Origin: a virus | IMG/VR virus record: IMGVR_UViG_3300042389_001027 | Location: 32,001 to 96,000 of that record | Direction: 5' to 3' (one strand) | DNA: 64,000 nucleotides | Shown: positions 1-64,000 of the stretch, in pieces | Numbering within the stretch: the first letter of the stretch is position 1 | Layout of the letters: each line of letters begins with the position of its first letter | The notes under the pieces: model-generated | Database searches by the model: none | What the model saw: only the letters and a program-made list of their open reading frames with translations | What the model was told of the DNA's origin: nothing | Made by a program: the position numbers and the translations under genes

Positions 1-1157
1 TCAACCTTCTTTTTCCCAGTTCCACCACGGTACTCATTGATACTGATAAGACCTTGCTGGAATTCGTCCATCAGGTAACGCTCACGTTCCTGCTTAGCCA
101 TAATCAAGATGGGGACGGTGCTCGTATCAAAGTCCACGTAGTACTTGTCGTCAAGTTCGTCAAATGCCCGAGCCAATGGCTCTAGGTGAGGAAGCATTGT
201 TTCCATCCAGAAAACGCGAAGTTCTTCTGAAGCATTGGAGAACGTGCGTCCTGCAGCATTGCCGATAACTGATTCAGGAACACCAAAAGCGGCAAGAATT
301 TCTTCTTTCTGAATCTGTCGCATTTGGGTGTATGCAGCATCACGTGGAGACGCTGATGTGTCAACGAAGTCAACGCCATCATCAGATGAGATGACGGTTG
401 TGGCTCCTGTACGGCTTAGGTTCCCACGGAAACGATTGCGTAATTCATCCTTATCGTCGTCGTCCATTTCGCCACGAACTACAAGTAGCCCGCCGGGGCG
501 ACCGTCGTTTAATAGGTAGTTGCGGTTATACAACTTGGAAAGGTTTTCTAGTTCAATAGCGATACCTGCTGACTCCATTGGAGTGATTGATAGGTACGGG
601 TCAAGTGGGTGAGGTCTGCGAATCCAGACGACATCCTCTGGCTTGAGAGTGACCTTCGTGCCGTTCCGCATATCTACTTCGTAGCCAGAAATGAACTTTC
701 GGGCGTCAGGGATTGGGGCGGTGTGTTGGGGCGGCAACAGGTGTAGGGCGATGATTTGTCCGTTACGACCACGAACTTTCTCAACAAATACTCCTCGGCT
801 ACTCATCAATAACTGTGATGAGAGTCGGTATCGGAAGATGAACGAGTTTTCGCCTTCGTTTGTTTTGGTGTTGAAGATGTCAAGAAGCGGGTTCTTTGAC
901 TTCAGAATTTCCCCAGAAGGCGAATTGTCTTTACGTAAAATGATGGGTAGGCGTGCTTGGTTCCCTGCGATTGCGTCAATGCATCGGAATACCCATGTGA
1001 CTTTTTGGGCACCCTCACGGTAGGCGCGTTCAATGTCCCAATGGTCTTTGTAGGGTTTGTTAACCAAGCCGGGGTTGAAGGCGACTGGTGCGCCAGCATT
1101 CAGTATTGACTTTTCGCTACTAGGCGATAAGTCTTTATTGCTTGAATTCCAACCCAT
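1..1157 (-). CDS. HK97-family phage portal protein (5' part; runs off the left edge)
   Basis: Manual translation of the 5' end from ATG at 1157: MGWNSSNKD...YREGAQKVTWVFRCIDAIAGNQARLPIIL, and later GGLLVVRGEMDDDDKDELRNRF. These are typical portal motifs. Absent from the ORF track, consistent with an open end. Confidence 0.85.
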   Translation of the reverse strand, partial: MGWNSSNKDLSPSSEKSILNAGAPVAFNPGLVNKPYKDHWDIERAYREGAQKVTWVFRCIDAIAGNQARLPIILRKDNSPSGEILKSKNPLLDIFNTKTNEGENSFIFRYRLSSQLLMSSRGVFVEKVRGRNGQIIALHLLPPQHTAPIPDARKFISGYEVDMRNGTKVTLKPEDVVWIRRPHPLDPYLSITPMESAGIAIELENLSKLYNRNYLLNDGRPGGLLVVRGEMDDDDKDELRNRFRGNLSRTGATTVISSDDGVDFVDTSASPRDAAYTQMRQIQKEEILAAFGVPESVIGNAAGRTFSNASEELRVFWMETMLPHLEPLARAFDELDDKYYVDFDTSTVPILIMAKQERERYLMDEFQQGLISINEYRGGTGKKKV

Positions 1158-1333
1158 TAGTCACGTCCCAACAAAAATCCGTACAAACCAGAACAGACCC
1201 CTAAGGAAACTAGCCCTACGGGTGGTACTATAATTGCAATACCTGCTGATGTACAGATTACAAAAGAAATCATCAGAACATGTGCAGCATTTGCCCTTGT
1301 CATGCGGGCGCTTAGGAATTGTTTTAGTTTCAT
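1157..1333 (-). CDS. small two-TM membrane protein upstream of portal (58 aa)
   Basis: MKLKQFLSARMTRANAAHVLMISFVICTSAGIAIIVPPVGLVSLGVCSGLYGFLLGRD; TAATG stop/start overlap with the portal gene. Confidence 0.7.
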   Translation of the reverse strand: MKLKQFLSARMTRANAAHVLMISFVICTSAGIAIIVPPVGLVSLGVCSGLYGFLLGRD

Positions 1334-1401
1334 GTAGGCGTCACCTTAGCGCAGTACTCTGCAATAATACAGCACTGACAGGTGCCTAGCATGGTGGAGT
1401 T

Positions 1402-2706
1402 ATGACGGACTGGAACAAAGTTCTTGCATATTTGGAACCGCGACCGTCTCCTTATTGTCCTGAGGAGCCGTCGCTCACGCAGCGCGTCTTTCTGCGTACT
1501 AATGCACTTGAGGCTTTGTTTGGCGGCGCTGCGGGTGGGGGCAAGTCTTCCGCACTCTTAATGTCTGCTATGCAGTACGTGGACGTCCCCAACTACTCCG
1601 CAATTCTTTTCCGCCGCACCTACGCTGACTTGTCTCTTCCTGGCGCATTGATGGACAGATTCAAGGACTGGATTGCAGGGCAAGAGGATATTCACTGGAA
1701 TGCTAACAGTTATGTCGCAACATTCCCATCTGGAGCGCGTATTTCATTTGGCTATTTAAATAATACTAATGACTATTTACGCTATAAAGGTTCTGAATTC
1801 CAATTTATCGGCATGGACGAAGTCACCGAAATCCGTGAATCCGACTACCGATATCTATTCTCCCGTCTCCGCCGACCTGCCAGCGGACCGCTCTCGCAGG
1901 TTCCCCTAAGGATGCGAGCCGCCTCAAACCCTGCCCCCAACTGGGTAAGACAAAGATTCATCGTGGAAGGCAAAGAAACTGGGCGAATCTTTGTTCCATC
2001 ATTACTGAAGGACAACCCAGGCATTGACGCCGACTCCTACAGAATGGCACTCCAAGCCCTAGACCCCGTTGAGCGCAACCGTCTAGAAAAAGGTGACTGG
2101 TGGTCAACTTCGCTCGGAACACTGTTTGACCGTAACGATTTCGTCATAATTGACCCCCACGAAGTCCCTATTGTTACTTCAGCCGCTCGTGCTGTCCGAT
2201 TTTGGGACTTAGCGGCGACTGAACCTCACTCAGGGAACCTTGACCCTGACTGGACGGTTGGAACATTAGTACTCTTTGACCAAGGCATCGCCTACGTGAT
2301 GGATGTCCGTAAAATTAGGGCAAAAGGCGACAAAGTTGAGCAATTAATCGCTCAAACAGCCGCCGAAGACGGCAAAACTGTCTCAATCCGAATTGAACAA
2401 GAACCAGGCTCCTCGGGGAAGGCGCTAATTGACCAATACGCAAGGTATGTGGTTCCTGGTTATGACCTTGTTGGCTTGAGAGCATCAGGCGACAAGGTGA
2501 CACGAGCAAGACCGTTTGCGGCTGCCGTTGCTAACGGAAACGTGCGATTAGTTCGTGGGGCTTGGATTACAGACTTCTTGGACGAAATGGCATCATTCCC
2601 CGAAGCATGTAACCACGATGACCAAGTTGACTCCGTCGTTGGAGCATTTACTTATCTTGCGGGCTTGGGGTTGCCACAGCGGAGGCGTGCTGCTATTCTC
2701 ATCTGA
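1402..2706 (+). CDS. terL: terminase large subunit
   Basis: Walker A GGAAGGGKS, Walker B FIGMDE, RAASNP coupling motif, nuclease motifs RFWDLAAT, DWTVG, HDDQVD. Confidence 0.93.
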   Translation: MTDWNKVLAYLEPRPSPYCPEEPSLTQRVFLRTNALEALFGGAAGGGKSSALLMSAMQYVDVPNYSAILFRRTYADLSLPGALMDRFKDWIAGQEDIHWNANSYVATFPSGARISFGYLNNTNDYLRYKGSEFQFIGMDEVTEIRESDYRYLFSRLRRPASGPLSQVPLRMRAASNPAPNWVRQRFIVEGKETGRIFVPSLLKDNPGIDADSYRMALQALDPVERNRLEKGDWWSTSLGTLFDRNDFVIIDPHEVPIVTSAARAVRFWDLAATEPHSGNLDPDWTVGTLVLFDQGIAYVMDVRKIRAKGDKVEQLIAQTAAEDGKTVSIRIEQEPGSSGKALIDQYARYVVPGYDLVGLRASGDKVTRARPFAAAVANGNVRLVRGAWITDFLDEMASFPEACNHDDQVDSVVGAFTYLAGLGLPQRRRAAILI

Positions 2707-2740
2707 CGTAAACCTACCTACGACATACCGAGAGGATATT

Positions 2741-3241
2741 GTGACTGACCTAAACGCCTTACTGGCGAAACTAAACAAACTGCTGATTGACGTAGACACA
2801 AAGTTGAGCGAGTTCACGGATAGCAACCCATCCATTGATGATGTTGGCGCAACACTGATTGAACTTCATTCACTGAAAGCCGCATTTGGCGATGTGTACT
2901 CTACGTACTCCGCACGTGCTACGAAGTTGTTCCAAGACGCGCAAGTTGAGGACATGGCGTATGGAGAAAACCGTATTGAAGTACGGACTGCATCTGATAG
3001 AAAGCAGTGGGAGCACCCGCGACTGATTGCGGAAGTGGCACGGCGTCTCGTATCAGAATCAATTGATATGGATACTGGCGAAGTAATGACTTCCCCTGAA
3101 GAATTGATTGCCAAGGTTTTGGACTTTGTCCAACCTTCATACTGGCGTATTAAAGAACTCTCTAAAATCGGCATTAACGCAGACAAGTTCTGCGAGGTCG
3201 GCGAATACAAAACAAACATCATTGTCAGAAAGGCAAAGTGA
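2741..3241 (+). CDS. hypothetical phage protein (recombination-module associated)
   Basis: Likely GTG start at 2741 after GAGG; helical protein abutting the Rad52-like gene. Confidence 0.6.
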   Translation: MTDLNALLAKLNKLLIDVDTKLSEFTDSNPSIDDVGATLIELHSLKAAFGDVYSTYSARATKLFQDAQVEDMAYGENRIEVRTASDRKQWEHPRLIAEVARRLVSESIDMDTGEVMTSPEELIAKVLDFVQPSYWRIKELSKIGINADKFCEVGEYKTNIIVRKAK

Positions 3242-3246
3242 TAGAC

Positions 3247-4050
3247 ATGGCAACAGCAAAGAAAGCAAATCAGGACGCTATCTTGGATGCAATCGTGCAA
3301 GAAGTGGAAACGTCAGAAACAGCAGCGTCAATGCATATTGAGTGGCGAAAAGAGCGTGAACAGGAAGAGAAGCGTCACGCACAGCGCACGACACAAATGG
3401 CAAAAGACCTTGCGGAACCATTTGCTCCTGAAGTGGAAAAAGTTCTCAAAAAGGGCGGAGCATCGCTTACTTATATTCCCGTTAGTGAAGTTATTAACCG
3501 AATGAACAAAGTATTTGGTATTGATGGGTGGAGTAGTGAAATCATTAAATGCGAGCGCGACGCCCACGACCCAGACTTTATTGTTGCATGTGTTCGCATT
3601 ACTGCGTACACCCACGGAGACCGATTCGTAAGCATCTCTAAGGATGGTTACGGCGGACAGAAAATTAAGCGCACTAAAGCGGGAGATATTGTTGACTTGG
3701 GCGACGAGTTCAAGGGTGCAGTCTCAGACGCGCTAAAGAAAGCAGTGCAACAGTTTGGAATTGGTTTGTACCTTGCTCGTAGTGAGGAGGCATTAAGTCT
3801 TGACGAAGCGGAAGAAGCGGCAGCAAGTGCACCTCAGGTAAGCGACATGTACCCCAAGTTCAAAACGTTTTTGGACAAGTTCAGCCCTGACCAAAAGGGT
3901 GAGGTCAAAACATTCTGGAGCAAGTACAGCAATGGTCGCCCCACTCCCAAGCCACACGAATTCACTGATTCTGAACTCCAAGCACTAATTGCAGAATGTG
4001 TCCGAATTGAATTTAGTGGCATTGCGGTAAGTGGTTTGTCAAGTGAGTGA
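3247..4050 (+). CDS. Rad52/Rad22 (Sak-like) single-strand annealing protein
   Basis: LTYIPVSEVINRMNKVFGIDGWS and KGAVSDALKKAVQQFGIGLYL motifs. Confidence 0.85.
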   Translation: MATAKKANQDAILDAIVQEVETSETAASMHIEWRKEREQEEKRHAQRTTQMAKDLAEPFAPEVEKVLKKGGASLTYIPVSEVINRMNKVFGIDGWSSEIIKCERDAHDPDFIVACVRITAYTHGDRFVSISKDGYGGQKIKRTKAGDIVDLGDEFKGAVSDALKKAVQQFGIGLYLARSEEALSLDEAEEAAASAPQVSDMYPKFKTFLDKFSPDQKGEVKTFWSKYSNGRPTPKPHEFTDSELQALIAECVRIEFSGIAVSGLSSE

Positions 4051-4813
4051 TGTGACCCTGATACCACCCCCGCATTTGTCGGCATCTTCTATATCAACAT
4101 TCCAACAGTGTCCCCTTCGGTACAAGTATTCACGGATTGATGAACTCCCTGAACCGCCGTCAGAAGCATCCCTCATGGGTAACTTTGTCCACGATATTTT
4201 GGAGGGGCTCTATAGGCAGGAGTCATCTACCCGAACACTAGGTACGGCACGCATGCTTGCTGCATCTCTGTGGAATGACTACGAAGAACGCGCCATGAAA
4301 GTTGCGAAAACACCTGAGGCAATTAGGCGATTCCGCTGGAACTCATGGTGGTGTGTAGAGAAATTGTTTTCAATGGAAGACCCTACGCAACGCGAGTTTG
4401 ATGGTCTTGAGCATGAAATCAATCATGAAATTAATGGCGTTCGCGTCAAGGGCTTCATTGATAGATGGCATTTACATAACGATGGAATTGTAATTGGCGA
4501 CTACAAAACTGGGAAAACCCCTAAGCCTCATTATGCAGGGGACAAGTTTTTTCAGTTGCTCCTCTACGGAGTCGTACTTCACGAGCAACTTGGAAAGCCA
4601 ATAGAGTCTGTGGAATTGCTTTACATCAAAGATGGTGAGCGACTCCACAAATCACCCACCGCCGAAGATATGCAAAGTGTCTACGACACCGTGGTGGAAA
4701 TTAGAACAGGAATAGACGAGCGTTGCGCCACTGGAGAGTTTGAGTACAAGCCTTCCAGACTGTGCGACTGGTGTTCGTTTAAGTCAATATGCCCATACTG
4801 GAGAAAAAAATGA
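4043..4813 (+). CDS. PD-(D/E)XK RecB/Cas4-like exonuclease
   Basis: LSASSISTFQQCP, GFIDR, DYKTGK, QLLLY, and C-terminal CDWCSFKSICP (4-Cys cluster pattern). Confidence 0.85.
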   Translation: MSDVTLIPPPHLSASSISTFQQCPLRYKYSRIDELPEPPSEASLMGNFVHDILEGLYRQESSTRTLGTARMLAASLWNDYEERAMKVAKTPEAIRRFRWNSWWCVEKLFSMEDPTQREFDGLEHEINHEINGVRVKGFIDRWHLHNDGIVIGDYKTGKTPKPHYAGDKFFQLLLYGVVLHEQLGKPIESVELLYIKDGERLHKSPTAEDMQSVYDTVVEIRTGIDERCATGEFEYKPSRLCDWCSFKSICPYWRKK

Positions 4814-5325
4814 ATGACGATACATTTGCCCGTGTAGTTGCGGAAGATGTAAAAAATCGCGCAACACAACCACAAAAGGAATACCTTAAACTTCCTGAAA
4901 ACTGGAGTCGTTGGCAACGTGCACTGTCCACGCTGGAAAACAACCTTAATGACCAACTTGAAGGTATTTATACCTACGAGCAAGAACAGATAAAGACGTT
5001 TCAAACGCTCGGTCAAGATGGCATCAAACTGATTGCGGAAGCAACAGCCGAACACGAAGCACGCCGTAAGAAAATTGAACGCTTCAAGTTTCATGTGACA
5101 AACAGGCTTGATGAAGTTACACGCATGATTGCTGTTGGCGGGGAAGCGATTGACGAACGACTTCATGTTGTGGATTTTTTGCGTCGCGCAATTGAGCAAC
5201 ACAAAGCAATGATGATTTCATACGACCTTGAACCGACCCCAATAGACGGCGCACTATGGGCTGCACTTGACGGACGTTGGGAATTTGACAACCTGTCCGA
5301 GGAAGACATTCTTTCGTTCTCATGA
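4810..5325 (+). CDS. hypothetical helical/coiled-coil protein
   Basis: ORF overlapping both neighbours by ATGA. Confidence 0.6.
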   Translation: MNDDTFARVVAEDVKNRATQPQKEYLKLPENWSRWQRALSTLENNLNDQLEGIYTYEQEQIKTFQTLGQDGIKLIAEATAEHEARRKKIERFKFHVTNRLDEVTRMIAVGGEAIDERLHVVDFLRRAIEQHKAMMISYDLEPTPIDGALWAALDGRWEFDNLSEEDILSFS

Positions 5326-6485
5326 CACGACAACGCATGTTCCTAGACATCTCGTGTGTTGATGCCGCACGTGAACGTATGCGACACGTATATGACACGT
5401 TTGACACGGTGTGCGTACAATTCTCTGGAGGGAAGGACTCAACTGCTGTTCTGTATCTTGCTAAAGAAATCCATGAAGAACGGAATCTCGGACCAGTAAA
5501 AGTTATTTTTCGTGACGAGGAGATGGTTAGCCCTCTTGTCATTGATTTCATAATGAAAGTACGTGATTACGACTGGGTTGACATGGAGTGGTACTGCCTC
5601 CCCGTTGGGCAGGAGGTCTGGGTGCTTGGGCGCAGAGAGTATTGCTTGCTCTGGTCACCAGAGCGCGCCAAGCGAGACATGCTTGTACGTGAAATGCCAT
5701 CGTTCGCAATTCGTGCAGAGCACTTTGGTATAGACCCATCTCGTCCAATTCCTGAAACGATTGACTTCTACACCATGCAAGGCAAGCGTGGACGGACTGC
5801 TTTTATTACAGGTGTACGCGCTAACGAGTCCATGATTCGCTACAGGTCGTGCGTGCAGAAACTGCATGAGAACTACATCAACATTCCATTCCGAATGAAG
5901 AAGTCAGTTCCCCTCAGGTTCGCAAAGGTTATCTATGACTGGACAACTGATGATGTACTGAAATTCATTACTGAAGAACACGGTGGTGAGTATTGCGAGT
6001 ACTACGACCTTGCCTCTATTACTGGAAGTAATACGCGCGTCGGTATCCCGTTGCATGCCGTAGCCTCCCGCCGAATCGGCGATGTCGTCGCTACCGAACC
6101 TGAGTTCTTTGACCGACTCTATGATTGCTACCCCCATATTGACGCACAGCGCAGATGGTGGAGCGAATTCAACGTGGAAGCGCTTATTGCTCGCTACGTT
6201 GAGGAAGGCTGGGATGGGGTTCGGCAGTGTATTGACGACAACATGCTGACGCCGGGGATGCAGGGTGCTGCAATGAAATTTGCGGGAGAGTTCAGAAAGA
6301 AGCAGGCAACGGACAAGTTTGGCTACCCGCTGGATTCCCTCATTCGCACGCTTTTGTTGAACGAGTTCCAAGTCACCTCTCCCAACCCAGTCGGACCGAA
6401 AACGCGAGCCCACACCTTGAGGACTCTTGCAGCGCAACAAGAACAAGACCAGAACGACCTAGATAGTTTGGATGATTTTAAATGA
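5322..6485 (+). CDS. PAPS-reductase-like PP-loop protein (YbdN/IbrA-like)
   Basis: FSGGKDS PP-loop, GVRANESMIR, IYDWTTDDV; paired with a ParB-like gene. Confidence 0.82.
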   Translation: MTRQRMFLDISCVDAARERMRHVYDTFDTVCVQFSGGKDSTAVLYLAKEIHEERNLGPVKVIFRDEEMVSPLVIDFIMKVRDYDWVDMEWYCLPVGQEVWVLGRREYCLLWSPERAKRDMLVREMPSFAIRAEHFGIDPSRPIPETIDFYTMQGKRGRTAFITGVRANESMIRYRSCVQKLHENYINIPFRMKKSVPLRFAKVIYDWTTDDVLKFITEEHGGEYCEYYDLASITGSNTRVGIPLHAVASRRIGDVVATEPEFFDRLYDCYPHIDAQRRWWSEFNVEALIARYVEEGWDGVRQCIDDNMLTPGMQGAAMKFAGEFRKKQATDKFGYPLDSLIRTLLLNEFQVTSPNPVGPKTRAHTLRTLAAQQEQDQNDLDSLDDFK

Positions 6486-7027
6486 ACTACTCAGAAATGC
6501 CAATCAATTCACTAAAGCCTGCACCTTGGCGAGTCAACTATGTCCTGAAGCCAGACATGTTGTTACTGTCTCAGTCAATGAATGATTATGGCTGGCTGCA
6601 ACCAATAGTGGTTCAGAAATCAACCAGCCACATAATTGACGGGTTTCACAGATGGGTTACTGCTCAAAGCGCTGATTTTATCAAAAAACATGGCAAGAGC
6701 GTTCCAGTTATTGTCGTTGACGTTGACAATGTTGACGCAATGATTATGCATATTCGCCTAAATCGTGCGCGAGGTAACATATTTGCTAAGCCTTTCAGTA
6801 AATTAATCAGAACTCTTGTCGTCTCAGATAAGTATGATGCTGATGAAGTTGCAGACATGTTGAACATGTCAGCGGACGAATTTGACCTCATGTTGACGGG
6901 TGGTTTGCTGAAACAACGCAAGATTCCGCAACATCAATACTCAAAAGCGTGGGTTCCTGTAGAGGCACCGAGTAAAGGCGAATTAGATAATCAGGTTATT
7001 GAGCGTCCACCTAATGCTGATAGATGA
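6482..7027 (+). CDS. ParB/Srx-fold protein (YbdM/IbrB-like)
   Basis: GWLQPIVV...IIDGFHRW...IRLNRARG followed by an HTH-like segment. Confidence 0.82.
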   Translation: MNYSEMPINSLKPAPWRVNYVLKPDMLLLSQSMNDYGWLQPIVVQKSTSHIIDGFHRWVTAQSADFIKKHGKSVPVIVVDVDNVDAMIMHIRLNRARGNIFAKPFSKLIRTLVVSDKYDADEVADMLNMSADEFDLMLTGGLLKQRKIPQHQYSKAWVPVEAPSKGELDNQVIERPPNADR

Positions 7028-7086
7028 TTTATCAGGCAAATTAATTGTGGTAATGTTGGTCAGTCTCGCATTTGGAGGACTGGCTA

Positions 7087-7503
7087 ATGCCCACAAGCCT
7101 TACAACAGAAGATGTTGAATTCTTAACTGATGTTGACACCCGTGGCGACGTTGTGCGTCGTGCTCGGTTTATTCGTCGTCCCCGACGAGTCAATGGTCGC
7201 AATGTTCCTGGCAATGCTCGCTATTACCGTCGTCGTCAGCGTGAACTTCTTGCTGGTAGACGCGCAGCACAACGAGCCGAGCGCGGCGGAGCACGGGCTG
7301 CTGCTGCTGGTCGTGCTGCACGGTCTGCTGGGGGGCGCGCCGCTCGTGCCCCACGTGGTGCTGGAGGAGCGGCACCTGCTGGTGGTGAGCGGCGTGCAGG
7401 GTTCTTGACGCGCCTTCGCCGTGGCGTTCGTAACGTTGCTCGGCGAGTAGAGGCAAACCGTCGCAATAGGCGCGAGCGAGCCAATCGTCCGCCAACACGG
7501 TAG
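7087..7503 (+). CDS. very basic Arg/Ala/Gly-rich protein (possible DNA-condensing/core protein)
   Basis: GGAGG RBS, then ATG at 7087; short acidic N-terminus followed by a densely Arg-rich chain. Confidence 0.6.
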   Translation: MPTSLTTEDVEFLTDVDTRGDVVRRARFIRRPRRVNGRNVPGNARYYRRRQRELLAGRRAAQRAERGGARAAAAGRAARSAGGRAARAPRGAGGAAPAGGERRAGFLTRLRRGVRNVARRVEANRRNRRERANRPPTR

Positions 7504-7517
7504 GGAGGTAACCAGCC

Positions 7518-8150
7518 ATGCTGGTATCCGCATCTGACCTCTCCAAGTACATGGATATCCGATTTAGTAACCGCCAAGAGGAGGCTGCTGAATTTGTTCT
7601 TGAGGGTCTACAGAGTGAATTAGAGAGTTACTTGCGTCGTCCTGTTGAGCCGACGTTTTTTGAGGAAACTTACGTGCTTGAGTCAAATCACGTAGGCGTT
7701 CCGATGTCGTCGTTTTTCACTAACGAGTCATCTGCGTCAACGGATAGCATCAGTATGGTTTCATACATGCAACCCCCTCAAACCGTGTATTTGCGTAATT
7801 CTCCTGTCGTTGAGGTGGACGAAGTGACTCTCAAGCAGCAGGGGGCAGCGACTGCTACAACCTTGACTGAAGGCGTTGATTACGTAGTTCGCCGATACGG
7901 AATAGATTTATTTCGTGGGTTCGCTAATGACATTATTGGCGTTTCCTATACCGCAGGTCTGGCAGGCGATGGCATCAAAGTCTTCCGCCTAATGATTTTG
8001 CGTGCCGCAACTCGCGAGATGCAGAATATGCACGACGATGTTGTTGGTATTAAGGACTTGGAAACACGGAACGTGGCGCCTCTTGAAACGGGCTTCCTTG
8101 AAAAAGAGTTGCTTGCAGTGAAGCGTTGGCGCAGGAGCCGTGTCGCTTGA
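7518..8150 (+). CDS. head-tail adaptor/connector
   Basis: GGAGG RBS; LESYLRRPVE...SPVVEV...VSYTAG pattern; lies before the neck genes. Confidence 0.7.
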   Translation: MLVSASDLSKYMDIRFSNRQEEAAEFVLEGLQSELESYLRRPVEPTFFEETYVLESNHVGVPMSSFFTNESSASTDSISMVSYMQPPQTVYLRNSPVVEVDEVTLKQQGAATATTLTEGVDYVVRRYGIDLFRGFANDIIGVSYTAGLAGDGIKVFRLMILRAATREMQNMHDDVVGIKDLETRNVAPLETGFLEKELLAVKRWRRSRVA

Positions 8151-8602
8151 TTCGTATAAAGATTGACTGCGATGCCGACGATGCGATTGAATATCTAGAT
8201 GGCATGATTGCTAGAAGTCAGGATTTTGGTGTCGTGTTCCAATGGGCAAAACGCTATCTAGCAAGGGCAAATGCGGAAAACTTTGCCACTAGCGGTCTAC
8301 CTGTCGGTGGATGGTCTCCTCTCGCTGCTCGCTACTCGGCATGGAAGGCAACGCGCTTTCCTGGCATGCCAATCATGCAACAAACTGAAAAATTATTCCG
8401 TGACTTGACAAGCCTTAATGGTTCGCCAAATGAGATAAATGCAACAAGCGCAACCTTCGGCACGCGCATTGAATATGCTAAATTTCATCAGTACGGCACA
8501 ACGAGAATGCCTAAACGTCAGATTGTTTTTGAGCCACCTATGTTCGCGAAAGAACTTGCAGACGAGGCAGCAAAACATGTTGTTGGCGCGAGGAGGTCTT
8601 AA
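8147..8602 (+). CDS. virion morphogenesis / neck protein (gpG-like)
   Basis: ENFATSG...WSPL...YAKFHQYGTTRMPKRQ motif. Confidence 0.75.
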   Translation: MIRIKIDCDADDAIEYLDGMIARSQDFGVVFQWAKRYLARANAENFATSGLPVGGWSPLAARYSAWKATRFPGMPIMQQTEKLFRDLTSLNGSPNEINATSATFGTRIEYAKFHQYGTTRMPKRQIVFEPPMFAKELADEAAKHVVGARRS

Positions 8603-9198
8603 TGCCCACTGAACCAGATGTGGTGATGTTTGGCGCACATTTTGCCAAAAAAGTCGTCAATGATTATCTTGAATACGACATCCCGACGCGCCTCACAAGG
8701 TACAGGAACGCGTGGAATGTTGACGACTACACGTTGCCAGACCCACAAAAGTACTTGGTTTACGAACCAATCGCCCTTGACCACTGGCCGACGTTGATTA
8801 CTGTGGTCATTTCCACGAACTCATTTGACAGACTCATGAACTATGGCGCAGGAGACCCTTTGTATAGGGTTTCCTACTCAATGCGTACTTATATTTGGGC
8901 AAAGACCGAGGGTTCCGAAGAAGTTACGCTGATGCGTGACAGGCTTTCAACGGTCGTTCGTTCGTCGTTATTGGACTCGCCCTGCATGAAGGGCATCAAT
9001 GACCCGATTGTGGATGTCATGCTGGATGAAAGCACTGTGCGTGAAGAGTTTTCAGACTTGACGCTGATTAAAGGTGACCGTGTGCTCGCAGGAGCATATG
9101 TGGGGTATGATTTGTATCTAAACGAACTTATTTATCGGCAACCAATTGGTGGGATAAATGCAATTGATGCTGAGTTTTACAACATGCGAGGAACATGA
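8602..9198 (+). CDS. putative tail terminator/completion protein
   Basis: Position between neck and sheath genes; size. Confidence 0.5.
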   Translation: MPTEPDVVMFGAHFAKKVVNDYLEYDIPTRLTRYRNAWNVDDYTLPDPQKYLVYEPIALDHWPTLITVVISTNSFDRLMNYGAGDPLYRVSYSMRTYIWAKTEGSEEVTLMRDRLSTVVRSSLLDSPCMKGINDPIVDVMLDESTVREEFSDLTLIKGDRVLAGAYVGYDLYLNELIYRQPIGGINAIDAEFYNMRGT

Positions 9199-9524
9199 TG
9201 TCTGAAAAAAAAGTGTGGAACGCAAAAGAACATCCCATTATTTGTGATGCCAATGGAACTTACATCAAACCCAAGAAAAGCCTCTGGGTTGCCGACAATA
9301 CAGTCCTTGAAGGTCTAGTTAATCAGGGATTTGTTGTCATTTTGGATGAACGCCAAGAGGAACTAGCGGCGGCACCAAAGGCACGCACGACCCGCTCAAA
9401 GAAAATTACGGAGGAAACTCCTGAACAAGAGCAAGAAGTTGAAGTACAATTACCAGAAGAGTCTAGTGGTGAAGTTATTGACGAGGTTGCAACCGAATCA
9501 ATACTTACTGAAGACGAGCAATGA
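9195..9524 (+). CDS. hypothetical protein with acidic C-terminus
   Basis: ORF coupled to the upstream gene. Confidence 0.55.
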   Translation: MMSEKKVWNAKEHPIICDANGTYIKPKKSLWVADNTVLEGLVNQGFVVILDERQEELAAAPKARTTRSKKITEETPEQEQEVEVQLPEESSGEVIDEVATESILTEDEQ

Positions 9525-9584
9525 TTTAGGTATACTCGCTGAGGATATCTAATTCAAGGTTTCAATTAGCACGGAGGATGGCGA

Positions 9585-11087
9585 ATGCCCGGTGTACAGA
9601 TTACAACCGCAGTACGTACAGGACCAGCAGTAACTGGAGTTGCGCCAGATTCAACATTCTTTGTTGTAGGTGAAACTGAGCGTGGAAAGCAGAATAACGC
9701 TGTCCTCGTTACCAGTCTTGATGAATACATCACTGAATTTGGTGGCTACGAAGCAGATAAGCACACCTATAACGCTGTGCGCATCTTCTTTGAAGAAGGT
9801 GGCGCAAACTGCTACGTCTCGCGTGCAGCAATGACCACGTGGGGTACTGCGACTGTCCTCGTTGAGGATGCAACCGAATCAACCGAAGGAATCACTGTCT
9901 CTGCTGCTGGAAGTGGCGAGTGGGGCAATGATGTTCAGGTAGTTGTTTCGTCTGGTTCTGGCGTCTTCAGCATTGAGGTTCAGTACGGTGCAGAAAACAC
10001 CGTTGTTGCCAGCAATTCAAACCTGACCACAATTGCTGAAGCGATTGAATGGTTTGAGAACAGCACCGCCGCAAAACGTTACGTTCAGGTGGCACTTGCC
10101 GCAGGAACCGACGACACCAATGCTCTTAGTGCAGGCACCTACCCGTTAAGTGGTGGAAGTGAGGCTGCAGCAGTCGCTGTTGCTGGAATTACTTCCGCTC
10201 TTGCTGCATTCACCGAAGAACTCGGTGGTGGGTGTGTTGCCGCACCAGGTTTTGCAACTGGTAGCGACACAAGCCTTTACGACGCACTAAAGACACATGC
10301 TGTCACGCAGAACCGTATTGCGTTGCTTTCTTTCGCAAAAGGCGCAAGCAAGAACGATGCTGTTTCAAACTCTGAATCATACGGAGCGTCAGACGACACT
10401 GGACACGAAAATGTTGCCATGTTCTTCCCATGGGTAACTTTCCCATCGGGTACTGGCGTCACACTCAGTGCATCCCCAGAAGCCTACGTCGCTGCGGTGC
10501 GCTCCAAGACCCATAACTCAACGGGTCCATGGAAGGCATACGCTGGCGTTGATTCAAACGCACGTTTCGTCACTGGTGTTGCTACGGCACTAAGTAAGAG
10601 CGATGGCGACGAACTTGACGCTGCTCGTGTCAACCCAGTTCGCATCATCTCTAATGATGTACGAATCTACGGAGCACGTTCACATGCTGGAACCGCCGCT
10701 GCCACGAGCGATGCTCGCGAATCGCAATGGCGCTTCATCACTGCTCGCGAAACAATCAACTACGTGGTTAATCAGGCGAACATCGCACTTGAGCCGCTCG
10801 TATTCTCAACAATTGACGGTCGCAAGACAATCTATGCCGACATCACTGCCGCATTGCAGTCAGTTCTTGAGCCAGTACGTATCGCTGGAGGTCTGTACGA
10901 AGGGTTTTCGCCAACTGGCAAGCGCCTTGACTACGGATACACCATCAAGGTTGACGACACCCTGAACCCCGCAAGCCAACTGGAAAGTGGTCTTGTTAAG
11001 GCTCAGGTTGGCATACGTGTCTCCAGTATCGGCGACAAGATTAACGTCAACATCATCAAGTCAAACCTGACAACTGCTCTGGTATAA
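9585..11087 (+). CDS. contractile tail sheath protein
   Basis: MPGVQI N-terminus, GEWGNDVQV, LSGG, FFPWV, RVNPVR..VRIYGAR, WRFI motifs. Confidence 0.9.
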   Translation: MPGVQITTAVRTGPAVTGVAPDSTFFVVGETERGKQNNAVLVTSLDEYITEFGGYEADKHTYNAVRIFFEEGGANCYVSRAAMTTWGTATVLVEDATESTEGITVSAAGSGEWGNDVQVVVSSGSGVFSIEVQYGAENTVVASNSNLTTIAEAIEWFENSTAAKRYVQVALAAGTDDTNALSAGTYPLSGGSEAAAVAVAGITSALAAFTEELGGGCVAAPGFATGSDTSLYDALKTHAVTQNRIALLSFAKGASKNDAVSNSESYGASDDTGHENVAMFFPWVTFPSGTGVTLSASPEAYVAAVRSKTHNSTGPWKAYAGVDSNARFVTGVATALSKSDGDELDAARVNPVRIISNDVRIYGARSHAGTAAATSDARESQWRFITARETINYVVNQANIALEPLVFSTIDGRKTIYADITAALQSVLEPVRIAGGLYEGFSPTGKRLDYGYTIKVDDTLNPASQLESGLVKAQVGIRVSSIGDKINVNIIKSNLTTALV

Positions 11088-11097
11088 CGGAGGAACA

Positions 11098-11565
11098 ATG
11101 CCTGATTCAATGCGTAAACTCGCAGCACAACGCCAGATTGTGGCGAAGATTGCCCCTAGTGTTCCCAACACTGGGCAACTTTTCCCCGACTACTTTACGC
11201 AGGTATCGGGCGGAGAAATCTCTGCCTCTGTGGAAAAGGTCTATCACGGCAAGTCGCTGTTCCCCGAGACACTTTGTGCTCCAGCGGAAATTGGTGACAT
11301 CACCGTAACTGGCTATGTCTCGTACGACAGTACGTTCCTTGCCAAACTGCAGGATTTGCGTCAACTTGTTGGTCGTATCTATTACGATATTACTGTTCAA
11401 GTATTTGACTGTGACCTAAATGTCCCTGGTGCTGACCGTTTCTATTCCAAGGCTCTCCTTGTGGGTTTGAGCGAAGGCGAAGGTGACGCCTCTTCGGGCA
11501 CCCCAGCGACATTCGCGCTTACGTTCAGTATCTCCACCGTTTCTGTCCCCGCAACTACTGCGTGA
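11098..11565 (+). CDS. tail tube protein
   Basis: Directly follows the sheath; 155 aa; FTQVSGGE..IGDITV..FALTF. Confidence 0.75.
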   Translation: MPDSMRKLAAQRQIVAKIAPSVPNTGQLFPDYFTQVSGGEISASVEKVYHGKSLFPETLCAPAEIGDITVTGYVSYDSTFLAKLQDLRQLVGRIYYDITVQVFDCDLNVPGADRFYSKALLVGLSEGEGDASSGTPATFALTFSISTVSVPATTA

Positions 11566-11618
11566 TTTTCATAGCGAGTTACACACACTCGTAACCATCA
11601 TCGTGCTAGTCTCGCTGC

Positions 11619-12134
11619 ATGGAAGAAACCTCATACAACCTCGTTAGCAATCTGTCGGACGACTCTGCTTCTGACCCGTCAAACAACGTGCTGTCTGCGT
11701 TGAAGGCTGTCATTAGCAAGAGTGTTAAACGACCAGATGTATTCATTGAAGTTCCAGAGCGACAGGGTGTAACCATCCGTGTCTCGCCGAACATCACGCA
11801 GAATCAGTTGAAGGCATGGCGCAAGAACGCTGGTGATGAAACCAAGGCGGGCATGGATACCGTCAAGTTTGCTTGTGCCGTTATTGGTCACTGCACTACT
11901 GGTATCAGTATGAATGGTGAAATCGTCACTGATGACAGCGGAATCGTGTTGACGTTCGCGTCACCTGAGATTTTGGCTATGACCAACACTCAGCGTCCAC
12001 TGCCAGATTGCGTAAAAGCATTTTTTGGTATTGAACCACACATTGAGGCTGCTGCTGTCGCCATTATGGAAGCGGCAGGATACGGGGATACGGTGGAAAC
12101 CGAGGACCCTACGAAGACGTCCTCTACGAACTAG
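11619..12134 (+). CDS. tail assembly chaperone (G)
   Basis: Lies between tube and tape measure; ends EDPTKTSSTN. Confidence 0.7.
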   Translation: MEETSYNLVSNLSDDSASDPSNNVLSALKAVISKSVKRPDVFIEVPERQGVTIRVSPNITQNQLKAWRKNAGDETKAGMDTVKFACAVIGHCTTGISMNGEIVTDDSGIVLTFASPEILAMTNTQRPLPDCVKAFFGIEPHIEAAAVAIMEAAGYGDTVETEDPTKTSSTN

Positions 12135-12313
12135 AAGAGGACGTCCGCGTCATCAATGCGGCTCGCCTAGGTGAGTTGTTCGGTACAGACCCAATTGCCT
12201 TGCTAAACTGCTCTGAGGAAGAGTGGTTGATTAGATTCGCCTGTGCTAAAGTTATAGAGAAAGACCGTGAGCGACAGGCTAAAGAGTCTGAAAGAACTCG
12301 GGGTAAATTCTAA
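12107..12313 (+). CDS. tail assembly chaperone -1 frameshift extension (GT)
   Basis: The -1 frame reads PYEDVLYELEEDVRVINAARLGELFGTDPIALLNCSEEEWLIRFACAKVIEKDRERQAKESERTRGKF with no ATG; 10-bp hairpin at 12116-12145. Confidence 0.7.
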   Translation, partial: PYEDVLYELEEDVRVINAARLGELFGTDPIALLNCSEEEWLIRFACAKVIEKDRERQAKESERTRGKF

Positions 12314-12337
12314 GCAGTTTTCTCTTTTGGGGTTCGC

Positions 12338-15300
12338 ATGGCTGAGCAAGTCACCATTAAAATTAATATAAAGGCTGACACTGCTGTAATAGAACGTGTC
12401 AGGGCTCAACTTAAATCCCTTTGTCGTGAAGCAGATGACTGTAGCGATACTTTTGATAAGTATTCTAAGAAACTTAATGAGACCAGTAGGTCTCAGAAAA
12501 AACTCACACAAACTACTGATGAGAACTCTTCAGCGATAAAACGGCTTTCTGGCGCTACCCGTCGGGCAGGGAACGACGGCGGCAAGTTCGGCAAGAGCAT
12601 GGGGATGCTGTCCAAGATTGCATCAGGTTTTGGGAAAATCCTCATGGGAGTGATTAAGTTCGGGATTAAATATCTTGCTATTGAATTGGCTCTTGCGGCA
12701 GCAGTCATTGCTTCGTCCGTACTTTGGTTCAAAACCGCCAGCATCGCCGCAAAAGGCTATCAAATGGCTGTTGCAGGCGCTGGCTACGCATTAACAGCGC
12801 TTGCTGCGGCTGGGTCGGCATTTCTTGCAGCACAGGAACAGTTTGCCTCCGTTCAGTTTGCCCCCATGTTCACCGAAGGATTAGTGAACAGTACCGACAA
12901 GTTTGAATCAGCAAGTCTTGCAATGAAGTCATTTGTCAACGATTCCTCAATGGCAGTTTTTGGCACCAAAGCATTATCGGGTGCGTTTGCTGAAATGGCA
13001 AAAAACTTGGACGGTCAGAAACTTGGTGAAGCCACCGCAGCCATGAGGCAAATGGGGAATGTTGCCGCTGGAATGGGTGGGGATATCAGCAAGAACTTTG
13101 GCGACGTATCTGGATTCGTCACCTCCTTCATGAAGGAAGGAAAACTCACAGACAAAGTCAAGAAACAAGGAGAAGAACTCAGTCCAATATTTAAAAAAGT
13201 CATGGAAGAGCAAATCAAGGCTGGCAACACGACCTACGAGAAGTTCATGGCGACGGTTGGAGAAAACCAGACATTCAAGGACGCGTACGGCGGGCAATTA
13301 AGTGCTCTCAATGACACCGTCATAGGTCGCTTCAAGGCTGCTATCACGGATATCAAGAAGAGTTTTACATCTATGGGTGCGCCAATGCTCGGTCCGCTCA
13401 CTAAGGCTATCGGTAAAATTAAAAATCTTATTTTGGCACTTTTGATTCGTGTCCGTGGAAGTGTTGAGGAGGTTGGTTCAGGAAGCCTTCTTGATGGATT
13501 AGTTAAAGGCATAGAAAAACTAACTCTTCTTATGGGTCGGATGATGACATCTGACCTAGGTAAGGCTGGGGATGCTGTTGACAAGATTAAAAACGGATGG
13601 AAGTCAGTTCTTAGGGTTTTTGAAAGAATTTCTGACTATTTGCGTCCGTTGCAGGAAGCAGCAAGGGTTCTCTTTGATGCCCTGAAACCAATCTTTAGTG
13701 CTCTGTTCGGAAACCTTGATAGTTCAATTAAGGGCTTATCGGACACCTTAGTGAAAAACAAAGACAGGTTTATTGAGTTCACCACGTCTATCGGTAACTT
13801 CATTAAGCAGTTCGGCGCATTTGGCATGATGCTAAAAGATGCTTTTGTGTCTGCCATGCCGATATTTTCTAAAATTCTAGATATTTTTTCGTTAGTACTG
13901 AAGGCTGTTACTGGAATCGGCAAAGCCATCACAGCACTTACTGGTCCTTTGGGTTCCTTCGCCATGATTGTCGGTGGCATTTTTGGTGCAAAAATGTTGA
14001 AAGGCGCTGGAGGACTTAAAGGTCTTTTGACTGGCAAGGGTGGCGGCAAAGGAGTGATGGGGGCAGTCGGTGGCGCAGTCGGAACCAATACGGCAACGAT
14101 GAATGTTAATGCTGGTGTTGTGAATGTTATGGGAGGTGCTGCAGGAGCAGCAGGTGGCGTTTTAGACGCCGCTACTGGCGGAGGCAAAGGTAAGGCTGGC
14201 AGGTTTGGCAAAATAGGGGCAAAGTTCAGCAAAATTGGTACCGCTATTAAAGGTGCGAGCAAGTTGAAAGTTGCTGGCGGTGCCGCCGTATTGGCTGCTG
14301 GCGCTTATGGGGCTAACAAAATTGGCGAGTTTGCAGGTAGTAAATTTAAAGACGACTCAATCGCATCAAAGTCTGGCGGAGCGCTTACTGGTGCAGCAGG
14401 CGGAGCGGCGATTGGTGCAGCGGTCGGGTCAGTAGTGCCAGTCGTTGGTACTGCTATGGGCGCTGTTGTTGGGGGAATTATTGGCGGTGTCAGCGGCTGG
14501 TTCTCGGCAGGAAAGAATAAGAAAAAAGCCAACGAAGCAGCAAAGAATATGGTTGCTTCTTACACGAGTGCAGTGGACGAGGCTTTCGCTAACGGTGATG
14601 TTGAGGGTCTATTAGCGTTGAAAGCAGGGATGATAGACGAAATCGCGGCTTCTGCTGCTGGAGATATAGATGTCTACAACAAGAAAATTGCAGAACTACA
14701 ACCCGAACTTGACAAAATCAATAAGCGCATAGACACGTTCGCTTCAAACGCCGAGCAAATGGGCAAATATCTTGATATTGATGGCGACAAGATGAACGAA
14801 CTGACCGAAAAGTTTGGTTTCCAATTCCAAACTCGCTTCATTAGCATTTTTGAAGTTATCGGTAGGGCAGGCGAAGAACTCGGCATTGACCTCGCCACGT
14901 TCTTTAAGGATGTCCTTGGGGAAATTCATCAGGTACAAAACTCTATGATTTTGGATTTAATGGATAGCCCAGCAAAAATTGCTGAACTTGGCAAGGAACT
15001 TGATGCTTCGCAAGCCGCTTATATGAGTGGCGATACCACTGACGAAGCAAAAGACAAACTCATTAAAGACCAATATGCGTACGCCCTAGAACAAACTGGT
15101 GGCGATGCGATGAAGGCTCTCGCCCTTACCGAGAGTAGATTCCGTGAAGGGAATGCAGTGGGGGGTGCCTTTGAGGGCAAGGGTATGGCGCTCATTGAGC
15201 GTATGGGTGCGGGCGGAATGGGTCTACTTGGTGACAGTACGGAAAGTAAACAGAATCTAGTAAATATTGCTAGAGAATCTGGTTCGGTAACTCTTGGCGC

Positions 15301-15811
15301 ATCACAGATTGCTGGCATGTCTGGAATTGACCAAAAAACAGCAGAAAACATGATGCTAAACCAGATTGCTACGGGCGGTATTGATGCATTTACTATGCAG
15401 CAAGAGTTGCTGAAGAGTGTGGCTTTGACCACAGCAGGACAGAAGGGCGGCATATCTCAAGAAGACTTCCTGCTCGGCATGAGTGGGGGAATTGAGCAAC
15501 TTACAGCAATGGCGACCAAGGCGTTTGAGTTACAGTCATACAGTGACCCAACCTACGGAGGTGGTGGAGTGATGATGGCGCCGCCTGTAGCCGCTGGTGG
15601 TATCTCAACAGGTACTGCCACCCTTCAGCCTATTACTAGTACGCAGAACATTCAGGTTGGGGAAACGAAGATTACTGTTAGTGGCATTCTTAGCCCATCT
15701 GACGCGCAAAAAATTGCGAACGCTGTCGCTGGCGTACAGGGGAATTGGTTTGAACGTGTCGGTGTCGGTGTTGGCGCTTATGCTGGCAAGCAATTGCCAA
15801 CAGGTCCGTAG
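12338..15811 (+). CDS. tape measure protein
   Basis: 1157 aa helical Ala/Gly-rich protein with hydrophobic segments, after the chaperone. Confidence 0.88.
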   Translation: MAEQVTIKINIKADTAVIERVRAQLKSLCREADDCSDTFDKYSKKLNETSRSQKKLTQTTDENSSAIKRLSGATRRAGNDGGKFGKSMGMLSKIASGFGKILMGVIKFGIKYLAIELALAAAVIASSVLWFKTASIAAKGYQMAVAGAGYALTALAAAGSAFLAAQEQFASVQFAPMFTEGLVNSTDKFESASLAMKSFVNDSSMAVFGTKALSGAFAEMAKNLDGQKLGEATAAMRQMGNVAAGMGGDISKNFGDVSGFVTSFMKEGKLTDKVKKQGEELSPIFKKVMEEQIKAGNTTYEKFMATVGENQTFKDAYGGQLSALNDTVIGRFKAAITDIKKSFTSMGAPMLGPLTKAIGKIKNLILALLIRVRGSVEEVGSGSLLDGLVKGIEKLTLLMGRMMTSDLGKAGDAVDKIKNGWKSVLRVFERISDYLRPLQEAARVLFDALKPIFSALFGNLDSSIKGLSDTLVKNKDRFIEFTTSIGNFIKQFGAFGMMLKDAFVSAMPIFSKILDIFSLVLKAVTGIGKAITALTGPLGSFAMIVGGIFGAKMLKGAGGLKGLLTGKGGGKGVMGAVGGAVGTNTATMNVNAGVVNVMGGAAGAAGGVLDAATGGGKGKAGRFGKIGAKFSKIGTAIKGASKLKVAGGAAVLAAGAYGANKIGEFAGSKFKDDSIASKSGGALTGAAGGAAIGAAVGSVVPVVGTAMGAVVGGIIGGVSGWFSAGKNKKKANEAAKNMVASYTSAVDEAFANGDVEGLLALKAGMIDEIAASAAGDIDVYNKKIAELQPELDKINKRIDTFASNAEQMGKYLDIDGDKMNELTEKFGFQFQTRFISIFEVIGRAGEELGIDLATFFKDVLGEIHQVQNSMILDLMDSPAKIAELGKELDASQAAYMSGDTTDEAKDKLIKDQYAYALEQTGGDAMKALALTESRFREGNAVGGAFEGKGMALIERMGAGGMGLLGDSTESKQNLVNIARESGSVTLGASQIAGMSGIDQKTAENMMLNQIATGGIDAFTMQQELLKSVALTTAGQKGGISQEDFLLGMSGGIEQLTAMATKAFELQSYSDPTYGGGGVMMAPPVAAGGISTGTATLQPITSTQNIQVGETKITVSGILSPSDAQKIANAVAGVQGNWFERVGVGVGAYAGKQLPTGP

Positions 15812-15821
15812 GTAGGAGATT

Positions 15822-16619
15822 ATGGCAACTATTGATAACCTTAATCACGCAGGGCGAGTCTACGCAAAACCCAAACGTGCCGCTTCTGGCACGAACGTCG
15901 TCAAGATTCAACGCTCCAATGTTTCTCGCGTAATCACATTTGACAACCAAGAACCTCAAGCATTCATGCGTCTTTTGCCTGTCCAGTCAGACGATACGGT
16001 TTATGAGTTTCATTTTCCGTACTCACCTGTCAACATTTCGTACAGTGGTCTATCTAATGAGATAGCCGAAATTGATAGACCTGGTGCTACCGCAATTCTT
16101 GCCTATAAAAAACATCAATTGCTAAAAGCATCGTTTGATTTTATTCTAGCCGTACCTTTTGATGGTATTAAAACTTCAATAGATACTGACATTGCGATAT
16201 TGCGCAAAATGGCAGAACACACAACACGACCCGTGCGAGTATTCAATCTAGATAAGATGTTTGAGAGGACAGCACGACGTCGTTACCAGCCTGCAAACAC
16301 GCGGCACAGGTCGTATGTTACAAAGTTTCGTATCGCCGAACTTTCTATTTCAAGCGTGAAACGCAACGCCTCTGGAGGTATCACTCAAGCGGATTGCAGT
16401 ATCACACTTATTGAAGATGTCAATCCAAAAATTGACGTTGCGTTGATTCCTAAATTTGTACCGCCGCCAACAATTCCAAAGAAGCCGACCACACCAAAAA
16501 CTACAACGCCAAAATCATTGCCAAAGGCATCAACCACAACAGAGACTGCCGCTAAACAAAATCTTGCTTGGGCACCTAAAAAATTGTCACCTGCGGACAT
16601 TAGGCGACTCGCAAGATAA
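15822..16619 (+). CDS. putative tail tube initiator / baseplate protein
   Basis: Follows the tape measure; FPYSP..ISY..EIDRPG; Pro/Thr/Lys-rich tail. Confidence 0.5.
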   Translation: MATIDNLNHAGRVYAKPKRAASGTNVVKIQRSNVSRVITFDNQEPQAFMRLLPVQSDDTVYEFHFPYSPVNISYSGLSNEIAEIDRPGATAILAYKKHQLLKASFDFILAVPFDGIKTSIDTDIAILRKMAEHTTRPVRVFNLDKMFERTARRRYQPANTRHRSYVTKFRIAELSISSVKRNASGGITQADCSITLIEDVNPKIDVALIPKFVPPPTIPKKPTTPKTTTPKSLPKASTTTETAAKQNLAWAPKKLSPADIRRLAR

Positions 16620-16628
16620 ATAACGACC

Positions 16629-17912
16629 ATGATTGATTCCACTGTATTTCGTCCCGTAGGCGCTCCTCCGCCTGGTTACCCCTATGCGCAAGCAATACTG
16701 GAATACGGCAATATAAATATGCTGAATCGCCCAAGAGTGGTGAACACAGATGGCAGTATCTCAACTGTAAGGTCAATCAGTTTTAGTATACGTAACACTG
16801 ATGGCGGTCGTAATAGAATACTTCACATTTTAATCCCTACTGTTCATGATGATGGCTATATCATGACTGATGAGAGGGCTATTAAACTTTTTAAAAAAAC
16901 AGAAAATCATTTAGGTATATTCGCCACAAAAAAAGATATCAACCGCTACGCCGTCATGTTGCATGATATGGAGCAGGCTCGTATAAATGGCGAAGAATAT
17001 GAGCAGCCATTTTCCAGCCCTGACCAAACCGCCATTTATGATGCAATAACATCTTTTCGTGTCAGTTATGGCTTATCTGCGGGGGCTGAAATAAGTGTTG
17101 ATTTTGCTGACTTTCAAGGAAATATGTTTAAAAACAACTATTTTCAAATTGGGCAACAGTATTTTTATCGTAACGCACCTTTCCAGATGGCATCAGTTGA
17201 AGTTGGACAAGGTGAAGGCGAGCACTGGAATGTGCGATGTAAGTTGCGCACATGGCAGCAGCAGCAAATGAAAGAAGATTTACACCCTGAAGTTTTAAAG
17301 TCCGCTAATGGTTTTGAGTTTGCACAAAAAGTCGCTCAAAATTACGGTTTGGGGTTTGTGGGGGAGGAAGTCAAGGGCAAGCAACAGCAGATAAAAGTTA
17401 AAGCCAAAAATAACAAGGAAAGCGTATGGGATGTTCTGCAACGTGCCGCAGGGGATAACCAATACTATTGTTTTATTGCTGATGGTAATTTATTTTTCTG
17501 CAGCCCAAAGTTTTTGTTGGGCAATTGGGGAATTGACGAGGTTCCTATTTTCGGGAAAATGTTCAAATACATCCCAATCATTTACCCAACACCAGAAACT
17601 GAAAAACGGTTTTTAGTTATGGGTTTGCCTGAAATGAAATCATCATTTGATTCTCCCAAGGAAGGGGAGGGAAGCGCCCAGTTGTGGCGCGACAATGCAA
17701 CACAGATACGCGCGGGGATGACCGTGTTTGTCAAAAACATGGGGGCGTATGATGGTGGCTATATCATTAGTTCTGTTGAGTATGCCGAGGGTGAGCCAGA
17801 ACCTGTTTCTATTAGTTTTTCAACAGTTGAAAAACTTGCACCAGAAGACCAGAAAAAAGTTGATGAAAAGGTTTCGGAAATAACAGTTATTAGTGGGAGC
17901 GGTGGAAAATAA
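16629..17912 (+). CDS. baseplate hub (gpD/gp27-like) with extra N-terminal domain
   Basis: ESVWDVLQRAA..YCFIADGNLFF and IRAGMTV..G.YDGGYIISSV hub motifs. Confidence 0.65.
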   Translation: MIDSTVFRPVGAPPPGYPYAQAILEYGNINMLNRPRVVNTDGSISTVRSISFSIRNTDGGRNRILHILIPTVHDDGYIMTDERAIKLFKKTENHLGIFATKKDINRYAVMLHDMEQARINGEEYEQPFSSPDQTAIYDAITSFRVSYGLSAGAEISVDFADFQGNMFKNNYFQIGQQYFYRNAPFQMASVEVGQGEGEHWNVRCKLRTWQQQQMKEDLHPEVLKSANGFEFAQKVAQNYGLGFVGEEVKGKQQQIKVKAKNNKESVWDVLQRAAGDNQYYCFIADGNLFFCSPKFLLGNWGIDEVPIFGKMFKYIPIIYPTPETEKRFLVMGLPEMKSSFDSPKEGEGSAQLWRDNATQIRAGMTVFVKNMGAYDGGYIISSVEYAEGEPEPVSISFSTVEKLAPEDQKKVDEKVSEITVISGSGGK

Positions 17913-18197
17913 ATGTCTTACAACTATTTATCTGAACCAAGTTTTTATTCAAGCGGTAAAGACTTGGTGCCAGCAGGTATTCATCTTGGTATTGTTAAGA
18001 GCGCGAGTTCAGCAACAAAATCTGTCATGGTGCTTGTTCCTTCAATTAACGAAAATGACGTGATTGGTCCGTGCAGGATTGTTGTTCCCCTGACATCTGG
18101 GGCGACTGTTGTGATGCCTGCGGTAAATACAAAAGTTATTGTTGCATTCCTTGACGGCAGTTACGACCAAGGTGTTTGCCTTGGCAAACTGCAGTAG
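17913..18197 (+). CDS. short baseplate spike/gpV-like OB-fold protein
   Basis: GIHLGIV..V.VLVPS..PAVNTKVIVAFLDG...VCLG pattern. Confidence 0.6.
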   Translation: MSYNYLSEPSFYSSGKDLVPAGIHLGIVKSASSATKSVMVLVPSINENDVIGPCRIVVPLTSGATVVMPAVNTKVIVAFLDGSYDQGVCLGKLQ

Positions 18198-18235
18198 GTA
18201 TACGGTTACGCCATGTTCTGTGGGAGAATAAGTTA

Positions 18236-18538
18236 ATGGATATGCTTTCCTTGCCGCTGACTTTTAGCAACGGCTCAGCAAAACTCTTCACCGAGGGTAC
18301 GGACGAGTACTACGCCGAACTTTTGTCAAGAATTATGCAAATAGAACCAGGGGAGTTCCCAATTTCCATTTTTTTTGGCGTCCCCGACCCAACCTTTAGC
18401 GGGCTCAATAAAGCGACACTTGCGGAACTTGCCTCCCAATATGTCCCCGAAGTTGAACTTACAGATATTGAAAGCATCATAAGTGAAGACAACTTAGGTG
18501 AAGAAACTCTTATGATTTACTTTGAGAGGGCAGAATGA
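18236..18538 (+). CDS. baseplate wedge gp25/gpW-like protein
   Basis: IEPGEFPI..FGVPD..YVPEV; position before baseplate J. Confidence 0.6.
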   Translation: MDMLSLPLTFSNGSAKLFTEGTDEYYAELLSRIMQIEPGEFPISIFFGVPDPTFSGLNKATLAELASQYVPEVELTDIESIISEDNLGEETLMIYFERAE

Positions 18539-19722
18539 CATCGCCAGACTTCCGAGAGTACGTTGACCTCACCATCTACGACACTACGCCCCAAATCCTA
18601 TATGACGATTCTGTTACATATGCGCAAACCGCAATGCCAGAATTTGAACCACGAATTGGAACAATTGAAGATGCGCTCCTGCAAGGCATGGCATTTGTTG
18701 GGGCAATCTTAGCCACAGGAATAAACAGGCTCCCAAACGGTCTAATGGAGGGAATCCTCAACCTACTTGGCTTTACTCGCAACGAAGCACAGTTCGCAAC
18801 AGGCACAGCAACGATTACGACCAGCATTAATAGTGGCACCATAATCCCCAAAGGGACAGTGTTCACATATGACGTATTTGAGGACGGGATTACCACCTCG
18901 TATCCATTTGAAACAGATTCTGACCTCGTTCTTGCATCAACATTTGACGAAGGCGACATAACAATAACCGCTACCAACGCAGGCAAATATCCCGCTCTGC
19001 TTGCTGGTCAGTCACTGACTCTCGTATCACAAGTGCCATACGTGATTGCCGTTGAACTTACGGATGACATTGAAGTCGGCGCAGATGCCGAAACTCAGAC
19101 ACAGTTTTTTAATCGCGGTGCACAGTACTTGGCTTCACTAAATTCAACTATTGCAACCTCTGCGCAAATGACTAATTACATTAGTGCAAACTATACAACT
19201 GTTCCTGTGTTTAAAGTATACGATTTAGTAAACAGTTCGGATATGCTTTTTGCTACAGCGGACGCCCCTGGCTATGTGACTGTTTCAGTTTGCAACACAG
19301 ACGGAGGTGCTTTGACTTCAACTGTCAAAAATGACCTTCTCGCAGACTTGGACGACAGGTGTGTCGCGGGCTTGACAATCGCAGTTGTTGACATGCTTAA
19401 CTTCACTGTCCAAGTAAACGTTTCCGTTTCCGTTTTAGATGGTTTCACTCCGTCAACCGTAACGGATGAAGTTGCTGCTGTTTTGGATTCATATCTCACT
19501 TATTCTGGATGGGATTTCTCTGAAACGATTAATAAAAACATTCTGATTGCCAAGGCTTCACAGGTTCCTGGTGTGAGGTACATTTCTTCGCTTGCCATTG
19601 TTATCACTGGTTCTACGACCTATGCAGAAATGGAAGAGGTTGCATCTGTGGAGACTGGCAACGTTACGATTTTGCGCGCTGGTGTTGTGCCAGTCGGAGT
19701 AGCGGAAGTATCGGTCATCTGA
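18535..19722 (+). CDS. baseplate J-like protein
   Basis: LLGFTR..ATG..IPKGTVF..GADAET..PGYVTV..SQVPGVRYI. Confidence 0.85.
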   Translation: MTSPDFREYVDLTIYDTTPQILYDDSVTYAQTAMPEFEPRIGTIEDALLQGMAFVGAILATGINRLPNGLMEGILNLLGFTRNEAQFATGTATITTSINSGTIIPKGTVFTYDVFEDGITTSYPFETDSDLVLASTFDEGDITITATNAGKYPALLAGQSLTLVSQVPYVIAVELTDDIEVGADAETQTQFFNRGAQYLASLNSTIATSAQMTNYISANYTTVPVFKVYDLVNSSDMLFATADAPGYVTVSVCNTDGGALTSTVKNDLLADLDDRCVAGLTIAVVDMLNFTVQVNVSVSVLDGFTPSTVTDEVAAVLDSYLTYSGWDFSETINKNILIAKASQVPGVRYISSLAIVITGSTTYAEMEEVASVETGNVTILRAGVVPVGVAEVSVI

Positions 19723-19724
19723 CC

Positions 19725-20969
19725 ATGGGTTTGACAGTGAACTCCATCGCATCTGACGACGCCGACTTTCTGTCTTTGACCGTCCCTGCGGATTGGACTG
19801 CGATAAATGCTGGAACGCTCACTATTGACCTTAACGAAAATAAAAACATCGGTTCTGGTTCGCTTGCCATAGTACCAACAGACACTGCTTCTGAGGTGCG
19901 TTTTAATTATGCCCTTAGTTCTTTGACCGCCAAAACATCATTGGATTTTGTTCGCGATAAAGCGGAATCATACGTGTGGGTGAGAGCAACAAAAAACATA
20001 ACTATCACTCCTACCTTAACCCTTACTAGGGTTATGAGTACAACCCCAACTTCTTCTGACATCGTTGTCGCTACGGGGAGCACGGTGGATATTACTTCTG
20101 GTGAATGGTACCTAGTGCGAACCGACCCTGTTTCTATTCCAGTTTCCCCTGCAAACGCGCATTACCACATATCTCTCACATATGATATTTCTTGTCCATC
20201 GCCCAACACTACAACAGTTTATTTAAATAAACCTACTGTGTATAATCAGTTGGCGTTGCTGCGGAACCTATATCTCATGGATGTGTGGGAAACACTTCCA
20301 CAAATATTCAAAGACCGCGACCTTGAAACACCGCTCCCTAGTTATCCAATACTCCGCCTAATGGAAATCGGGATGGCAGTGCACGGAATTATCTACGACC
20401 TCGCACGAGGATTTCAGTACAACGATATTTCCGAAGGCAAGGACGTGACTGACGTTGAGACACTAAGCCTCTTGACCGACCCTCTCAGGGTTCCGCGTGA
20501 ATACATGCCATGGCTTGCACAATTCACTGGAACAAAACTGCTTAACCCTGTTTCTGGTGCTACGCCTTGGGCAAACCTTCCAGAAACATGGCAAGGTATT
20601 GACGAAATTGACACAACAGTAGACGCTAATGACTCTGTTGCGTGGGGAGAACTACAAGGTTTTGCCCCAGAAATTGCTGGATTGGATGAATTTTTCCAAT
20701 GGCAGATTGAAACTGGTTATTACGGTTATTCCGCAGGTTCCACGGCGGCTATCCGTGAAGCAACGAAACGTGTTCTTACTGGCACAAAAACGTGCACCAT
20801 CACTAAAAGATACACGGGTTCTCCGTGGAAGATGAGAATCCAAACAAAGTATTCCGAGACACCAGATGCCGACGTGACCATGGTGGGTGATTCCATCGGT
20901 GAAATGCTTGAATTAATGGAGCCAGCGCGACCATTAGGGGTCTCTCTTACTCACGAAATTATTGCATAG
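19725..20969 (+). CDS. baseplate wedge / P2 gpI-like tail protein with N-terminal beta domain
   Basis: DPLRVPREYMPWLAQFTG, AGSTAAIRE, RPLGV. Confidence 0.65.
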   Translation: MGLTVNSIASDDADFLSLTVPADWTAINAGTLTIDLNENKNIGSGSLAIVPTDTASEVRFNYALSSLTAKTSLDFVRDKAESYVWVRATKNITITPTLTLTRVMSTTPTSSDIVVATGSTVDITSGEWYLVRTDPVSIPVSPANAHYHISLTYDISCPSPNTTTVYLNKPTVYNQLALLRNLYLMDVWETLPQIFKDRDLETPLPSYPILRLMEIGMAVHGIIYDLARGFQYNDISEGKDVTDVETLSLLTDPLRVPREYMPWLAQFTGTKLLNPVSGATPWANLPETWQGIDEIDTTVDANDSVAWGELQGFAPEIAGLDEFFQWQIETGYYGYSAGSTAAIREATKRVLTGTKTCTITKRYTGSPWKMRIQTKYSETPDADVTMVGDSIGEMLELMEPARPLGVSLTHEIIA

Positions 20970-21003
20970 TTGTATACTTAACAAGCCGCCGTAGGAGATT
21001 TGC

Positions 21004-22494
21004 ATGACAGCCTCACAGACAACCCGTTTTGAACTCTGGACGTGGGAAAGCAGTAACGACGAGTTCACTCGCGTTCAGATGACTGACTCGCACGAACAGT
21101 TGGAAGAATTTTCTGCAAAATTCATGACGGGTGCTGGTTCCCCTTCGGTGACAACAGATGCCACGACAAAAGCATTTTATTGGGACACGACAAATGGAAC
21201 TCTTTTCTTTAGAGGAACTGACATTGACGGAACGAGCCATTCATGGACGCAGATTTCCCATGCGTTTGATACTCCGACACAAATAACCAATACCGCAGCC
21301 TCTGCTGGTACTGGTTCATCTCTCGCTCGCGCGAATCATGTCCATAGCGTAAGTACGGCAACCGCAATTGATATCGCTTCATCCAGTGGTGCTGGTTCTG
21401 GAACTGCGCTCGCTCTTGCGAACCACGCGCACGCTATCCCTACTGGTCATATCACCAACGCGATGATTTCCAACACGGCGGCGATTTCGTCAACCAAGAT
21501 TTCTGGGTCGGTTGCAGCAGCGGATAAATGGAATACTGCACGGACAATCACGCTTGTTGGTGATGTAACTGGTTCGGTGTCTATTGATGGAAATTCAAAC
21601 GTTGAATTAACAGCGACAGTGGTTAATGAAAGCCATGAGCATGCCACACAGTATCAGCCCCTTGATTCTGACCTTACAGCGCTTGCAGGGCTCGCTACGA
21701 CTGGATTTGTTGTCAGAACTGCATCTGGAACAGCGACTACACGCAGTATTAGCGTGTCTGGTTCTGGAATAACTATCTCAAATGGCAATGGTGTAAGCGG
21801 TGACACGACAATAACTCTTGCATCAGCCTCGGCAAACACCGCATCACATCTCGTCTTGCGTGACGCGAGCGGAAACTTTTCGGCTGGAGCAATCACCGCT
21901 ACGCTCTCTGGAAACGCGACGACCGCATCAGCATGGCAAACCGCAAGAACAATTACTGTATCTGGTGACGCTTCTGGAACCGTTTCAATTGATGGTTCCG
22001 ACAATGCATCCCTGTCACTCACTGTCAGTAATGCTGCCCAAGCATCAAAGTGGACAACAGCCCGAACAATCACGCTGTCTGGAGATGCATCAGGTTCCGT
22101 CTCAATTGATGGTAGTAGCGCAACAAACACCCTTTCCGCAACGGTTGCTACAGCATCTGCGTTGCGTACTGCTCGCACTTTTACATTTACGGGTGACGTT
22201 GCGACGACCAATGCTGGCTCTACGGACGTTACGGGAACATTTGATGGCACTGGCTCACCATCGTTCAGTCTCCGAGTAAAAAACGACAGTCACACACACG
22301 ACACCCGTTACTACACAGAAACTGAAATCCACGCCGCAAAGTTGTATCAATACGCCAACAACACAAGTGGCACGGGAACGGCACTCCCGTCAGAGGCTGG
22401 GCGTACCACCCCACGCATATTCGTTCAATCTACTGAACCAACGTATACCTCGCCTGCCGTAGCCGTAACTGGCGACATTTGGTTCCAAATCTGA
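21004..22494 (+). CDS. tail fibre protein
   Basis: About four repeats of W.TARTIT..GD..G.VSIDG; HxH motifs; HTHDTRYYTETE; GDIWFQ end. Confidence 0.75.
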   Translation: MTASQTTRFELWTWESSNDEFTRVQMTDSHEQLEEFSAKFMTGAGSPSVTTDATTKAFYWDTTNGTLFFRGTDIDGTSHSWTQISHAFDTPTQITNTAASAGTGSSLARANHVHSVSTATAIDIASSSGAGSGTALALANHAHAIPTGHITNAMISNTAAISSTKISGSVAAADKWNTARTITLVGDVTGSVSIDGNSNVELTATVVNESHEHATQYQPLDSDLTALAGLATTGFVVRTASGTATTRSISVSGSGITISNGNGVSGDTTITLASASANTASHLVLRDASGNFSAGAITATLSGNATTASAWQTARTITVSGDASGTVSIDGSDNASLSLTVSNAAQASKWTTARTITLSGDASGSVSIDGSSATNTLSATVATASALRTARTFTFTGDVATTNAGSTDVTGTFDGTGSPSFSLRVKNDSHTHDTRYYTETEIHAAKLYQYANNTSGTGTALPSEAGRTTPRIFVQSTEPTYTSPAVAVTGDIWFQI

Positions 22495-22697
22495 TGAATA
22501 CGGGAAAAGTTCACATCTTCTCTGATGGATGCTGGCGGCAAGTCAGGGCTGCGTATTCGTGGCGCAACGGCTGGGTACAGGTACGCTCTCTCCAAGTTAT
22601 GGCAGATACTGGGTGGGTGCGTATCTCATTCGCTGATGGTTCAGAAACACTAGACACTATGGATAATTGGGACGAACTATTAGCGTTGGCGGCTTGA
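22494..22697 (+). CDS. small Trp-rich fibre-associated protein
   Basis: Three GW..V repeats; coupled to the fibre gene. Confidence 0.5.
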   Translation: MNTGKVHIFSDGCWRQVRAAYSWRNGWVQVRSLQVMADTGWVRISFADGSETLDTMDNWDELLALAA

Positions 22698-22698
22698 G

Positions 22699-23031
22699 AT
22701 GTCTGCCGACCAGAAGATTGACCTCCAACTTGATGTCGCCCTAGTTACACGACTCTTACTAGCAGTATTTGGATTCACGACCTTTGCTAATGCCGAGATG
22801 ATTGTTCCTGGGTTTATTGCACTCGCTGCCGTCGGTGTTGTTCTTTTTCACATGCTTGTAGGCAAATATGTGGTGCATCGCCATATCTACATAGCCGCAA
22901 TGTCAACTTGGGGTAGCGCGATTATCGCGTGTGTAACTTATGACGCAGGGTTGACGTGCGTATCAATGTTTTTGTGTTTATATATATATGAACTATTTGT
23001 GTTTAAAAAGTGGGGCTTAATTCATGCCTGA
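22699..23031 (+). CDS. multi-pass membrane protein
   Basis: About four hydrophobic segments. Confidence 0.55.
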   Translation: MSADQKIDLQLDVALVTRLLLAVFGFTTFANAEMIVPGFIALAAVGVVLFHMLVGKYVVHRHIYIAAMSTWGSAIIACVTYDAGLTCVSMFLCLYIYELFVFKKWGLIHA

Positions 23032-23353
23032 CATGACCAATCTCATTGTTGTCATAGGCTCTGTTGCTACTGCCGTAATTTCGGCAGTTGTTGTCATGCG
23101 TGGACAACGAGTGTCTGCGAGCGTTGACATGAAGGGCGTTGAGAATGAACAAGTCAAGACAATTTTTGATGGATACGGCAGCATTGTTGACGACCTGCGT
23201 GCTGAAGTTATACGCCTCAAGGAAGTGATTGAGGGGCTACAATTAGAACAAGACGAATGCCTAAAGAAGAATGATGCTCTTTTGGCAGAAGTTGAGTTGT
23301 TGAAGCAACGCATACATCACTTGGAGGTCAACAATGGACGAACCACTGAGTGA
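23024..23353 (+). CDS. N-terminal TM plus coiled-coil protein (lysis-accessory-like)
   Basis: Hydrophobic N-terminus, heptad-pattern C-terminus. Confidence 0.55.
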   Translation: MPDMTNLIVVIGSVATAVISAVVVMRGQRVSASVDMKGVENEQVKTIFDGYGSIVDDLRAEVIRLKEVIEGLQLEQDECLKKNDALLAEVELLKQRIHHLEVNNGRTTE

Positions 23354-23585
23354 GGATGAGATTCTCCAAAATTTCACGGAGATGGTCAAGGGCTCTTTGC
23401 CCGACAGGGTTGTTACAAATTTCATCATTATTGCCGAAGTGGTCGGCGGTTCTGAAAACGATTTGAGTATTGCAACCTCGGATGGCATGACGCCCTGGCT
23501 TGCTACGGGGATGTTGCAGGCTGGCATGGACATGCTTGCTATGGGTTACCCAATAAGTTCTGATGATGATGAAGAAGATAGTTAA
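23334..23585 (+). CDS. hypothetical protein
   Basis: GGAGG RBS; MTPWLATGML. Confidence 0.55.
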   Translation: MDEPLSEDEILQNFTEMVKGSLPDRVVTNFIIIAEVVGGSENDLSIATSDGMTPWLATGMLQAGMDMLAMGYPISSDDDEEDS

Positions 23586-23673
23586 CAGTTATTACAATTT
23601 ACTCTTAGCGACTTACCATCGCACAGGGGTGTTTTTGGTCTAAAATCAAGAGTATCTACGTCTCGGAGAACCA

Positions 23674-24021
23674 ATGATTGCTGGTATTTACAACATAACA
23701 TGTGAGCAGGGTTCTACTTTTACGCGCACGTTTACTATCCAGAATCCTGATGGCACGATTTATCCGCTGTCCACATTCAAGGCGCGGATGCATATCCGCC
23801 GAGACGTTGACTCAACCACGGCGATGTTTAACGCCACAACGGAAAACGGTTGTATTGAGATTGAACCAAGCGTTGGTGAAATCATAGTTGACTTGACAGC
23901 ACAACAAACCGCTACATTGACACGAAACGGCGTTTATGACCTTGAGATTTATACCGACGATGGTCTGGTCTACAAGGTTGTCAAGGGTTTGTTTAGGGTT
24001 GAAAAAGAGGTGACGCGATGA
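23674..24021 (+). CDS. small virion structural protein (BppU N-terminal-like)
   Basis: YNITCEQGSTF..ARMHIR..LTAQQTA..GVYDLEI..V.G.F.V..EVTR. Confidence 0.65.
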   Translation: MIAGIYNITCEQGSTFTRTFTIQNPDGTIYPLSTFKARMHIRRDVDSTTAMFNATTENGCIEIEPSVGEIIVDLTAQQTATLTRNGVYDLEIYTDDGLVYKVVKGLFRVEKEVTR

Positions 24022-24194
24022 GTGGCGAAAACATTGTCGTCGTAGAAGAACTACGAAACACCGTAACTGTTGACGAGGAAGCACCCAATCAGGTGACAGT
24101 GAGTATCAACGGAAGCCCCCTGCGCGCCACTTCAACGACCCTTCTTCATGGAGTAGGCGCCCCATGGACAATTGAGATTGAAGTGGTGGCATAG
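24018..24194 (+). CDS. small structural protein (58 aa)
   Basis: MSGENIVVVEELRNTVTV...LLHGVGAPWTIEIEVVA; GAGG RBS; ATGA overlap. Confidence 0.55.
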   Translation: MSGENIVVVEELRNTVTVDEEAPNQVTVSINGSPLRATSTTLLHGVGAPWTIEIEVVA

Positions 24195-24532
24195 TGCCTG
24201 CTTTTATTGCATCAGATTACGGCTCAATTGGCGACTACTACATTGACGTTGAAACTGGAGACTTTTACGGTCCGAAAACTGGAGAAGGTTGGCCTGATAC
24301 ACCGTTCTTTACGGCTGTCACAACGGTTACTCAGCAGAATGAACGCCATGTTTATACACAGGGTTCACCTTCTGCGACTTGGTCAATTACCCATCCATTA
24401 GGCGGGCGCCCTTCAGTTACAGTCGTTGATACTGCAGGAACCATGGTTATTGGTGAGGTAACATATAATAGCAACACACAGGTCACTGTGAATTTTACTT
24501 CAGCATTCTCTGGGTTCGCATACCTCACATAG
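24194..24532 (+). CDS. virion structural protein
   Basis: GDYYIDVETGDFYGPK and HTQ-like..WSITHPLGGRPSVTVVD..FSGFAYL motifs. Confidence 0.65.
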   Translation: MPAFIASDYGSIGDYYIDVETGDFYGPKTGEGWPDTPFFTAVTTVTQQNERHVYTQGSPSATWSITHPLGGRPSVTVVDTAGTMVIGEVTYNSNTQVTVNFTSAFSGFAYLT

Positions 24533-24547
24533 TCAAAGGTCGGTTTA

Positions 24548-25837
24548 ATGGCTACCAAATTTGTAACAAATCTTGACCTCGTTCAGAACCAGATTCTCAA
24601 CGGACGGTTTGAGAGCGTTGCCAGCGACCCCGCAGTGGACAACTTTGAGGGTCGCCTCATCTACAACACCACCGAAGACACCATCAAGGTTTACTCTGGT
24701 TCAGCATGGCGCAAAATGCTTCACGGCATTTCCTCTACTGGTTCTGCCTCTGAAGCCATCACCATCAGCGAATCCAATGGTGCCGTAACAATCACTCCAA
24801 ACCTCGCAACGTCGTCTGATGACGGCGTAATGTCGGCTGCGGATAAATTAAAACTAGACGACGCTACCGCTGATGCAACCGCCTCAAAACTAGTAATCCG
24901 CGATTCGTCAGGTAACGCAAAGGTTGCAACTCCGACCGATGCAGCACATATTGCCACGAAGGGCTATGTTGATGCTGCGCGTCAAGGTCTTGACGTCAAG
25001 CAGTCGGTGAGGGTTGCAACCACCGCACCAATCAACCTAGCAACAGACCTACAGGCTGGCGACACCATTGATGGCATCACGCTTGTTGCTGGCGACCGTG
25101 TCCTTGTCAAGAATCAGGGAACAGCCTCAGAGAACGGTATCTACGTTGCGGTTGCTTCTGGTGCCGCAAGTCGCTCTTCTGATGCAAACGGAACTCCCGA
25201 CACTGGTGAAATTACTTCAGGAACATTCGTGTTCGTTGAGACAGGAACTGTCAACTTTGACTCAGGTTTCGTCGTCACAACAGACGGAACTATCACTGTT
25301 GGTACTACGGGAATCACGTGGACACAGTTCTCTGGTGCTGGCTCGTTTGAGGCTGGCGATGGTCTTTCAAAGTCTGGCACACAGGTCAACGTCAACGTAA
25401 CCGCAGACAGAACAGCAATTACTGCTGACGCAATTGACATTGCTTCTACGTATGTCGGTCAAAGTAGCATCACGACACTTGGCACCATCTCAACTGGTAC
25501 GTGGGAAGCAACAGATGTTGGTATCGCATATGGCGGTACTAACGCCTCAACAGAGTCGGCTGCTCGTCAAAACCTTGCTGCTGGTGGAACTCAAGGAAGT
25601 GGCGTCTCCACCCCAACCCTTGCTCGGGTTATCAACAAAACAATTGGCAACAACTCCGCTACGTCATTCACTATTGAGCATGGGTTTGCCACACGAGACG
25701 TAATCGTCCAAGTTTACGACGCAGCAACGTACGACACAGTAATCTGCGACGTTGTCCGCACTGACACAAACACCGTTACGTGCGCATTCTCTGTTGCCCC
25801 AGCGTCTAACGCTTACAAAGTTGTAATCACTGGTTAG
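24548..25837 (+). CDS. fibre/structural protein
   Basis: ATKGYVD..GLDVKQSVRVATT..GDRVLVKNQ..ENGIYV; C-terminal H.F.TRDV.VQVYD. Confidence 0.75.
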   Translation: MATKFVTNLDLVQNQILNGRFESVASDPAVDNFEGRLIYNTTEDTIKVYSGSAWRKMLHGISSTGSASEAITISESNGAVTITPNLATSSDDGVMSAADKLKLDDATADATASKLVIRDSSGNAKVATPTDAAHIATKGYVDAARQGLDVKQSVRVATTAPINLATDLQAGDTIDGITLVAGDRVLVKNQGTASENGIYVAVASGAASRSSDANGTPDTGEITSGTFVFVETGTVNFDSGFVVTTDGTITVGTTGITWTQFSGAGSFEAGDGLSKSGTQVNVNVTADRTAITADAIDIASTYVGQSSITTLGTISTGTWEATDVGIAYGGTNASTESAARQNLAAGGTQGSGVSTPTLARVINKTIGNNSATSFTIEHGFATRDVIVQVYDAATYDTVICDVVRTDTNTVTCAFSVAPASNAYKVVITG

Positions 25838-25845
25838 GAGTAATC

Positions 25846-26040
25846 ATGAAACTGACAGCCCAAAATAAAGCAATGCTTGCATCGTATGCTCGTACAGCAA
25901 TTTCTGCTGGTATCGCTGTTTACCTTGCTGGCAACCACGACGTTAAAGCCATTGGTGCTGCTGCGTTTGCCGCTATCTCTGGTCCTTTGATGCGTTGGCT
26001 AAATCCATCAGACCCAGCATTTGGGCGCGGAGCAAAGTAA
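25846..26040 (+). CDS. holin-like small membrane protein
   Basis: MLASYAR..two TM..PLMRWLNPSDPAFG, an actinophage-type holin pattern. Confidence 0.6.
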   Translation: MKLTAQNKAMLASYARTAISAGIAVYLAGNHDVKAIGAAAFAAISGPLMRWLNPSDPAFGRGAK

Positions 26041-26088
26041 TTTTTCTTAGACCCCGAGGGGTCGCCGACATAGGAAGCGATTGAGGTC

Positions 26089-28818
26089 GTGACACGATTT
26101 TTGGGTACACCCCTCAGAGGGGAAGATTTTAGTTCTTCTAGTTCCGAGGCATTCTCGGCAAAAGTCGCGTCCGATACTCAGGCTCGTATTCGCATTGATG
26201 CGGGTGGGCGAATCACATGGGGTAGTGGTTCTGCTGCTGGCGATGTTTACGTCTATCGCTTTGCTGACAATGTTATTAAATTTGTTGGCAATGTTGCTGT
26301 TGACGCACTATTCGTTGACGGCATAGAAATTGATACTACTGGAGCCACTCTTAACCAAGTGCTCAAATATGATGGTACAAAGTTTGCTCCTGGTACCAAC
26401 GTAGCAACGGTTGAAGATATTGATGACATTGGCGATGTTGTATTAACAACACCTGCCGTCGGTGAAGTTTTACGTTTTGACGGTGGGAACTGGGTCAATG
26501 ACGTCATTCCTGAGATTAACGCGCTTGACGACATTGCGGGAGTTGTAATTACGAGCCCGTCTGCATACCAGACGCTTTCATATGATGGGACAAACTGGAT
26601 TAACTCGGATTCATCCGTAGCAACCCTTGTTACTAACGCTGAAGCAACATCTTTGGCGGTGGGTGAAGTTGTTTACCTTTATGGCGCTCAGGGCGATAGG
26701 GCGACAGTTAAGCGTGCCTCTAACTTATCCGACGCGACATCATCTAAGACTGTTGGTATTGTCGCCCAAATAATTGCGCCTAATGGGGTGGGTGCTGTTG
26801 TAACGCAAGGCTATGTCACTGGGATTAATACGTCGGCTTACACCCCCGGCGATATTCTGTGGCTTTCGTCAACGGCAGGACAATACACCACGACAAAACC
26901 GAGCGCCCCAAACCACCTTGTCTTCATCGGTGTCGTAGCACGAGCAAATGTTGGCAACGGAATTATTTATGTCAAAACCCAGAATGGTTACGAACTAGAC
27001 GAACTCCACGATGTCTCCATAGCAAGCAGAGTGTCTGGAGATTTTCTAAAATATGACGGTTCGGTATGGGTCAATGACCAAATCAACCTTGGCACCGACA
27101 CGGTTGGCAACTATGTTTCAGACGTCACCGCAGGCACTGGTGTAACCGTAACTCACACCCCATCAGAGGGGTCTAGCCCAACGATTGCAATTGGACAGGC
27201 AGTTGCGACTACAGACTCACCTACATTTGCTGGCGCAACATTGGATGGCGTCCAAATTGGTGTAACTGCCGCAAATGAGATTGATACTGCCTCTGGAAAC
27301 CTGACTATTGACTCTGCTGGTGGAACGGTCACAATTGACGACAACCTAACTGTCGCAGGTAACCTCACAGTTAATGGAACAACAGTTACCGTCAATTCTA
27401 CTGTAACCACAATTGATGACCCCGTCCTTACTCTCGGTGGCGACACCGCACCAGGCTCAGATGACAATAAAGACCGTGGTATTGAATTCAGATACCACAA
27501 CGGCGCAGCACCAAAACTAGGTTTCTTCGGCTACGACGACTCCACTGGTCGTTTCGTAATGATTCCAGATGCCACTAATACGAGTGAAGTGTTCTCTGGG
27601 ACTGTTGGAGATATTCAGGCAAGTACATTCTTTGGTGCACTGTCTGGTAATGCATCCACTGCGACGTCATTGCAGACTTCTCGGACGATTGAACTTACTG
27701 GTGATGTAACTGGTTCGGCATTATTTGATGGGACCACAAACGCTTCCATTACTGCAACTATTGCCGCGAATTCTGTTGCTCTTGGCGCTGATACCACTGG
27801 CAATTACATGGTTGACGTGTCGGCTGGGACTGGAATAAGTGTCAGCCACACGCAGGCAGAAGGTTCTACTGCAACAGTTTCTTTGGACGCAGGGTTAGAC
27901 ACTTTAACTGATGTAACTATTACATCAGCAACTACCAATGATTTTCTTAAATATACTGGTAGTGCGTGGGTTAATGAGCCAATTGATTTAAGCACAGACA
28001 CAACTGGAAGTTACGTTCAGTCACTAGTTGCAGGGACAGGCGTAACCATCACGAACAACTCTGGTGAAGGCGCAACCCCAACAATAGCGATTGGGCAAGC
28101 AGTTTCTACAACAAGCAACGTCACGTTCAATGACGTAACTGTTGCTGGAAACCTCAATGTCACTGGAAGCACTTTCGGTAGCGCGACCCTTGACGTTGAC
28201 AACTTCAAAATTACACTCAATGCGAGCGTCACGGGAGCACCAACTCTCAATGGTGAAATTGAAGTGAACCGTGGTACCTCAGCGGATGTTCGTATCCGCT
28301 GGAACGAGTCTTCAGACCTCTGGGAATACACAAACGACGGTTCATCGTATTCTCGTATTGGTTCTGCCCTGATGACGGTATCGGACACACCGCCATCAAG
28401 CCCATACACAGGCGACCTGTGGTTTGAGTCAGATAGCGGCATTACATTTGTTCGCTACGATAGCCATTGGATTGAAATTGGGGCATCTGGTATTGGTGCT
28501 GTTACGTCAGATACTGCGCCATCCAGCCCTGCAAACGGTCAGATTTGGTTTGAGTCCGACACTAGCCAACTCAAGATTTATTATGGCGGTTCTTGGATTC
28601 AGGTCGGCGGTTCTGATGCAGTCAATGTCATTAATGCAATTAACGCAAAGGGCGACCTTATTGTCGGCACCGCTAATGATACGGTCACTCGCCTTGGCTC
28701 AGGGACAAACGGTGATGTCCTGACTGCTAATTCTTCTACTACATCTGGTTTAGAGTGGGTTTCGCGCGCAGCAATCGCCGACGACTTTGCCGTGGCGAGT
28801 ATAATGGGCGCATACTGA
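26089..28818 (+). CDS. large repetitive fibre/virion protein
   Basis: Repeats of LD...DV.I....L.Y.G..W.N, DT.G.Y...AGTG and SDT.PSSP..G..WFESD. Confidence 0.75.
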   Translation: MTRFLGTPLRGEDFSSSSSEAFSAKVASDTQARIRIDAGGRITWGSGSAAGDVYVYRFADNVIKFVGNVAVDALFVDGIEIDTTGATLNQVLKYDGTKFAPGTNVATVEDIDDIGDVVLTTPAVGEVLRFDGGNWVNDVIPEINALDDIAGVVITSPSAYQTLSYDGTNWINSDSSVATLVTNAEATSLAVGEVVYLYGAQGDRATVKRASNLSDATSSKTVGIVAQIIAPNGVGAVVTQGYVTGINTSAYTPGDILWLSSTAGQYTTTKPSAPNHLVFIGVVARANVGNGIIYVKTQNGYELDELHDVSIASRVSGDFLKYDGSVWVNDQINLGTDTVGNYVSDVTAGTGVTVTHTPSEGSSPTIAIGQAVATTDSPTFAGATLDGVQIGVTAANEIDTASGNLTIDSAGGTVTIDDNLTVAGNLTVNGTTVTVNSTVTTIDDPVLTLGGDTAPGSDDNKDRGIEFRYHNGAAPKLGFFGYDDSTGRFVMIPDATNTSEVFSGTVGDIQASTFFGALSGNASTATSLQTSRTIELTGDVTGSALFDGTTNASITATIAANSVALGADTTGNYMVDVSAGTGISVSHTQAEGSTATVSLDAGLDTLTDVTITSATTNDFLKYTGSAWVNEPIDLSTDTTGSYVQSLVAGTGVTITNNSGEGATPTIAIGQAVSTTSNVTFNDVTVAGNLNVTGSTFGSATLDVDNFKITLNASVTGAPTLNGEIEVNRGTSADVRIRWNESSDLWEYTNDGSSYSRIGSALMTVSDTPPSSPYTGDLWFESDSGITFVRYDSHWIEIGASGIGAVTSDTAPSSPANGQIWFESDTSQLKIYYGGSWIQVGGSDAVNVINAINAKGDLIVGTANDTVTRLGSGTNGDVLTANSSTTSGLEWVSRAAIADDFAVASIMGAY

Positions 28819-28838
28819 GATGATTGAGGTCAATCAAA

Positions 28839-29144
28839 ATGGCTAATACAGCAAAAGTTCTTTTTAGAGGAGCGGCTACAACTAATACAAATACTGTTTT
28901 GTATACAGCACCTTCCTCAACGTCTACAGTTGTAACGAATATTGTTGTTACAAATAATTCGTCTAGCCCAGCAACGTTTACCATTTCCCTAGATGGCGTG
29001 GTGCTCGCTCCAACTGTTGCAATCAGCGGTTACTCAATGACATCTCTTGACATCCGACAAGTACTTGCCACAACAGACACGCTCACTGGTGGGGCATCTA
29101 CTACGTCGGTTAACTTTCACATTAGCGGAATGGAAATTGCGTAA
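28839..29144 (+). CDS. small beta-rich virion protein
   Basis: LYTAPSSTSTVVTNIVVTN..ISGME; similar to 32157..32516. Confidence 0.6.
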   Translation: MANTAKVLFRGAATTNTNTVLYTAPSSTSTVVTNIVVTNNSSSPATFTISLDGVVLAPTVAISGYSMTSLDIRQVLATTDTLTGGASTTSVNFHISGMEIA

Positions 29145-31900
29145 TGGGTATTCAACAGTTCCCTATTGGTGACACAACGATTGAAGCAAACGAACTTCTT
29201 TACGACCCAGTAAACAAGTTACGTGTTTCAACACCACAGTCGCTCATTGACACCGACTTTGAGTACGGTACACAGATTTCAAAGTGGGAAAACTTGACTC
29301 TCACAGACAACCGACCTTTCGTTTACAATGCGCAAACACCATTAACAAATATCACTGGAGTTTCCCTGCCCAACCTGTCGCGTACCGTAACCGTAACTAC
29401 TGCTACCCCGCCAGCGGTTGGTACGCCAATCACGGTTACAGACACCCATCTTCCTATCGCTAACGGAAACTTTATTGTTGAATCAGTAAGCGCTGGAATG
29501 TCATTTTCCTATACTGCTCGTGCGGAAAACACCACGACTGTTACATCGCTTTTTGATTCCAACAAAACACAGTTTTTCCAAGGGGCTTTTTATACTGGTG
29601 CAGCAATTGGTGCCGCGCCAACAGTTTCCTACTCTGGAACAAAAGTCACTGTTACAACAACCACCCCACACGGTCTATCAATCGGAAACGAAATTGCCAT
29701 AACTGGCATAACAACAAGCGGTGCGAACCCACCAAACGGTGCTCATTTTGTCGCTGGCATAATCAGCGCAACGCAATTCTTTTACTACACATTCACTGCC
29801 CCAACAGGGACGCTGACAACAACAAGTGCCGTGGTTTATGCTCGCCCACAGGGGCAGTTCCTCCATCGCCCATTTGACGGTGGCGTTATCTTCTCAAGTA
29901 ACTCCACATCCAACTATCAGTCAGCAATTCGTCAGACACGTCGTTACTTCCGATACCAGTCTGGTAAAGGAATCCAGATGAGTTCAGGAACGCTCATCAA
30001 ACCATCTCTGCAACTTGAGTCCCTAACATCAGTTGGCACGCTTGTGACTGTACAAACGAAAGAAAAGCACAACCTTCAGCCTGGTTCAACAATTGATGTG
30101 TTTGGTGCAAACGAAAGCGCATATAACGGCGTATTCACTATCTACACGGTTACTGGTTACAACACGTTTACATATCAAGCACTTAGCACACCGTCTTCGT
30201 CAACTGCTTCTGGTCTGTATTACGCCAACATTAGTCAATGGTATGGGTGCTCTAACCGTATCGGGATTTTTGACCAGCAGAACGGAATGTTCTTTGAACA
30301 TGACGGTCAGGAACTTACTGCAGTAATTCGCGCTTCTACGTATCAAATTTCAGGACGTATAAGCGTTACTAATGGCTCTCCAAGTATCACTCAAACGAAT
30401 TCTTCTTTCCCAACTCGTTTCTCCAAGCAACTTGATATTGACGACTACATCGTCATCCGTGGACAGTCATATCGCATCATTGACATTGCTAGTGATACCT
30501 CCATGACAGTCAGCCCTGCCTACCGTGGCGCTACAGCAACCATGGTTATTGCCTCCAAGACGGTTGACAGACACTACCTTCAGTCTGAGTGGAATATTGA
30601 CAAAATGGACGGCACTGGTCCATCTGGCTACAACGCCGACTTCACCAAGATGCAAATGTTTTTCATTGACTACTCATGGTATGGCGCTGGTTCTGTACGT
30701 TTTGGATTACGTGGTACGGACGGAGAAATTAAGTACTGCCACAAAGTAGTTAACAACAACGTTAACTCTGAGGCGTATATGCGGTCGGGTAACTTGCCTG
30801 CACGCTATGAGTCTTCAACGGAGCCCCCGTACACAAAATTGTCATCATCTTTAACAGACGTTGCAACAAGTATGTCGGTCGTTTCAACTTACGGTTTCCC
30901 GCCAACAGGAACACTACTGGTGGCAAACAACCTGTATGGGTACGAATATGTTAACTACACGGGGAAAACGTCTACATCATTCACTGGTTTGACGCGAGCA
31001 CAAACTGGCGTTGCATCACTGGCAACAACCGTTGCTTCTGGACAGAACGTTTTGACAGTTTCTAGTACTGCACATTTGCAGGTTGGGCAGCGCGTATATG
31101 GTATCGCCAGTCCTGACGTTCCAGAAAACACTTTTATTTCTTCAATTGATTCGGGTACACAAATCTCTTTAAGTCAAGCAGTTACTGCAACTAACCCAAC
31201 ATTATTGTTTGCACCGATGAATGATGGAACAGCAAAGTCGTATACATATTCTTCAACTAACCCAGTTGCCGTAGAACTAGCGTGGCCGACCTATGCGCCT
31301 ACTATTTCCCACTGGGGCACATCGGCAATCATGGACGGTCGTTATGATGACGATAAATCTTTGTTGTTTACGTATGGTCAAACTACAACAACATCCATTC
31401 CATCTGGGCAAACATATTGTGTTCTTGCAATCCGCGTAGCACCGTCTGTTGACAACGGAACCTCAGGTTCATTTGGTAGTCGCGAATTAGTCAACCGCAT
31501 GCAGTTGATTCTTCGTGCTTTGGATATCACGACAACTACTTCTGGAGCAAACCTACTCATTACTGCAGTCTTGAATGGCACCCCAAGCGCTGGTGCAACA
31601 TGGATAAAACCAGCAACAGTCACATCAAGCCTTGCTGAGGTTGCAGATTATGCTGGAACTGCACGAACCATCTCTGGTGGAGAAACAACTGGTGGTTTCT
31701 TCGTAGGCACTGGCGCTAACTCAGTTGACTTAACAACAGTCCGAGACCTTGGAAACTCAATTCTTGGCGGTGGAAGTACAACGACTGCTGCCGCAATCTA
31801 TCCAGACGGTCCAGACACACTTCATATCATGGTGCGCAATCTAGGTGCTTTATCAGCAAACGTGTTCGCACGTCTTTCATGGACGGAAGCACAGGCGTAA
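29144..31900 (+). CDS. large virion structural protein
   Basis: KLRVSTPQSLIDTDFEYG, RQTRRYFRYQSGKG, IDYSWYGAG motifs of large-phage structural proteins. Confidence 0.75.
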   Translation: MGIQQFPIGDTTIEANELLYDPVNKLRVSTPQSLIDTDFEYGTQISKWENLTLTDNRPFVYNAQTPLTNITGVSLPNLSRTVTVTTATPPAVGTPITVTDTHLPIANGNFIVESVSAGMSFSYTARAENTTTVTSLFDSNKTQFFQGAFYTGAAIGAAPTVSYSGTKVTVTTTTPHGLSIGNEIAITGITTSGANPPNGAHFVAGIISATQFFYYTFTAPTGTLTTTSAVVYARPQGQFLHRPFDGGVIFSSNSTSNYQSAIRQTRRYFRYQSGKGIQMSSGTLIKPSLQLESLTSVGTLVTVQTKEKHNLQPGSTIDVFGANESAYNGVFTIYTVTGYNTFTYQALSTPSSSTASGLYYANISQWYGCSNRIGIFDQQNGMFFEHDGQELTAVIRASTYQISGRISVTNGSPSITQTNSSFPTRFSKQLDIDDYIVIRGQSYRIIDIASDTSMTVSPAYRGATATMVIASKTVDRHYLQSEWNIDKMDGTGPSGYNADFTKMQMFFIDYSWYGAGSVRFGLRGTDGEIKYCHKVVNNNVNSEAYMRSGNLPARYESSTEPPYTKLSSSLTDVATSMSVVSTYGFPPTGTLLVANNLYGYEYVNYTGKTSTSFTGLTRAQTGVASLATTVASGQNVLTVSSTAHLQVGQRVYGIASPDVPENTFISSIDSGTQISLSQAVTATNPTLLFAPMNDGTAKSYTYSSTNPVAVELAWPTYAPTISHWGTSAIMDGRYDDDKSLLFTYGQTTTTSIPSGQTYCVLAIRVAPSVDNGTSGSFGSRELVNRMQLILRALDITTTTSGANLLITAVLNGTPSAGATWIKPATVTSSLAEVADYAGTARTISGGETTGGFFVGTGANSVDLTTVRDLGNSILGGGSTTTAAAIYPDGPDTLHIMVRNLGALSANVFARLSWTEAQA

Positions 31901-31902
31901 TC

Positions 31903-32157
31903 ATGGCTATTGACTTTCCCGATACCCCCGCAACAAACGACACACACACTGATTCTGGTAAGACATGGAAGTACAACGGTTATGCGTGGGTACTACAAAC
32001 AATCCCAACCGCTCTTGCTAACGGGTCTATTGCTCTAACCCAACTTGCTCAGGGCGGAGCGACCACTGGACAGGCGCTTGTGTGGAGTGGCTCCGCATGG
32101 GAACCCCACAATCTGGTGCGAGATAATCTGATTAAGTTCTACATGGAGGTCATCTAA
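31903..32157 (+). CDS. small fibre-associated protein
   Basis: MAIDFP..P....WKYNG.AW; GQALVWSGSAWEP. Confidence 0.6.
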   Translation: MAIDFPDTPATNDTHTDSGKTWKYNGYAWVLQTIPTALANGSIALTQLAQGGATTGQALVWSGSAWEPHNLVRDNLIKFYMEVI

Positions 32158-32516
32158 TGGCTGTTACACAAAAACGGCTTGGCGGTCCGAGCCAGTTGAC
32201 GGCTTCAAGCGCCGTCTACTACACGACACCAATCAATACAACGACAATCGTCAAGCAAATCATTTTGACAAACACTACATCGTCATCCAAGACGGTAACC
32301 GTCCGCCTAAAGCCACTAAATGTGGCAGAAGAAGCAACACACGACATCATTAGTGGTATGACAATTAATGCTAACGAAACCATGGCATTTAACTGTTCGC
32401 TCGTTCTCAACAATAATGGTTCTACAGCAAACGCAACAAACAGTGACCAATTGACGGCACTGTGCAGTTCAGCAACTTCCGTCAACATTACGGTTGTAGG
32501 TATTGAAGAGGCATAA
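32157..32516 (+). CDS. small beta-rich virion protein
   Basis: YYTTPINTTTIVKQIILTN..VGIEE. Confidence 0.6.
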   Translation: MAVTQKRLGGPSQLTASSAVYYTTPINTTTIVKQIILTNTTSSSKTVTVRLKPLNVAEEATHDIISGMTINANETMAFNCSLVLNNNGSTANATNSDQLTALCSSATSVNITVVGIEEA

Positions 32517-33223
32517 TGGCTGGAATGGTTCGCTACCCGGCGTTGAACGCCATGGCGTCCTTCATTGACTCTCCCGATGCTGTTTATGGTACGGGCAATG
32601 ATGGAAGCGCAACAATGGATGGTTCATCCATTGTTATTGGAGTGACCCCGTCGTCAAATGTCTACACCATGGCACGAGACGTGTATTTTTACAATCTCAC
32701 CATAAATTCTGGAGTTCGCCTAAATCCAAACGGATATCGGGTATTTGTCAAGAATCAGTTAACACTCGGGAGTAGCGCAACAATCGGTTATACGACAGGT
32801 TTTGCTTCTGCTGGCTCTATTCAGCAAGGTGCCCCAGCAAACACTTCAGTTACGCATAGTCTTGGCGGGCAATCGCAAACAGCAACACGCACAACACCAA
32901 TTGCTTCGCTCGGTGGTTCCGAATACTTTCAACAACCATTACAAGCAATAGATGGATTCTCCATTACTGCTTCTGGCGGACCGACATTTTTGCGCGGTGG
33001 TGCTGGAGGCGTAGGTCAGGCAGGCGGAGGGGTAGTAATTCTTGCTGCACGCTATATCTCTGGACCAACATCTGGAAGCGCAACAATTTCTGCCAAAGCA
33101 ACATCGCCTGCTGGTGGAGGGGTAATCCTTATTGTTTCATCTGGGGCTGCACTTCCCGCAACTGTAACAACGGACGTAACTGGGTTCGCGGCTGGCACAG
33201 TTAACTACATGCAGTTGGTCTGA
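32516..33223 (+). CDS. glycine-rich virion protein
   Basis: YGTGNDG..NLTI..NGYRVFVKN..GGGVVIL; paralogue of the next gene. Confidence 0.65.
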   Translation: MAGMVRYPALNAMASFIDSPDAVYGTGNDGSATMDGSSIVIGVTPSSNVYTMARDVYFYNLTINSGVRLNPNGYRVFVKNQLTLGSSATIGYTTGFASAGSIQQGAPANTSVTHSLGGQSQTATRTTPIASLGGSEYFQQPLQAIDGFSITASGGPTFLRGGAGGVGQAGGGVVILAARYISGPTSGSATISAKATSPAGGGVILIVSSGAALPATVTTDVTGFAAGTVNYMQLV

Positions 33224-33224
33224 G

Positions 33225-35105
33225 ATGGCTGCTGTTGAGCGATACGGAACTCCAAGTCCAGTCCAGAGGGCTGGCAATGACTCGGTATATGGTAGTGGCG
33301 CATTAGGTAATGTCACCCTAAGTGCTGGGGAAACAGTCATGTCGCAAGATATGTACTACAACAATCTCACTGTCCCATTTGGCTCGTTTCTGAACACGAA
33401 TGGGTTTCGTGTTTTTGTTAAAAATACTTTGACATTAAATGGAATTATAGGCATTGCTACTAGTTCTGGTGTTCTTGCTCTTGAACCATCTCCTGTTGCT
33501 ACTGGGACAGTTGCTGGCACTACATCAAGTAACGCTATTACATACCGCATTGGCGGAAAAAGCGGTGGTGCGACAGCGGATGGTACCAGTCTTATCCCCA
33601 CAGGAATTTTATATTCGCTGGATGTGGCTACAAAAGGTTTGTTTATTGACCCAAACGACAACCAGCCCAAACGGCTAATTGGCGGTGCTGCTGGTACAAC
33701 TGGCAGTCAGGGAACAACCTTCCCTGCGCTGACCAATACCGATACATGGTCTGGTAAAACTGCTCCGACATCATGGCCGAGCCAATCAGGGAACCCTGGT
33801 TCTGCAGGGAACCCTGGTGGCGCTGGAGGAGCAGGTGGAGCAGGGAACCTAGGTGGTCTAGGAGGGCACCCCCCACATGCTCATACTGTTGGAGTGCCTG
33901 GTGGTAGAGGGAATGCAGGCAACTCTGGAAATCCTGGTGGCGCAGGAAATCCTGGTGGCGCAGGGAACCCGGGCAACCCCGGCACTGTTGGCAACCCCGG
34001 CACGGCGACTGGTGCCAATCCGAGTGTTGGTGGCGCTGGGGGTTCGGGCGGGCAAGGTGGCGGGGTAGTCCTAGTTGTAGCAAAAACTATTACTGGAACT
34101 GGAACTATTCTTTCATTAGGTATTTCTGGAACATCGGGTAGTTCTGGGACTACTGGTACTGGAGGTACGGCAGGGAACCCTGGTTCTGCTGGCAATACTG
34201 GCACCACTGGTACTACAGGCAATTTTGGTACTCTAGGCACTACAGGTAATCCTGGCAATACGATGCCTCATCGGTCAGACAATCCCACCCACGCCCATCA
34301 CCGAGTTTCATCTGGTCATACAAATTCACAGAACGGCGGCGGAGGGGGCGGTCATGATTCGGAACCAGGCAACGGTCCGCAAGTTCACCACGCTCACCTG
34401 AGTCAAGATAGGCACGAGCAGCATCGTGGTTCGCGACTTCATTTCCATATGCCTCACGGCGGGAACACTGTAGGTCATAACCCGCCTGTCGTTACAAGCA
34501 ACAAGCCATTAACGCACGGTCCTGGAACCGTTTTTCACAATCCTGCACACATTCACCATGCAGGACATACTCACAACCCTCACCATGATGCACCCCATGG
34601 GCATAACCACCATACGCATAACGACCATGGTGGCAGTTCTCACGGTCCTCACCATTTTGGTCCTCATCACGGTGCAGCAAACGGGCAAGGCAATGGCGGG
34701 TCGCACGCCTACTACTATTGGGCTGGACACCACGGAATTCAGCATGCGGGCGGTCCTCATTACCATGCCGCTGCAGGCAAACATATTGGCTCCCCGCACA
34801 CGCATACCCACTATGCGGGGGGTGCTGGAGGTACTGGAGGTGCTGCGGGTAATGCTGGCGCTCCGGGGACTGGCGGTTTGGGGGGAAATGCTGGAGTCGC
34901 TGGACCAGGTGGACTTGCAGCACCCGCACAACCGCAGGGCGGCACAGGTAAACGCGGTGGGGCGGGTGGAGGAGGCGGTATCATTGTGGTTACCGACAAC
35001 ACATCGCTAGGAAGTGTTAATACTAGTGTCGCTGCTGGTTTGACTGCTGACTCAGATTTCAATACAGCCTCATCAGGGTTTGTATACTTAATTCAGAACA
35101 CTTAG
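33225..35105 (+). CDS. Gly-X-Y repeat (collagen/polyglycine-II-like) virion protein with His-rich insert
   Basis: Long GNP/GGA/GTT triplet runs flanking a ~190-aa His-rich segment. Confidence 0.75.
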   Translation: MAAVERYGTPSPVQRAGNDSVYGSGALGNVTLSAGETVMSQDMYYNNLTVPFGSFLNTNGFRVFVKNTLTLNGIIGIATSSGVLALEPSPVATGTVAGTTSSNAITYRIGGKSGGATADGTSLIPTGILYSLDVATKGLFIDPNDNQPKRLIGGAAGTTGSQGTTFPALTNTDTWSGKTAPTSWPSQSGNPGSAGNPGGAGGAGGAGNLGGLGGHPPHAHTVGVPGGRGNAGNSGNPGGAGNPGGAGNPGNPGTVGNPGTATGANPSVGGAGGSGGQGGGVVLVVAKTITGTGTILSLGISGTSGSSGTTGTGGTAGNPGSAGNTGTTGTTGNFGTLGTTGNPGNTMPHRSDNPTHAHHRVSSGHTNSQNGGGGGGHDSEPGNGPQVHHAHLSQDRHEQHRGSRLHFHMPHGGNTVGHNPPVVTSNKPLTHGPGTVFHNPAHIHHAGHTHNPHHDAPHGHNHHTHNDHGGSSHGPHHFGPHHGAANGQGNGGSHAYYYWAGHHGIQHAGGPHYHAAAGKHIGSPHTHTHYAGGAGGTGGAAGNAGAPGTGGLGGNAGVAGPGGLAAPAQPQGGTGKRGGAGGGGGIIVVTDNTSLGSVNTSVAAGLTADSDFNTASSGFVYLIQNT

Positions 35106-35113
35106 GAGACAAA

Positions 35114-35356
35114 ATGCCTTTATTTGATGAAATTGACAAAAAACAGCGGTTGCAGATTCTTCGCGGAACGTATAAATCTTTGGAAATTGAACTTTTTGAA
35201 GTTTTAACGCGCCTTGGAGTTGACGCTGATGAATACGCATTTGGCGAAAATCCTGAATTTGCTGAATCTGTAGATAACTGGAACAAGCGTCGCGTTATTG
35301 AGTTAGAAACAACCTTGGCTACAATTAAGGCAAAAATTGACGCATTGGAAGCATAA
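35114..35356 (+). CDS. small helical protein (possible fibre chaperone)
   Basis: AGGAG RBS; directly follows the fibre gene. Confidence 0.5.
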   Translation: MPLFDEIDKKQRLQILRGTYKSLEIELFEVLTRLGVDADEYAFGENPEFAESVDNWNKRRVIELETTLATIKAKIDALEA

Positions 35357-35359
35357 ATA

Positions 35360-35779
35360 ATGCAAAGAGTGTTTTACGTTCCTGCATCAATGACTATTAG
35401 TACTGAACTGAGCGAACAAGCAGAATCGCTCGGTCTTTCTGTGATGCATGGGGAAAGTGCTCTATCACGCTACGTTGAATTTGACCGCGATGTAGCGCAG
35501 GCTATTTCTTTGCCTTCAGAAAAAATATGTCTTTTCTTTAATGAAGTTTCAATCATGCTTCACCAAAGCATTGAAGTAACTAATGATTTTGTTGATATGC
35601 GCGACGGTGTAACTCTAGTTTTGAACGGCTCAAAAATTATTGACCCGCTGATACTAGAAAAACACTATGCACGCTATGCGATTGAATGCACTGGGTACGG
35701 TGTTCAAGTGTTTGACATATTTGATAAATCTATGCGAGTATTGGAGCACGGTGAGTACTATGTCGTTAACCCTGAGTAA
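35360..35779 (+). CDS. hypothetical protein
   Basis: ORF in a tightly packed run. Confidence 0.5.
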   Translation: MQRVFYVPASMTISTELSEQAESLGLSVMHGESALSRYVEFDRDVAQAISLPSEKICLFFNEVSIMLHQSIEVTNDFVDMRDGVTLVLNGSKIIDPLILEKHYARYAIECTGYGVQVFDIFDKSMRVLEHGEYYVVNPE

Positions 35780-36347
35780 GCCAGCCCCCTGCATTTTTGT
35801 TTATGAAAACGCTCTCAAAGATGGCGAAAAGTTTATTTCTATGCTTGAAGAGCAGACTAATGACGAGTGGTCGCCGTTGTCATGGGATTATTCAAAAACT
35901 GGAAGTGGCACTGTTAGTGAATATCGTTCATCGCGCATATGTTCACTAATAGACATTACGCAACCTTGCCCCAGTACGCCTATTTCTGATTTGTTGAACA
36001 AATCCATTCTCAAAGACATAGAAACATGTCTTACCGACTATACGACCTACCATGGGATTGCTGCGCTTGTTGGCAATGAAGGTTGGATTGTCCTGAAATA
36101 CGAAGGGCACGCTCAGTACCGTACGCACTGGGACCACGCACCAGACAACACCAGAACTCTATCAATAGTTGCATTCCCTTATTCAACAGCAGAAGTTGGT
36201 GGAGAATTGACATTCCCTCATTTTGGGACAACGATTAAACCAAAAACAGGTTCAGTGATTATATTTCCATCAAACTTCCCTTATACGCACACGGCACACC
36301 CTGTTGAAGATGGTATTAAATATTCATTGGTTACATGGTTGAGGTAG
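35760..36347 (+). CDS. 2OG-Fe(II) oxygenase (prolyl 4-hydroxylase-like)
   Basis: LKY..HWD..RTLS..GGELTF..FPSNFPYTH..KYSLVTW (HxD...H triad). Confidence 0.88.
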   Translation: MSLTLSKPAPCIFVYENALKDGEKFISMLEEQTNDEWSPLSWDYSKTGSGTVSEYRSSRICSLIDITQPCPSTPISDLLNKSILKDIETCLTDYTTYHGIAALVGNEGWIVLKYEGHAQYRTHWDHAPDNTRTLSIVAFPYSTAEVGGELTFPHFGTTIKPKTGSVIIFPSNFPYTHTAHPVEDGIKYSLVTWLR

Positions 36348-36349
36348 CG

Positions 36350-36610
36350 ATGACTGACCCAGATTTACCAACCGATAAATTCGCATGGCTTGGCACCCCG
36401 CTTCCGCCAGATGGTATTGCCGCCCCTGAGGACAATCCAGTACCAATAGTCAGAGAGATATTGCCACCCAACCAAGTAACAGGGGCGGACGAAGGTCTTG
36501 GCATATTCAGGTGGCTGATGGCAGACGAGAATGAACGCCAAGAAACATTGTCAGGGTGTAGATTGCTTGACAACTTCGTTTACATGGAAATACCAAAGGA
36601 AGACGACTGA
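36350..36610 (+). CDS. hypothetical protein
   Basis: GAGG RBS; coupled ORF. Confidence 0.5.
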   Translation: MTDPDLPTDKFAWLGTPLPPDGIAAPEDNPVPIVREILPPNQVTGADEGLGIFRWLMADENERQETLSGCRLLDNFVYMEIPKEDD

Positions 36611-36837
36611 TGGCTATAGCATTTGACTACTCTGATAGTAATAATCATATTTTGGCTTTGACAGCGCAGGTTAAAACATTAATTGATGTTGACTATGATT
36701 CCGTTGATGCCACTAACGTTGAAGCATTCAGAGTTGCCGCAAAGGCACTGAATGAACCAGTGCGTAGCAAACTTCTCCATATGCTGAACTTCATTGTTTT
36801 TAATAGCCAAGTAAATAGCGTGTATGGAGATGAATGA
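36610..36837 (+). CDS. hypothetical protein
   Basis: Coupled ORF. Confidence 0.5.
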   Translation: MAIAFDYSDSNNHILALTAQVKTLIDVDYDSVDATNVEAFRVAAKALNEPVRSKLLHMLNFIVFNSQVNSVYGDE

Positions 36838-37580
36838 TGAGCGAAATTAATATTGTTACAGTCGGCAACGCGACACATCGCGTGAGTTCATTTTCTTGCC
36901 CTCCACAGTTGCCTTCTATTGTTGAGTTTAAAGATTTCAGCCGTTCTATCTATGCTCGCTTAACGGAATCAGATAAATTTGATTTACGTACTTCTTCGCG
37001 TTCTGAAGAGTTTCTTGCTTATGGCTTAGTCGGAGCCCCTGGTGGGGAAGATATTGCTCCAGTCGTTTGGAGTTCTCATGGGCAAGCAGAAATGTATGGA
37101 CGTTTATGTGGCGCAAAGAACGTTTTTATACATAGTGTTCCGTACGCTATTTATTTTGCGGCTCACAACTATGAGAATGTTTATGTTTTAAATTGTGCAT
37201 CAACACTCATTGCAGGTTCGCACGATACGGCAAGCGATGCCGAAATCACAAACGTGACCACGCTTTCATGGGATAATGCCTATAACAACATGCCCGAACT
37301 GGATATGGCTATCGTGATGTATTCACACATCTGTGCTGATGATTCGTTATTTGATGCAATCATGAACGCGATGAAGCCAAATGGCGTAGTTGTTATCCAT
37401 AACTCAAGCAACGGTGGCGCACTCTATGAGGTACTTGGGGACAAGAAGCCTTTAGACATGGCTGCAGAAGTTTCCCTTTCCGCCTTGCTACACAAAAAAA
37501 TTCTTGAAAGGGGCGATTTTTTGACGCAACATTTTCAGGGCTGGGTCTCCCACACTGTATGCGTTAAACTGCCATCATGA
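36834..37580 (+). CDS. putative SAM-dependent methyltransferase-fold protein
   Basis: LDMAIV..AMKPNGVVVIHN resembles class I MTase motifs; glycine-rich motif I is not evident. Confidence 0.4.
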   Translation: MMSEINIVTVGNATHRVSSFSCPPQLPSIVEFKDFSRSIYARLTESDKFDLRTSSRSEEFLAYGLVGAPGGEDIAPVVWSSHGQAEMYGRLCGAKNVFIHSVPYAIYFAAHNYENVYVLNCASTLIAGSHDTASDAEITNVTTLSWDNAYNNMPELDMAIVMYSHICADDSLFDAIMNAMKPNGVVVIHNSSNGGALYEVLGDKKPLDMAAEVSLSALLHKKILERGDFLTQHFQGWVSHTVCVKLPS

Positions 37581-39067
37581 ATAAGGAACATCAACCTATC
37601 AGTTTTGGGATTGTCGGCTCTGGAACAGCAGGGCTGATTTCCGCAATCATGCTACGACAGGCTTTTCCCCTGTCTAAAGTAACCATTGTTTCTTCAAGTA
37701 CCATTGGGATAGTTGGTGTTGGGGAGGGAAGCACTGAACATTGGCGCGAATTTATGAATTTGTGCGACATCCCACTTGAGCAAATGTTGGTCAAAACTGC
37801 TGCTACACACAAATATGGAATTCGTTTTGAGGGTTGGTCTGGCGCTTTCCCTAATTATTTTCATAGCGTTTCTGGCGATGAAGCAATTTATGGGTGGGGG
37901 CACTACCCAACATATGCTGGCATTTTTGAAAATGGGGACTCATTAACAAGCCAAACCAGCAGTATTGGTTTAGTGCAGAACAAAATTAAGCGCGAAAACC
38001 TACATTCAAACACTAACCAATACCATTTTGACACTTTCAAACTCAATAACTATTTTACTGAATTATGTTTCAGGCGCTCTGTAAAAATGATTGATGGGCA
38101 AGTCGCAGACATCACGCGAAATACTGAAACAGGAAATATCTCCAGCGTAATTCTTGATACTGGAAGTTCAGTAGAAGCAGATTTTTGGATTGACGCTAGT
38201 GGCTTCGCTCGTGTATTGATGAAAAAACTGGATGCTTCCAACTGGAACTCATTCTCCGACTATCTTCTTGTTGACTCAGCGATAGCCGCACCATCAGAAT
38301 CATGGGCAGAAGGAATACGTCCATACACAAGGGCTATTGCCAAAGATTCTGGCTGGATTTGGGAAATCCCAACACAAGAGCGGCGCGGTAACGGGTATGT
38401 GTACTCATCACAGTTTGTTTCCGATGATGAGGCTATTGCAACATTAGAGAAGCAAATCGGACCACTGTCTGTTTCGCCAAGAAGTTTCAAATTTGATGCA
38501 GGTCATGTCAAAGAGGTTTGGGTTAAAAATTGCATGGCTATCGGTTTGGCTGCTGCTTTTGTTGAGCCATTGGAAGCGACTTCAATCGGCAGCACTATTC
38601 AGCAGATGAAATATGCTATTCCGTATTTTGCATCTTTTGAACAAACCCACACAGCATCACAGAAGCATTACAACAAGTTATTCACAAGAATGATGGACAA
38701 TATCTTAACAATGATTCGTCTCCACTACATCTCGGATAGACGGGATACGCCATTCTGGGTTGCTTGTTCGGAAATGAAAATTAACGATTCACTTCAGGAA
38801 CTTCTTGACCTTTGGCAGGAAAGAGTTCCATGCCGAAATGACGTCGGGGGCATCAATGGGGAAATGTTCCATGCGCCTCATCTGTTTCACGTGGCTCAAG
38901 GGCAAGGCGTACTGAATGCAAAGTCCGCAACGTTGATGATTGACAATTTTAATCTTCGCAAGCAGGTTGAGTTAGATATCTCCAACCGTCGTCATGCTCG
39001 TTTCAATCATGAGTTGGTTGACCATCGTGAGTCACTAAATATGCAATTTGAGGATGAAATACTTTGA
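37577..39067 (+). CDS. flavin-dependent (tryptophan halogenase family) halogenase
   Basis: GSGTAG FAD motif, GVGEGS, ATHKYGIRF (catalytic Lys position), GWIWEIP (WxWxIP), FVEPLEATSIG. Confidence 0.92.
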   Translation: MNKEHQPISFGIVGSGTAGLISAIMLRQAFPLSKVTIVSSSTIGIVGVGEGSTEHWREFMNLCDIPLEQMLVKTAATHKYGIRFEGWSGAFPNYFHSVSGDEAIYGWGHYPTYAGIFENGDSLTSQTSSIGLVQNKIKRENLHSNTNQYHFDTFKLNNYFTELCFRRSVKMIDGQVADITRNTETGNISSVILDTGSSVEADFWIDASGFARVLMKKLDASNWNSFSDYLLVDSAIAAPSESWAEGIRPYTRAIAKDSGWIWEIPTQERRGNGYVYSSQFVSDDEAIATLEKQIGPLSVSPRSFKFDAGHVKEVWVKNCMAIGLAAAFVEPLEATSIGSTIQQMKYAIPYFASFEQTHTASQKHYNKLFTRMMDNILTMIRLHYISDRRDTPFWVACSEMKINDSLQELLDLWQERVPCRNDVGGINGEMFHAPHLFHVAQGQGVLNAKSATLMIDNFNLRKQVELDISNRRHARFNHELVDHRESLNMQFEDEIL

Positions 39068-39876
39068 GTTTACGGAAAATTGAAAAGTACAGCGATATCA
39101 AGGTTCCTGAAGGCAAAATTGTTATCGTTCCTTGGGATAATCGTCTTTTAGAACTTCCCCCATACACAAACGATAGGGCTCCTCTTCCTCAGTGGATTAA
39201 GGACGCCCCCACCACACAAGGTTCAATTAGGCGATGTGCGGCGACAATGGATTATGTCTCTTCTGGCATCACAATCCCTGCGTGGACTAATTTTCGCTTC
39301 AATAAAATTGAAGGTGAAGATTCATGGGGTTTTTCTTGTGACCAGTTTGATGGGCATGGAACAAATGGGTTTGAGCATTTCACGAATCAGCCGTTTGCTT
39401 TTGAGCAAACAGGCTCGTGCCCTATGACTAAGGTACGAGCAATGGAGAATGTTGGTTACCCAAAGTTAGTTAACCCATTCAGAATCATTACTGCACCAGG
39501 ATGGTCAACGATGATTTTGCCAGTTCTTTACGAACCATCGCCACATTATTCCGTTTTACCAGGAATCGTGAATACTGACTATTATCATGAATCAAACTGT
39601 GTACTTAATTTGATTGGCAAAGAGTCGTTCACTATTCCATGGGGTGCACCTTTGATGCATCTAATCCCAGTAAAAAGAAGCACGCTTGCGCACAGTGTTG
39701 AATTTCTTGACGAAAGTGCATTCAAGTATGTGATTGGTCGCGGATTTGGTTCTGGTGCCCTGAAACCCACTGGTAATGGCTGGTCTTCTAGCCGTCTTTA
39801 TCGTGCGTACAGATTTAGGCGTGATGCAGAACTTGCTGAAGATAGCAAGAAAACAACGTGGTGGAAAACTAAATGA
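39064..39876 (+). CDS. conserved phage protein (DUF6065/dUTPase-like beta fold)
   Basis: IRRC...D....G..IP.W; K..NPF.I.T.PGWS; LPGIVNTD; IP.G.PL..LIP.KR. Confidence 0.55.
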   Translation: MSLRKIEKYSDIKVPEGKIVIVPWDNRLLELPPYTNDRAPLPQWIKDAPTTQGSIRRCAATMDYVSSGITIPAWTNFRFNKIEGEDSWGFSCDQFDGHGTNGFEHFTNQPFAFEQTGSCPMTKVRAMENVGYPKLVNPFRIITAPGWSTMILPVLYEPSPHYSVLPGIVNTDYYHESNCVLNLIGKESFTIPWGAPLMHLIPVKRSTLAHSVEFLDESAFKYVIGRGFGSGALKPTGNGWSSSRLYRAYRFRRDAELAEDSKKTTWWKTK

Positions 39877-40568
39877 TTTTCCCTGCTGGCATCGGTGGCG
39901 GTATCGGTTACAAAGACAATGTTTTAAGTGATGCGCTATGTGCTGACATTGTTGAGTACGCAGAAACGCACAGCAACATGATGTACGAGGGTCCGACTCT
40001 TGGGGGACTCAACAAGCAGATAAAGAATTGCTACGATTTTTCTTTGTCCTATTATAGCGACTATGCAGAAAACGATGAACAACGCAACGAATTAGCAAAT
40101 TTCAACAATCTAGTATTTGACTCTTTTTCGCCTGCGTTAGAAGAATACTGTTCCTATTACGAGGGCTTGGAGCATTGGACAACAAGGTACGACACGGGGT
40201 ATCAGTTTCAAAAATACCCAGCCAACGAAGGGTTTTACAAACCTCATTGTGATGGTGGCGTGTATCTGACAGGCTCCACTGCCACAAGAGTTCTCGGTGT
40301 CGTTATGTACCTAAATACTGTGCCTAAGGGCGGCGGAACTAATTTCCCACTACATGATGTCACTATTGATGCGGTATGCGGACGTATTTCTTTCTTTCCA
40401 GCGAACTTCACTCATCCCCATGCTGGATTGATGCCTCTTTCTTCCCCCAAGTACATCATCAGTACCTTCTGTTACACTTTGCCAACCGCCCCCAGTGTTG
40501 ATGAGGCAGTAAATAAACTTTCCTTGAATTATGTTGAGGAAGTCAGCAAAACAGATGATGAAATCTAA
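39873..40568 (+). CDS. 2OG-Fe(II) oxygenase (prolyl 4-hydroxylase-like)
   Basis: QKY..PHCD..RVL..MYLN..GGGTNF..FPANFTHPH..KYI. Confidence 0.88.
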   Translation: MIFPAGIGGGIGYKDNVLSDALCADIVEYAETHSNMMYEGPTLGGLNKQIKNCYDFSLSYYSDYAENDEQRNELANFNNLVFDSFSPALEEYCSYYEGLEHWTTRYDTGYQFQKYPANEGFYKPHCDGGVYLTGSTATRVLGVVMYLNTVPKGGGTNFPLHDVTIDAVCGRISFFPANFTHPHAGLMPLSSPKYIISTFCYTLPTAPSVDEAVNKLSLNYVEEVSKTDDEI

Positions 40569-40610
40569 TTTCAACTCTTTACAACATACACACAACTACG
40601 GAGTGATAAA

Positions 40611-40793
40611 ATGACTGAGCAAGTAAACCCACAACTCATTATTGATGAACTGGTCAAGCGAGTACAATCGCTAACAATTGAGAACGTTGTCCTGTCAGCA
40701 AAGGTGCAAACATTGACAGACATTGTCAATGCTCTCAACCATTCACATGATGACGAGATGGTTTCAGTAATCGGAGAACCAACGGAGGAATAA
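40611..40793 (+). CDS. small coiled-coil protein
   Basis: GGAG RBS; heptad pattern. Confidence 0.55.
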   Translation: MTEQVNPQLIIDELVKRVQSLTIENVVLSAKVQTLTDIVNALNHSHDDEMVSVIGEPTEE

Positions 40794-40796
40794 CAG

Positions 40797-42578
40797 ATGC
40801 CCGGTGCAAACGTATTTGCCTACGATGGCACTGGGTATAAGCCGACCGACCGCTCTCAGAGTGCTGGTATCTTCGCAAGAGGAGCATCTCTGTCGGGTGT
40901 TATCTATGTCTACCAGTTGTCTAAGCCTGCATCAGTTACTGTCGCGACACAGATTTGGCAGGGATTCCCTCCCACGCCAAGCCAAGTTACATTCTCACAT
41001 GGAACTACAGGCACAGCACCGAACTCCACCAACAGAACCACTATCTCATGGACATGTGACAGCAGTGCGCTTTTGTCCAAATTTGAGATATACCAAAAAG
41101 TTGGAACTGGTTCTTTCGTGGCGCTTTCCACAACAATCGGTTCAGGAGTTCGTAGTTATGCAGTTGATTCCCATGCCGCAGGTACGTTGTATACCTACTA
41201 TGTTCGCGCCGTAGGAATATCTGGGTTAACCAGAAACGGTGCAGAAAACTCTTTCACTCTATCTGCACCAACCTTGACTGGCGTGTCGCTCGCTGAACTA
41301 TCTAAAACATCTTCGTCTGCTACATGGAGACTTACTGTTCCTGCTGGAACATTTCAGAAAGTTGACTGGTATCGGTCAACGGATGGCAGCACATTTGCAT
41401 ACAGCACTTCAACAACAATTGGTTCATCAGCAACATTCGTTGACCATACTTGGTCAAGTATTTCGGAGCGGACAACACGTTGGGTGAGGGCTGTTTTAAC
41501 CAACTACAGCAACCACGCCACTGGCAATACTTCATCGGCAGCAATCACAACAATAAACCAACCACCTGGCGCCCCATCAATCAGTAGTGCTTCCGCAGTT
41601 TCCGAATCAGACCCTGGTGTTGGCGGTGGGTACGGTACAACGGGGGAAGTACGTAAGCGAGTGAATGTTGCTTATTCGCTTGCAGGAGATAGCGATTACA
41701 AAAACCATACTCTTTATGTTTACGGCGACAATGGTGCTGGAACTGGACCGAGCGGATATGTAACCGAAATTACCCGCACGGATGGAGCCAACCGTACGGA
41801 AACTGTTACTGGTCTCATGCCGAGCACTCGCTATTGGTTCCTTTTGCGCCAACGCGACAACAACAGTGGTGAAACAGATAACTCTCAAGGTTGGCAAACG
41901 GCGGTCACTCAAGCAGTAATTTCACGTAGCCAACAAAATGCGTATACGTATTACAGCGCAAGTGGCGTGGTGGATGGAACGGCAGACGGTAACTATCTCG
42001 TTGACTCTGTATCAACAGTCCCTAGTGAAAGTACGTACTCTTCTCATTCACGTATGTACGACAATGACACTGGTAACTTTTGGGTATCTGGCACTACTAA
42101 CACTGTCGGTTCCCCAGACCCTGGTGGTATTGTCCGTATTCGTTTTGAAATGAGCGACGCGCGAGACAATTTTTGGGATTACTACATTCGCGGATTCAAC
42201 TTCTATTTACCGCAGTCACACAACACAGCGATTCAAGTTCGCGCAGGAACTGGTGGGGCATGGCTTGGCTCCGCAGTGAACTCTTCACTCACGGGAAACA
42301 GCGACCCATATCTGTATGATGCAGTTAACCCTTCTTCTGGTCAAGAAATTGTTGACTGGAGTGTTTACGTCGGCGTAGACGACCCTACTTTCCGTGTTCA
42401 TAATGGTGGAACTAACGGCGGAACCGCATATTTTGCGGCTCGTTTCTGTTTACGAAACATGAGAGCATATTCAGGTTCTTCTGTTTTGAGGGCTGGGTTC
42501 TCGGAATTGCAAGGCGTCTATGTTAAGTACCGCACAAGAGTTTCCAACTATGTTGCGGAGACTTACAGGTACTATTAA
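40797..42578 (+). CDS. fibronectin type III repeat virion/adhesin protein
   Basis: ISWT..YTYYVRAVG and GLMPSTRYWF FN3 signatures. Confidence 0.65.
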   Translation: MPGANVFAYDGTGYKPTDRSQSAGIFARGASLSGVIYVYQLSKPASVTVATQIWQGFPPTPSQVTFSHGTTGTAPNSTNRTTISWTCDSSALLSKFEIYQKVGTGSFVALSTTIGSGVRSYAVDSHAAGTLYTYYVRAVGISGLTRNGAENSFTLSAPTLTGVSLAELSKTSSSATWRLTVPAGTFQKVDWYRSTDGSTFAYSTSTTIGSSATFVDHTWSSISERTTRWVRAVLTNYSNHATGNTSSAAITTINQPPGAPSISSASAVSESDPGVGGGYGTTGEVRKRVNVAYSLAGDSDYKNHTLYVYGDNGAGTGPSGYVTEITRTDGANRTETVTGLMPSTRYWFLLRQRDNNSGETDNSQGWQTAVTQAVISRSQQNAYTYYSASGVVDGTADGNYLVDSVSTVPSESTYSSHSRMYDNDTGNFWVSGTTNTVGSPDPGGIVRIRFEMSDARDNFWDYYIRGFNFYLPQSHNTAIQVRAGTGGAWLGSAVNSSLTGNSDPYLYDAVNPSSGQEIVDWSVYVGVDDPTFRVHNGGTNGGTAYFAARFCLRNMRAYSGSSVLRAGFSELQGVYVKYRTRVSNYVAETYRYY

Positions 42579-42631
42579 ATCACTCCCAAATAAATAGTTT
42601 TATTCCTGCTACACTATAGTGGAGGTGTAGC

Positions 42632-44605
42632 ATGGGGAAATTTCTGCGCATAACACGCGCACTTATTTTTATACCTGTCGCCATAATGGCATGGTTCACC
42701 CCAACTGGTGCACGAGCCGCAACCCCCGGTCTCCAAATGACCGTTTACAACAACTTCGGCCACAACGGCTCGCCACCACTTCCCGAAGTCAGTGGACGAC
42801 CAATCGTTGGGACAACGACAGTTGGGAACGTAAACCAAGACTTTGATGCAAGCCCATACTTCAACATGTACGAGGACTTCATCGTCCAGTACGAAGGACA
42901 CGTCACATCGCCTATTGATGCCGATATCAGTTTCCTCCCACCAGCAGATGACGGCACAAAGTTATTCATAGACGGCGTGTTGGTTGACGATAACTGGGTT
43001 GACAAGGGCGGTGGTGCAAACCCAACTGAGCCAATCCATTTCAATGCTGGAGAATCCAAAACGTTCACACTTTGGTTCTATGAGAACGGCGGAGGAGCAT
43101 GGGTTGAACTTTATTGGAATTTAAACGGTGGGTGGGAAATAGTCCCAGAATCGGCATTCACCCAAGATTTAGTAACACCAGCGCCCCCATATCTAAATAC
43201 ACCGAGCAATGTGCAGGTGGTATCCGTAACAGATTCAAGTGTTTCTATTTCGTGGGATACTCCAGAACAGTCAAATGCTGATGTTGAGCGTTACGCAATC
43301 ATGTGGTCATGTGAAACCAACTGGGATGCCGCATATGTAATCTCCTCCTACACAACCGAGGTGACAATTAACGGAATTGACTCTGGCACATCGTGCATTT
43401 TTCAGGTCAGGGCAGATAATGACACGATTCCCGTGTATTCACAATATTCGCAGTCTGTAAGCGGAGTTACACAGACAACTACAACAACTACAACAACTAC
43501 AACAACTACAACGATTCCTGAAACTACTACCACAGAACCAGAAACAACTACAACGACAGAACCCGAAACTACAACTACTGAGCCTGAAACAACAGTTCCA
43601 GAAACAACTACAACTACTGAGCCAGAACCCGAAACTACGACTACAACGGAAGTAGAGGTTCCAGTTGGAACAACAACCCCAGAAGAAACAGTTGAAGAAA
43701 CGCTACCTGAACCAACAGAACCACCCGAAACAACGCCGCCGACGAGCGAACCAGAGGTAGACGTCCCACAAGATGTTCAAGATACCGCTGATGCAGCCGT
43801 TGATGAGATTTTCACGGCATCCACGAATATTGAAGAGTTGGCTGATGCTGTTGATGAACTTGTTGGAGAGGCTGAAACACCAGAGGAATTGGTCGCAGTC
43901 ATTGGGGCTCTTCTTGGGAAAGATTTAACCGAAGAGCAGTTTGATGCCGTTATTGATTCTGTGTTCTCTGAGCCTTTATCGGACGAGAACTTCACTGCTG
44001 CTCTTGAAGCAGTTTTTGAAGAACCACTCACAGATGAGCAGTTTGATGCTGTCATCACAGCAGTCCTTGATGAACCTATCTCCAATGAACAATTTGAGGA
44101 ACTTGTGAATGTTCTTGAGTCCGACTCGGTATCCGAGGAACAGGTTGTTGCTGCTGTTGATGAGATTATTCAGAATCAAATTTCTGAAGAACAGGCTGTT
44201 GACCTCGCAACGAGCGAAAAAGTCTTGCAAAGTATTGACGGCGAGCAGGCTACAGAAATCTTTGATGCTGTTGACATCTCGGAAATAAACCCTGAAGAGG
44301 CTGAACAACTTGTTGCGGCTGTTCAAGATGCCCCAACGGAAGTTAAAGAAGCATTTGAGGGCGAAATCAACATCTTTGAAGGCGCCGTTGACACCTATGT
44401 GCCGCTTGGCTCAACGGTGAGTGTCGGTACACGTCGTGTCGTAGTTGCTGCCGCTGGTGTATTATTTGTAGCACCGACTATTGCGGCTATACCTCCTACA
44501 GCCCCAATAAATGGTAGCGGTAATAATAATCCGACTCCAAATAATAGTGGTGCTGGGAGTGCTTCAATGTCCGTAGAACCACGCAGGAGGGTCAGAGGAA
44601 AATGA
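42632..44605 (+). CDS. secreted/membrane-anchored PA14 + FN3 protein with Thr/Glu/Pro linker and acidic helical repeats
   Basis: Signal peptide ending ARA; ADDGTKLFIDG..FYENGGGA (PA14); ISWDTP..FQVRADN (FN3); C-terminal hydrophobic segment. Confidence 0.75.
   Translation: MGKFLRITRALIFIPVAIMAWFTPTGARAATPGLQMTVYNNFGHNGSPPLPEVSGRPIVGTTTVGNVNQDFDASPYFNMYEDFIVQYEGHVTSPIDADISFLPPADDGTKLFIDGVLVDDNWVDKGGGANPTEPIHFNAGESKTFTLWFYENGGGAWVELYWNLNGGWEIVPESAFTQDLVTPAPPYLNTPSNVQVVSVTDSSVSISWDTPEQSNADVERYAIMWSCETNWDAAYVISSYTTEVTINGIDSGTSCIFQVRADNDTIPVYSQYSQSVSGVTQTTTTTTTTTTTTTIPETTTTEPETTTTTEPETTTTEPETTVPETTTTTEPEPETTTTTEVEVPVGTTTPEETVEETLPEPTEPPETTPPTSEPEVDVPQDVQDTADAAVDEIFTASTNIEELADAVDELVGEAETPEELVAVIGALLGKDLTEEQFDAVIDSVFSEPLSDENFTAALEAVFEEPLTDEQFDAVITAVLDEPISNEQFEELVNVLESDSVSEEQVVAAVDEIIQNQISEEQAVDLATSEKVLQSIDGEQATEIFDAVDISEINPEEAEQLVAAVQDAPTEVKEAFEGEINIFEGAVDTYVPLGSTVSVGTRRVVVAAAGVLFVAPTIAAIPPTAPINGSGNNNPTPNNSGAGSASMSVEPRRRVRGK
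43475..43512 (+). repeat. 9-bp tandem repeat (ACAACAACT)n encoding poly-Thr
   Basis: About four in-frame copies. Confidence 0.85.
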
Positions 44606-44784
44606 AATACGTCAAAAAACTCGTGAATGAAGGTCACTCGCTTGCTTGGACGTTGGCTGGAACGGCACTCGTTCTCATCACTCTTTCTGGCGACACCAAA
44701 TCAAAAGGTCTTTGGATTAGCGGTATAGCCCTTGGCGCACACCTGATTGGCGTCCTTGTCAAGAAAGACGAAAACAATGAATAA
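44602..44784 (+). CDS. small two-TM membrane protein
   Basis: Two hydrophobic helices; ATGA overlap. Confidence 0.6.
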   Translation: MKYVKKLVNEGHSLAWTLAGTALVLITLSGDTKSKGLWISGIALGAHLIGVLVKKDENNE

Positions 44785-46180
44785 ATCTATTCGCAAAGCA
44801 ATTCCGCTAATCACTGGAGTGACGCTCCTCCTTCTTGGCTTGTCAATGATTGCTGAAACAGCATCACCTCAGAAAAATGTTGCCTACGCAACAACTGGCG
44901 GCGGACCAATCGTCCTTGACGGCATGGACCCTGTTTGCCACTCAGGCTGGGAATCAACTGGACAATACATTGCGAAAGTCCTAAAGAAAGTTCATGACGG
45001 CGCGGTAAACCCAAACAACGGTCGTATCGCTATCGTTGGGTCAAACGAAACAACCACATCATGCGGGTCAACATGGGCAACGCAACTCAGCACACAATTC
45101 TTGGCTGAATTCACGACCGCACCAAGTGTTGATTTCTACACAACCGATGCCCAAATTAACAGTTTCTTCGCCACAACAATTACTTCAGCATCCCCAGCAG
45201 TTCTCTGGATTCCAGACAACTGGAACAGGGGCGCAGCGACAGAAGCAATCTTCACAACCAATGCTGAAAAAATTGCTGACTTCGTGAACAGCGGTGGCGG
45301 GCTATTCGCCAACATGGGCTCGTACGGCTGGTTGACAGCACTTCTTCCGAGCGCAACCTACAACAATGGTGGATGCAACGGCGGTCCAGAAGCGACCGCT
45401 GATGGAATCGCAGATTTCGGTCTAACCAACACTCTTGTCGCTGCCTGCTGGCATGGATATTTCACAGGGAATGTCGGCACCCTGAAGACACTTGTTGACT
45501 ACCCGTACCCGAGCGCCTCGGATACCCGCAAATCTGTCTCAATCGGCGGTGGCGCAGTATCCCTTCCAAGTTCCTTCACATTGGGTATTTCCCCCGAGAA
45601 TCCTGCCGCTGGCGAAGACCTCGTTATTACCGCCCTTGCGCAGACCTTGGCTGGCGTCCCTCAGGCTGGCGTTGTCGTATCAGTAACTGTCAGTAGCGGA
45701 CCAGACGCTGGACAAACCTTCACAGCGACCACTAACGCCTCTGGTGTTGCCACAATTACTGTTCGGACAAATTCAGTCGGAACTGCGGTTTATACAGCGA
45801 CCGCCACGGTGAATGGTGTCGCTAAAACAGTATCCAAGACTGTTACATGGAATCCTCCAACAACAACCCTTCCACCCCCAACGACGGTTCCACCTACTAC
45901 AGAGGCTCCGACTACGACCGTAGCCCCTACTACAACTGAGTCACCAACTACGACCGTAGCCCCCACTACGACTGTTGCTCCAACAACTACAGAGTCCCCA
46001 ACAACAACTCAAGTGGTTATTGAGACGACAACAACCGTTCATGACCATTCAACACATAGTCACGGACCGCTCCCAGATACTGGAAGCAAATCTGGCAGAA
46101 ACACCCTGTTCGGTTTCTACCTCATCCTCTTTGGGGTCTTCGTACTTTCCCTCTCGTACATCAGGAGAAAAGCATCATGA
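44777..46180 (+). CDS. LPXTG cell-wall-anchored surface protein (Ig-like domain, Thr-rich stalk)
   Basis: Signal peptide; TTNASGVAT Big_1-like motif; PTTT repeats; LPDTG + TM + RRK. Confidence 0.78.
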   Translation: MNKSIRKAIPLITGVTLLLLGLSMIAETASPQKNVAYATTGGGPIVLDGMDPVCHSGWESTGQYIAKVLKKVHDGAVNPNNGRIAIVGSNETTTSCGSTWATQLSTQFLAEFTTAPSVDFYTTDAQINSFFATTITSASPAVLWIPDNWNRGAATEAIFTTNAEKIADFVNSGGGLFANMGSYGWLTALLPSATYNNGGCNGGPEATADGIADFGLTNTLVAACWHGYFTGNVGTLKTLVDYPYPSASDTRKSVSIGGGAVSLPSSFTLGISPENPAAGEDLVITALAQTLAGVPQAGVVVSVTVSSGPDAGQTFTATTNASGVATITVRTNSVGTAVYTATATVNGVAKTVSKTVTWNPPTTTLPPPTTVPPTTEAPTTTVAPTTTESPTTTVAPTTTVAPTTTESPTTTQVVIETTTTVHDHSTHSHGPLPDTGSKSGRNTLFGFYLILFGVFVLSLSYIRRKAS

Positions 46181-46431
46181 CAATCATTTCTAATGTTCTT
46201 CTGCGAATCGTCGCAGTGTTCGCAGCATCAGGGCTTGGCGTTATCGGCGCTGGCGCAATCGCTGGAGTAAGCCTCTGGAAAGCATGCTTTATGGCTGGCA
46301 TGGCTGGCGTAGCAACTGTCGTAGAAGGTCTTGCTCGCGAATTCCTTGATGACGGAAAACTTGACGCTGACGAAATTAACGGTGTTTTCAATAAGGTTGA
46401 CAAAAAAGCGCAACCGCAAGTTGCTGAATAA
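46177..46431 (+). CDS. holin-like membrane protein
   Basis: Two TM segments, DDGKL..EIN..F tail; directly upstream of the endolysin. Confidence 0.6.
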   Translation: MTIISNVLLRIVAVFAASGLGVIGAGAIAGVSLWKACFMAGMAGVATVVEGLAREFLDDGKLDADEINGVFNKVDKKAQPQVAE

Positions 46432-46503
46432 TAGGATTGACTAGTTTGGTATAATGGCTATGGAGCAAAAAACTCCGCACCCAGTATCAAACAAAGGAAA
46501 ATC

Positions 46504-47307
46504 ATGACACTCCCGTACATCAAACTCGTAGTTCCTACAGCACTTACGAAGTTCAAGAACGGACAATTGCCTGCAAACGTTCTGGGGAAAGTTAAGACTG
46601 GCGGGCTCATGTATGCCCCCGTCGCCGAACAATTCAACAAAATGTATGACGCCGCTCTTGCCGCTGGACACAAACTCAAGAATGTGGGCGACTACCGCTC
46701 ATTTGAAGGTCAACTTGCCATGTTCCGTGACCGCTACGTCCTTGAGAACACAGGGACAGGCGTAACACGTACCTATGAAGGCAAGACATGGTACCTCAAG
46801 AAGGGCAAGGCTCCTTCGGCAGCACCAGACCCAACTGGGTTGAAGGGCTCCAACCACGGTTGGGGACTCGCCATTGACCTCGGGTACGAGTCTGGCGGAA
46901 AGTTAGTTGGCATGGGCGGTGCGTGCTTTGACTGGATGTGCGCCAATGCTCCGAAGTACGGTTTCTACCTTCAGGGCAATGACCGCAACTCTAAAGAGTT
47001 TGAGGCGTGGCACTGGCAGTACTGCCTCGGTGACAAGACCCCAGACGGCTCTGCAGCAGCCGCTCCTGCCGCTCCCGCTCCCGCAGCCGCTCCTACTGGT
47101 GGATTGAAGTTTGATTACCCAGGTACTCCAGTAAAGCAAGGCTCCAAGGGAGACGCAGCGAAACTCGTCCAATCAATCATCGGCGCTAAGCCAGATGGTG
47201 ATTTCGGTCCGAAGTCAACCGCTGCCCTCAAGGCTTGGCAAACCGCAAATGGTTTAACGGCAGATGGCGTTGTTGGTCCTGTGACATGGAAGAAGATGTT
47301 CGGCTGA
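46504..47307 (+). CDS. endolysin: M15 (VanY-like) peptidase + peptidoglycan-binding domain
   Basis: YRS..Q, SNHGWGLAIDL, EAWHWQY; Ala/Pro linker; DGDFGPKS..WQ..GL.ADGVVGPVTW. Confidence 0.88.
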   Translation: MTLPYIKLVVPTALTKFKNGQLPANVLGKVKTGGLMYAPVAEQFNKMYDAALAAGHKLKNVGDYRSFEGQLAMFRDRYVLENTGTGVTRTYEGKTWYLKKGKAPSAAPDPTGLKGSNHGWGLAIDLGYESGGKLVGMGGACFDWMCANAPKYGFYLQGNDRNSKEFEAWHWQYCLGDKTPDGSAAAAPAAPAPAAAPTGGLKFDYPGTPVKQGSKGDAAKLVQSIIGAKPDGDFGPKSTAALKAWQTANGLTADGVVGPVTWKKMFG

Positions 47308-47387
47308 ACTAAACCGAACGACACGCTTCTTTTGGATGCAGTCATTTTTTCAAACTTAGCCATAACAACCTGATGTAGTCTTACCTT

Positions 47388-47726
47388 ATGGAAAAGACTC
47401 AGGCTGACGAAGTTTCATGGCACAACGACGGGCATATTCTTGTCTTGCAACTCAGCGCAAGCACTCTACGAATCCTTGAGACAGTTTGTCCTCATGAAGA
47501 TAGCGAGACTGCCGCTTGCCGTCACGCAGATGCGAAGTGTGCGGTTGAATGGTTTATCACCCGATTTGGATTTGAGTGCAATGTTGGTGTCTGCGCCCCC
47601 GAGGAAAGACTTCAGGTTGCATGGGCGTTCGCTGGCGACTGGCATCGCGAACTAGAACAGGGTCAAGTCTGGATAATGCCAGTAAATGATGAGGCTTTTG
47701 CCGCTTGGATTGTCACTCAGCAGTAG
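47388..47726 (+). CDS. hypothetical Cys-containing protein
   Basis: ORF with a possible leaderless start (TAGTCT 6 nt upstream). Confidence 0.55.
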   Translation: MEKTQADEVSWHNDGHILVLQLSASTLRILETVCPHEDSETAACRHADAKCAVEWFITRFGFECNVGVCAPEERLQVAWAFAGDWHRELEQGQVWIMPVNDEAFAAWIVTQQ

Positions 47727-48201
47727 TGCTATCACTGGCACCTTGCTGGCGTTCTTTTAGTAGGTGCCCGATAACGAGAAATAGCCCTCGTATATCACTG
47801 TGATTTTCAAGAGATAAGCCGACAATTCTGTACTCATTTCTTCCATTGACTTTTGTTCTTGCTATGAGCCCATCATCCAGCAGTTTTGCTATTGCTTTAA
47901 TGATGCTTGATTCTGTTGTGCCAAGAAGAACAGACATTTCTCGCACTGTCAGATTCGGCTTCTGAATTAGTAGCGACAAAACTCTTCCCGCAGGAGTCAA
48001 TAGACTCGTGACGTTTCTATCTCCGTAGTCAATGACATTCTGTTCCCCAAGAGTAAGAAGAATCTCTTCAACAATTGACGCAATGTCTGCACCCGAATTA
48101 ATGCCTACTTCAAGAGTTCGCTCAAGAGGAGTACGCAAAACATGGTCTCGTTTATTTGAATAACGTGAAGACATTGAACTCCTAGACACGGACGTAAACA
48201 T
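47713..48201 (-). CDS. winged-helix (MarR/ArsR-like) transcriptional regulator
   Basis: RVLSLL..P.LTVREMSVLLGTTESSI.KAIAKLLDDGLIAR; true start uncertain. Confidence 0.7.
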   Translation of the reverse strand: MFTSVSRSSMSSRYSNKRDHVLRTPLERTLEVGINSGADIASIVEEILLTLGEQNVIDYGDRNVTSLLTPAGRVLSLLIQKPNLTVREMSVLLGTTESSIIKAIAKLLDDGLIARTKVNGRNEYRIVGLSLENHSDIRGLFLVIGHLLKERQQGASDSTTAE

Positions 48202-48260
48202 AGTCTATAGTTATTCACGTCCACGTGCGTTTCCATTCGCGCAATTGATGGGGGTAACAA

Positions 48261-48503
48261 ATGTCGGAACTTGCAGAACGGCTGAATCGCTTACAAGCGC
48301 AACAAAATCAACCATGCCCAGTTACGAAACTTTTTAACTCCCTAGATAAAGAAACAGCGGATGTTCTTAAGCGCGTAATGGATGGTAAGGCGTCAACACG
48401 AGAAATACATAGCGAGTTAGCGTCTGCTGGATACCGAATCGGCAGGGACACAATAGCCGCACACCGCAACGGCTGGTGTCGTTGTCAAGGAGTAGAGCAA
48501 TGA
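48261..48503 (+). CDS. small HTH/Zn-binding protein
   Basis: CPV...STREIHSEL..G..IGRDTIAAHRNGWCRC. Confidence 0.6.
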   Translation: MSELAERLNRLQAQQNQPCPVTKLFNSLDKETADVLKRVMDGKASTREIHSELASAGYRIGRDTIAAHRNGWCRCQGVEQ

Positions 48504-49747
48504 GCAAGAAACCAACGAATCTGGCAGACCGTCTAGCCGCAGTGGAAAACAAAGCGGAACATCAGGACGATACTAAAACGCGCAAGGCACCACCCGGCTG
48601 GGAACCCGGAGTTATCTGGGATGGCAAAACTGGCACTATCACTACTGACACTATTTACGAAACCCCCGAAGATTGGTCAGACCTTCTGCGGGCGCGAGGG
48701 CTGGACCCCGAAAAGTACGAAGTTGTAGGCGACACAATCAAATGGTGCTCCTATGACGGCTGGAAAAGAGAGAATCCAGAAGATACTGCAACCAGTGCTA
48801 TCTGTTACTCCTTTAAAGCAGAGATTCGCCTCAAGTCAAAGAACCGTTATAGCGGTGATTTAGAGGCGTTATATCACGATGTTCGGAAGAAGAAAAAGGG
48901 CACTAAAGTCACCCCAACTGGTGACAGCACTTTTGTAGTTGCTCTAAGCGATTGGCAAGTCGGAAACAGAGACGGTGGCGGAGTAGAACGCCAAGCCGAA
49001 AAAATCGCCACACTCGTAGACGCAATACCCCAGCGCATAGCCGATTTACGCCGTGCAGGAAACAAAATCGGGCATATTGTCATTGCAGGATTAGGCGACC
49101 TAGCCGAAGGAACCTGCGGACACTACCCAGCACAGCAGTTCAGAATTGAACTAGACCGCCGTGAACAACACAAACTTGTTCGTCGCGGAATCCGAGACAT
49201 CATCATGGCATGTGCGCCATTGGCAGAGAAGGTAACAGTTACTGCAGTAGGCGGAAACCACGGTGAAAACCGAGGGCTCAACGGCAAAGCGTTTACCACC
49301 ACTGGTGATAACGACGATGTCGCTATCTTTGAGCAGATTGCCGAAATACTGTCAGTCAACCCTGAAGTTTACGGGCATGTCGGATTCAGACTCCCGCTAG
49401 AACGGCTCAGCGTTTCGTTAAATCTTTCTGGACATAATGTTGCGTTCACACACGGACACTTATCAAAAGCGAGCGGCAATGCTGCGCAGTCAGTGTGGAA
49501 CTGGTGGAAAGACCAAACTTTAGGTCGTGCCCACTCTGGCGTCGCCGATGCTGACATCCTCATTACAGGGCATTATCACCACTTGAACGTCAAGGAGCAA
49601 GAAGGACGCGCAGTATTCGTTTGTCCAAGTCTCACTTCCGTTGGTGAATACTTCCAAGATGCCTATGGGGTAAGAACCCGTGAAGGAACTTTGTCAATCC
49701 TTATTTCTGAAGACAACGGGTGGGGCGACCTCCACCTCATCAACTGA
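48500..49747 (+). CDS. metallophosphoesterase (Mre11/calcineurin-like)
   Basis: SDWQ, LGDL.EG, GNHGE, THGH, GHYHH motifs. Confidence 0.85.
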   Translation: MSKKPTNLADRLAAVENKAEHQDDTKTRKAPPGWEPGVIWDGKTGTITTDTIYETPEDWSDLLRARGLDPEKYEVVGDTIKWCSYDGWKRENPEDTATSAICYSFKAEIRLKSKNRYSGDLEALYHDVRKKKKGTKVTPTGDSTFVVALSDWQVGNRDGGGVERQAEKIATLVDAIPQRIADLRRAGNKIGHIVIAGLGDLAEGTCGHYPAQQFRIELDRREQHKLVRRGIRDIIMACAPLAEKVTVTAVGGNHGENRGLNGKAFTTTGDNDDVAIFEQIAEILSVNPEVYGHVGFRLPLERLSVSLNLSGHNVAFTHGHLSKASGNAAQSVWNWWKDQTLGRAHSGVADADILITGHYHHLNVKEQEGRAVFVCPSLTSVGEYFQDAYGVRTREGTLSILISEDNGWGDLHLIN

Positions 49748-49755
49748 GGTGACTC

Positions 49756-50289
49756 ATGTGGAATAAACACAATCCAGGCAGTAAGGGAGCACAAGAACTC
49801 GGTTGTGTCTGCCCTGTTGAAGATAACAACAGTGGACTTTGGTCTCCTTTTGGTAAGCGCGACACATGGATACTTAGCGCACTGTGTGAATACCATCAAA
49901 GAGGCAACGAGACCGAAATTGAGCGCAAGATTGCCCACATTGAATCCCTGATGGACAAAGAGATGAGAGGCTACATTGAGTGCGACCATGGCTGGGATGA
50001 ACTCATTATTAGATGCCATGAGGAACTGATAGCACTAGACCCCAACTATGTTCCTGTACAAATTAAACAGAAGTTTGGTGGTCTTCGCTACTACTTTGAC
50101 ACACAAACAGACGAACGGACACGCCTCAAAATGTACGAAACCACAGGAAGATACGAAGCGCTATCACTCAAAACCTGCGAAGTCACAGGAGAAGCAGGTG
50201 TCCTCATGAAACAAGGCGGAACCTACTTCACCGTCAACCCTGCATACGCCCCCGAAGGCTCAGTGGAAGTAGATAGCAATGGACTCTGA
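49756..50289 (+). CDS. conserved phage protein (QIKQKFGGLRYY family) with N-terminal Cys/His domain
   Basis: GCVCPVEDN..C..H fused to GW..LI..QIKQKFGGLRYY..TCEVTG. Confidence 0.6.
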   Translation: MWNKHNPGSKGAQELGCVCPVEDNNSGLWSPFGKRDTWILSALCEYHQRGNETEIERKIAHIESLMDKEMRGYIECDHGWDELIIRCHEELIALDPNYVPVQIKQKFGGLRYYFDTQTDERTRLKMYETTGRYEALSLKTCEVTGEAGVLMKQGGTYFTVNPAYAPEGSVEVDSNGL

Positions 50290-50443
50290 ACGCGAAGAAA
50301 GCGTAGAAAACACGCTCCGAATCATGGCAGTCATCCTACGACAAGAAGAAAAAACCATACAGGTTGACTTCACCCCAGAGTTCCTAGAAGAAGTAGCCGA
50401 CGAAATCTCCGCCCTCAAACAACGATTAGCGGAACAATCATGA
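50279..50443 (+). CDS. hypothetical protein (54 aa)
   Basis: MDSEREESVENTLRIMAVILRQEE...; overlaps both neighbours. Confidence 0.5.
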   Translation: MDSEREESVENTLRIMAVILRQEEKTIQVDFTPEFLEEVADEISALKQRLAEQS

Positions 50444-50649
50444 ATGACTTGACGGAAATCCTCCATCGCGACCCCAGCCACAGATGGGCAGTCGTCATAC
50501 AAGAAGCAACTGAAGACTGGGGCGCCCCCGAATACTTCCTAGTCAAAGGCGACGGATTTAAATACACGATAGTAGCCAGAACCGACTTCCTAGAAGAAGC
50601 CGAAGAAATGGCAACCGCCCTCAACTACTGGGAAACACGCCCACTCTGA
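50440..50649 (+). CDS. hypothetical protein
   Basis: ATGA-coupled ORF. Confidence 0.55.
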   Translation: MNDLTEILHRDPSHRWAVVIQEATEDWGAPEYFLVKGDGFKYTIVARTDFLEEAEEMATALNYWETRPL

Positions 50650-50721
50650 GACCATGAACAAAGCGCCGCATTCTCCCTCCACGTACCCAAATATGGGAAT
50701 GTCCTATATATGGAGAGACCT

Positions 50722-51339
50722 GTGACAACGATAGTGGGGATACAAGGAGACGGTTTCGCTTTACTGGCTACAGACAGCCGAATTTCCAGTTTTGATGAGA
50801 AAGGTAACGCCTACCAGTACACAACCCTAGGTGCTGGCTCCAGCAAACTTGCCACCAACGGCAAATACCTTGTAGGCGCAGCAGGAGACGTCCGAGCCAT
50901 CAACCTCCTCCATCACGCCTTCCACCCACCAGTATGCGCACCATCCCTCAGAGGGAAACGGTTAGACACCTTCATCACCACCAAATTCATCCCCGCATTA
51001 AACAAACTGTTTGACGAACACGGCTACACAACCTCAGAAGACAAACGCACCCACAAATCAGAACACGACTCCACAATCGTCGTCGCCATAAACGCCACCA
51101 TCTACATCATAGAAGGCGACTACTCATGGACATCCGACACCACAGGACTCTACTCCGCAGGCACAGGGTCAAGTTACGCCCTAGGAGCACTACAAGCCCT
51201 CACCCACAAAAACACCACCCCACAACAAGCCAAAACCATCGCCCTCAAAGCCCTCAACATCGCAGCCAAATACGACCCCTACACAGGGACACCATTCCAC
51301 ACATACCTACAAGAACACCAAAAACCCACCAGAAAATAA
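50722..51339 (+). CDS. HslV/proteasome-beta-like Ntn threonine protease
   Basis: GTG start after GGAG gives (M)TTIVG..ATDSRIS..K..AGD..GTGSSYALGAL. Confidence 0.8.
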   Translation: MTTIVGIQGDGFALLATDSRISSFDEKGNAYQYTTLGAGSSKLATNGKYLVGAAGDVRAINLLHHAFHPPVCAPSLRGKRLDTFITTKFIPALNKLFDEHGYTTSEDKRTHKSEHDSTIVVAINATIYIIEGDYSWTSDTTGLYSAGTGSSYALGALQALTHKNTTPQQAKTIALKALNIAAKYDPYTGTPFHTYLQEHQKPTRK

Positions 51340-51348
51340 CACCCCTGT

Positions 51349-51672
51349 ATGACAAACCAAAACCAAACAAACTTAACCGATATACAGGGAATAGACATAT
51401 CAGAAAACTGGATGGACAACGCCAACTGCAAAGGCAAAACCCACCTCATGTTCCCCAAAGAACACAAAGACATCACATACATCACACAAGCCCGCAACAT
51501 CTGCAAAGCCTGCACCGTCCGAGAACAATGCCTCAACTACGCCCTAGAATACCCACCCATAGACATGCACGGAGTCTGGGCAGGCATGACCAGCAGACAA
51601 CTAGCCGCAGAACAAAAAAACAGAGGCATCAAAGCAACCCGCCCCTCACTAGCCCAAATGTTCCCCCGCTAA
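51349..51672 (+). CDS. whiB: WhiB-family Fe-S transcription factor
   Basis: W...A.C....FP..A..IC..C.VR..CL.YAL..GVWAG four-Cys motif. Confidence 0.92.
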   Translation: MTNQNQTNLTDIQGIDISENWMDNANCKGKTHLMFPKEHKDITYITQARNICKACTVREQCLNYALEYPPIDMHGVWAGMTSRQLAAEQKNRGIKATRPSLAQMFPR

Positions 51673-52010
51673 CCGCAACGCACCCCACACTCATCACAAA
51701 ACATCAAACCCCCCACATCCACAAGAGACGGCGAACAATCAGTCCGACCACACGGCTGCAACACCCTCTCGCCCGCAAGATACGCCCGCAACACAGAACC
51801 AGCATCAGGCAACGGCTGACCATCCGCAAGACGAGGCACACCCTGAGCCTCCCGCAAAGCCGACATCACACACACAGCCATCCATTGCTGTAAAGAAACC
51901 CCCTGTGTGTCGCAGAAGTCTATGACTGCGTTTTTGTCTTTGCCTGATAGTAGGAATTCCATTCTGTAGAGGGTTGTGGGGTTTTTGGCGCGTTCAGGTT
52001 TTCTCGGCAT
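51669..52010 (-). CDS. RHH-like protein with C-terminal Zn ribbon
   Basis: MEFLL..KNAVI.FC...GVSLQQW; PCG..C..FCDECG. Confidence 0.55.
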   Translation of the reverse strand: MPRKPERAKNPTTLYRMEFLLSGKDKNAVIDFCDTQGVSLQQWMAVCVMSALREAQGVPRLADGQPLPDAGSVLRAYLAGERVLQPCGRTDCSPSLVDVGGLMFCDECGVRCG

Positions 52011-52161
52011 CGCGTTGTATGAGTGTGGTGATGTATTCGGTGATTGTCATGTCGTATCCGTCGGCGAGTTGGATGATGAGGTTTTTGAGGTCGGGTTCTA
52101 GTTTGATTGTGAGGGTGGTTGGTTTGTCGGCGGGTTTGGGTGGGCGTCCGTTGCGTTTCAT
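51994..52161 (-). CDS. small ribbon-helix-helix-like DNA-binding protein (55 aa)
   Basis: MKRNGRPPKPADKPTTLTIKLEPDLKNLIIQLADGYDMTITEYITTLIQRDAEKT. Confidence 0.6.
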   Translation of the reverse strand: MKRNGRPPKPADKPTTLTIKLEPDLKNLIIQLADGYDMTITEYITTLIQRDAEKT

Positions 52162-52589
52162 TGGTATGTCTCATTCCATTGTTTCGTATAGATTTGTATG
52201 AAGTGTTCTCGGTCGGAGTTTGTGTGTAGTTGGTAGCCGCCTACTATTTTGATGGTGTTGGCGAGTACGGGGTGTAGGTCTTTGGGGGTGTAGTTGCCTG
52301 AGTCTAGTTGGGAGGCTAGGTCTCGGTATTGTGCCCATGCTTCGTGTGGTCCGGGGGCGAGGTCGGTGGTGTGCATGTCTTTGACGCGCCTGTAGACGGT
52401 TCCTGCTCTGGGCATGTAGGTGTCTTCTTTGGCGATGGCGTCTATGGCGGTGTGGCAATCTTCGGCGTCTAGGTCTGCGATGATTCTCCACCATGCGTTG
52501 TACGTCGCTTTAGGGGCGCCAGTGTTCGCTAACTGGTTCCAGTGTGCGAGGACACGGTCAACGATTTCTACACATTCTTCCTTAGTCAT
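52158..52589 (-). CDS. putative helicase loader (G39P-like)
   Basis: EC..IV......W...L.DL....C..AI......P...V; EAWAQ; follows the initiator-like gene. Confidence 0.55.
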   Translation of the reverse strand: MTKEECVEIVDRVLAHWNQLANTGAPKATYNAWWRIIADLDAEDCHTAIDAIAKEDTYMPRAGTVYRRVKDMHTTDLAPGPHEAWAQYRDLASQLDSGNYTPKDLHPVLANTIKIVGGYQLHTNSDREHFIQIYTKQWNETYQ

Positions 52590-53025
52590 CTAAGAACCCT
52601 TTCGCTCCGAGATTGCCGTCCGCTTCGGCGATGTCACAAAACTTCTCTATATGGTCTGCGTCTCTGAAGATGAGTTCCAGACTGTCATACCGTTTCTTGT
52701 TACGGTTCGCCCCCATATGGAACGGTGACATTGAGCAGCCTGTGATTGCTTTCAAGCAGTCATCTACACCGTAGTCGTGTATGGCGGCACCGATAAACAG
52801 TTTGCGTTTCTCATCCAACTTTGTTCGGCTGGATTTATTAGAACGCATTGTGGTGACCCAATGGTCAAACACCCCCTGAATGTCGGCATCATCAACAGAC
52901 CGACACTTAGCGGCTTGACCGACAGCACGCGGAGTACGCCCACGTTTCTTAACAGGTTCAGTAGAAGAAAGAGAGTCCATAAGTTTCAGTATACCCAGTT
53001 GGTCCACATCAAGCAATAGGAACAT
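52582..53025 (-). CDS. replication initiator/replisome organiser C-terminal-like protein
   Basis: VFDHW..L.EKRK..I......D...AI.GC..SPFHMG.N....Y..LELIFR; start may be the ATG at 52980. Confidence 0.55.
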   Translation of the reverse strand: MFLLLDVDQLGILKLMDSLSSTEPVKKRGRTPRAVGQAAKCRSVDDADIQGVFDHWVTTMRSNKSSRTKLDEKRKLFIGAAIHDYGVDDCLKAITGCSMSPFHMGANRNKKRYDSLELIFRDADHIEKFCDIAEADGNLGAKGFLDD

Positions 53026-53464
53026 GAGACCTAATACGAGTAGTTCAATCCACGTCTTAAAGAACTTGGAAAGATGTTCTGCATCACTAACCCATTTGAA
53101 GGGGGTTCGGGGGAAACTTTACGAATTCCCAAACCGCAACAGGTCCATGCAGTGGCTGACCCTCGCAAAACCATATGGCTGAGAGTTCAGTCGGATTTCG
53201 GCGCCGAATGAATTTGTTTCCGCCACCGTCGCTCTTTGTGGAACGACAGCAACGTATGCGATAGAGACGATAGCAGCGTGAGCCCCGCCTTGCAAGCACC
53301 TTTGTGAGTCCCGCACAACAAAAATAGACAGGTTTGTAATATAGCCGCCGACTACTCGTGGTACTCTTGACAACAGGTCGCATGCCCCCCGTGCGGCTCA
53401 AGGCGTTGCAGGCGGGACGGGTATGTGAGAGTTCCCCGTCCCGTCTCCGCTTTTAGCGGGGCTG

Positions 53465-53944
53465 TTACCCTGCAAGTGGTAGAAGGAACAAGCGGGACTC
53501 CCACATCATTCCGATGGCTGCGTATCCAACAACATCCATAAGATTGTCTTCAATGGATTCGTTGTGCGGCTTTCCGCCACCGTCATCACTTGAGAGAAGG
53601 TTTTCAAGGCGCGCCACCTTGTCATGCATGCGAACCATCAAGCCTTGCCGCCCGAAGCGACGGATGTTCTCATGCCCGTAGTCGCGCTGCTTCCTAACGA
53701 GGGTTGCGTGCACCTGCTCAATCGTCATTGGGGTGCCGCGCTTTGCCGCCAGTTCAATAGCATCGCCGCCAATGACTGCCCACATTGCTGCCGCTTTATG
53801 GAATCCTGCTGCCGCGTGGAACAAGTCATCAATAAACCCGTCTAAATCGCTGCGTATCTGAGTGAGGTCTGCTCTTGGCTGCCTACGGACTTGAACCCAA
53901 ATCCCGTCTAGTGCCCAACGCGCTGCTTCATCCCATGTGTCCAT
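53465..53944 (-). CDS. DUF1599 / nucleotide-modification-associated domain 1 protein
   Basis: KQRDYG..G..VRMHDKVARL..ESIEDNLMDVVGYA. Confidence 0.8.
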   Translation of the reverse strand: MDTWDEAARWALDGIWVQVRRQPRADLTQIRSDLDGFIDDLFHAAAGFHKAAAMWAVIGGDAIELAAKRGTPMTIEQVHATLVRKQRDYGHENIRRFGRQGLMVRMHDKVARLENLLSSDDGGGKPHNESIEDNLMDVVGYAAIGMMWESRLFLLPLAG

Positions 53945-53990
53945 AGCGCATTTTTAGCACACCGCTATACGCCACCGTCAGTACTTGAGA

Positions 53991-54299
53991 CTACTCTTCC
54001 TCAAACTTTTTTGATGCTGCGAGCAGTGCCATCTGCATAAGGTTTGACATCGCCATCGCTGCCGCTGTCGCTTCGCCGAACTCTTCCGCGTTGACTTCAA
54101 TAGCCCGCGAAAACTTTTCTTCCACAAACCGTTCGTTGTATAACACAACAATATTATCTTCGGTTAACTGGATGACGACTGGTCCGTCTTCATCCATGGT
54201 TTCGGGTGGTGCCGCGATGACTGCAACCTGCTGTCCAGTTTCGGGGTTTTCAAACCGAAACATTACCTCAGGGTCGTCGCTTCCAAAATTAATGTCCAT
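53991..54299 (-). CDS. hypothetical protein
   Basis: AGGAG RBS. Confidence 0.6.
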   Translation of the reverse strand: MDINFGSDDPEVMFRFENPETGQQVAVIAAPPETMDEDGPVVIQLTEDNIVVLYNERFVEEKFSRAIEVNAEEFGEATAAAMAMSNLMQMALLAASKKFEEE

Positions 54300-54346
54300 T
54301 ACATATCTCCTAATAGTTAGTTTACAGCAGTGGCTTTACGCCACCG

Positions 54347-54580
54347 TCAATCATTGCGAGCGACATTATGGGTGATGTTGTATGCGCGTGCCACTGGCCA
54401 CGCATCAGTCTTCTCGCAACCTCCGTCAAAGAAATCCTTCAATGCTTCGTCTTCTCCGCACGCGGAGCAGATTTCTGTTTTGTTGTCCGCCCGCGAGAGC
54501 GCGCCGGGATATTCGCCGGGTCGTTCATTACAGGGAATCCAGTTGTCTTTACAACGTGGACAGATGTTGGGGATGTTCAT
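54347..54580 (-). CDS. small Zn-finger phage protein
   Basis: CPRC..GALSRADNKTEICSACG..EA. Confidence 0.65.
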   Translation of the reverse strand: MNIPNICPRCKDNWIPCNERPGEYPGALSRADNKTEICSACGEDEALKDFFDGGCEKTDAWPVARAYNITHNVARND

Positions 54581-54690
54581 GAGTTTGCCTTCCATTCGCA
54601 GTAGGAGTTGTAGTTTTCGTCGTTCTCTGGGTCAAGACCGTTCGCCTCGCACCAGTCTTCGTAGGTTGGTGTTGATTTAAAGATGTTCAT
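54577..54690 (-). CDS. small acidic protein (37 aa)
   Basis: MNIFKSTPTYEDWCEANGLDPENDENYNSYCEWKANS; ATGA overlap. Confidence 0.5.
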   Translation of the reverse strand: MNIFKSTPTYEDWCEANGLDPENDENYNSYCEWKANS

Positions 54691-54708
54691 TGTCGCTTTC
54701 CGCCACCG

Positions 54709-54999
54709 TCACTTCTTGCGAGTGTTTGTTTGGAACGCTTTCCAAACATCTACATCACTGTTTGCTGGATGATTCGCGCGCGATGCGATGATGGCTTGTG
54801 CTTCTTCGTGCCATTCTTCGTATGTCCGCGCCATGGTTGATGTCAGTTCGCCATCAGTGTAGAAGTCAAATACAACACCCTCATTAGTTACAACAAGAAT
54901 CAGGATGTCCTGACCCATGTCGTCTACGCCGTGGGGTAGTTGGATGACGATTTCTTTGCGTGCATCAAACTGACAGTTGAAATCCATACTGTCTGTCAT
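54709..54999 (-). CDS. hypothetical protein
   Basis: GGAGG RBS. Confidence 0.6.
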   Translation of the reverse strand: MTDSMDFNCQFDARKEIVIQLPHGVDDMGQDILILVVTNEGVVFDFYTDGELTSTMARTYEEWHEEAQAIIASRANHPANSDVDVWKAFQTNTRKK

Positions 55000-55229
55000 G
55001 AGCGTTCCTCCGACTTTTCAATGACCGCATCCGCAATCCATTCACTGAGTTCGGTGCCTGCGTCTTCCCAGTCATCAAACTCTGCACAGATTTCTGCCCA
55101 TGCTTCCGCTGTGAGAACATTCTCGTCGTCATCGTCGTAGTCGTACGACGGTTTCTCCCAGTACAACACACAGATGTCGTCGTTTGGATTTAGTTCGCCG
55201 AGTTGCTTGAGTAGTTCTGAAACTTTCAC
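54996..55229 (-). CDS. small acidic hypothetical protein
   Basis: GTG start overlapping the upstream stop. Confidence 0.55.
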   Translation of the reverse strand: MKVSELLKQLGELNPNDDICVLYWEKPSYDYDDDDENVLTAEAWAEICAEFDDWEDAGTELSEWIADAVIEKSEERS

Positions 55230-55492
55230 TTGTCTTCTGCTCCAATCAGGAAAAGGAATCCTGCTCCATTTCCTTCGGGGTCTTGTGAGGGGATAACGAC
55301 GGTGCCGTCGGTAAAGAAAATCGCCATGGCGTCTGCGTCGTAGTTGTAGTCCCATGCGAACTGTTCGCATTCCGCCTTGGTGAGCGGTCGCACGAGTGCG
55401 ATGGTTTTTCCTTTGAGGGAACCAAACTCACGCTCAATGTATTTGATGCGCTCGCCGTAGATTTCCTGCTCTGTCTTTAGTGCAGTGGGCAT
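55226..55492 (-). CDS. hypothetical phage protein
   Basis: L.GKTI..VR..E...W..F.DGT...PSQDPEGNGAG; AAGGAG RBS. Confidence 0.65.
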   Translation of the reverse strand: MPTALKTEQEIYGERIKYIEREFGSLKGKTIALVRPLTKAECEQFAWDYNYDADAMAIFFTDGTVVIPSQDPEGNGAGFLFLIGAEDK

Positions 55493-55615
55493 TACTCCTT
55501 CTTTCGTTTAGTAGATTTACAGCAAGGATGGAACGGTTCCCCGACGGAACCTTTTCAGACTCTCGTATACCCACTTAGTAGCGAGCGTGTAAGTGTCTGC
55601 CATCCAGCAACAGAG

Positions 55616-55644
55616 AGTATAACAACCCTCTGTGTATTTATCAA
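55616..55644 (-). promoter_or_regulatory. sigmaA-type promoter TTGATA-17-TATACT
   Basis: Near-consensus hexamers with a 17-bp spacer. Confidence 0.65.
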
Positions 55645-55841
55645 CTCATCTCAAAACAAAGATGTTCGTTGTTTACATCACGAGCGATGCCAGTGACCCA
55701 CGCAGGATTTTCTGTTGGGTTTACGCCACCGTCACCTCTTGCAATGAGTTCAACAACTTTGTCAACTGCTTCGCCGAGCGCGCCGTTGAAATCGGTTGCA
55801 TCAACATCGGTCGTGACCATCACTGTTACGCGATACTTCAT
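55641..55841 (-). CDS. hypothetical protein
   Basis: GGAGG RBS; MKYRVTVMV. Confidence 0.55.
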   Translation of the reverse strand: MKYRVTVMVTTDVDATDFNGALGEAVDKVVELIARGDGGVNPTENPAWVTGIARDVNNEHLCFEMS

Positions 55842-56161
55842 ACCGCCACCTCCGCAAACTTGCTGTACTCGTTTACGAACTCTTGTGGAGTGTGAGCGAA
55901 CCCTTTCTCCCATGCGGATTCGTAGCACGCTTGAAGGAGTGCGAGTCTTGCGATTGCGAGAGAAACTGTCGGATAGTGCTCCAACCACTCGTTGGCAACG
56001 AAGTCTGTCCACCACAGGTAACCGCTGTCATCTGCGCCTTGAGAGACAACTGCTTTCATATCGTCGTTGATGATGACGCATACTTCCTTTGATATTTCAA
56101 AGTCTGTCATGTTTGGTTGATAATCGGTGTGTGCTGAGTCAATGATGTTTGTCATGTTCAT
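55838..56161 (-). CDS. hypothetical protein
   Basis: Coupled ORF. Confidence 0.55.
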   Translation of the reverse strand: MNMTNIIDSAHTDYQPNMTDFEISKEVCVIINDDMKAVVSQGADDSGYLWWTDFVANEWLEHYPTVSLAIARLALLQACYESAWEKGFAHTPQEFVNEYSKFAEVAV

Positions 56162-56394
56162 CCCATTTCTTCTAGTAGTTCGTCTAATGCTTCGTAGTCA
56201 AGTGAGTCATCCAACCATGCAACGCCGTCAGGAGTTCCTGCCGATGTGTAGACAAGATAGTTGGTTGCGAAATCTCGGTAGTTCATTTCTTTGCCGTACG
56301 CCATAACCATTTGGTAGAGCCGTTCGTCATTGGCGAGCCACAGGTTTACATTCCATGTCTCTCGGTTTTTCCAACCGTTGTAAGTCGTTTCCAT
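56158..56394 (-). CDS. conserved small phage protein (YNGW.N.ETW family)
   Basis: YNGWKNRETWNVNLWLANDE.LY; TPDGVAW. Confidence 0.7.
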   Translation of the reverse strand: METTYNGWKNRETWNVNLWLANDERLYQMVMAYGKEMNYRDFATNYLVYTSAGTPDGVAWLDDSLDYEALDELLEEMG

Positions 56395-56466
56395 TTTTAC
56401 CTTTCTAGTAGATTTATCTATCAGCACCCACTTTACAGTGGGGGTGTAACACGGTTTATGCCACCG

Positions 56467-56910
56467 TCAGATGTTGCGATTGTTGTAGAGGTGGAGGAGC
56501 CACTCCATCATGTTGGACTTGTATCCCTCCCACACGCTGTCGCCACTCATAATCCAGTCCGACAAGTCTTCCAAGTCTTGCTGAGTTGCGTCGTTCTGAA
56601 TCCATTGGAGTGCTTTCCACTCTCGGTCTTCTTCTGTGTAGATTCCGCCGTCAATGAGTGAGCCGACTTCATCTTTGATGGAGAGGGGGGAGTACGAGAC
56701 TGCGTAGCGATACTTGTTGTCGCCCCACCCCGTGTCTTTGCCCATCTGCTCAATGGAGATTCCGTAACGCTTGCCGATGTCAGAGATTTCGCTGTCGCTG
56801 GCTTCGTCAAGGAGATGATTGTCGTGGTCATCTAGGTTGTCGGTTTCTACGATGACGCATCCCTCAAGGTTGAGTACTGTGCCAGTAGTTGTGTCAATGA
56901 TGAGTTTCAT
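56467..56910 (-). CDS. acidic hypothetical protein
   Basis: AGAAAGG RBS. Confidence 0.6.
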   Translation of the reverse strand: MKLIIDTTTGTVLNLEGCVIVETDNLDDHDNHLLDEASDSEISDIGKRYGISIEQMGKDTGWGDNKYRYAVSYSPLSIKDEVGSLIDGGIYTEEDREWKALQWIQNDATQQDLEDLSDWIMSGDSVWEGYKSNMMEWLLHLYNNRNI

Positions 56911-56944
56911 CTGTTTACCTTTCTAGTAAGTAGGTGTTATGTAG

Positions 56945-56973
56945 AGTGTAATACACTCACAGCGTCCTGTCAA
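56945..56973 (-). promoter_or_regulatory. sigmaA-type promoter TTGACA-17-TACACT
   Basis: Consensus -35 with a 17-bp spacer. Confidence 0.75.
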
Positions 56974-57272
56974 CTCGCAACAGGATTTTTCGTATAAATA
57001 AACTCATACGGTTCGCAGAGGTCAATCGCCCACTCCTCGTGAGCAATGCCCCACACATCTCGGGATTCACTGATTGCCTTCATGAGACTCTCAAGTTCCT
57101 CACGGTTCATGTGGTAGTAGTACTCCTCAAAGAACTCGTTCTGGTCATCGGGGTTCCAAGTGTCGCCGTCAAACACGAGGGTGACTTCCTGAAGGGAGTC
57201 GCGCCCATCGTCGTGGTAGTAGATGGCGCACTCAAGTGTGAGTCCGTTTACTTCGGGGATTGTGATGGTCAT
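56970..57272 (-). CDS. acidic hypothetical protein
   Basis: AGAAAGG RBS; start MTITIP. Confidence 0.6.
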   Translation of the reverse strand: MTITIPEVNGLTLECAIYYHDDGRDSLQEVTLVFDGDTWNPDDQNEFFEEYYYHMNREELESLMKAISESRDVWGIAHEEWAIDLCEPYEFIYTKNPVAS

Positions 57273-57333
57273 GTCGGTTACCTTTCTAGTAGTTGATGGA
57301 AGTATAACAGGTGGGTGTAACACACACAACTAT

Positions 57334-57489
57334 TTACTTCTCATTCTCTATAACGACGGGAGTCTCCTGAAGTGTGCGCATTTCTGCGAGCATTTCTAAA
57401 ATCTCTGCGCTCTGTCGTTGTATGTCTGCGATGAGGGCGAGAGCCTTTGCTCTCTCCTCGGATGTCATGAGGTCGGGGTTGAAGGTCAT
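57334..57489 (-). CDS. small helical protein
   Basis: AAGGAG RBS; MTFNPDLMT. Confidence 0.5.
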   Translation of the reverse strand: MTFNPDLMTSEERAKALALIADIQRQSAEILEMLAEMRTLQETPVVIENEK

Positions 57490-57758
57490 ACAGACTCCTT
57501 CTGTTCCACGACTGACCAACCGATGGGTTCGCACCGCCATGTCACTCCATCTACTTCTACTTCGTCACGCACGGACAGTGCGGTATGTGTGCGGTTCTCG
57601 GGGAGGTGCGGTTCTAGCGCATCCCACAGTGACCCGTTATATAGGTTGGTGTCACGGAACGCACGCTCAACGATGTCGTGACCTTCAGTGTTCTCCCACT
57701 CAAAAGTGGCTGAAGTCGGGTCGCCGAACGCTTTCCATGTGATGGTGATTGTTGCCAT
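57486..57758 (-). CDS. hypothetical phage protein
   Basis: RTHTALSV.D.V.VDG..W.C..IGW motif; GAAAGGA RBS. Confidence 0.6.
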   Translation of the reverse strand: MATITITWKAFGDPTSATFEWENTEGHDIVERAFRDTNLYNGSLWDALEPHLPENRTHTALSVRDEVEVDGVTWRCEPIGWSVVEQKESV

Positions 57759-57791
57759 GTTTTTTCCTTTCGTTTAGTACTTACGAATACA

Positions 57792-57820
57792 ACTATACAC
57801 GAGGGGTGTAACATTGTCAA
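57792..57820 (-). promoter_or_regulatory. sigmaA-type promoter TTGACA-17-TATAGT with TGTTACACCCC spacer motif
   Basis: Consensus hexamers; spacer motif shared with other promoters. Confidence 0.75.
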
Positions 57821-58046
57821 CCTTTATTCAGAAAAGTTTAAAAGAATCTTTGGCGGAGAAAACTCATACAGATTTATGTAAAGAGTTCTTCCCAGTTACG
57901 CAAAACCCCCAAACCATTTACGCCCCCGCAAGCCCCGCAGCAAAAGCGTGCGCATCAGCCCCGCAGCGCACATTCATGTGCGGGACTCCCAGAAAAAGTC
58001 AAGAAATGTTCCCAGAGTTACGACATGGCGGGGCTGTGGCGAACTA

Positions 58047-58454
58047 ATGTTCGGTTTCATGAAACCCAATCGCATTGACAATGCCACTCGCTGGCAACTC
58101 CACCTAACAGCACTACAACAGTTCGTTACCCGAACTGGCTCTGCCCGTGTTCCGTCCACACACACTGAGGTCGTGGAAGGTCGCAATGTTGCCCTTGGCG
58201 CATGGGTCGGGTACATGAGACAGCGCAATCGTGCTGGGTTGTTGTCCTCGGAGCGTAAGCAAACCCTTGAGGCAATCTCGGGCTGGGCTTGGGGACCGCT
58301 TCGCCCTGGCCCTGCGACCAATACGGAACGAGATGAAAACATTGTCGTCCTTCGCTCACAAGGTCTGAGCCTTGAGACAATCGCAAGCAAGTTCGGTATC
58401 TCTCGTCAGCGAGTTCATCAAATCGCTCGTTCACACACCAACGCCAATGCCTGA
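58047..58454 (+). CDS. helicase-associated (HA) domain + sigma-region-4-like HTH protein
   Basis: W...L.AL..F..R.G..RVP..LG.WV..R..G.LS.ER...LE...W.W; GLSLETIASKFGISRQRVHQI. Confidence 0.72.
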   Translation: MFGFMKPNRIDNATRWQLHLTALQQFVTRTGSARVPSTHTEVVEGRNVALGAWVGYMRQRNRAGLLSSERKQTLEAISGWAWGPLRPGPATNTERDENIVVLRSQGLSLETIASKFGISRQRVHQIARSHTNANA

Positions 58455-58740
58455 ACACGACCCAAGTAAGTGGAGAATGGTTGACCCCAACTGGCGTATC
58501 CCAGTTGATGAGTCTGAAGTCTTTACTCCCTTGGAGCAGAACCGAGTTCCGATTAGCGGTCTTGTGCTCAAGATGTTGTGGGGGTTTATCACATTCGTTG
58601 GTCTTGTTGGTGCTGGGGTGTTTGGTATCGCTAATCTTGCTGGCGCAGAACAAATCGGTCTACTGGATTCTTATGGAATCTCACTGATTCTGATTCTGCT
58701 CCGCGCTTTGGATAAAACGACATTCGGGAAACAATCCTAA
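58447..58740 (+). CDS. membrane protein
   Basis: Two C-terminal hydrophobic segments. Confidence 0.55.
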   Translation: MPEHDPSKWRMVDPNWRIPVDESEVFTPLEQNRVPISGLVLKMLWGFITFVGLVGAGVFGIANLAGAEQIGLLDSYGISLILILLRALDKTTFGKQS

Positions 58741-58778
58741 AAACAAAACAACCCCTCAGGCTTTCGCCATTGGGGTTG
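58741..58778 (-). terminator. rho-independent terminator between converging genes
   Basis: CAACCCC/GGGGTTG stem followed on the - strand by TTTTGTTT. Confidence 0.6.
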
Positions 58779-58862
58779 CTTCGGAGCAGTTGAGGGTGAA
58801 AGGAGTAAAGTTCCTCACTTCTCTATTTGGTCGTACGCCGACTATTCGTCGTACCAGCAGGG

Positions 58863-60353
58863 TCAGAGGTTGCCCCCCTGAACCCGTCGCCATGTTTGCT
58901 TCCAACAGTTTGGATACCACATGGCTGGTTTGATTCCTGACTTCAGTTGCTCAAGAGCCTTGATTCCTTCTTGTACATTCACACGAACGATTACCTTTTC
59001 TTTGCGAACCTGCTTGATACAGTCCATTGCGAGAAAGTCCTCGTAACCGTGGTTGATTCCATGAACAAGTCCGTCCGTGATGAACACGACTGGTGCGTTC
59101 TTGTGTTGCTTCTGCTTGATTGCCCAACGCAGAGCCTCACCGTCAACACCGTTGCCACCGCTACGCTCGGGAACTGCGTCAACCATACGACCCTTTTCCG
59201 CAAGAATGAACAAGTTGTCCTTCTTGTTTTGTGAGTCTGTGGAATAAACCGCAACCGTTGCGCCGGGAGCCTGCTCCATGATTTTCACAAGGTCTGCCGT
59301 GGAGAGTCGCATAGAGCCTGAACCGTCAATGATGACGACTCCACCGTTGCCCTTCTTGCTTGCGTCAAAGATACGACGCTCAGGGTCAATCAACATTCGC
59401 CCGATACGACGAGGGTTGCGTCCCATGTCGGTTGCCCGACGCTTGCGACCCAATCCACCTTGTGCGTGACGAGTGAGTGGGAGTTTGCGAACCTTGAGTT
59501 CTGCCCAAGAGACCGCACGACCACCTTCGCTCGCAGGATTGATTTCCTTGAGTTTGGTTTTGTCAACCTTTGGCTTCGCAGGTTGCTTGTCTGCTTTGCC
59601 AATCTTGTTTGGTTGAGTTTCGCCGTTTGCTTCTGGCTTTCCGCCACCGTCATCACTTGACTGACCTTCTTGACCTTCCTCACCTTCGTCGTTCTCGTCC
59701 TCGGGTGGGTTGGCGATTCGGTCAATCATCTCTGCGATTACTTCGGTGTGGGTGAATCCCAACGGTGCGAGACCGCTTTTTGCGTCAACCGCCGTGCTTG
59801 CGAGAGTCCGACGCTTGTCTGCCTTCGCAATCAGTTTCTCAACCTTCTTGGCAATGTCTCGGAGTGCGTTCGCCCATTCGGGATTTTCCCTGCGGATTCC
59901 CGTGATGAATGGCTTGAGTCCTGCGGAGTTGGAGAATCCAACGACCGTGTAGACCGCACTTGTCCAATCGCCTTGCTTGGCGATTCGTACGCCTGCCTCA
60001 AGTTCAGACCCGTCGCTGAGGTGAGTGAGAACATCAAACCCTGCCTTCTGAGCAAGGAAGTTCACTCGGGATTCCTCAACTGCTCGCAGAGCGATTTCAC
60101 TCGCAATGTTTCGCTGAATCCATGCTGAGAAGTCGTGCGCTGGTGAGACCTTTGCGTGAACCATCTCGTGAGCCCGAATACAACGCTCAGTCTCTCCGTC
60201 ATTTACGGGGACGACCATCACCTTGTCAACAATGTTGGTGTGAGGGAGTCCTCGGACTGGAGCACATGGGTCAACGACCCACGCCCCAATCTCTGTGTCC
60301 CTGCGCCCCAACATCTCGGGCATGGGTTGGTTGTTCATTGTCGCAGTCATCAC
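58863..60353 (-). CDS. VWA-domain protein with N-terminal HExxH (CobT-like MoxR partner)
   Basis: AHEMVH; acidic linker; IDGSGSM MIDAS motif; FITDG. Confidence 0.8.
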   Translation of the reverse strand: MMTATMNNQPMPEMLGRRDTEIGAWVVDPCAPVRGLPHTNIVDKVMVVPVNDGETERCIRAHEMVHAKVSPAHDFSAWIQRNIASEIALRAVEESRVNFLAQKAGFDVLTHLSDGSELEAGVRIAKQGDWTSAVYTVVGFSNSAGLKPFITGIRRENPEWANALRDIAKKVEKLIAKADKRRTLASTAVDAKSGLAPLGFTHTEVIAEMIDRIANPPEDENDEGEEGQEGQSSDDGGGKPEANGETQPNKIGKADKQPAKPKVDKTKLKEINPASEGGRAVSWAELKVRKLPLTRHAQGGLGRKRRATDMGRNPRRIGRMLIDPERRIFDASKKGNGGVVIIDGSGSMRLSTADLVKIMEQAPGATVAVYSTDSQNKKDNLFILAEKGRMVDAVPERSGGNGVDGEALRWAIKQKQHKNAPVVFITDGLVHGINHGYEDFLAMDCIKQVRKEKVIVRVNVQEGIKALEQLKSGIKPAMWYPNCWKQTWRRVQGGNL

Positions 60354-61069
60354 GCACCAACCTTGTCAAGTGCGATTGCGTCCATGAACGATTGTGCTCG
60401 GTCTCGGAACACCATCTTGCTTGCCTTCTCGTCGCCCAACTGCTTGCGGAGCGAGTCAAATGCGTAGAAGGTGCGGAGACTGATACGACGCTCGCCTGCG
60501 TCTGCCATACGGACTGCGTATCCACGCAAATCCTCTGACAGTTTGAGTAGAGCGTTCGGGTGAGGTTGGTTGATTCGGATTGCCACGGGGAATCTGTCTT
60601 TCAGAGCCTCGGGGAGTTCCCTCATGTCCTCAATGTTGGTGGTCATGACGACGCTGAATCCGTCAAGGGGACGAACCTTGCGACCGTTGTCGGGGTTTTC
60701 CCATGACGCTGATTCGGGAGAGTCGGTCATTGCGAGGAGAGTTGCGAACACATCTCCCCCTGCCTTGTCAATCTCGTCAATCACGAGACGACCGCCACGG
60801 AGACCGTCGCCCTGCCATGCCTTGATTGCCTGACCGTCATTCCAACGCCACTCGCCATTGGCAGAGGGCTTGTAGTGACCCTCAACTTGAGCGTTAGTCA
60901 TGTCGTCGGTACAGATGAGTCGCCACGCACCGCCTGCCACATCACCCATGTTCATGCCTGCGTAGGTCTTGCCAGTTCCTGGGGGACCGAACAGAATCAC
61001 ACGGTCAATGCCTGCGATAAGTGCGTCGTTGACTTCCTGCCAACAACTCGGGAGTTCTACTTGATTCAT
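60350..61069 (-). CDS. MoxR/CobS-like AAA+ ATPase
   Basis: GPPGTGKT, VIDEIDKA, MTTN, ALKDRF, ISLR. Confidence 0.88.
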   Translation of the reverse strand: MNQVELPSCWQEVNDALIAGIDRVILFGPPGTGKTYAGMNMGDVAGGAWRLICTDDMTNAQVEGHYKPSANGEWRWNDGQAIKAWQGDGLRGGRLVIDEIDKAGGDVFATLLAMTDSPESASWENPDNGRKVRPLDGFSVVMTTNIEDMRELPEALKDRFPVAIRINQPHPNALLKLSEDLRGYAVRMADAGERRISLRTFYAFDSLRKQLGDEKASKMVFRDRAQSFMDAIALDKVGA

Positions 61070-61112
61070 TGTTCCTTCTTTCTAGGTTTAGTCGGTTTAT
61101 CTAACAAGGAGA

Positions 61113-61141
61113 AGTGTATCTACTTATTAGTGATTTGTCAA
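61113..61141 (-). promoter_or_regulatory. sigmaA-type promoter TTGACA-17-TACACT
   Basis: Consensus promoter upstream of the AAA gene. Confidence 0.75.
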
Positions 61142-61263
61142 CTCTTTTCTGAGGTTTTTTTTCGGGAGTTTTCTCTCTCCCTCAGCAACCCCCATCTTAC
61201 AGAGGGGGTGTAACACAGTAACGAACAGAGTGACCGAAAGTGTGCGCTCTGTCCGAAACTTTG

Positions 61264-62034
61264 TTAGTTGCTCACGGTTGTTCGCACTCCCTGACGGATT
61301 GCCTCAAACATGGCAAGAATGTTCTTGTCGGGGTGAGCCAACGGTTCACCAACCTCACCCATGACTTCGGATTCACACTTGGACTTCAGGTCGTCAATCT
61401 TGTCTTGGTATGCCTGCCAGTCAAAGTCCTCGTCGTTCCAATCCAAGTCTGCGTATCCCTCAATGTCCTCAACATTCCCATCACAGGTTGCGACGAGACC
61501 GTTCTGAATACGCCCTGCCCCAACGAGACCGTTTCCAAGTTCCTCGTACTGAATGTGGAACTCCAATGTTGGGAACATTGTGGAAATGTGGTTGAGTGCG
61601 TCAATCGGGGGTGACCACGCCGTATCAAAGGAGAAGTCAAGGTGAGTGTCTGAGTGACCGTTGAGACGAGTCTCGCAGTCGCCCCACTTTGTTCCCCAAT
61701 GCGAGCAACACCAGTCGTACCAGTCTTTCGCACCATACTTGGCGAGATTTGCCTGATTTCGTGCGTAGCCTTCCGCATTGCGAGTGACCAGTTCGTTGTA
61801 CCATTCCTCGGTGATTTCGCCCTTCTCCATTGACACCTTCCAGTTGGGGTGTTCCTCGGGAGTGAAGAATCCTGCGGTGGATTCCTTGAGTTCGGTCGGA
61901 ATCGGATAGAGACGACTAATAATGTCGTATGTGTCGTGTCCTTCGTCGTTCACGGTGTGGACTCGCTGAAGGAAGTCCGTGATGGACTCAGGGTCTCCCT
62001 GAATCGTCATAGTGTTGTTACACCAGTTGGGCAT
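61264..62034 (-). CDS. DUF1281/YubB-like ferredoxin-fold protein
   Basis: MPNWCNN.., DWYDWCCSHWGTKW, FDTAWSPP. Confidence 0.78.
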   Translation of the reverse strand: MPNWCNNTMTIQGDPESITDFLQRVHTVNDEGHDTYDIISRLYPIPTELKESTAGFFTPEEHPNWKVSMEKGEITEEWYNELVTRNAEGYARNQANLAKYGAKDWYDWCCSHWGTKWGDCETRLNGHSDTHLDFSFDTAWSPPIDALNHISTMFPTLEFHIQYEELGNGLVGAGRIQNGLVATCDGNVEDIEGYADLDWNDEDFDWQAYQDKIDDLKSKCESEVMGEVGEPLAHPDKNILAMFEAIRQGVRTTVSN

Positions 62035-62067
62035 TTGCTTACTCCTTATTTCTAGTAGGTATCGGAG

Positions 62068-62096
62068 AGTGTATCTCCTTTTTATTTCGCTGTCAA
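62068..62096 (-). promoter_or_regulatory. sigmaA-type promoter TTGACA-17-TACACT
   Basis: Consensus promoter upstream of the DUF1281 gene. Confidence 0.75.
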
Positions 62097-62232
62097 CTTT
62101 ATCCGAAGATTTTTTTGACTGCTTGCCCCACACCTTACAGAAGGGGTGTGACACAGATAGAACGAACACAACCATCAGAAGTGTGCGCTCTTTCTAAACA
62201 AACTTTACCAAAGGGGTGTAACACAGTTCCCC

Positions 62233-62253
62233 TGTGGATAAGCCTGTGGATAA
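62233..62253. promoter_or_regulatory. two perfect tandem DnaA boxes (TTATCCACA)
   Basis: TGTGGATAA at 62233-62241 and 62245-62253. Confidence 0.6.
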
Positions 62254-62427
62254 CTTGGACACCATAAATACATACGCATACACATGAACGCACGGCTATA
62301 CGCCACCGTCGCTACTTGTAAGCACACACACAAGCACACGCTCGCGCGCGCGTAAGCCCCGTGGGCGCATCACCAGATGCGGGACTCCCCATGCCCGCTT
62401 CCGCAGCGGGGCTCGTGGGGAAGATGG

Positions 62428-62625
62428 TTAGTCAATGACCACCCATCTGTCGCCCGCTTCTGCGATAAGTCCGAGTTGTGAGCCATTGTCCCACTTCACG
62501 AAAACAGTTCCGAAGTCGTCAATGAAATCAACATTCCCTTCGTCGCCTTGTCGTAGAAGTGTGTATGCGTCATTCGTGTACTGGAGTCGCACACGCTTTC
62601 CGAGAAGATACGAAAGATGTTTCAT
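62428..62625 (-). CDS. DUF4314-like protein
   Basis: G.RVRL...D....L..G.EG.V.FIDD.GT..V.WDNGS.LGLI...D. Confidence 0.75.
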   Translation of the reverse strand: MKHLSYLLGKRVRLQYTNDAYTLLRQGDEGNVDFIDDFGTVFVKWDNGSQLGLIAEAGDRWVVID

Positions 62626-62876
62626 TTGTTTGCCCAATACTCCTCGTGAGATAACCACAGTTTGCCGTTGTCTTGCCAACGCTTCGTGAGCATGAAAACA
62701 ATCTCACGGAACTCTGAACGGGTAACTTCCCAATCCAATAGGTTCTCATCAAACTGATTGTTCTCAAACTCAAGAATGATTGTGGCAATCGCTTCATGCC
62801 CACTCAATGTTCCGAGTGAGTAGTAATGCTCGTCAATCACATTCATTATTTCTTCGTATTTGTTTGTTAGTGTCAT
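62622..62876 (-). CDS. hypothetical protein
   Basis: Start MTLTNK; coupled to neighbours. Confidence 0.55.
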   Translation of the reverse strand: MTLTNKYEEIMNVIDEHYYSLGTLSGHEAIATIILEFENNQFDENLLDWEVTRSEFREIVFMLTKRWQDNGKLWLSHEEYWANK

Positions 62877-63001
62877 GCCACTTCCTCGTCGTCGGGGGGC
62901 GCACAGTCGTAACAGACTCGCCCGAATGATGACCACACTTCTGAAGTGTCGTCGTGTGTGTTTTGACCGCATTGGTTACAGGTGAGAGTCTCAGTAGTCA
63001 T
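62873..63001 (-). CDS. small CxxC..CxxC Zn-ribbon protein (42 aa)
   Basis: MTTETLTCNQCGQNTHDDTSEVWSSFGRVCYDCAPPDDEEVA. Confidence 0.55.
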   Translation of the reverse strand: MTTETLTCNQCGQNTHDDTSEVWSSFGRVCYDCAPPDDEEVA

Positions 63002-63230
63002 CTAGGGTGTCTCCGTTTTGGTCTTGGAAGATGAGGTCTCTTGCTCGTGCGTTACGCATCATGTCAAGTGTTTCGTTCTCTATGTAGAGAATGACATCAT
63101 CAAGTGTGAAGTTCATTTCTTCGCCGTTGAGAATACGGTTATCTTCTTTGAGTGTTTGGATAACTTCATCAACGCCGTATGTGGAAACCCACATCACATT
63201 TATGCGTTCGGGCATTACTTCTAGTTCCAT
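62991..63230 (-). CDS. acidic hypothetical protein
   Basis: AGAAAGG RBS. Confidence 0.6.
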   Translation of the reverse strand: MELEVMPERINVMWVSTYGVDEVIQTLKEDNRILNGEEMNFTLDDVILYIENETLDMMRNARARDLIFQDQNGDTLDDY

Positions 63231-63294
63231 CTATGTGTTCCTTTCTAGTAGTTACAGCAACACCCCTCAGTATAAGTGAGGGGTGTTATAGGGA

Positions 63295-63537
63295 TTAGCC
63301 CTCGTCTGCGTAGAGAGTTGCTTCGTCGTAATACGAGTAGTCGTAGTCCTGAAGATGACCAATCGCTTCCTCAAGAGAGTTTGCCTCAATGAGGTTTGAG
63401 TAATCCAAGTGTGGAGATGCTGGAGTTCTTGTGGCAGAGACACGGAATAGAGTTCCGCCTAACTCTCGCACCTCTAGGTTGGGGAAGAAACTTCCCGTTC
63501 CTGTCCAGATTGCGTATTCTTGTAGTTCGTTTGTCAT
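63295..63537 (-). CDS. acidic hypothetical protein
   Basis: ORF with upstream AAGGAAA and a TATACT box. Confidence 0.55.
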   Translation of the reverse strand: MTNELQEYAIWTGTGSFFPNLEVRELGGTLFRVSATRTPASPHLDYSNLIEANSLEEAIGHLQDYDYSYYDEATLYADEG

Positions 63538-63667
63538 TAGTTTCTTTTTCCTTGCCCCTTTCCAGAGCGTAGTAGTTGTTCTTATCTTCAGTATAACAGG
63601 TTATGTTAGATAAAACAACCTGTCAGCGGAGAAACCACTCCCCGTGAGGAGTGGTCACCCTGAGTGG

Positions 63668-64000
63668 TCAGTACCAACAAATGAGCCCGTCTGCGTGTTC
63701 CGCCGCCCACTTGAGATACCACGACGCATACTTGAGGTCTGCCGTGATGTCCTCTCCGCCCATGCGGTAAACACCATCTTCCTCGTCGCACTCGTCAAAC
63801 GCCTCGTCAATGACTTGGGCAAGAGTGAGACAAGAGCCCTTTGACTTCTCTGTCCCATCTTCGCTATCGCCATAGAACGAGAAGTCATCACTATCGCCGT
63901 ATCCGATTGCTTCCAAGAGGTAGTTGCCGTACTTGCCTCTGTACCAACAGTCAGTACCGAACATTCCATAGACAGGACTGCCGAGTGCTTCCTTGTCTTG
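63668..64000 (-). CDS. hypothetical phage protein (5' end beyond the right edge)
   Basis: Frame open to the window edge; DCWYRGKYG..WY end. Confidence 0.55.
   Translation of the reverse strand, partial: QDKEALGSPVYGMFGTDCWYRGKYGNYLLEAIGYGDSDDFSFYGDSEDGTEKSKGSCLTLAQVIDEAFDECDEEDGVYRMGGEDITADLKYASWYLKWAAEHADGLICWY

Follow-up and report, generated by a model that had tools for sequence, protein, structure and literature searches.

The window analysed here is a stretch of 64,000 nucleotides (positions 32,001 to 96,000) of the virus record IMGVR_UViG_3300042389_001027, a complete 128.6-kb genome of a non-T4 myovirus. The locus at 33225-40568 of the window lies inside the tail-fibre region and comprises genes for a 626-aa protein rich in Gly and His, two 2OG oxygenases of the P4H type and a complete flavin halogenase, along with small ORFs. 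From 32157 to 40568 all genes are on the + strand and overlap or are 1-8 nt apart. Sheath, tube, tape measure, baseplate and fibre PHROGs lie upstream, and a PA14+fn3 protein and an endolysin lie downstream. An earlier note on this DNA had described the gene set as a tightly packed run in the structural region, and the ORFs, the Pfam/PHROG matches and the flanking tail genes bear this out. The features are the following.

32157..32516, + strand: g119, small protein of the phrog_20100/phrog_1276 kind (PHROG matches)
32516..33223, + strand: g235, short paralog, beta-solenoid protein according to its AlphaFold model
33225..35105, + strand: fib626, long paralog, 626 aa
33789..34262, + strand: G-X-Y runs in the fib626 sequence, aa 189-215, 223-261 and 299-346
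34230..34853, + strand: His-rich block of fib626, aa 336-543, 208 aa with 45 His, 42 Gly, 17 Pro and 16 Asn
35114..35356, + strand: g80, small protein, no family match
35360..35779, + strand: g139, no family match
35760..36347, + strand: oxyA, P4H-type 2OG-Fe(II) oxygenase (PF13640 at 6e-11)
36335..36837, + strand: g91 and g75, small ORFs kept only in the closest relatives
36834..37580, + strand: mt248, accessory ORF present in 11 of 51 loci
37577..39067, + strand: hal496, flavin-dependent halogenase of the tryptophan-halogenase family (PF04820 at 2e-103)
39064..39876, + strand: d270, protein with a predicted dUTPase/dCTP-deaminase fold (phrog_7084)
39873..40568, + strand: oxyB, second P4H-type 2OG-Fe(II) oxygenase (PF13640 at 4e-8)

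The N-termini of g235 and fib626 are 44% identical over 64 aa. The AlphaFold model of g235 (pLDDT 89.7) best matched beta-solenoids among solved structures (Z up to 7.9) and viral 'collagen-like' proteins in BFVD (E 3e-10 to 6.5e-7). Judged by eye from the sequences, fib626 is composed of an N-terminal domain and C-terminal strands shared with g235 and, between them, Gly-rich/G-X-Y stretches and a His-rich low-complexity insert. It contains 147 Gly, 48 His, 44 Pro and 47 Asn, with 9 GNP and 15 G-x-P triplets. The three G-X-Y runs listed above comprise 9, 13 and 16 triplets, the second and third being separated by a conserved strand, GGGVVLVVAK, and two more runs are located at aa 533-565 (11 triplets) and 572-586 (5). 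The Pfam Collagen match at aa 299-345 is borderline (27.3 bits versus a cut-off of 27.2). The long paralog of a close relative carries a CBM_4_9 carbohydrate-binding domain, which is expected of an adhesin and was counted in favour of a fibre. The paralog family is carried by no cultured phage in the 50,697 phage records searched: fib626 had no match there, and the single match of g235 was an environmental contig covering 24% of it. We infer the long paralog to be part of the virion.

The His-rich block of fib626 contains YYYW (aa 496), and a conserved HYAGG boundary motif stands at its end. The block is no chance feature, because each of the 62 distinct long paralogs examined has one (11-105 His within 61-366 aa). 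Every locus pairs a His-poor short paralog (0-2% His in g235 relatives) with a long paralog bearing the block. Trp is missing from the block in many homologs (0-9 per block, none conserved). One aromatic position is conserved in the long paralogs (Y in 48, W in 6 and F in 1 of 62); since the short paralog is also aromatic there (F in 28, W in 6 and Y in 1 of 43), its role may be purely structural. HxH spacing showed no enrichment over shuffled blocks (median z 0.7; z>2 in 3 of 62). The collagen-type hydroxylation of Y-position Pro that had been proposed finds no conserved target: G-x-P-G counts range from 0 to 17 per homolog and are zero in 7 of 62, Gly follows Pro at 0.23 versus a Gly frequency of 0.195, and of 46 long paralogs only 7 score above the Pfam Collagen cut-off.

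We found that the genes constitute a conserved module, which is new. It consists of the short beta-solenoid paralog, the long paralog with the His insert, g80, g139 with the oxygenase, the halogenase and the dUTPase-fold protein. Fifty halogenase clusters (90% identity) together with the window gave 51 halogenase-anchored loci, of which 48 have the paralog family as a pair, 48 have d270 directly after the halogenase, 46 the oxygenase family, 40 g80 after the long paralog and 39 g139; a second copy of g80 follows d270 in some loci. With g235 as the anchor, the halogenase is present in 60 of 70 loci, and the remaining 10 contigs end 0-2.6 kb past g235, short of the expected halogenase position. 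In many loci a g119 homolog stands before the g235 homolog, and g119 paralogs follow other fibre genes, e.g. at 28824-29144. Among the 20 largest of 80 TerL-related records, five have the halogenase, the same five have the g235 family, and the other 15 have neither. One of these 15, G003 (97% complete), lacks the paralog pair, the halogenase and d270 and has instead seven Gly-rich, His-poor ORFs; it is the only informative record for joint absence, the other 14 being fragments. MAG contigs yielded eight distant relatives of the domain, rich in Gly and containing 0-2% His, and no halogenase, oxygenase or d270 was found near them. The expectation that the His-rich insert and the enzyme cassette co-occur across related phages was thus borne out by the 51 and 70 anchored loci and by G003. 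These data support the view that across the diverged members of this uncultivated tailed-phage group the gene for the fibre-like protein is kept together with the enzyme genes as a unit.

It may be argued that the neighbours are unrelated and that the apparent module is phylogenetic inertia, a late-gene block inherited within one lineage. All anchored sets come from one viral lineage, so that their synteny could reflect inheritance and not function, and the module-bearing loci were found through module-gene homologs or a 76-97% identical terminase. Joint absence is documented by one near-complete genome only, and scans for promoters and terminators gave nothing above shuffled expectation. However, linkage persists at halogenase identities as low as 43%, where the neighbouring fibre genes have been exchanged for others; conservation across loci does not extend to flanking genes such as g918 and g593. 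Moreover, the order of the module genes is shuffled with linkage retained in L031/L033 and L034/L035, and the whole g235-to-d270 block is inverted relative to the baseplate in two complete genomes (G001 and G002). Stops and starts of the module genes overlap, which couples their translation, and the covariation of oxyA with proline described below speaks against independence. Inertia is a distinctly unlikely explanation.

The ORF of oxyA is open from 35667, and its likely start is at 35760. Numbered from this start, its HxD motif is H123-W-D125; H123, D125 and H177 are invariant and K187 is nearly invariant among 38 relatives. The HxD motif of oxyB is H125-C-D127, and an oxyB-type gene is found in 18 of 47 loci. 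Where loci were checked, the gene immediately after g139 encodes an oxygenase; a search for fused forms of g139 found none, which is weak evidence. When the oxyA family profile was compared with the PDB, the ten best matches were all prolyl 4-hydroxylases (1e-11 to 6e-4), enzymes that act on peptides or proteins. By profile similarity, then, the oxyA family is closest to the peptide-acting prolyl 4-hydroxylases, and this half of the prolyl-hydroxylase idea is supported; its collagen-type target is not conserved.

In 44 of 47 loci an oxyA-type gene is present and the His block has 4.6-17.3 Pro per 100 aa. The three loci without oxyA (L092, L027 and L077) have 1.0, 1.7 and 2.2, respectively. In the halogenase tree these three form two separate lineages, whose nearest oxyA-bearing neighbours score 8.0-10.7. 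Both independent losses of oxyA coincide with loss of Pro from the His-rich insert, so the covariation comprises two independent events.

The best PDB matches of hal496 were 9luq (2e-59), the BrvH-type enzyme 6frl (1e-55) and VirX1 6qgm (4.5e-48). Across 48 relatives GxGxxG, K79, GW.WEIP and EPLE vary little or not at all, and the phage homologs are distant (about 30-39% identity). The halogenase is present wherever the His block is, and therefore has no contrast set. In a nested halogenase clade (L028, L040 and L041) the His-rich pair is swapped for a Gly_rich_2 fibre-tip protein (PF21722), still with protein-hydroxylase-type genes (a PF05118 Asp/Asn hydroxylase at 4e-12 and a weak PF13640 match). 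In the T4-like cyanophages and the pelagiphage examined, the halogenase gene is placed either amid metabolic genes or between those for terminase, and the g235 fibre family was found in 0 of 5 such genomes; fibre tailoring is therefore not an idea general to all phage halogenases. To our knowledge, no flavin-dependent halogenase acts on a full-length structural protein.

The main rival, which we hold to be unlikely, is that the enzymes form a 'moron' cassette that decorates a small molecule or glycan and stands beside fibre genes by insertion tolerance and inheritance. Its product would be a halogenated, hydroxylated metabolite or a modified host surface polymer, and the His-rich protein an unmodified, perhaps metal-binding, fibre. 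In its favour, T4-like phages have their halogenases paired with oxygenases of the PhyH type and remote from fibres of this kind. In addition, 13 loci have a GT1 glycosyltransferase gene about 3.5 kb beyond the halogenase on its downstream side, and d270 has the predicted fold of a nucleotide enzyme. Furthermore, the published account of a cyanophage halogenase/2OGFeDO cluster reads it as secondary-metabolite or capsule decoration (PMC7824862), and the closest solved halogenases, including VirX1 and a BrvH-type enzyme, are described as using free aromatics in vitro (PMC8407142, PMC7754283). However, Pfam and PHROG scans of 17 ORFs revealed no carbamoyltransferase, HAD phosphatase, carrier protein, NRPS/PKS or transporter. 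This cassette would also leave unexplained the joint gain, loss and inversion of the His-rich insert and the enzymes and the loss of oxyA with insert Pro, and the nearest solved relatives of oxyA are peptide-acting.

The model of d270 (pLDDT 87.8) has an N-terminal extension and a C-terminal helix, and its top matches by Foldseek and VIA all belong to the dUTPase superfamily (Z up to 9.7). d270 matched no Pfam family even at E<=10, and PF00692 is found in one listed relative. The label 'DUF6065-like' given to this ORF was not sustained: by model it is a dUTPase-superfamily barrel, and DUF6065 occurs in only 11-30% of the members of its ESM Atlas neighbour clusters. The predicted fold fits no protein-tailoring step and so counts against fibre modification. 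Likewise, the 'MTase-like' ORF mt248 could not be confirmed as a methyltransferase. It has no Pfam or NCBIfam match and no GxGxG loop; weak leads (ESM Atlas 0.91; PDB profile E 0.38; Methyltransf_12 in 2 of 11 relatives at E 0.04) point to possibly a degenerate class-I methyltransferase fold.

The fold of d270 raises another possibility, that the dUTPase-fold enzyme, the oxygenases, the MTase-like protein and the halogenase make or process a modified nucleotide. d270 has many invariant polar residues and the stretches IVNTDYYH and GRGFGSG, which we take to be motif-III-like and motif-V-like, respectively. No canonical dUTPase was found in the genome, and in cyanophage S-RIM4 the genes nrdA and nrdB, in a metabolic neighbourhood, are followed immediately by a weak relative of d270. 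P4H-domain genes of Syn9 were once proposed to encode DNA-repair enzymes, according to the cited report (PMC2984593). However, the oxygenases here are P4H-type and not AlkB or TET/JBP (Tet_JBP in 1 of 38 relatives, E 0.006), d270 has Asn or His where the motif III catalytic Asp aligns by eye, and the module is located in a late fibre operon and tied to the His-rich protein. A nucleotide or DNA cassette is very unlikely.

At about even odds (a probability of roughly 0.5), the region is a conserved, self-contained myovirus module of a fibre and dedicated tailoring enzymes, which suggests that the virus chemically modifies its own tail protein. During late expression oxyA, probably with g139, would hydroxylate Pro and possibly other residues of the His-rich insert. 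With reduced flavin supplied by the host, the halogenase would halogenate electron-rich Tyr, Trp or His of the same insert, and d270 and the optional oxyB, mt248 and glycosyltransferase may add or assist further steps. The modified long paralog would then be incorporated into the tail-fibre apparatus. The long paralog as substrate, the residues modified and the purpose of the modification are what we infer. The fibre-modification reading in the earlier note is partly supported, by co-occurrence and by the oxyA-Pro covariation; its collagen mechanism is not conserved, and the MTase and DUF6065 labels are weak. Fibre halogenation, cross-linking by metal and 'hardening' are put forward by analogy.

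High His in an extracellular structural protein is a feature shared by fib626, T4 gp37, whose HxH iron needle is an example of the metal-binding His motifs of phage fibres and spikes, and the jaw proteins of Nereis, in which a His/Gly-rich protein occurs together with halogenated residues. The likeness to Nereis is one of composition only, and the fib626-family blocks differ from T4 gp37 in that HxH spacing is not enriched. In chloroviruses, a viral P4H is found alongside Pro-rich repeat proteins. The best solved matches of the oxyA family profile are the P4Hs of Bacillus anthracis (5hv0/3itq), PBCV-1 (5c5t) and Chlamydomonas (2jig) and the PPHD of Pseudomonas (4iw3) (1e-11 to 2.6e-6). oxyA shares the HxD...H triad and a conserved basic residue with these microbial and viral peptidyl P4Hs; however, identity is low, the small partner gene g139 precedes the oxygenase, and the candidate substrate is a His-rich low-complexity insert and not collagen-type X-Pro-Gly.

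Glycine-rich motifs are described in the receptor-binding parts of Pam3 gp24, S16 gp38 and phage collagen-like fibres (PMC9608196, PMC1079782). The long paralog resembles the latter in its G-X-Y runs, and the Gly_rich_2 protein adjoining the sister halogenase clade resembles glycine-rich phage fibres. The core fold here, however, is a beta-solenoid as in viral 'collagen-like' proteins, not a TNF-like domain plus polyglycine lattice, and the cited accounts of these fibres describe no His-rich insert or linked enzymes (PMC9608196, PMC1079782).

A 10-gene cluster of P-SSM2-like cyanophages is reported to contain an amino-acid halogenase, 2OGFeDO hydroxylases and methylases (Iyer et al. 2021, PMC7824862), a combination of halogenase, several 2OG-type hydroxylases and methylase-like genes that recurs in the present module. 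The cluster differs in having carbamoyl transferases, a HemK-like methylase and HAD phosphatases, which were not found among the 17 ORFs scanned here, and its published description gives no tie to a fibre gene (PMC7824862). VirX1 of cyanophage Syn10 (PDB 6qgm) and the orphan BrvH-type enzymes share the Pfam family, GxGxxG, K79, WxWxIP and EPLE with hal496, and are phage- or metagenome-encoded halogenases whose natural substrate is given as not known (PMC8407142, PMC7754283). VirX1 is described as a trimer without an associated gene cluster and with a large, open active site (PMC8407142), a description that we counted in favour of fibre tailoring. Unlike these enzymes, hal496 belongs to a fixed module whose other members include a P4H-type oxygenase, a His-rich fibre-like protein and a protein with the dUTPase fold.

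The genes from 32157 to 40568 lie on one strand and overlap or are spaced by 1-8 nt. The ORFs lie where an earlier note had placed them. The main genes named below are:

32516-33223, + strand: g235, short beta-solenoid paralog
33225-35105, + strand: fib626, Gly/His-rich long paralog (626 aa)
35760-36347, + strand: oxyA, prolyl 4-hydroxylase (P4H)-type 2OG-Fe(II) oxygenase
36834-37580, + strand: mt248, ORF labelled MTase-like
37577-39067, + strand: hal496, halogenase
39064-39876, + strand: d270, ORF labelled DUF6065-like
39873-40568, + strand: oxyB, P4H-type 2OG-Fe(II) oxygenase

The window covers bases 32001-96000 of its source record (128,618 bp), which has direct terminal repeats and is rated complete in IMG/VR. 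By PHROG, it is a contractile-tailed, non-T4-like phage with genes for large terminase, sheath, tube, tail chaperone, tape measure, baseplate wedge and fibre-like proteins, then endolysin. Its terminase shares about 44% identity with the terminases of Methanothermobacter and Gordonia phages. No tRNA gene was found in the window, and promoter and terminator predictions in 28500-47500 were uninformative (23 and 22 sites vs 24.3 and 19.4 in shuffles). Upstream of the module, a 918-aa virion structural protein (29144-31900) shares about 44% identity, across 99% of its length, with p173 of S-PM2 and with proteins of other T4-like cyanophages, and from these sequences unrelated myoviruses seem to swap fibre-region genes. 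The 657-aa protein encoded at 42632-44605 has PA14 and fn3 domains, a long Thr/PETTT-like repeat run, acidic helical repeats and a hydrophobic C-terminal stretch, and may be a mucin-like virion surface adhesin. Elsewhere, a PAPS-reductase-like gene immediately precedes a ParB-like gene (5322-7027), a pair that suggests, by analogy with other phages, DNA modification or partition. A marked composition shift at 50001-52000 (GC skew -0.248, AT skew +0.350) adjoins the switch from + to - gene orientation at about 52 kb.

The linkage between fibre and enzymes that had been guessed earlier was strongly borne out by co-occurrence across relatives. Halogenase relatives of 43-91% identity occur at 47 IMG/VR loci, and clustering of halogenases at 90% identity gave 50 loci, or 51 with the window. 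At these 51 halogenase-anchored loci, the paralog family was present at 48, d270 at 48 and the oxygenase family at 46; two small unknown proteins, g80 and g139, were present at 40 and 39, and the MTase-like ORF at 11. When the search was anchored on g235, the halogenase was found at 60 of 70 loci, and the contigs of the other 10 stop 0-2.6 kb past g235. We put the probability that this module is a fibre with its own dedicated tailoring enzymes at about 0.5, and we infer the tailoring mechanism as a whole. Among side observations, 13 of the 51 loci (L022:16207-17274 is one) have a GT1-family glycosyltransferase gene (PF00534, 1.9e-17) about 3.5 kb past the downstream side of the halogenase. Two unknown proteins also recur downstream, one of 238 aa at 21 loci and another of 96 aa at 24 loci, the latter hydrophobic in one member.

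It is improbable that the module is a mere inherited neighbourhood. Halogenase and g235 family were present or missing together among phages related by terminase: of the 20 largest records searched in a terminase-anchored set (80 loci kept of 177 relatives), 5 contained the halogenase, those 5 also contained the g235 family, and 15 had neither. Fourteen of these 15 module-less records are fragments, and those with a baseplate gene end 4-12 kb beyond it. At some loci the genes are reordered but stay linked, in two complete genomes everything between and including g235 and d270 has the opposite orientation with respect to the baseplate genes, and flanking fibre genes are not conserved among relatives. 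G003, a relative's genome that is 97% complete, has neither halogenase nor g235 family, and its fibre region contains seven ORFs that are rich in Gly and have 0-1% His. On MAG contigs, eight distant relatives of the N-terminal domain are likewise Gly-rich, at 0-2% His; no module enzymes were found near them in the contig DNA, which covered about 10 kb downstream in four. Five T4-like cyanophage/pelagiphage genomes were searched, four because they carry a halogenase and one because it has a weak d270 relative. The g235 family was found in none of the five, and their halogenases lie amid metabolic genes or between terminase genes.

The candidate substrate is fib626. It contains 147 Gly, 48 His, 47 Asn and 44 Pro. 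GNP occurs 9 times and G-x-P 15 times, G-X-Y repeats form five runs (5-16 triplets each), and a YYYW motif sits at aa 496. The low-complexity, His-rich insert of fib626, the His block (aa 336-543), has 45 His in 208 aa and a boundary stretch of ...HTHTHYAGGAGG. The N-terminal 64 aa are common to g235 and fib626 with 44% identity. The structural model of g235 (235 aa, pLDDT 89.7) is a beta-solenoid whose best solved-structure matches are bactofilin, adhesins, autotransporter passengers and antifreeze proteins; at Z of 7.9 or below, this likeness of the model indicates a common arrangement only. In a viral structure library, g235 matched 'collagen-like' proteins of Pandoravirus and Orpheovirus as well as proteins of uncultured phages (E 3e-10 to 6.5e-7). 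Aligned by eye, fib626 appears to be a g235-type protein with Gly-rich stretches and the His block inserted between conserved strands. Every locus has a His-poor short paralog and a long one of 331-1042 aa, and the His block in 62 distinct long paralogs spans 61-366 aa with 11-105 His. The closest relatives (L007:4401-7529, also L004 and L005) have a 1042-aa long paralog with an extra N-terminal carbohydrate-binding domain, CBM_4_9 (27.3 bits vs a cut-off of 25.9), and the long paralogs of L011 and L099 have an Lcl_C match below threshold. Searches of 50,697 phage records by blastn and tblastn gave nothing useful for fib626 and its region, where the low-complexity filter may mask fib626 matches; for g235, one environmental contig was found, with 24% of the query covered.

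T4 gp37 is a metal needle with His in HxH register. HxH was not enriched in the His blocks (median z 0.7; z>2 in 3 of 62 blocks, 300 shuffles each), so a needle of the T4 gp37 type was dropped as a specific claim.

Both oxygenases match PF13640 and have HxD, as expected from their description in the earlier note as prolyl-hydroxylase-like enzymes with intact HxD..H. In the oxyA family, the iron-triad residues H123, D125 and H177 are invariant and K187, the predicted 2OG-binding basic residue, is nearly invariant across 38 relatives, all 38 of which match PF13640; oxyB has H125-C-D127 with THPH downstream. The best ten PDB matches of the oxyA profile built from these relatives are all prolyl 4-hydroxylases, including those of B. 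anthracis (1e-11), PBCV-1 (2.6e-9) and Chlamydomonas, Pseudomonas PPHD, human C-P4H and P4H-TM. Thus, by profile against PDB, the closest characterised relatives of oxyA are peptide-acting P4Hs.

The target residue had been proposed to be collagen-type Y-position Pro, and this did not hold across the family. There are 11 G-x-P-G sites in fib626, and their number ranges from 0 to 17 across 62 homologs, with zero in 7. The Pfam Collagen model (PF01391) is borderline in fib626 (27.3 bits vs a cut-off of 27.2), and in 46 long paralogs it is over the cut-off in 7 and at E<=1e-3 in 16. Gly comes directly after Pro at a median fraction of 0.23 in the 62 homologs vs a Gly frequency of 0.195, which is not above the expectation from composition. 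Because X-Pro-Gly enrichment is absent family-wide, collagen-type hydroxylation of Y-position Pro was rejected as the conserved mechanism.

Pro is richer in the His block than in the rest of the protein (medians of about 8 and 4 per 100 aa). The density in the block is 1.0, 1.7 and 2.2 per 100 aa at the three loci that lack an oxyA-type gene vs 4.6-17.3 at the 44 that have one. The three oxyA-less loci occupy two separate, well-supported positions on the halogenase tree, next to oxyA-bearing neighbours, and therefore give two independent contrasts. The loss of oxyA thus tracks a Pro-poor His block, a result that is suggestive and no more. The contrast is seen only when loci are split by oxyA-type oxygenase; presence of g139 showed no significant relation to Pro density (p 0.14), and no fusion of g139 to a longer protein was found, which is weak evidence. 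A hint also came from oxyB: the Pro-Gly fraction has a median of 0.35 at 18 loci with an oxyB-type gene vs 0.23 at 29 without (Mann-Whitney p 0.0066, uncorrected for relatedness), an association that is largely one clade's effect (G-x-P-G counts, p 0.087). In the reading of the module as a fibre with tailoring enzymes, hydroxylation of Pro in the His-rich insert would be the best-supported step, judging from these sequence comparisons. As a separate observation, the Pro-poor His blocks of the oxyA-less loci (L027, L077, L092) are Cys-rich (4-6 Cys, with CC pairs in L077 and L092), and all three loci carry the MTase-like ORF.

The assignment of hal496 as a flavin-dependent halogenase with the full motif set held at the sequence level: it matches PF04820 at 2.2e-103 (aa 11-452) with all catalytic motifs kept. 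The motifs of this family include, in the accessible text of one report, the FAD-binding GxGxxG, WxWxIP, a catalytic Lys and a conserved Glu (PMC8407142). There were 30 halogenases in PDB at E<=1e-10, and aligned to 9luq, hal496 has GWiWeIP and EPLE. Across 48 aligned sequences, there is no variation at G14, G16, G19, K79, W260, E263, P265, E330, P331 and E333. The sole conserved aromatic site of the His block is the [Y/W/F]-x-G-G boundary (Y 48, W 6 and F 1 of 62), and this position is aromatic in the short paralog too. The halogenase offers no presence/absence contrast of the oxyA kind, and halogenation of the long paralog is plausible, with no contrast supporting it. In a nested halogenase clade (L041:8241-12610, L040, L028), a PF21722 Gly_rich_2 fibre-tip protein replaces the His-rich pair. 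Neighbours there are a weak P4H-type oxygenase, a sulfotransferase-like ORF (E 3.7e-4) and an Asp/Asn beta-hydroxylase (4e-12), so that the clade keeps protein-hydroxylase-type neighbours despite the swapped fibre gene.

The label 'DUF6065-like' (PF19541) for d270 did not survive, as no Pfam family matched at E<=10; DUF6065 appears in 11-30% of members of its ESM Atlas neighbour clusters, an output that consists of automatic cluster names only. The model of d270 (270 aa, alignment of 43 relatives, pLDDT 87.8) has a dUTPase/dCTP-deaminase barrel as its core. Its best 22 VIA matches are all of the dUTPase superfamily (Z 9.7-5.7), and Foldseek gave 95 matches at E<=1e-3, of which those listed are dUTPases. 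This fold raises the idea that the module serves nucleotide chemistry, which we regard as very improbable. A weak d270 relative in the T4-like cyanophage S-RIM4 (L127:7872-8666; 22% identical, with 68% of the query covered) is encoded directly after nrdA and nrdB, and this neighbourhood hints that the wider d270 family is nucleotide-related. PF00692, the canonical dUTPase family, matches nothing in the genome at E<=1 and is carried by 1 of 120 d270 relatives among those listed; the match of d270 to TIGR00576 is weak (E 0.075), and dUTPase motif-like stretches were recognized by eye only. No reading that we considered accounts for the role of the dUTPase-fold d270. The 'MTase-like' mt248 has no Pfam or NCBIfam match, no GxGxG in 11 aligned relatives, and only faint methyltransferase leads. 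The small ORFs g91 and g75, considered as RiPP-like precursors, were rejected as core parts because they are kept only in the closest relatives.

To our knowledge, phage halogenases and the numerous 2OG-Fe(II) oxygenases encoded by aquatic phages have lacked an assigned natural substrate ever since cyanophages were first sequenced. The module supplies a concrete candidate substrate encoded beside the enzymes. It is a tentative proposal that this is the first virus to hydroxylate and halogenate its own virion protein, with the His/Pro-rich insert as natural substrate and d270 as a new tailoring accessory enzyme. If it is true, phage-host recognition would have a new layer, in which virion fibres are enzymatically modified after translation, and halogenases that act on peptides or proteins could be drawn from the module. 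If the claim does not hold, one would still have to explain why a His-rich fibre protein is so strictly linked to these enzymes.

In the literature searched, outside which most subscription journals lie, no description was found that ties a halogenase or prolyl hydroxylase to a phage fibre. The accessible parts of earlier reviews considered phage prnA to be non-functional or a speculative antibiotic gene, and phage P4H-domain genes to encode possible DNA-repair enzymes (PMC1079782, PMC2984593). Iyer et al., in the accessible text, read a different cyanophage cluster of halogenase and 2OGFeDO genes as secondary-metabolite or capsule chemistry (PMC7824862). Small-molecule or glycan chemistry of this sort is an unlikely explanation of the present module: the cluster of Iyer et al. 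2021 differs, in that text, in having carbamoyl transferases, a HemK-like methylase and HAD phosphatases (PMC7824862), none of which was found by Pfam or PHROG in the 17 ORFs of 29144-44605. VirX1 is, in the accessible account, a trimeric iodinase with a large open active site and no gene cluster (PMC8407142). If the fibre is indeed tailored by the enzymes encoded next to it, phage halogenases of the VirX1 kind and orphan phage 2OG oxygenases would gain their first natural protein substrate.

What the first reader, a model, noticed from the sequence alone, without database searches (positions are those of the whole stretch)
50200..52560. Extreme local strand asymmetry that flips abruptly at about 51,903, inside a gene
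Seen: from about 50.2 kb to 51.9 kb the + strand is strikingly A/C-rich; just after 51,903 it becomes G/T-rich for about 0.6 kb. The flip lies within ORF 51669..52010, not at the point where transcription converges (51,670), so codon usage or gene direction alone does not explain it. The polarity (C/A to G/T) matches a bidirectional origin, and initiator-like, loader-like and two RHH-like genes lie immediately to the right. The short range and intensity are unusual. Inference: an origin with prolonged ssDNA exposure, a genome end/pac site subject to resection, or a strand-specific signal for packaging or DNA entry.
Basis: partly seen in the sequence, partly recalled or inferred. Interest (0 to 1): 0.75.

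Follow-up and report, generated by a model that had tools for sequence, protein, structure and literature searches.

The report
Two-letter strand-skew island in phage replication module
In this uncultured freshwater phage of actinobacteria, about 1.5 kb of intact genes is written almost only in A and C on one strand up to one point and almost only in G and T after it, whichever way the genes run; this looks like the scar of a one-strand mutation process that starts beside the phage's replication-start genes.

Summary
The + strand is 73% A+C from 50,896 to 51,903 and 72% G+T from 51,904 to 52,455. At four-fold degenerate sites this is 154 of 160 A+C and 84 of 87 G+T.

The flip lies at codon ~36 of a conserved gene (51669-52010, minus strand), not at the point where the genes converge. 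Independent assemblies bridge it.

Among 51 non-redundant related loci with the same gene order (whiB facing RHH-Zn, RHH55, loader, initiator), 19 carry a strong flip. All 19 have the same polarity, and all lie between the whiB stop and the loader gene. The exact position differs: inside either small gene, or in spacers. Whole minus-strand genes can lie in the "wrong" arm, so gene direction and codon preference do not explain it.

The skew also reshapes protein composition. It matches the published but unexplained GRINS skews in everything except duplication. This scan has noted similar islands in other genomes.

Best reading (about 0.4): DNA synthesis starting in this zone and running outward, most likely replication initiation next to the initiator and loader genes. 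Break repair is a close rival. No origin motifs were found, and no read-end data exist.

The parts
50896..51903 (.). Left arm of the island. The + strand is 73% A+C (GC skew -0.43, TA skew -0.49). It covers the 3' two-thirds of the HslV-like gene, whiB, and the 3' two-thirds of the minus-strand RHH-Zn gene.
   Evidence: Changepoints. Third positions are 307 of 330 A+C and four-fold sites 154 of 160. The minus-strand gene part is 74 of 78 A+C on the + strand. Skew values.
51903..51904 (.). Flip point, at the maximum of the cumulative A+C minus G+T curve. It falls at codon ~36 of the RHH-Zn gene.
   Evidence: The flip score is 0.98 against a genome-wide sd of 0.12. The close relatives L040-L043 flip at the same place.
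51904..52455 (.). Right arm of the island. The + strand is 72% G+T (GC skew +0.41, TA skew +0.51). It covers the first 35 codons of RHH-Zn, all of RHH55 and the 3' 100 codons of the loader-like gene.
   Evidence: Third positions are 172 of 189 G+T and four-fold sites 84 of 87. Skew values.
50279..50895 (+). Weaker left tail. It holds two small + strand ORFs whose third positions are mostly A/C (+0.66 to +0.71) and the first 62 codons of the HslV-like gene (+0.29).
50710..51339 (+). HslV/proteasome-like peptidase gene (209 aa). The island's left border lies inside it.
   Evidence: Pfam Proteasome, E 4.7e-10. phrog_1040, HslV family, E 2.9e-20. Split composition.
51349..51672 (+). WhiB-family regulator gene (107 aa), the last gene of the rightward arm. 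Its third positions are 91% A/C.
   Evidence: Pfam Whib, E 1.6e-14. phrog_472. Composition.
51669..52010 (-). RHH-Zn gene (113 aa). It has an N-terminal helix pair resembling ribbon-helix-helix repressors and a C-terminal four-Cys motif. The flip lies inside it. Codons 1-35 end in A/C and codons 36-113 end in G/T (sense orientation).
   Evidence: Orthologues in L002, L009 and many other loci share invariant Cys, Pro and Gly columns. AlphaFold2 model with pLDDT 82. The Foldseek matches are weak, and the best of them are RHH proteins. No Pfam or PHROG hit.
51994..52161 (-). RHH55, a small conserved gene (55 aa) that overlaps its neighbours on both sides. It lies wholly in the right arm here. In L002, L009, L052 and L082 the flip lies inside it, at residues 21-27.
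52158..52589 (-). Helicase-loader-like gene (143 aa). The island's right border lies inside it, at about codon 45.
   Evidence: phrog_2289 (helicase loader), E 3.4e-7, and phrog_9804. Split composition.
52582..53025 (-). Replication-initiator-like gene (147 aa; O-like or DnaD-like C-terminal part). It is not skewed.
   Evidence: phrog_16167, E 7e-18, and phrog_18020 (O-like). Third-position score -0.04.

Best explanation
This is a point-anchored island of strand-asymmetric substitution pressure. It is the same kind of signal as the published GRINS "intense nucleotide skews", but single-copy and bipolar.

Proposed mechanism (inferred, not shown): DNA synthesis repeatedly starts somewhere in the ~0.5-1 kb zone between the whiB stop and the helicase-loader gene and runs outward for about 0.3-1 kb. 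On each side, the strand that runs 5' to 3' away from the point gains G and T by C-to-T and A-to-G changes. That strand is either the newly made strand or the displaced parental strand of the same sense. Its complement therefore becomes A/C-rich. Silent sites saturate, and replacement sites follow as far as the proteins tolerate.

The start zone is most probably the phage's replication-initiation zone. It sits directly downstream of the initiator and loader genes of a phage in which I found no replicative polymerase or DnaB-type helicase. Such a phage presumably loads the host replisome, as lambda O/P does.

Shown here: the geometry, the independence from gene orientation, the saturation at synonymous sites, and the recurrence with fixed polarity in relatives.
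Inferred: that synthesis starts there, that it is replication rather than repair, and the chemistry of the bias.

The confidence of 0.4 is for the replication-initiation reading. The broader claim, outward DNA synthesis from this zone whatever starts it, I put at about 0.65.
For: 1. The bias follows the DNA strand, not the gene.
- Within one gene, codons 1-35 end in A/C (+0.77) and codons 36-113 end in G/T (-0.90).
- In relatives, whole minus-strand genes lie in the left arm with G/T-ending codons: L092 and L048 score -0.76 and -0.89, and three genes in L057 score -0.68 to -0.79. The same RHH-Zn gene lies in the right arm in L078 and L083, at +0.91 and +0.86.

2. It peaks at strictly synonymous sites (96% at four-fold sites) and also shifts protein make-up. 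The T/P/H/Q/N/K share of RHH-Zn is 0.11-0.21 in the left arm, 0.57-0.59 in the right arm and 0.27-0.28 without an island.

3. Recurrence. 19 of 51 non-redundant syntenic loci (about 13 lineages) have a flip of 0.6 or more. All have A/C-to-G/T polarity, and all lie between the whiB stop and the loader gene. In several lineages the arms decay with distance (L078, L046).

4. In the whole genome, sharp flips of 0.6 or more are A/C to G/T 3 times and G/T to A/C never. One of the three is an ordinary Thr/Pro-rich linker.

5. The polarity equals that of leading strands leaving a bacterial origin, and that of the displaced, deamination-prone H strand of vertebrate mtDNA. This is established knowledge; I saw only the listed abstract of PMC3269015.

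6. Initiator and loader genes adjoin the right arm. A second flip of the same polarity lies at genome ~119.17-119.20 kb, 100-150 nt from two adjacent perfect matches to the DnaA-box pattern.

7. Pfam DNA_pol_A, DNA_pol_B, DNA_pol3_alpha, Prim-Pol and DnaB_C give no match in the genome.
Against: - No iterons or other repeats at the flip.
- No promoter-like sites (0 found against 2.6 expected).
- No DnaA box within 1 kb.
- No AT-rich stretch at the flip, and no special fold at the flips that lie inside genes.
- The two transcription arms converge on the point, so forks leaving it would meet transcription head-on. That is unusual for a main origin.
- 27 of 51 syntenic relatives, with the same initiator and loader genes, have no island. 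An origin alone is therefore not sufficient.
- The flip is not at one homologous nucleotide. It moves over ~0.5-1 kb between lineages, which fits a zone better than a defined cis site.
- The polarity cannot separate origin firing from break repair.
- No read-end, depth-gradient or transcript data could be obtained, because only contigs are held.
Confidence: 0.4

Rival explanations
1. Recurrent double-strand breaks or recombination in the zone where the late and early gene arms meet. After 5'-to-3' resection, the gaps are refilled outward from the break by a low-fidelity polymerase, or the heteroduplex is corrected with a G-T-specific bias. Either leaves the same G/T enrichment on the refilled strands. 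This is the gene-conversion idea attached to GRINS.
For: - It has the same geometry and polarity as the best explanation.
- Arm lengths of 0.3-1 kb are of the size recalled for resection and conversion tracts.
- GRINS are linked to gene conversion by their authors (PMC8256042, sections read).
- Contigs of two runs from different studies match the window from 51,966/51,968 rightward and carry unlike, A/C-rich sequence to the left. That junction is 65 nt from the flip.
- Among close relatives, identity dips to 84-86% at 51.8-52.0 kb, against 92-100% beside it.
- Identity ranks for whiB and for the loader disagree between lineages: L052, L082, L048 and L092 are at 73-78% and 25-28%, while L009 and L046 are at 65-70% and 42-47%.
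- The patchy distribution among relatives is easy to explain if a break-making factor comes and goes.
Against: - In an all-against-all BLASTN of the 29 flip-bearing loci, none of the 19 internal alignment ends (16 alignments) lies within 200 nt of a flip.
- No homing-endonuclease-like gene was seen among the annotated genes at 50-53 kb.
- The identity dip at the flip could itself result from the skew pressure on the protein.
- The classical outcome of resection plus deamination of the 3' tails gives the opposite polarity (recalled from work on clustered mutation in yeast and cancers).
Confidence: 0.25
2. Selection for two-letter strands. A stretch in which each strand uses only two non-pairing letters cannot form hairpins or contain palindromes. 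It would yield G-rich outward transcripts that form stable R-loops. That could be favoured at a site that must stay open (helicase loading, priming) or must escape restriction.
For: - The signal is conserved in place and polarity across about 13 lineages.
- Phage population sizes are large enough for weak per-site selection to act (inference).
- Stable G-rich RNA-DNA hybrids prime replication in ColE1, T4 and mitochondria (recalled).
Against: - The borders and the flip fall at different places in each lineage and inside genes.
- The pressure degrades protein composition.
- More than half of the syntenic relatives do without it.
- No outward promoters were found.
- The same kind of skew occurs in unrelated settings (GRINS in polyketide synthase genes), which argues for a general mutational cause.
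Confidence: 0.1
3. A transcription-linked bias. The dominant transcript on each side is A/C-rich, and the flip marks where rightward transcripts reading past whiB give way to leftward ones.
For: - Most genes in both arms have A/C-rich sense strands.
- The genome as a whole has a slight sense-strand A/C excess at third positions (mean +0.05).
- The flip is always at or downstream of the whiB stop, never inside whiB, in the 19 strong cases.
- The four lineage groups with spacer flips (L078, L083, L057, L096/L111) show an A-run, a short GC hairpin and a T-run, like two-way terminators.
Against: - RHH-Zn, RHH55, the loader and the initiator overlap by 4-17 nt, as in a coupled operon, so the leftward mRNA must cross the flip.
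- In relatives, up to three whole minus-strand genes lie in the antisense arm, up to 1.1 kb past the convergence point.
- The outer borders lie inside genes, not at promoters.
- Known transcription-associated asymmetry enriches G+T on the sense strand, which is the opposite sign (recalled: Francino and Ochman; Green and colleagues).
- The gene-internal flips have no terminator-like fold (z from -0.03 to -0.93).
Confidence: 0.1
4. Import of a ready-made skewed segment from another phage, or an assembly artefact.
For: Phage genomes are mosaics. Identity to relatives varies gene by gene.
Against: - Independent assemblies from many studies carry the island: 22 run rows from 19 studies hold the stretch or part of it, and several contigs bridge the flip.
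- The island's proteins are orthologous to those of unskewed relatives, in the same gene order.
- The skew fades into ordinary DNA on both sides in each lineage, with lineage-specific borders.
Confidence: 0.03

Closest known systems
[quoted passage not shown]
   Same: - Intense and tightly correlated GC and TA skews. Here mean |GC| is 0.40, mean |TA| is 0.48 and r is 0.97, against 0.11, 0.12 and 0.15 in the rest of the window.
- Abrupt sign changes within 1 kb.
- Strongest at third codon positions.
- The same shift of amino acids (Gly, Val, Cys, Trp against Pro, Thr, His, Gln).
- Functional proteins are kept.
- Common in Actinobacteria and also reported in replication/recombination genes and phage genes.
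- Cause unknown.
   Different: - Single copy: no second copy of either arm exists in the genome, so the defining repeat criterion fails.
- It is bipolar around one point, with a fixed polarity.
- It is tied to one gene module across about 13 phage lineages.
- It spans several unrelated small genes rather than paralogous modules.
Replication-associated strand asymmetry: the skew switch at bacterial origins, and the deamination gradient on the displaced H strand of vertebrate mtDNA (I saw only the search listings and abstracts of PMC3269016, PMC3269015 and PMC2099444)
   Same: - The sign of the switch: the strand leaving the point 5' to 3' is G/T-rich.
- C-to-T plus A-to-G is the type of change that would produce it.
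- Strongest at silent sites.
- Decay with distance in several lineages.
   Different: - The range is 0.3-1 kb instead of a whole replichore.
- The intensity is far higher than the skews I recall for bacterial chromosomes (about 0.02-0.2).
- Genes converge on the point instead of leaving it.
- No origin motifs were found.
Lambda-type origins that lie in or beside the initiator gene and use an initiator plus a helicase loader to recruit the host helicase (recalled textbook knowledge; no paper read)
   Same: The initiator-like and loader-like genes are adjacent, and the island starts 127 nt downstream of the initiator gene's end. I found no phage polymerase or DnaB-type helicase.
   Different: No iterons or AT-rich region were detected. 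The candidate zone lies in the two small genes downstream of the loader, not in the initiator gene. Function is untested.
Earlier unpublished notes of this scan on bipolar A/C-to-G/T islands in other phages (e1-6044702, e1-5664362, e1-6098166) and at fibre-module junctions (e1-6016762, e1-5995417)
   Same: The same two-letter skew at silent sites, a point-like flip that ignores gene direction, and sharing by relatives.
   Different: These are other genomes and other gene contexts. They are AI notes that I did not re-test. Here the flip sits in a replication module and was mapped in 51 syntenic relatives.

Membership tests
GRINS (Nivina et al. 2021) | Region longer than 500 bp with mean absolute GC and TA skews above 0.15 | tested here: met
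   The arms are 1,007 and 552 bp. Mean |GC skew| is 0.40 and mean |TA skew| is 0.48 in 150-nt windows. The definition comes from section 5 of PMC8256042.
GRINS (Nivina et al. 2021) | GC and TA skews correlated, strongest at third codon positions, with a shift in amino-acid use | tested here: met
   Pearson r is 0.97, against 0.15 in the rest of the window. Third-position A+C minus G+T scores are 0.8-0.9 in size, against 0.0-0.4 at positions 1 and 2.
GRINS (Nivina et al. 2021) | Duplicated: more than 80% DNA identity to another region of the same cluster or genome | tested here: not met
   Only the self-match appears in the 128.6-kb genome. BLASTN of each arm finds nothing longer than 25 nt elsewhere.
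Bidirectional replication origin | Strand-skew switch with the leading strand G/T-rich on both sides | tested here: met
   The + strand goes from A/C-rich to G/T-rich at 51,903. That this polarity marks origins is established knowledge.
Bidirectional replication origin | Initiator-binding repeats (iterons or DnaA boxes) and an AT-rich unwinding element | tested here: not met
   There is no repeat family beyond short chance-like matches. The nearest match to the DnaA-box pattern with one mismatch is at 53,000. GC content is 0.43-0.63 across the flip, and the lowest 60-nt window (0.32) is at the HslV/whiB junction, 51,348. Sites for the phage's own initiator are unknown, so their absence is not proven.
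Bidirectional replication origin | Autonomous replication, nascent-strand starts, or a copy-number peak | not testable with these tools
   All 23 runs found are kept as contigs only, so no read ends and no usable depth are available.
Genome end / pac site | Physical DNA ends (read-end pile-ups) near the packaging genes | not testable with these tools
   No raw reads are held. The site lies 83.9 kb into a 128.6-kb record whose ends overlap by 127 nt, among replication genes.
Transcription-associated strand asymmetry / codon preference | The bias follows the sense strand of each gene and changes sign at gene or operon borders | tested here: not met
   The sign changes inside a gene. In the left arm, 74 of 78 third positions of the minus-strand gene are A+C on the + strand, like the plus-strand genes there. 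Whole genes are antisense-skewed in relatives.
Ribbon-helix-helix repressors (for the gene that holds the flip) | Strand-helix-helix fold, or a family profile match | tested here: inconclusive
   There is no Pfam or PHROG hit and no PDB profile hit with E up to 1. The AlphaFold2 model (pLDDT 82) has helices at 23-36 and 40-55. Foldseek finds nothing at E 0.001 or better, but the best short matches are RHH proteins: 6iya (TM 0.83 by target, rmsd 1.0 over 45 columns), 9kkd (0.85), CopG and Arc.

The most novel reading that the evidence does not exclude
The island is a natural, nucleotide-resolution footprint of where this phage group starts DNA synthesis with the hijacked host replisome. The first few hundred bases made (or displaced) at each firing suffer a transition bias more than ten times stronger than elsewhere. 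On this reading, GRINS-type skews in general are scars of localised, one-strand DNA synthesis starts. If so, unmapped origins or break sites of uncultured phages could be read directly from sequence, and the phage module would be a small, tractable system for finding the enzyme behind GRINS.
Probability: 0.25. Interest if true: 0.8.

Novelty: new variant of a known kind. Interest (0 to 1): 0.62.

Why it matters
Intense two-letter skews (GRINS) are in print as an unexplained phenomenon of repeated polyketide synthase modules. Here the same signal appears as a single-copy, bipolar island with three properties that make it useful:
- It has a fixed polarity.
- It is anchored to one small module beside the replication initiator and loader genes.
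- It is present in some lineages of a phage group and absent in close syntenic relatives.

That turns an open question into a testable one. One can compare island-bearing and island-free relatives, map DNA ends and nascent strands at one known point, and measure the mutation spectrum there.

There is also a practical warning. Orthologues in opposite arms differ strongly in amino-acid composition (T/P/H/Q/N/K share 0.11 against 0.59 for the same protein), which can mislead homology searches and trees.

In four full-text searches I found no paper describing such islands in phages.

Tried and rejected
**Explanations tested and rejected**
- Sense-strand or codon-preference explanation: rejected.
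- Amino-acid composition as the cause: true only for the separate A/C-rich patch at 43,399-43,802, which is a Thr/Pro/Glu linker. It does not explain this island, where four-fold sites are 96% biased.
- Assembly join: rejected.

**Feature searches that found nothing at the flip**
- Known RNA family: only one sub-threshold Rfam match (18 bits against a gathering score of 58.6).
- Iterons and inverted repeats: only short imperfect matches.
- Promoter and terminator scan: 0 promoters. There were 4 terminator-like sites against 2.9 expected, one of them at 51,918-51,900 on the minus strand.
- RNA folds across the four gene-internal flips are no better than shuffles (four folds at three flips: the window on both strands, L002, L009). 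Of the three spacer flips folded, only L083 stands out (z -2.97).
- DnaA boxes near the flip: none.

**Database searches with little or no yield**
- Megablast of 49,000-54,000 against the phage records: no match.
- A viral-contig scan with RHH-Zn found no relative. Orthologues were found instead by tblastn on loci fetched with HslV and WhiB.
- The loader scan returned only the L002 lineage again.
- The nearest named record, Actinomycetia phage DSL-LC01 (HslV 46% identical), has a different gene order after whiB.
- PDB profile searches with the RHH55 and RHH-Zn alignments: nothing meaningful.

**Second flip**
- Relatives found with the 379-aa neighbouring protein: one self-match and two contigs that end before the flip.
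- No match in three related records, and two handles were not held.

**Other negative tests**
- Mosaic junctions: of 19 internal BLASTN alignment ends among the 29 flip-bearing loci, none lies within 200 nt of a flip.
- Phage-encoded NucS: absent.
- Substitution direction from close relatives and from laid contigs: not informative. At compositional equilibrium the counts are symmetric, and most differences were not listed (442 hidden).
- RNA contigs of run X21 cover parts of whiB and of the loader/initiator region but do not bridge the flip. They cannot show strand or ends, so I draw nothing from them.
- L002, L003 and L004 are identical over 10.6 kb and count as one lineage.

Full report
**Where the window lies.** The window is bases 32,001-96,000 of a 128,618-bp viral record whose ends overlap by 127 nt. 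The whiB gene and the lake and river runs that hold the DNA fit that description.

- In 300-nt windows the + strand reaches GC skew -0.54 and AT skew +0.60 left of 51.9 kb, and +0.47 and -0.53 to the right.
- Treating A+C against G+T as one variable, likelihood changepoints fall at 50,896, 51,903 and 52,455. The two arms have mirror-image compositions: A .35, C .37, G .15, T .12, and the reverse.
- GC and TA skews correlate with r = 0.97 in the island, against 0.15 in the rest of the window.
- Purine/pyrimidine balance is untouched.
- Nothing else in the genome comes close. Elsewhere, 1-kb windows have sd 0.07 and a maximum of 0.17, against 0.46 here.

**The genes.**
- On the + strand lie an SbcD-like exonuclease, three small ORFs, an HslV-like peptidase (50710-51339) and whiB (51349-51672).
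- Facing them on the minus strand, in tight overlap, lie an initiator-like gene (52582-53025), a loader-like gene (52158-52589), a 55-aa gene (RHH55, 51994-52161) and a 113-aa gene (RHH-Zn, 51669-52010).
- An endolysin-like gene upstream shows that the rightward arm is the end of the late region.
- RHH-Zn is a real gene. Orthologues occur in every syntenic relative examined, with invariant Cys, Pro and Gly columns.
- Its AlphaFold2 model (pLDDT 82) has a helix pair whose best, weak structural matches are ribbon-helix-helix repressors.

**The bias follows the DNA strand, not the gene.**
- Third codon positions carry it: 307 of 330 are A+C in the left arm and 172 of 189 are G+T in the right arm. 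At four-fold sites the counts are 154 of 160 and 84 of 87.
- Inside RHH-Zn, codons 1-35 end in A/C and codons 36-113 end in G/T.
- Both outer borders also fall inside genes.
The skew does not vanish at synonymous sites, the flip is 234 nt from the convergence point, and independent assemblies bridge it.

**Relatives.** I fetched 34 viral loci with the HslV-like protein and 80 metagenome loci with WhiB.
- Of 115 sequences (the window included), 65 show whiB facing the loader gene, and 51 of these remain after removing near-identical ones.
- Of those 51, 19 have an A/C-to-G/T flip score of 0.6 or more (14 are at 0.8 or more). Five are intermediate and 27 have none.
- The 19 fall into about 13 lineages.
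- Every strong flip has the same polarity and lies between the whiB stop and the loader gene, but the position differs:
  - RHH-Zn residue ~35 (window clade), ~26, ~73-74 or ~86;
  - RHH55 residues 21-27 (four lineages, two of them at the same codon);
  - the whiB/RHH-Zn spacer (two lineages);
  - a spacer before the loader (two lineages).
- In L092 and L048 an extra 150-aa minus-strand gene lies wholly in the left arm, with G/T-ending codons. In L057 three minus-strand genes do. In L078 and L083 RHH-Zn lies wholly in the right arm.
- The same protein thus exists in three "alphabets". Its T/P/H/Q/N/K share is 0.11-0.21, 0.57-0.59 or 0.27-0.28.

**Elsewhere in the genome.**
- Sharp flips of 0.6 or more are A/C to G/T three times and the reverse never.
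- One of the three is an ordinary Thr/Pro/Glu linker.
- Another, at genome ~119.17-119.20 kb and outside the window, lies in a ~450-nt spacer. Its long right arm decays over several kb, and two adjacent perfect matches to the DnaA-box pattern lie 100-150 nt to its left.

**What it is like.** GRINS share every compositional trait seen here: correlated GC and TA skews, abrupt sign changes, a third-position maximum, the same amino-acid shifts, an actinobacterial bias, and occurrence in replication, recombination and phage genes. Their cause is unknown. GRINS are defined as repeats, however, and this island has no second copy. It is also bipolar, with a fixed polarity, and tied to one module. I therefore class it as a new variant, not a member.

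**How it most likely works.**
- On both sides, the G/T-rich strand is the one that runs 5' to 3' away from the flip.
- That is the geometry of DNA synthesis leaving the point. The nascent strand gains G and T through G-T mispairs, which is the error-prone-copying idea of the GRINS authors. Alternatively, the displaced parental strand of the same sense gains them through C and A deamination, as on the mtDNA H strand (abstract seen).
- Origin firing and fill-in after a resected break give the same geometry, so polarity cannot separate them.
- I favour replication initiation (about 0.4) for three reasons: the zone adjoins the initiator and loader genes; I found no polymerase, primase-polymerase or DnaB helicase in the phage; and the second flip sits by DnaA boxes.
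- Against this reading: no iterons, no DnaA boxes and no AT-rich element at the first flip; the genes converge on it; and most syntenic relatives lack it.
- Break repair or gene conversion (about 0.25) is supported by a junction to unlike DNA at 51,968 in contigs of two studies and by a local identity dip in close relatives. It is not supported by BLASTN alignment ends among the flip-bearing loci.
- Selection for structure-free strands and a transcription-linked bias are less likely, for the reasons given under the rival explanations.

**Limits.**
- All runs are held as contigs, so read ends, depth and transcript strands could not be examined.
- The direction of ongoing mutation could not be measured.
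- Supplementary files of papers were closed.
- This scan has noted similar islands in at least 17 other genomes. Those are unchecked AI notes and not independent evidence.

Noticed in passing
genome 118,896-120,540 (outside the window; L036 2,900-4,540): A second A/C-to-G/T flip (score 0.79) lies at genome ~119,168-119,195, in a ~450-nt spacer of the leftward arm. Its right arm decays over several kb. Two adjacent perfect DnaA-box-pattern matches sit at L036 3046-3066, and a possible 47-aa TTG-started + strand ORF covers the left arm.
   Followed up: partly
window 43,399-43,802: This A/C-rich patch (+0.43) is simply a Thr/Pro/Glu-rich linker inside a 657-aa secreted-looking protein (42632-44605). 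It is not the same phenomenon.
   Followed up: yes
window 51,966-51,968: Contigs of two runs from different studies (X6, X11) match the window rightward from here (97.7% over 4.6 kb in X11) but carry unlike, A/C-rich sequence to the left. A relative therefore has a different left module, or a shifted flip.
   Followed up: partly
window 51,800-52,000: Among close relatives (L040-L043), nucleotide identity dips to 84-86% (96% in L040) exactly around the flip, against 92-100% on both sides.
   Followed up: partly
whole genome G000: A 128.6-kb phage gives no match to Pfam DNA_pol_A, DNA_pol_B, DNA_pol3_alpha, Prim-Pol or DnaB_C. It does carry an initiator-like gene, a loader-like gene and a clamp-loader-like ATPase (60350-61069), so it probably depends on the host replisome.
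   Followed up: partly
L092 4245-4697; L048 850-1305; L057 4411-4911: Some relatives carry an extra 150-166-aa minus-strand gene inserted between whiB and RHH-Zn. It is written almost wholly in G/T-ending codons. I did not annotate it.
   Followed up: no
window 50,710-51,339: A phage-encoded HslV/proteasome-beta-like peptidase lies directly upstream of whiB. This pairing is kept in the named lake phage DSL-LC01 (OQ999401.1).
   Followed up: partly
   Followed up: no
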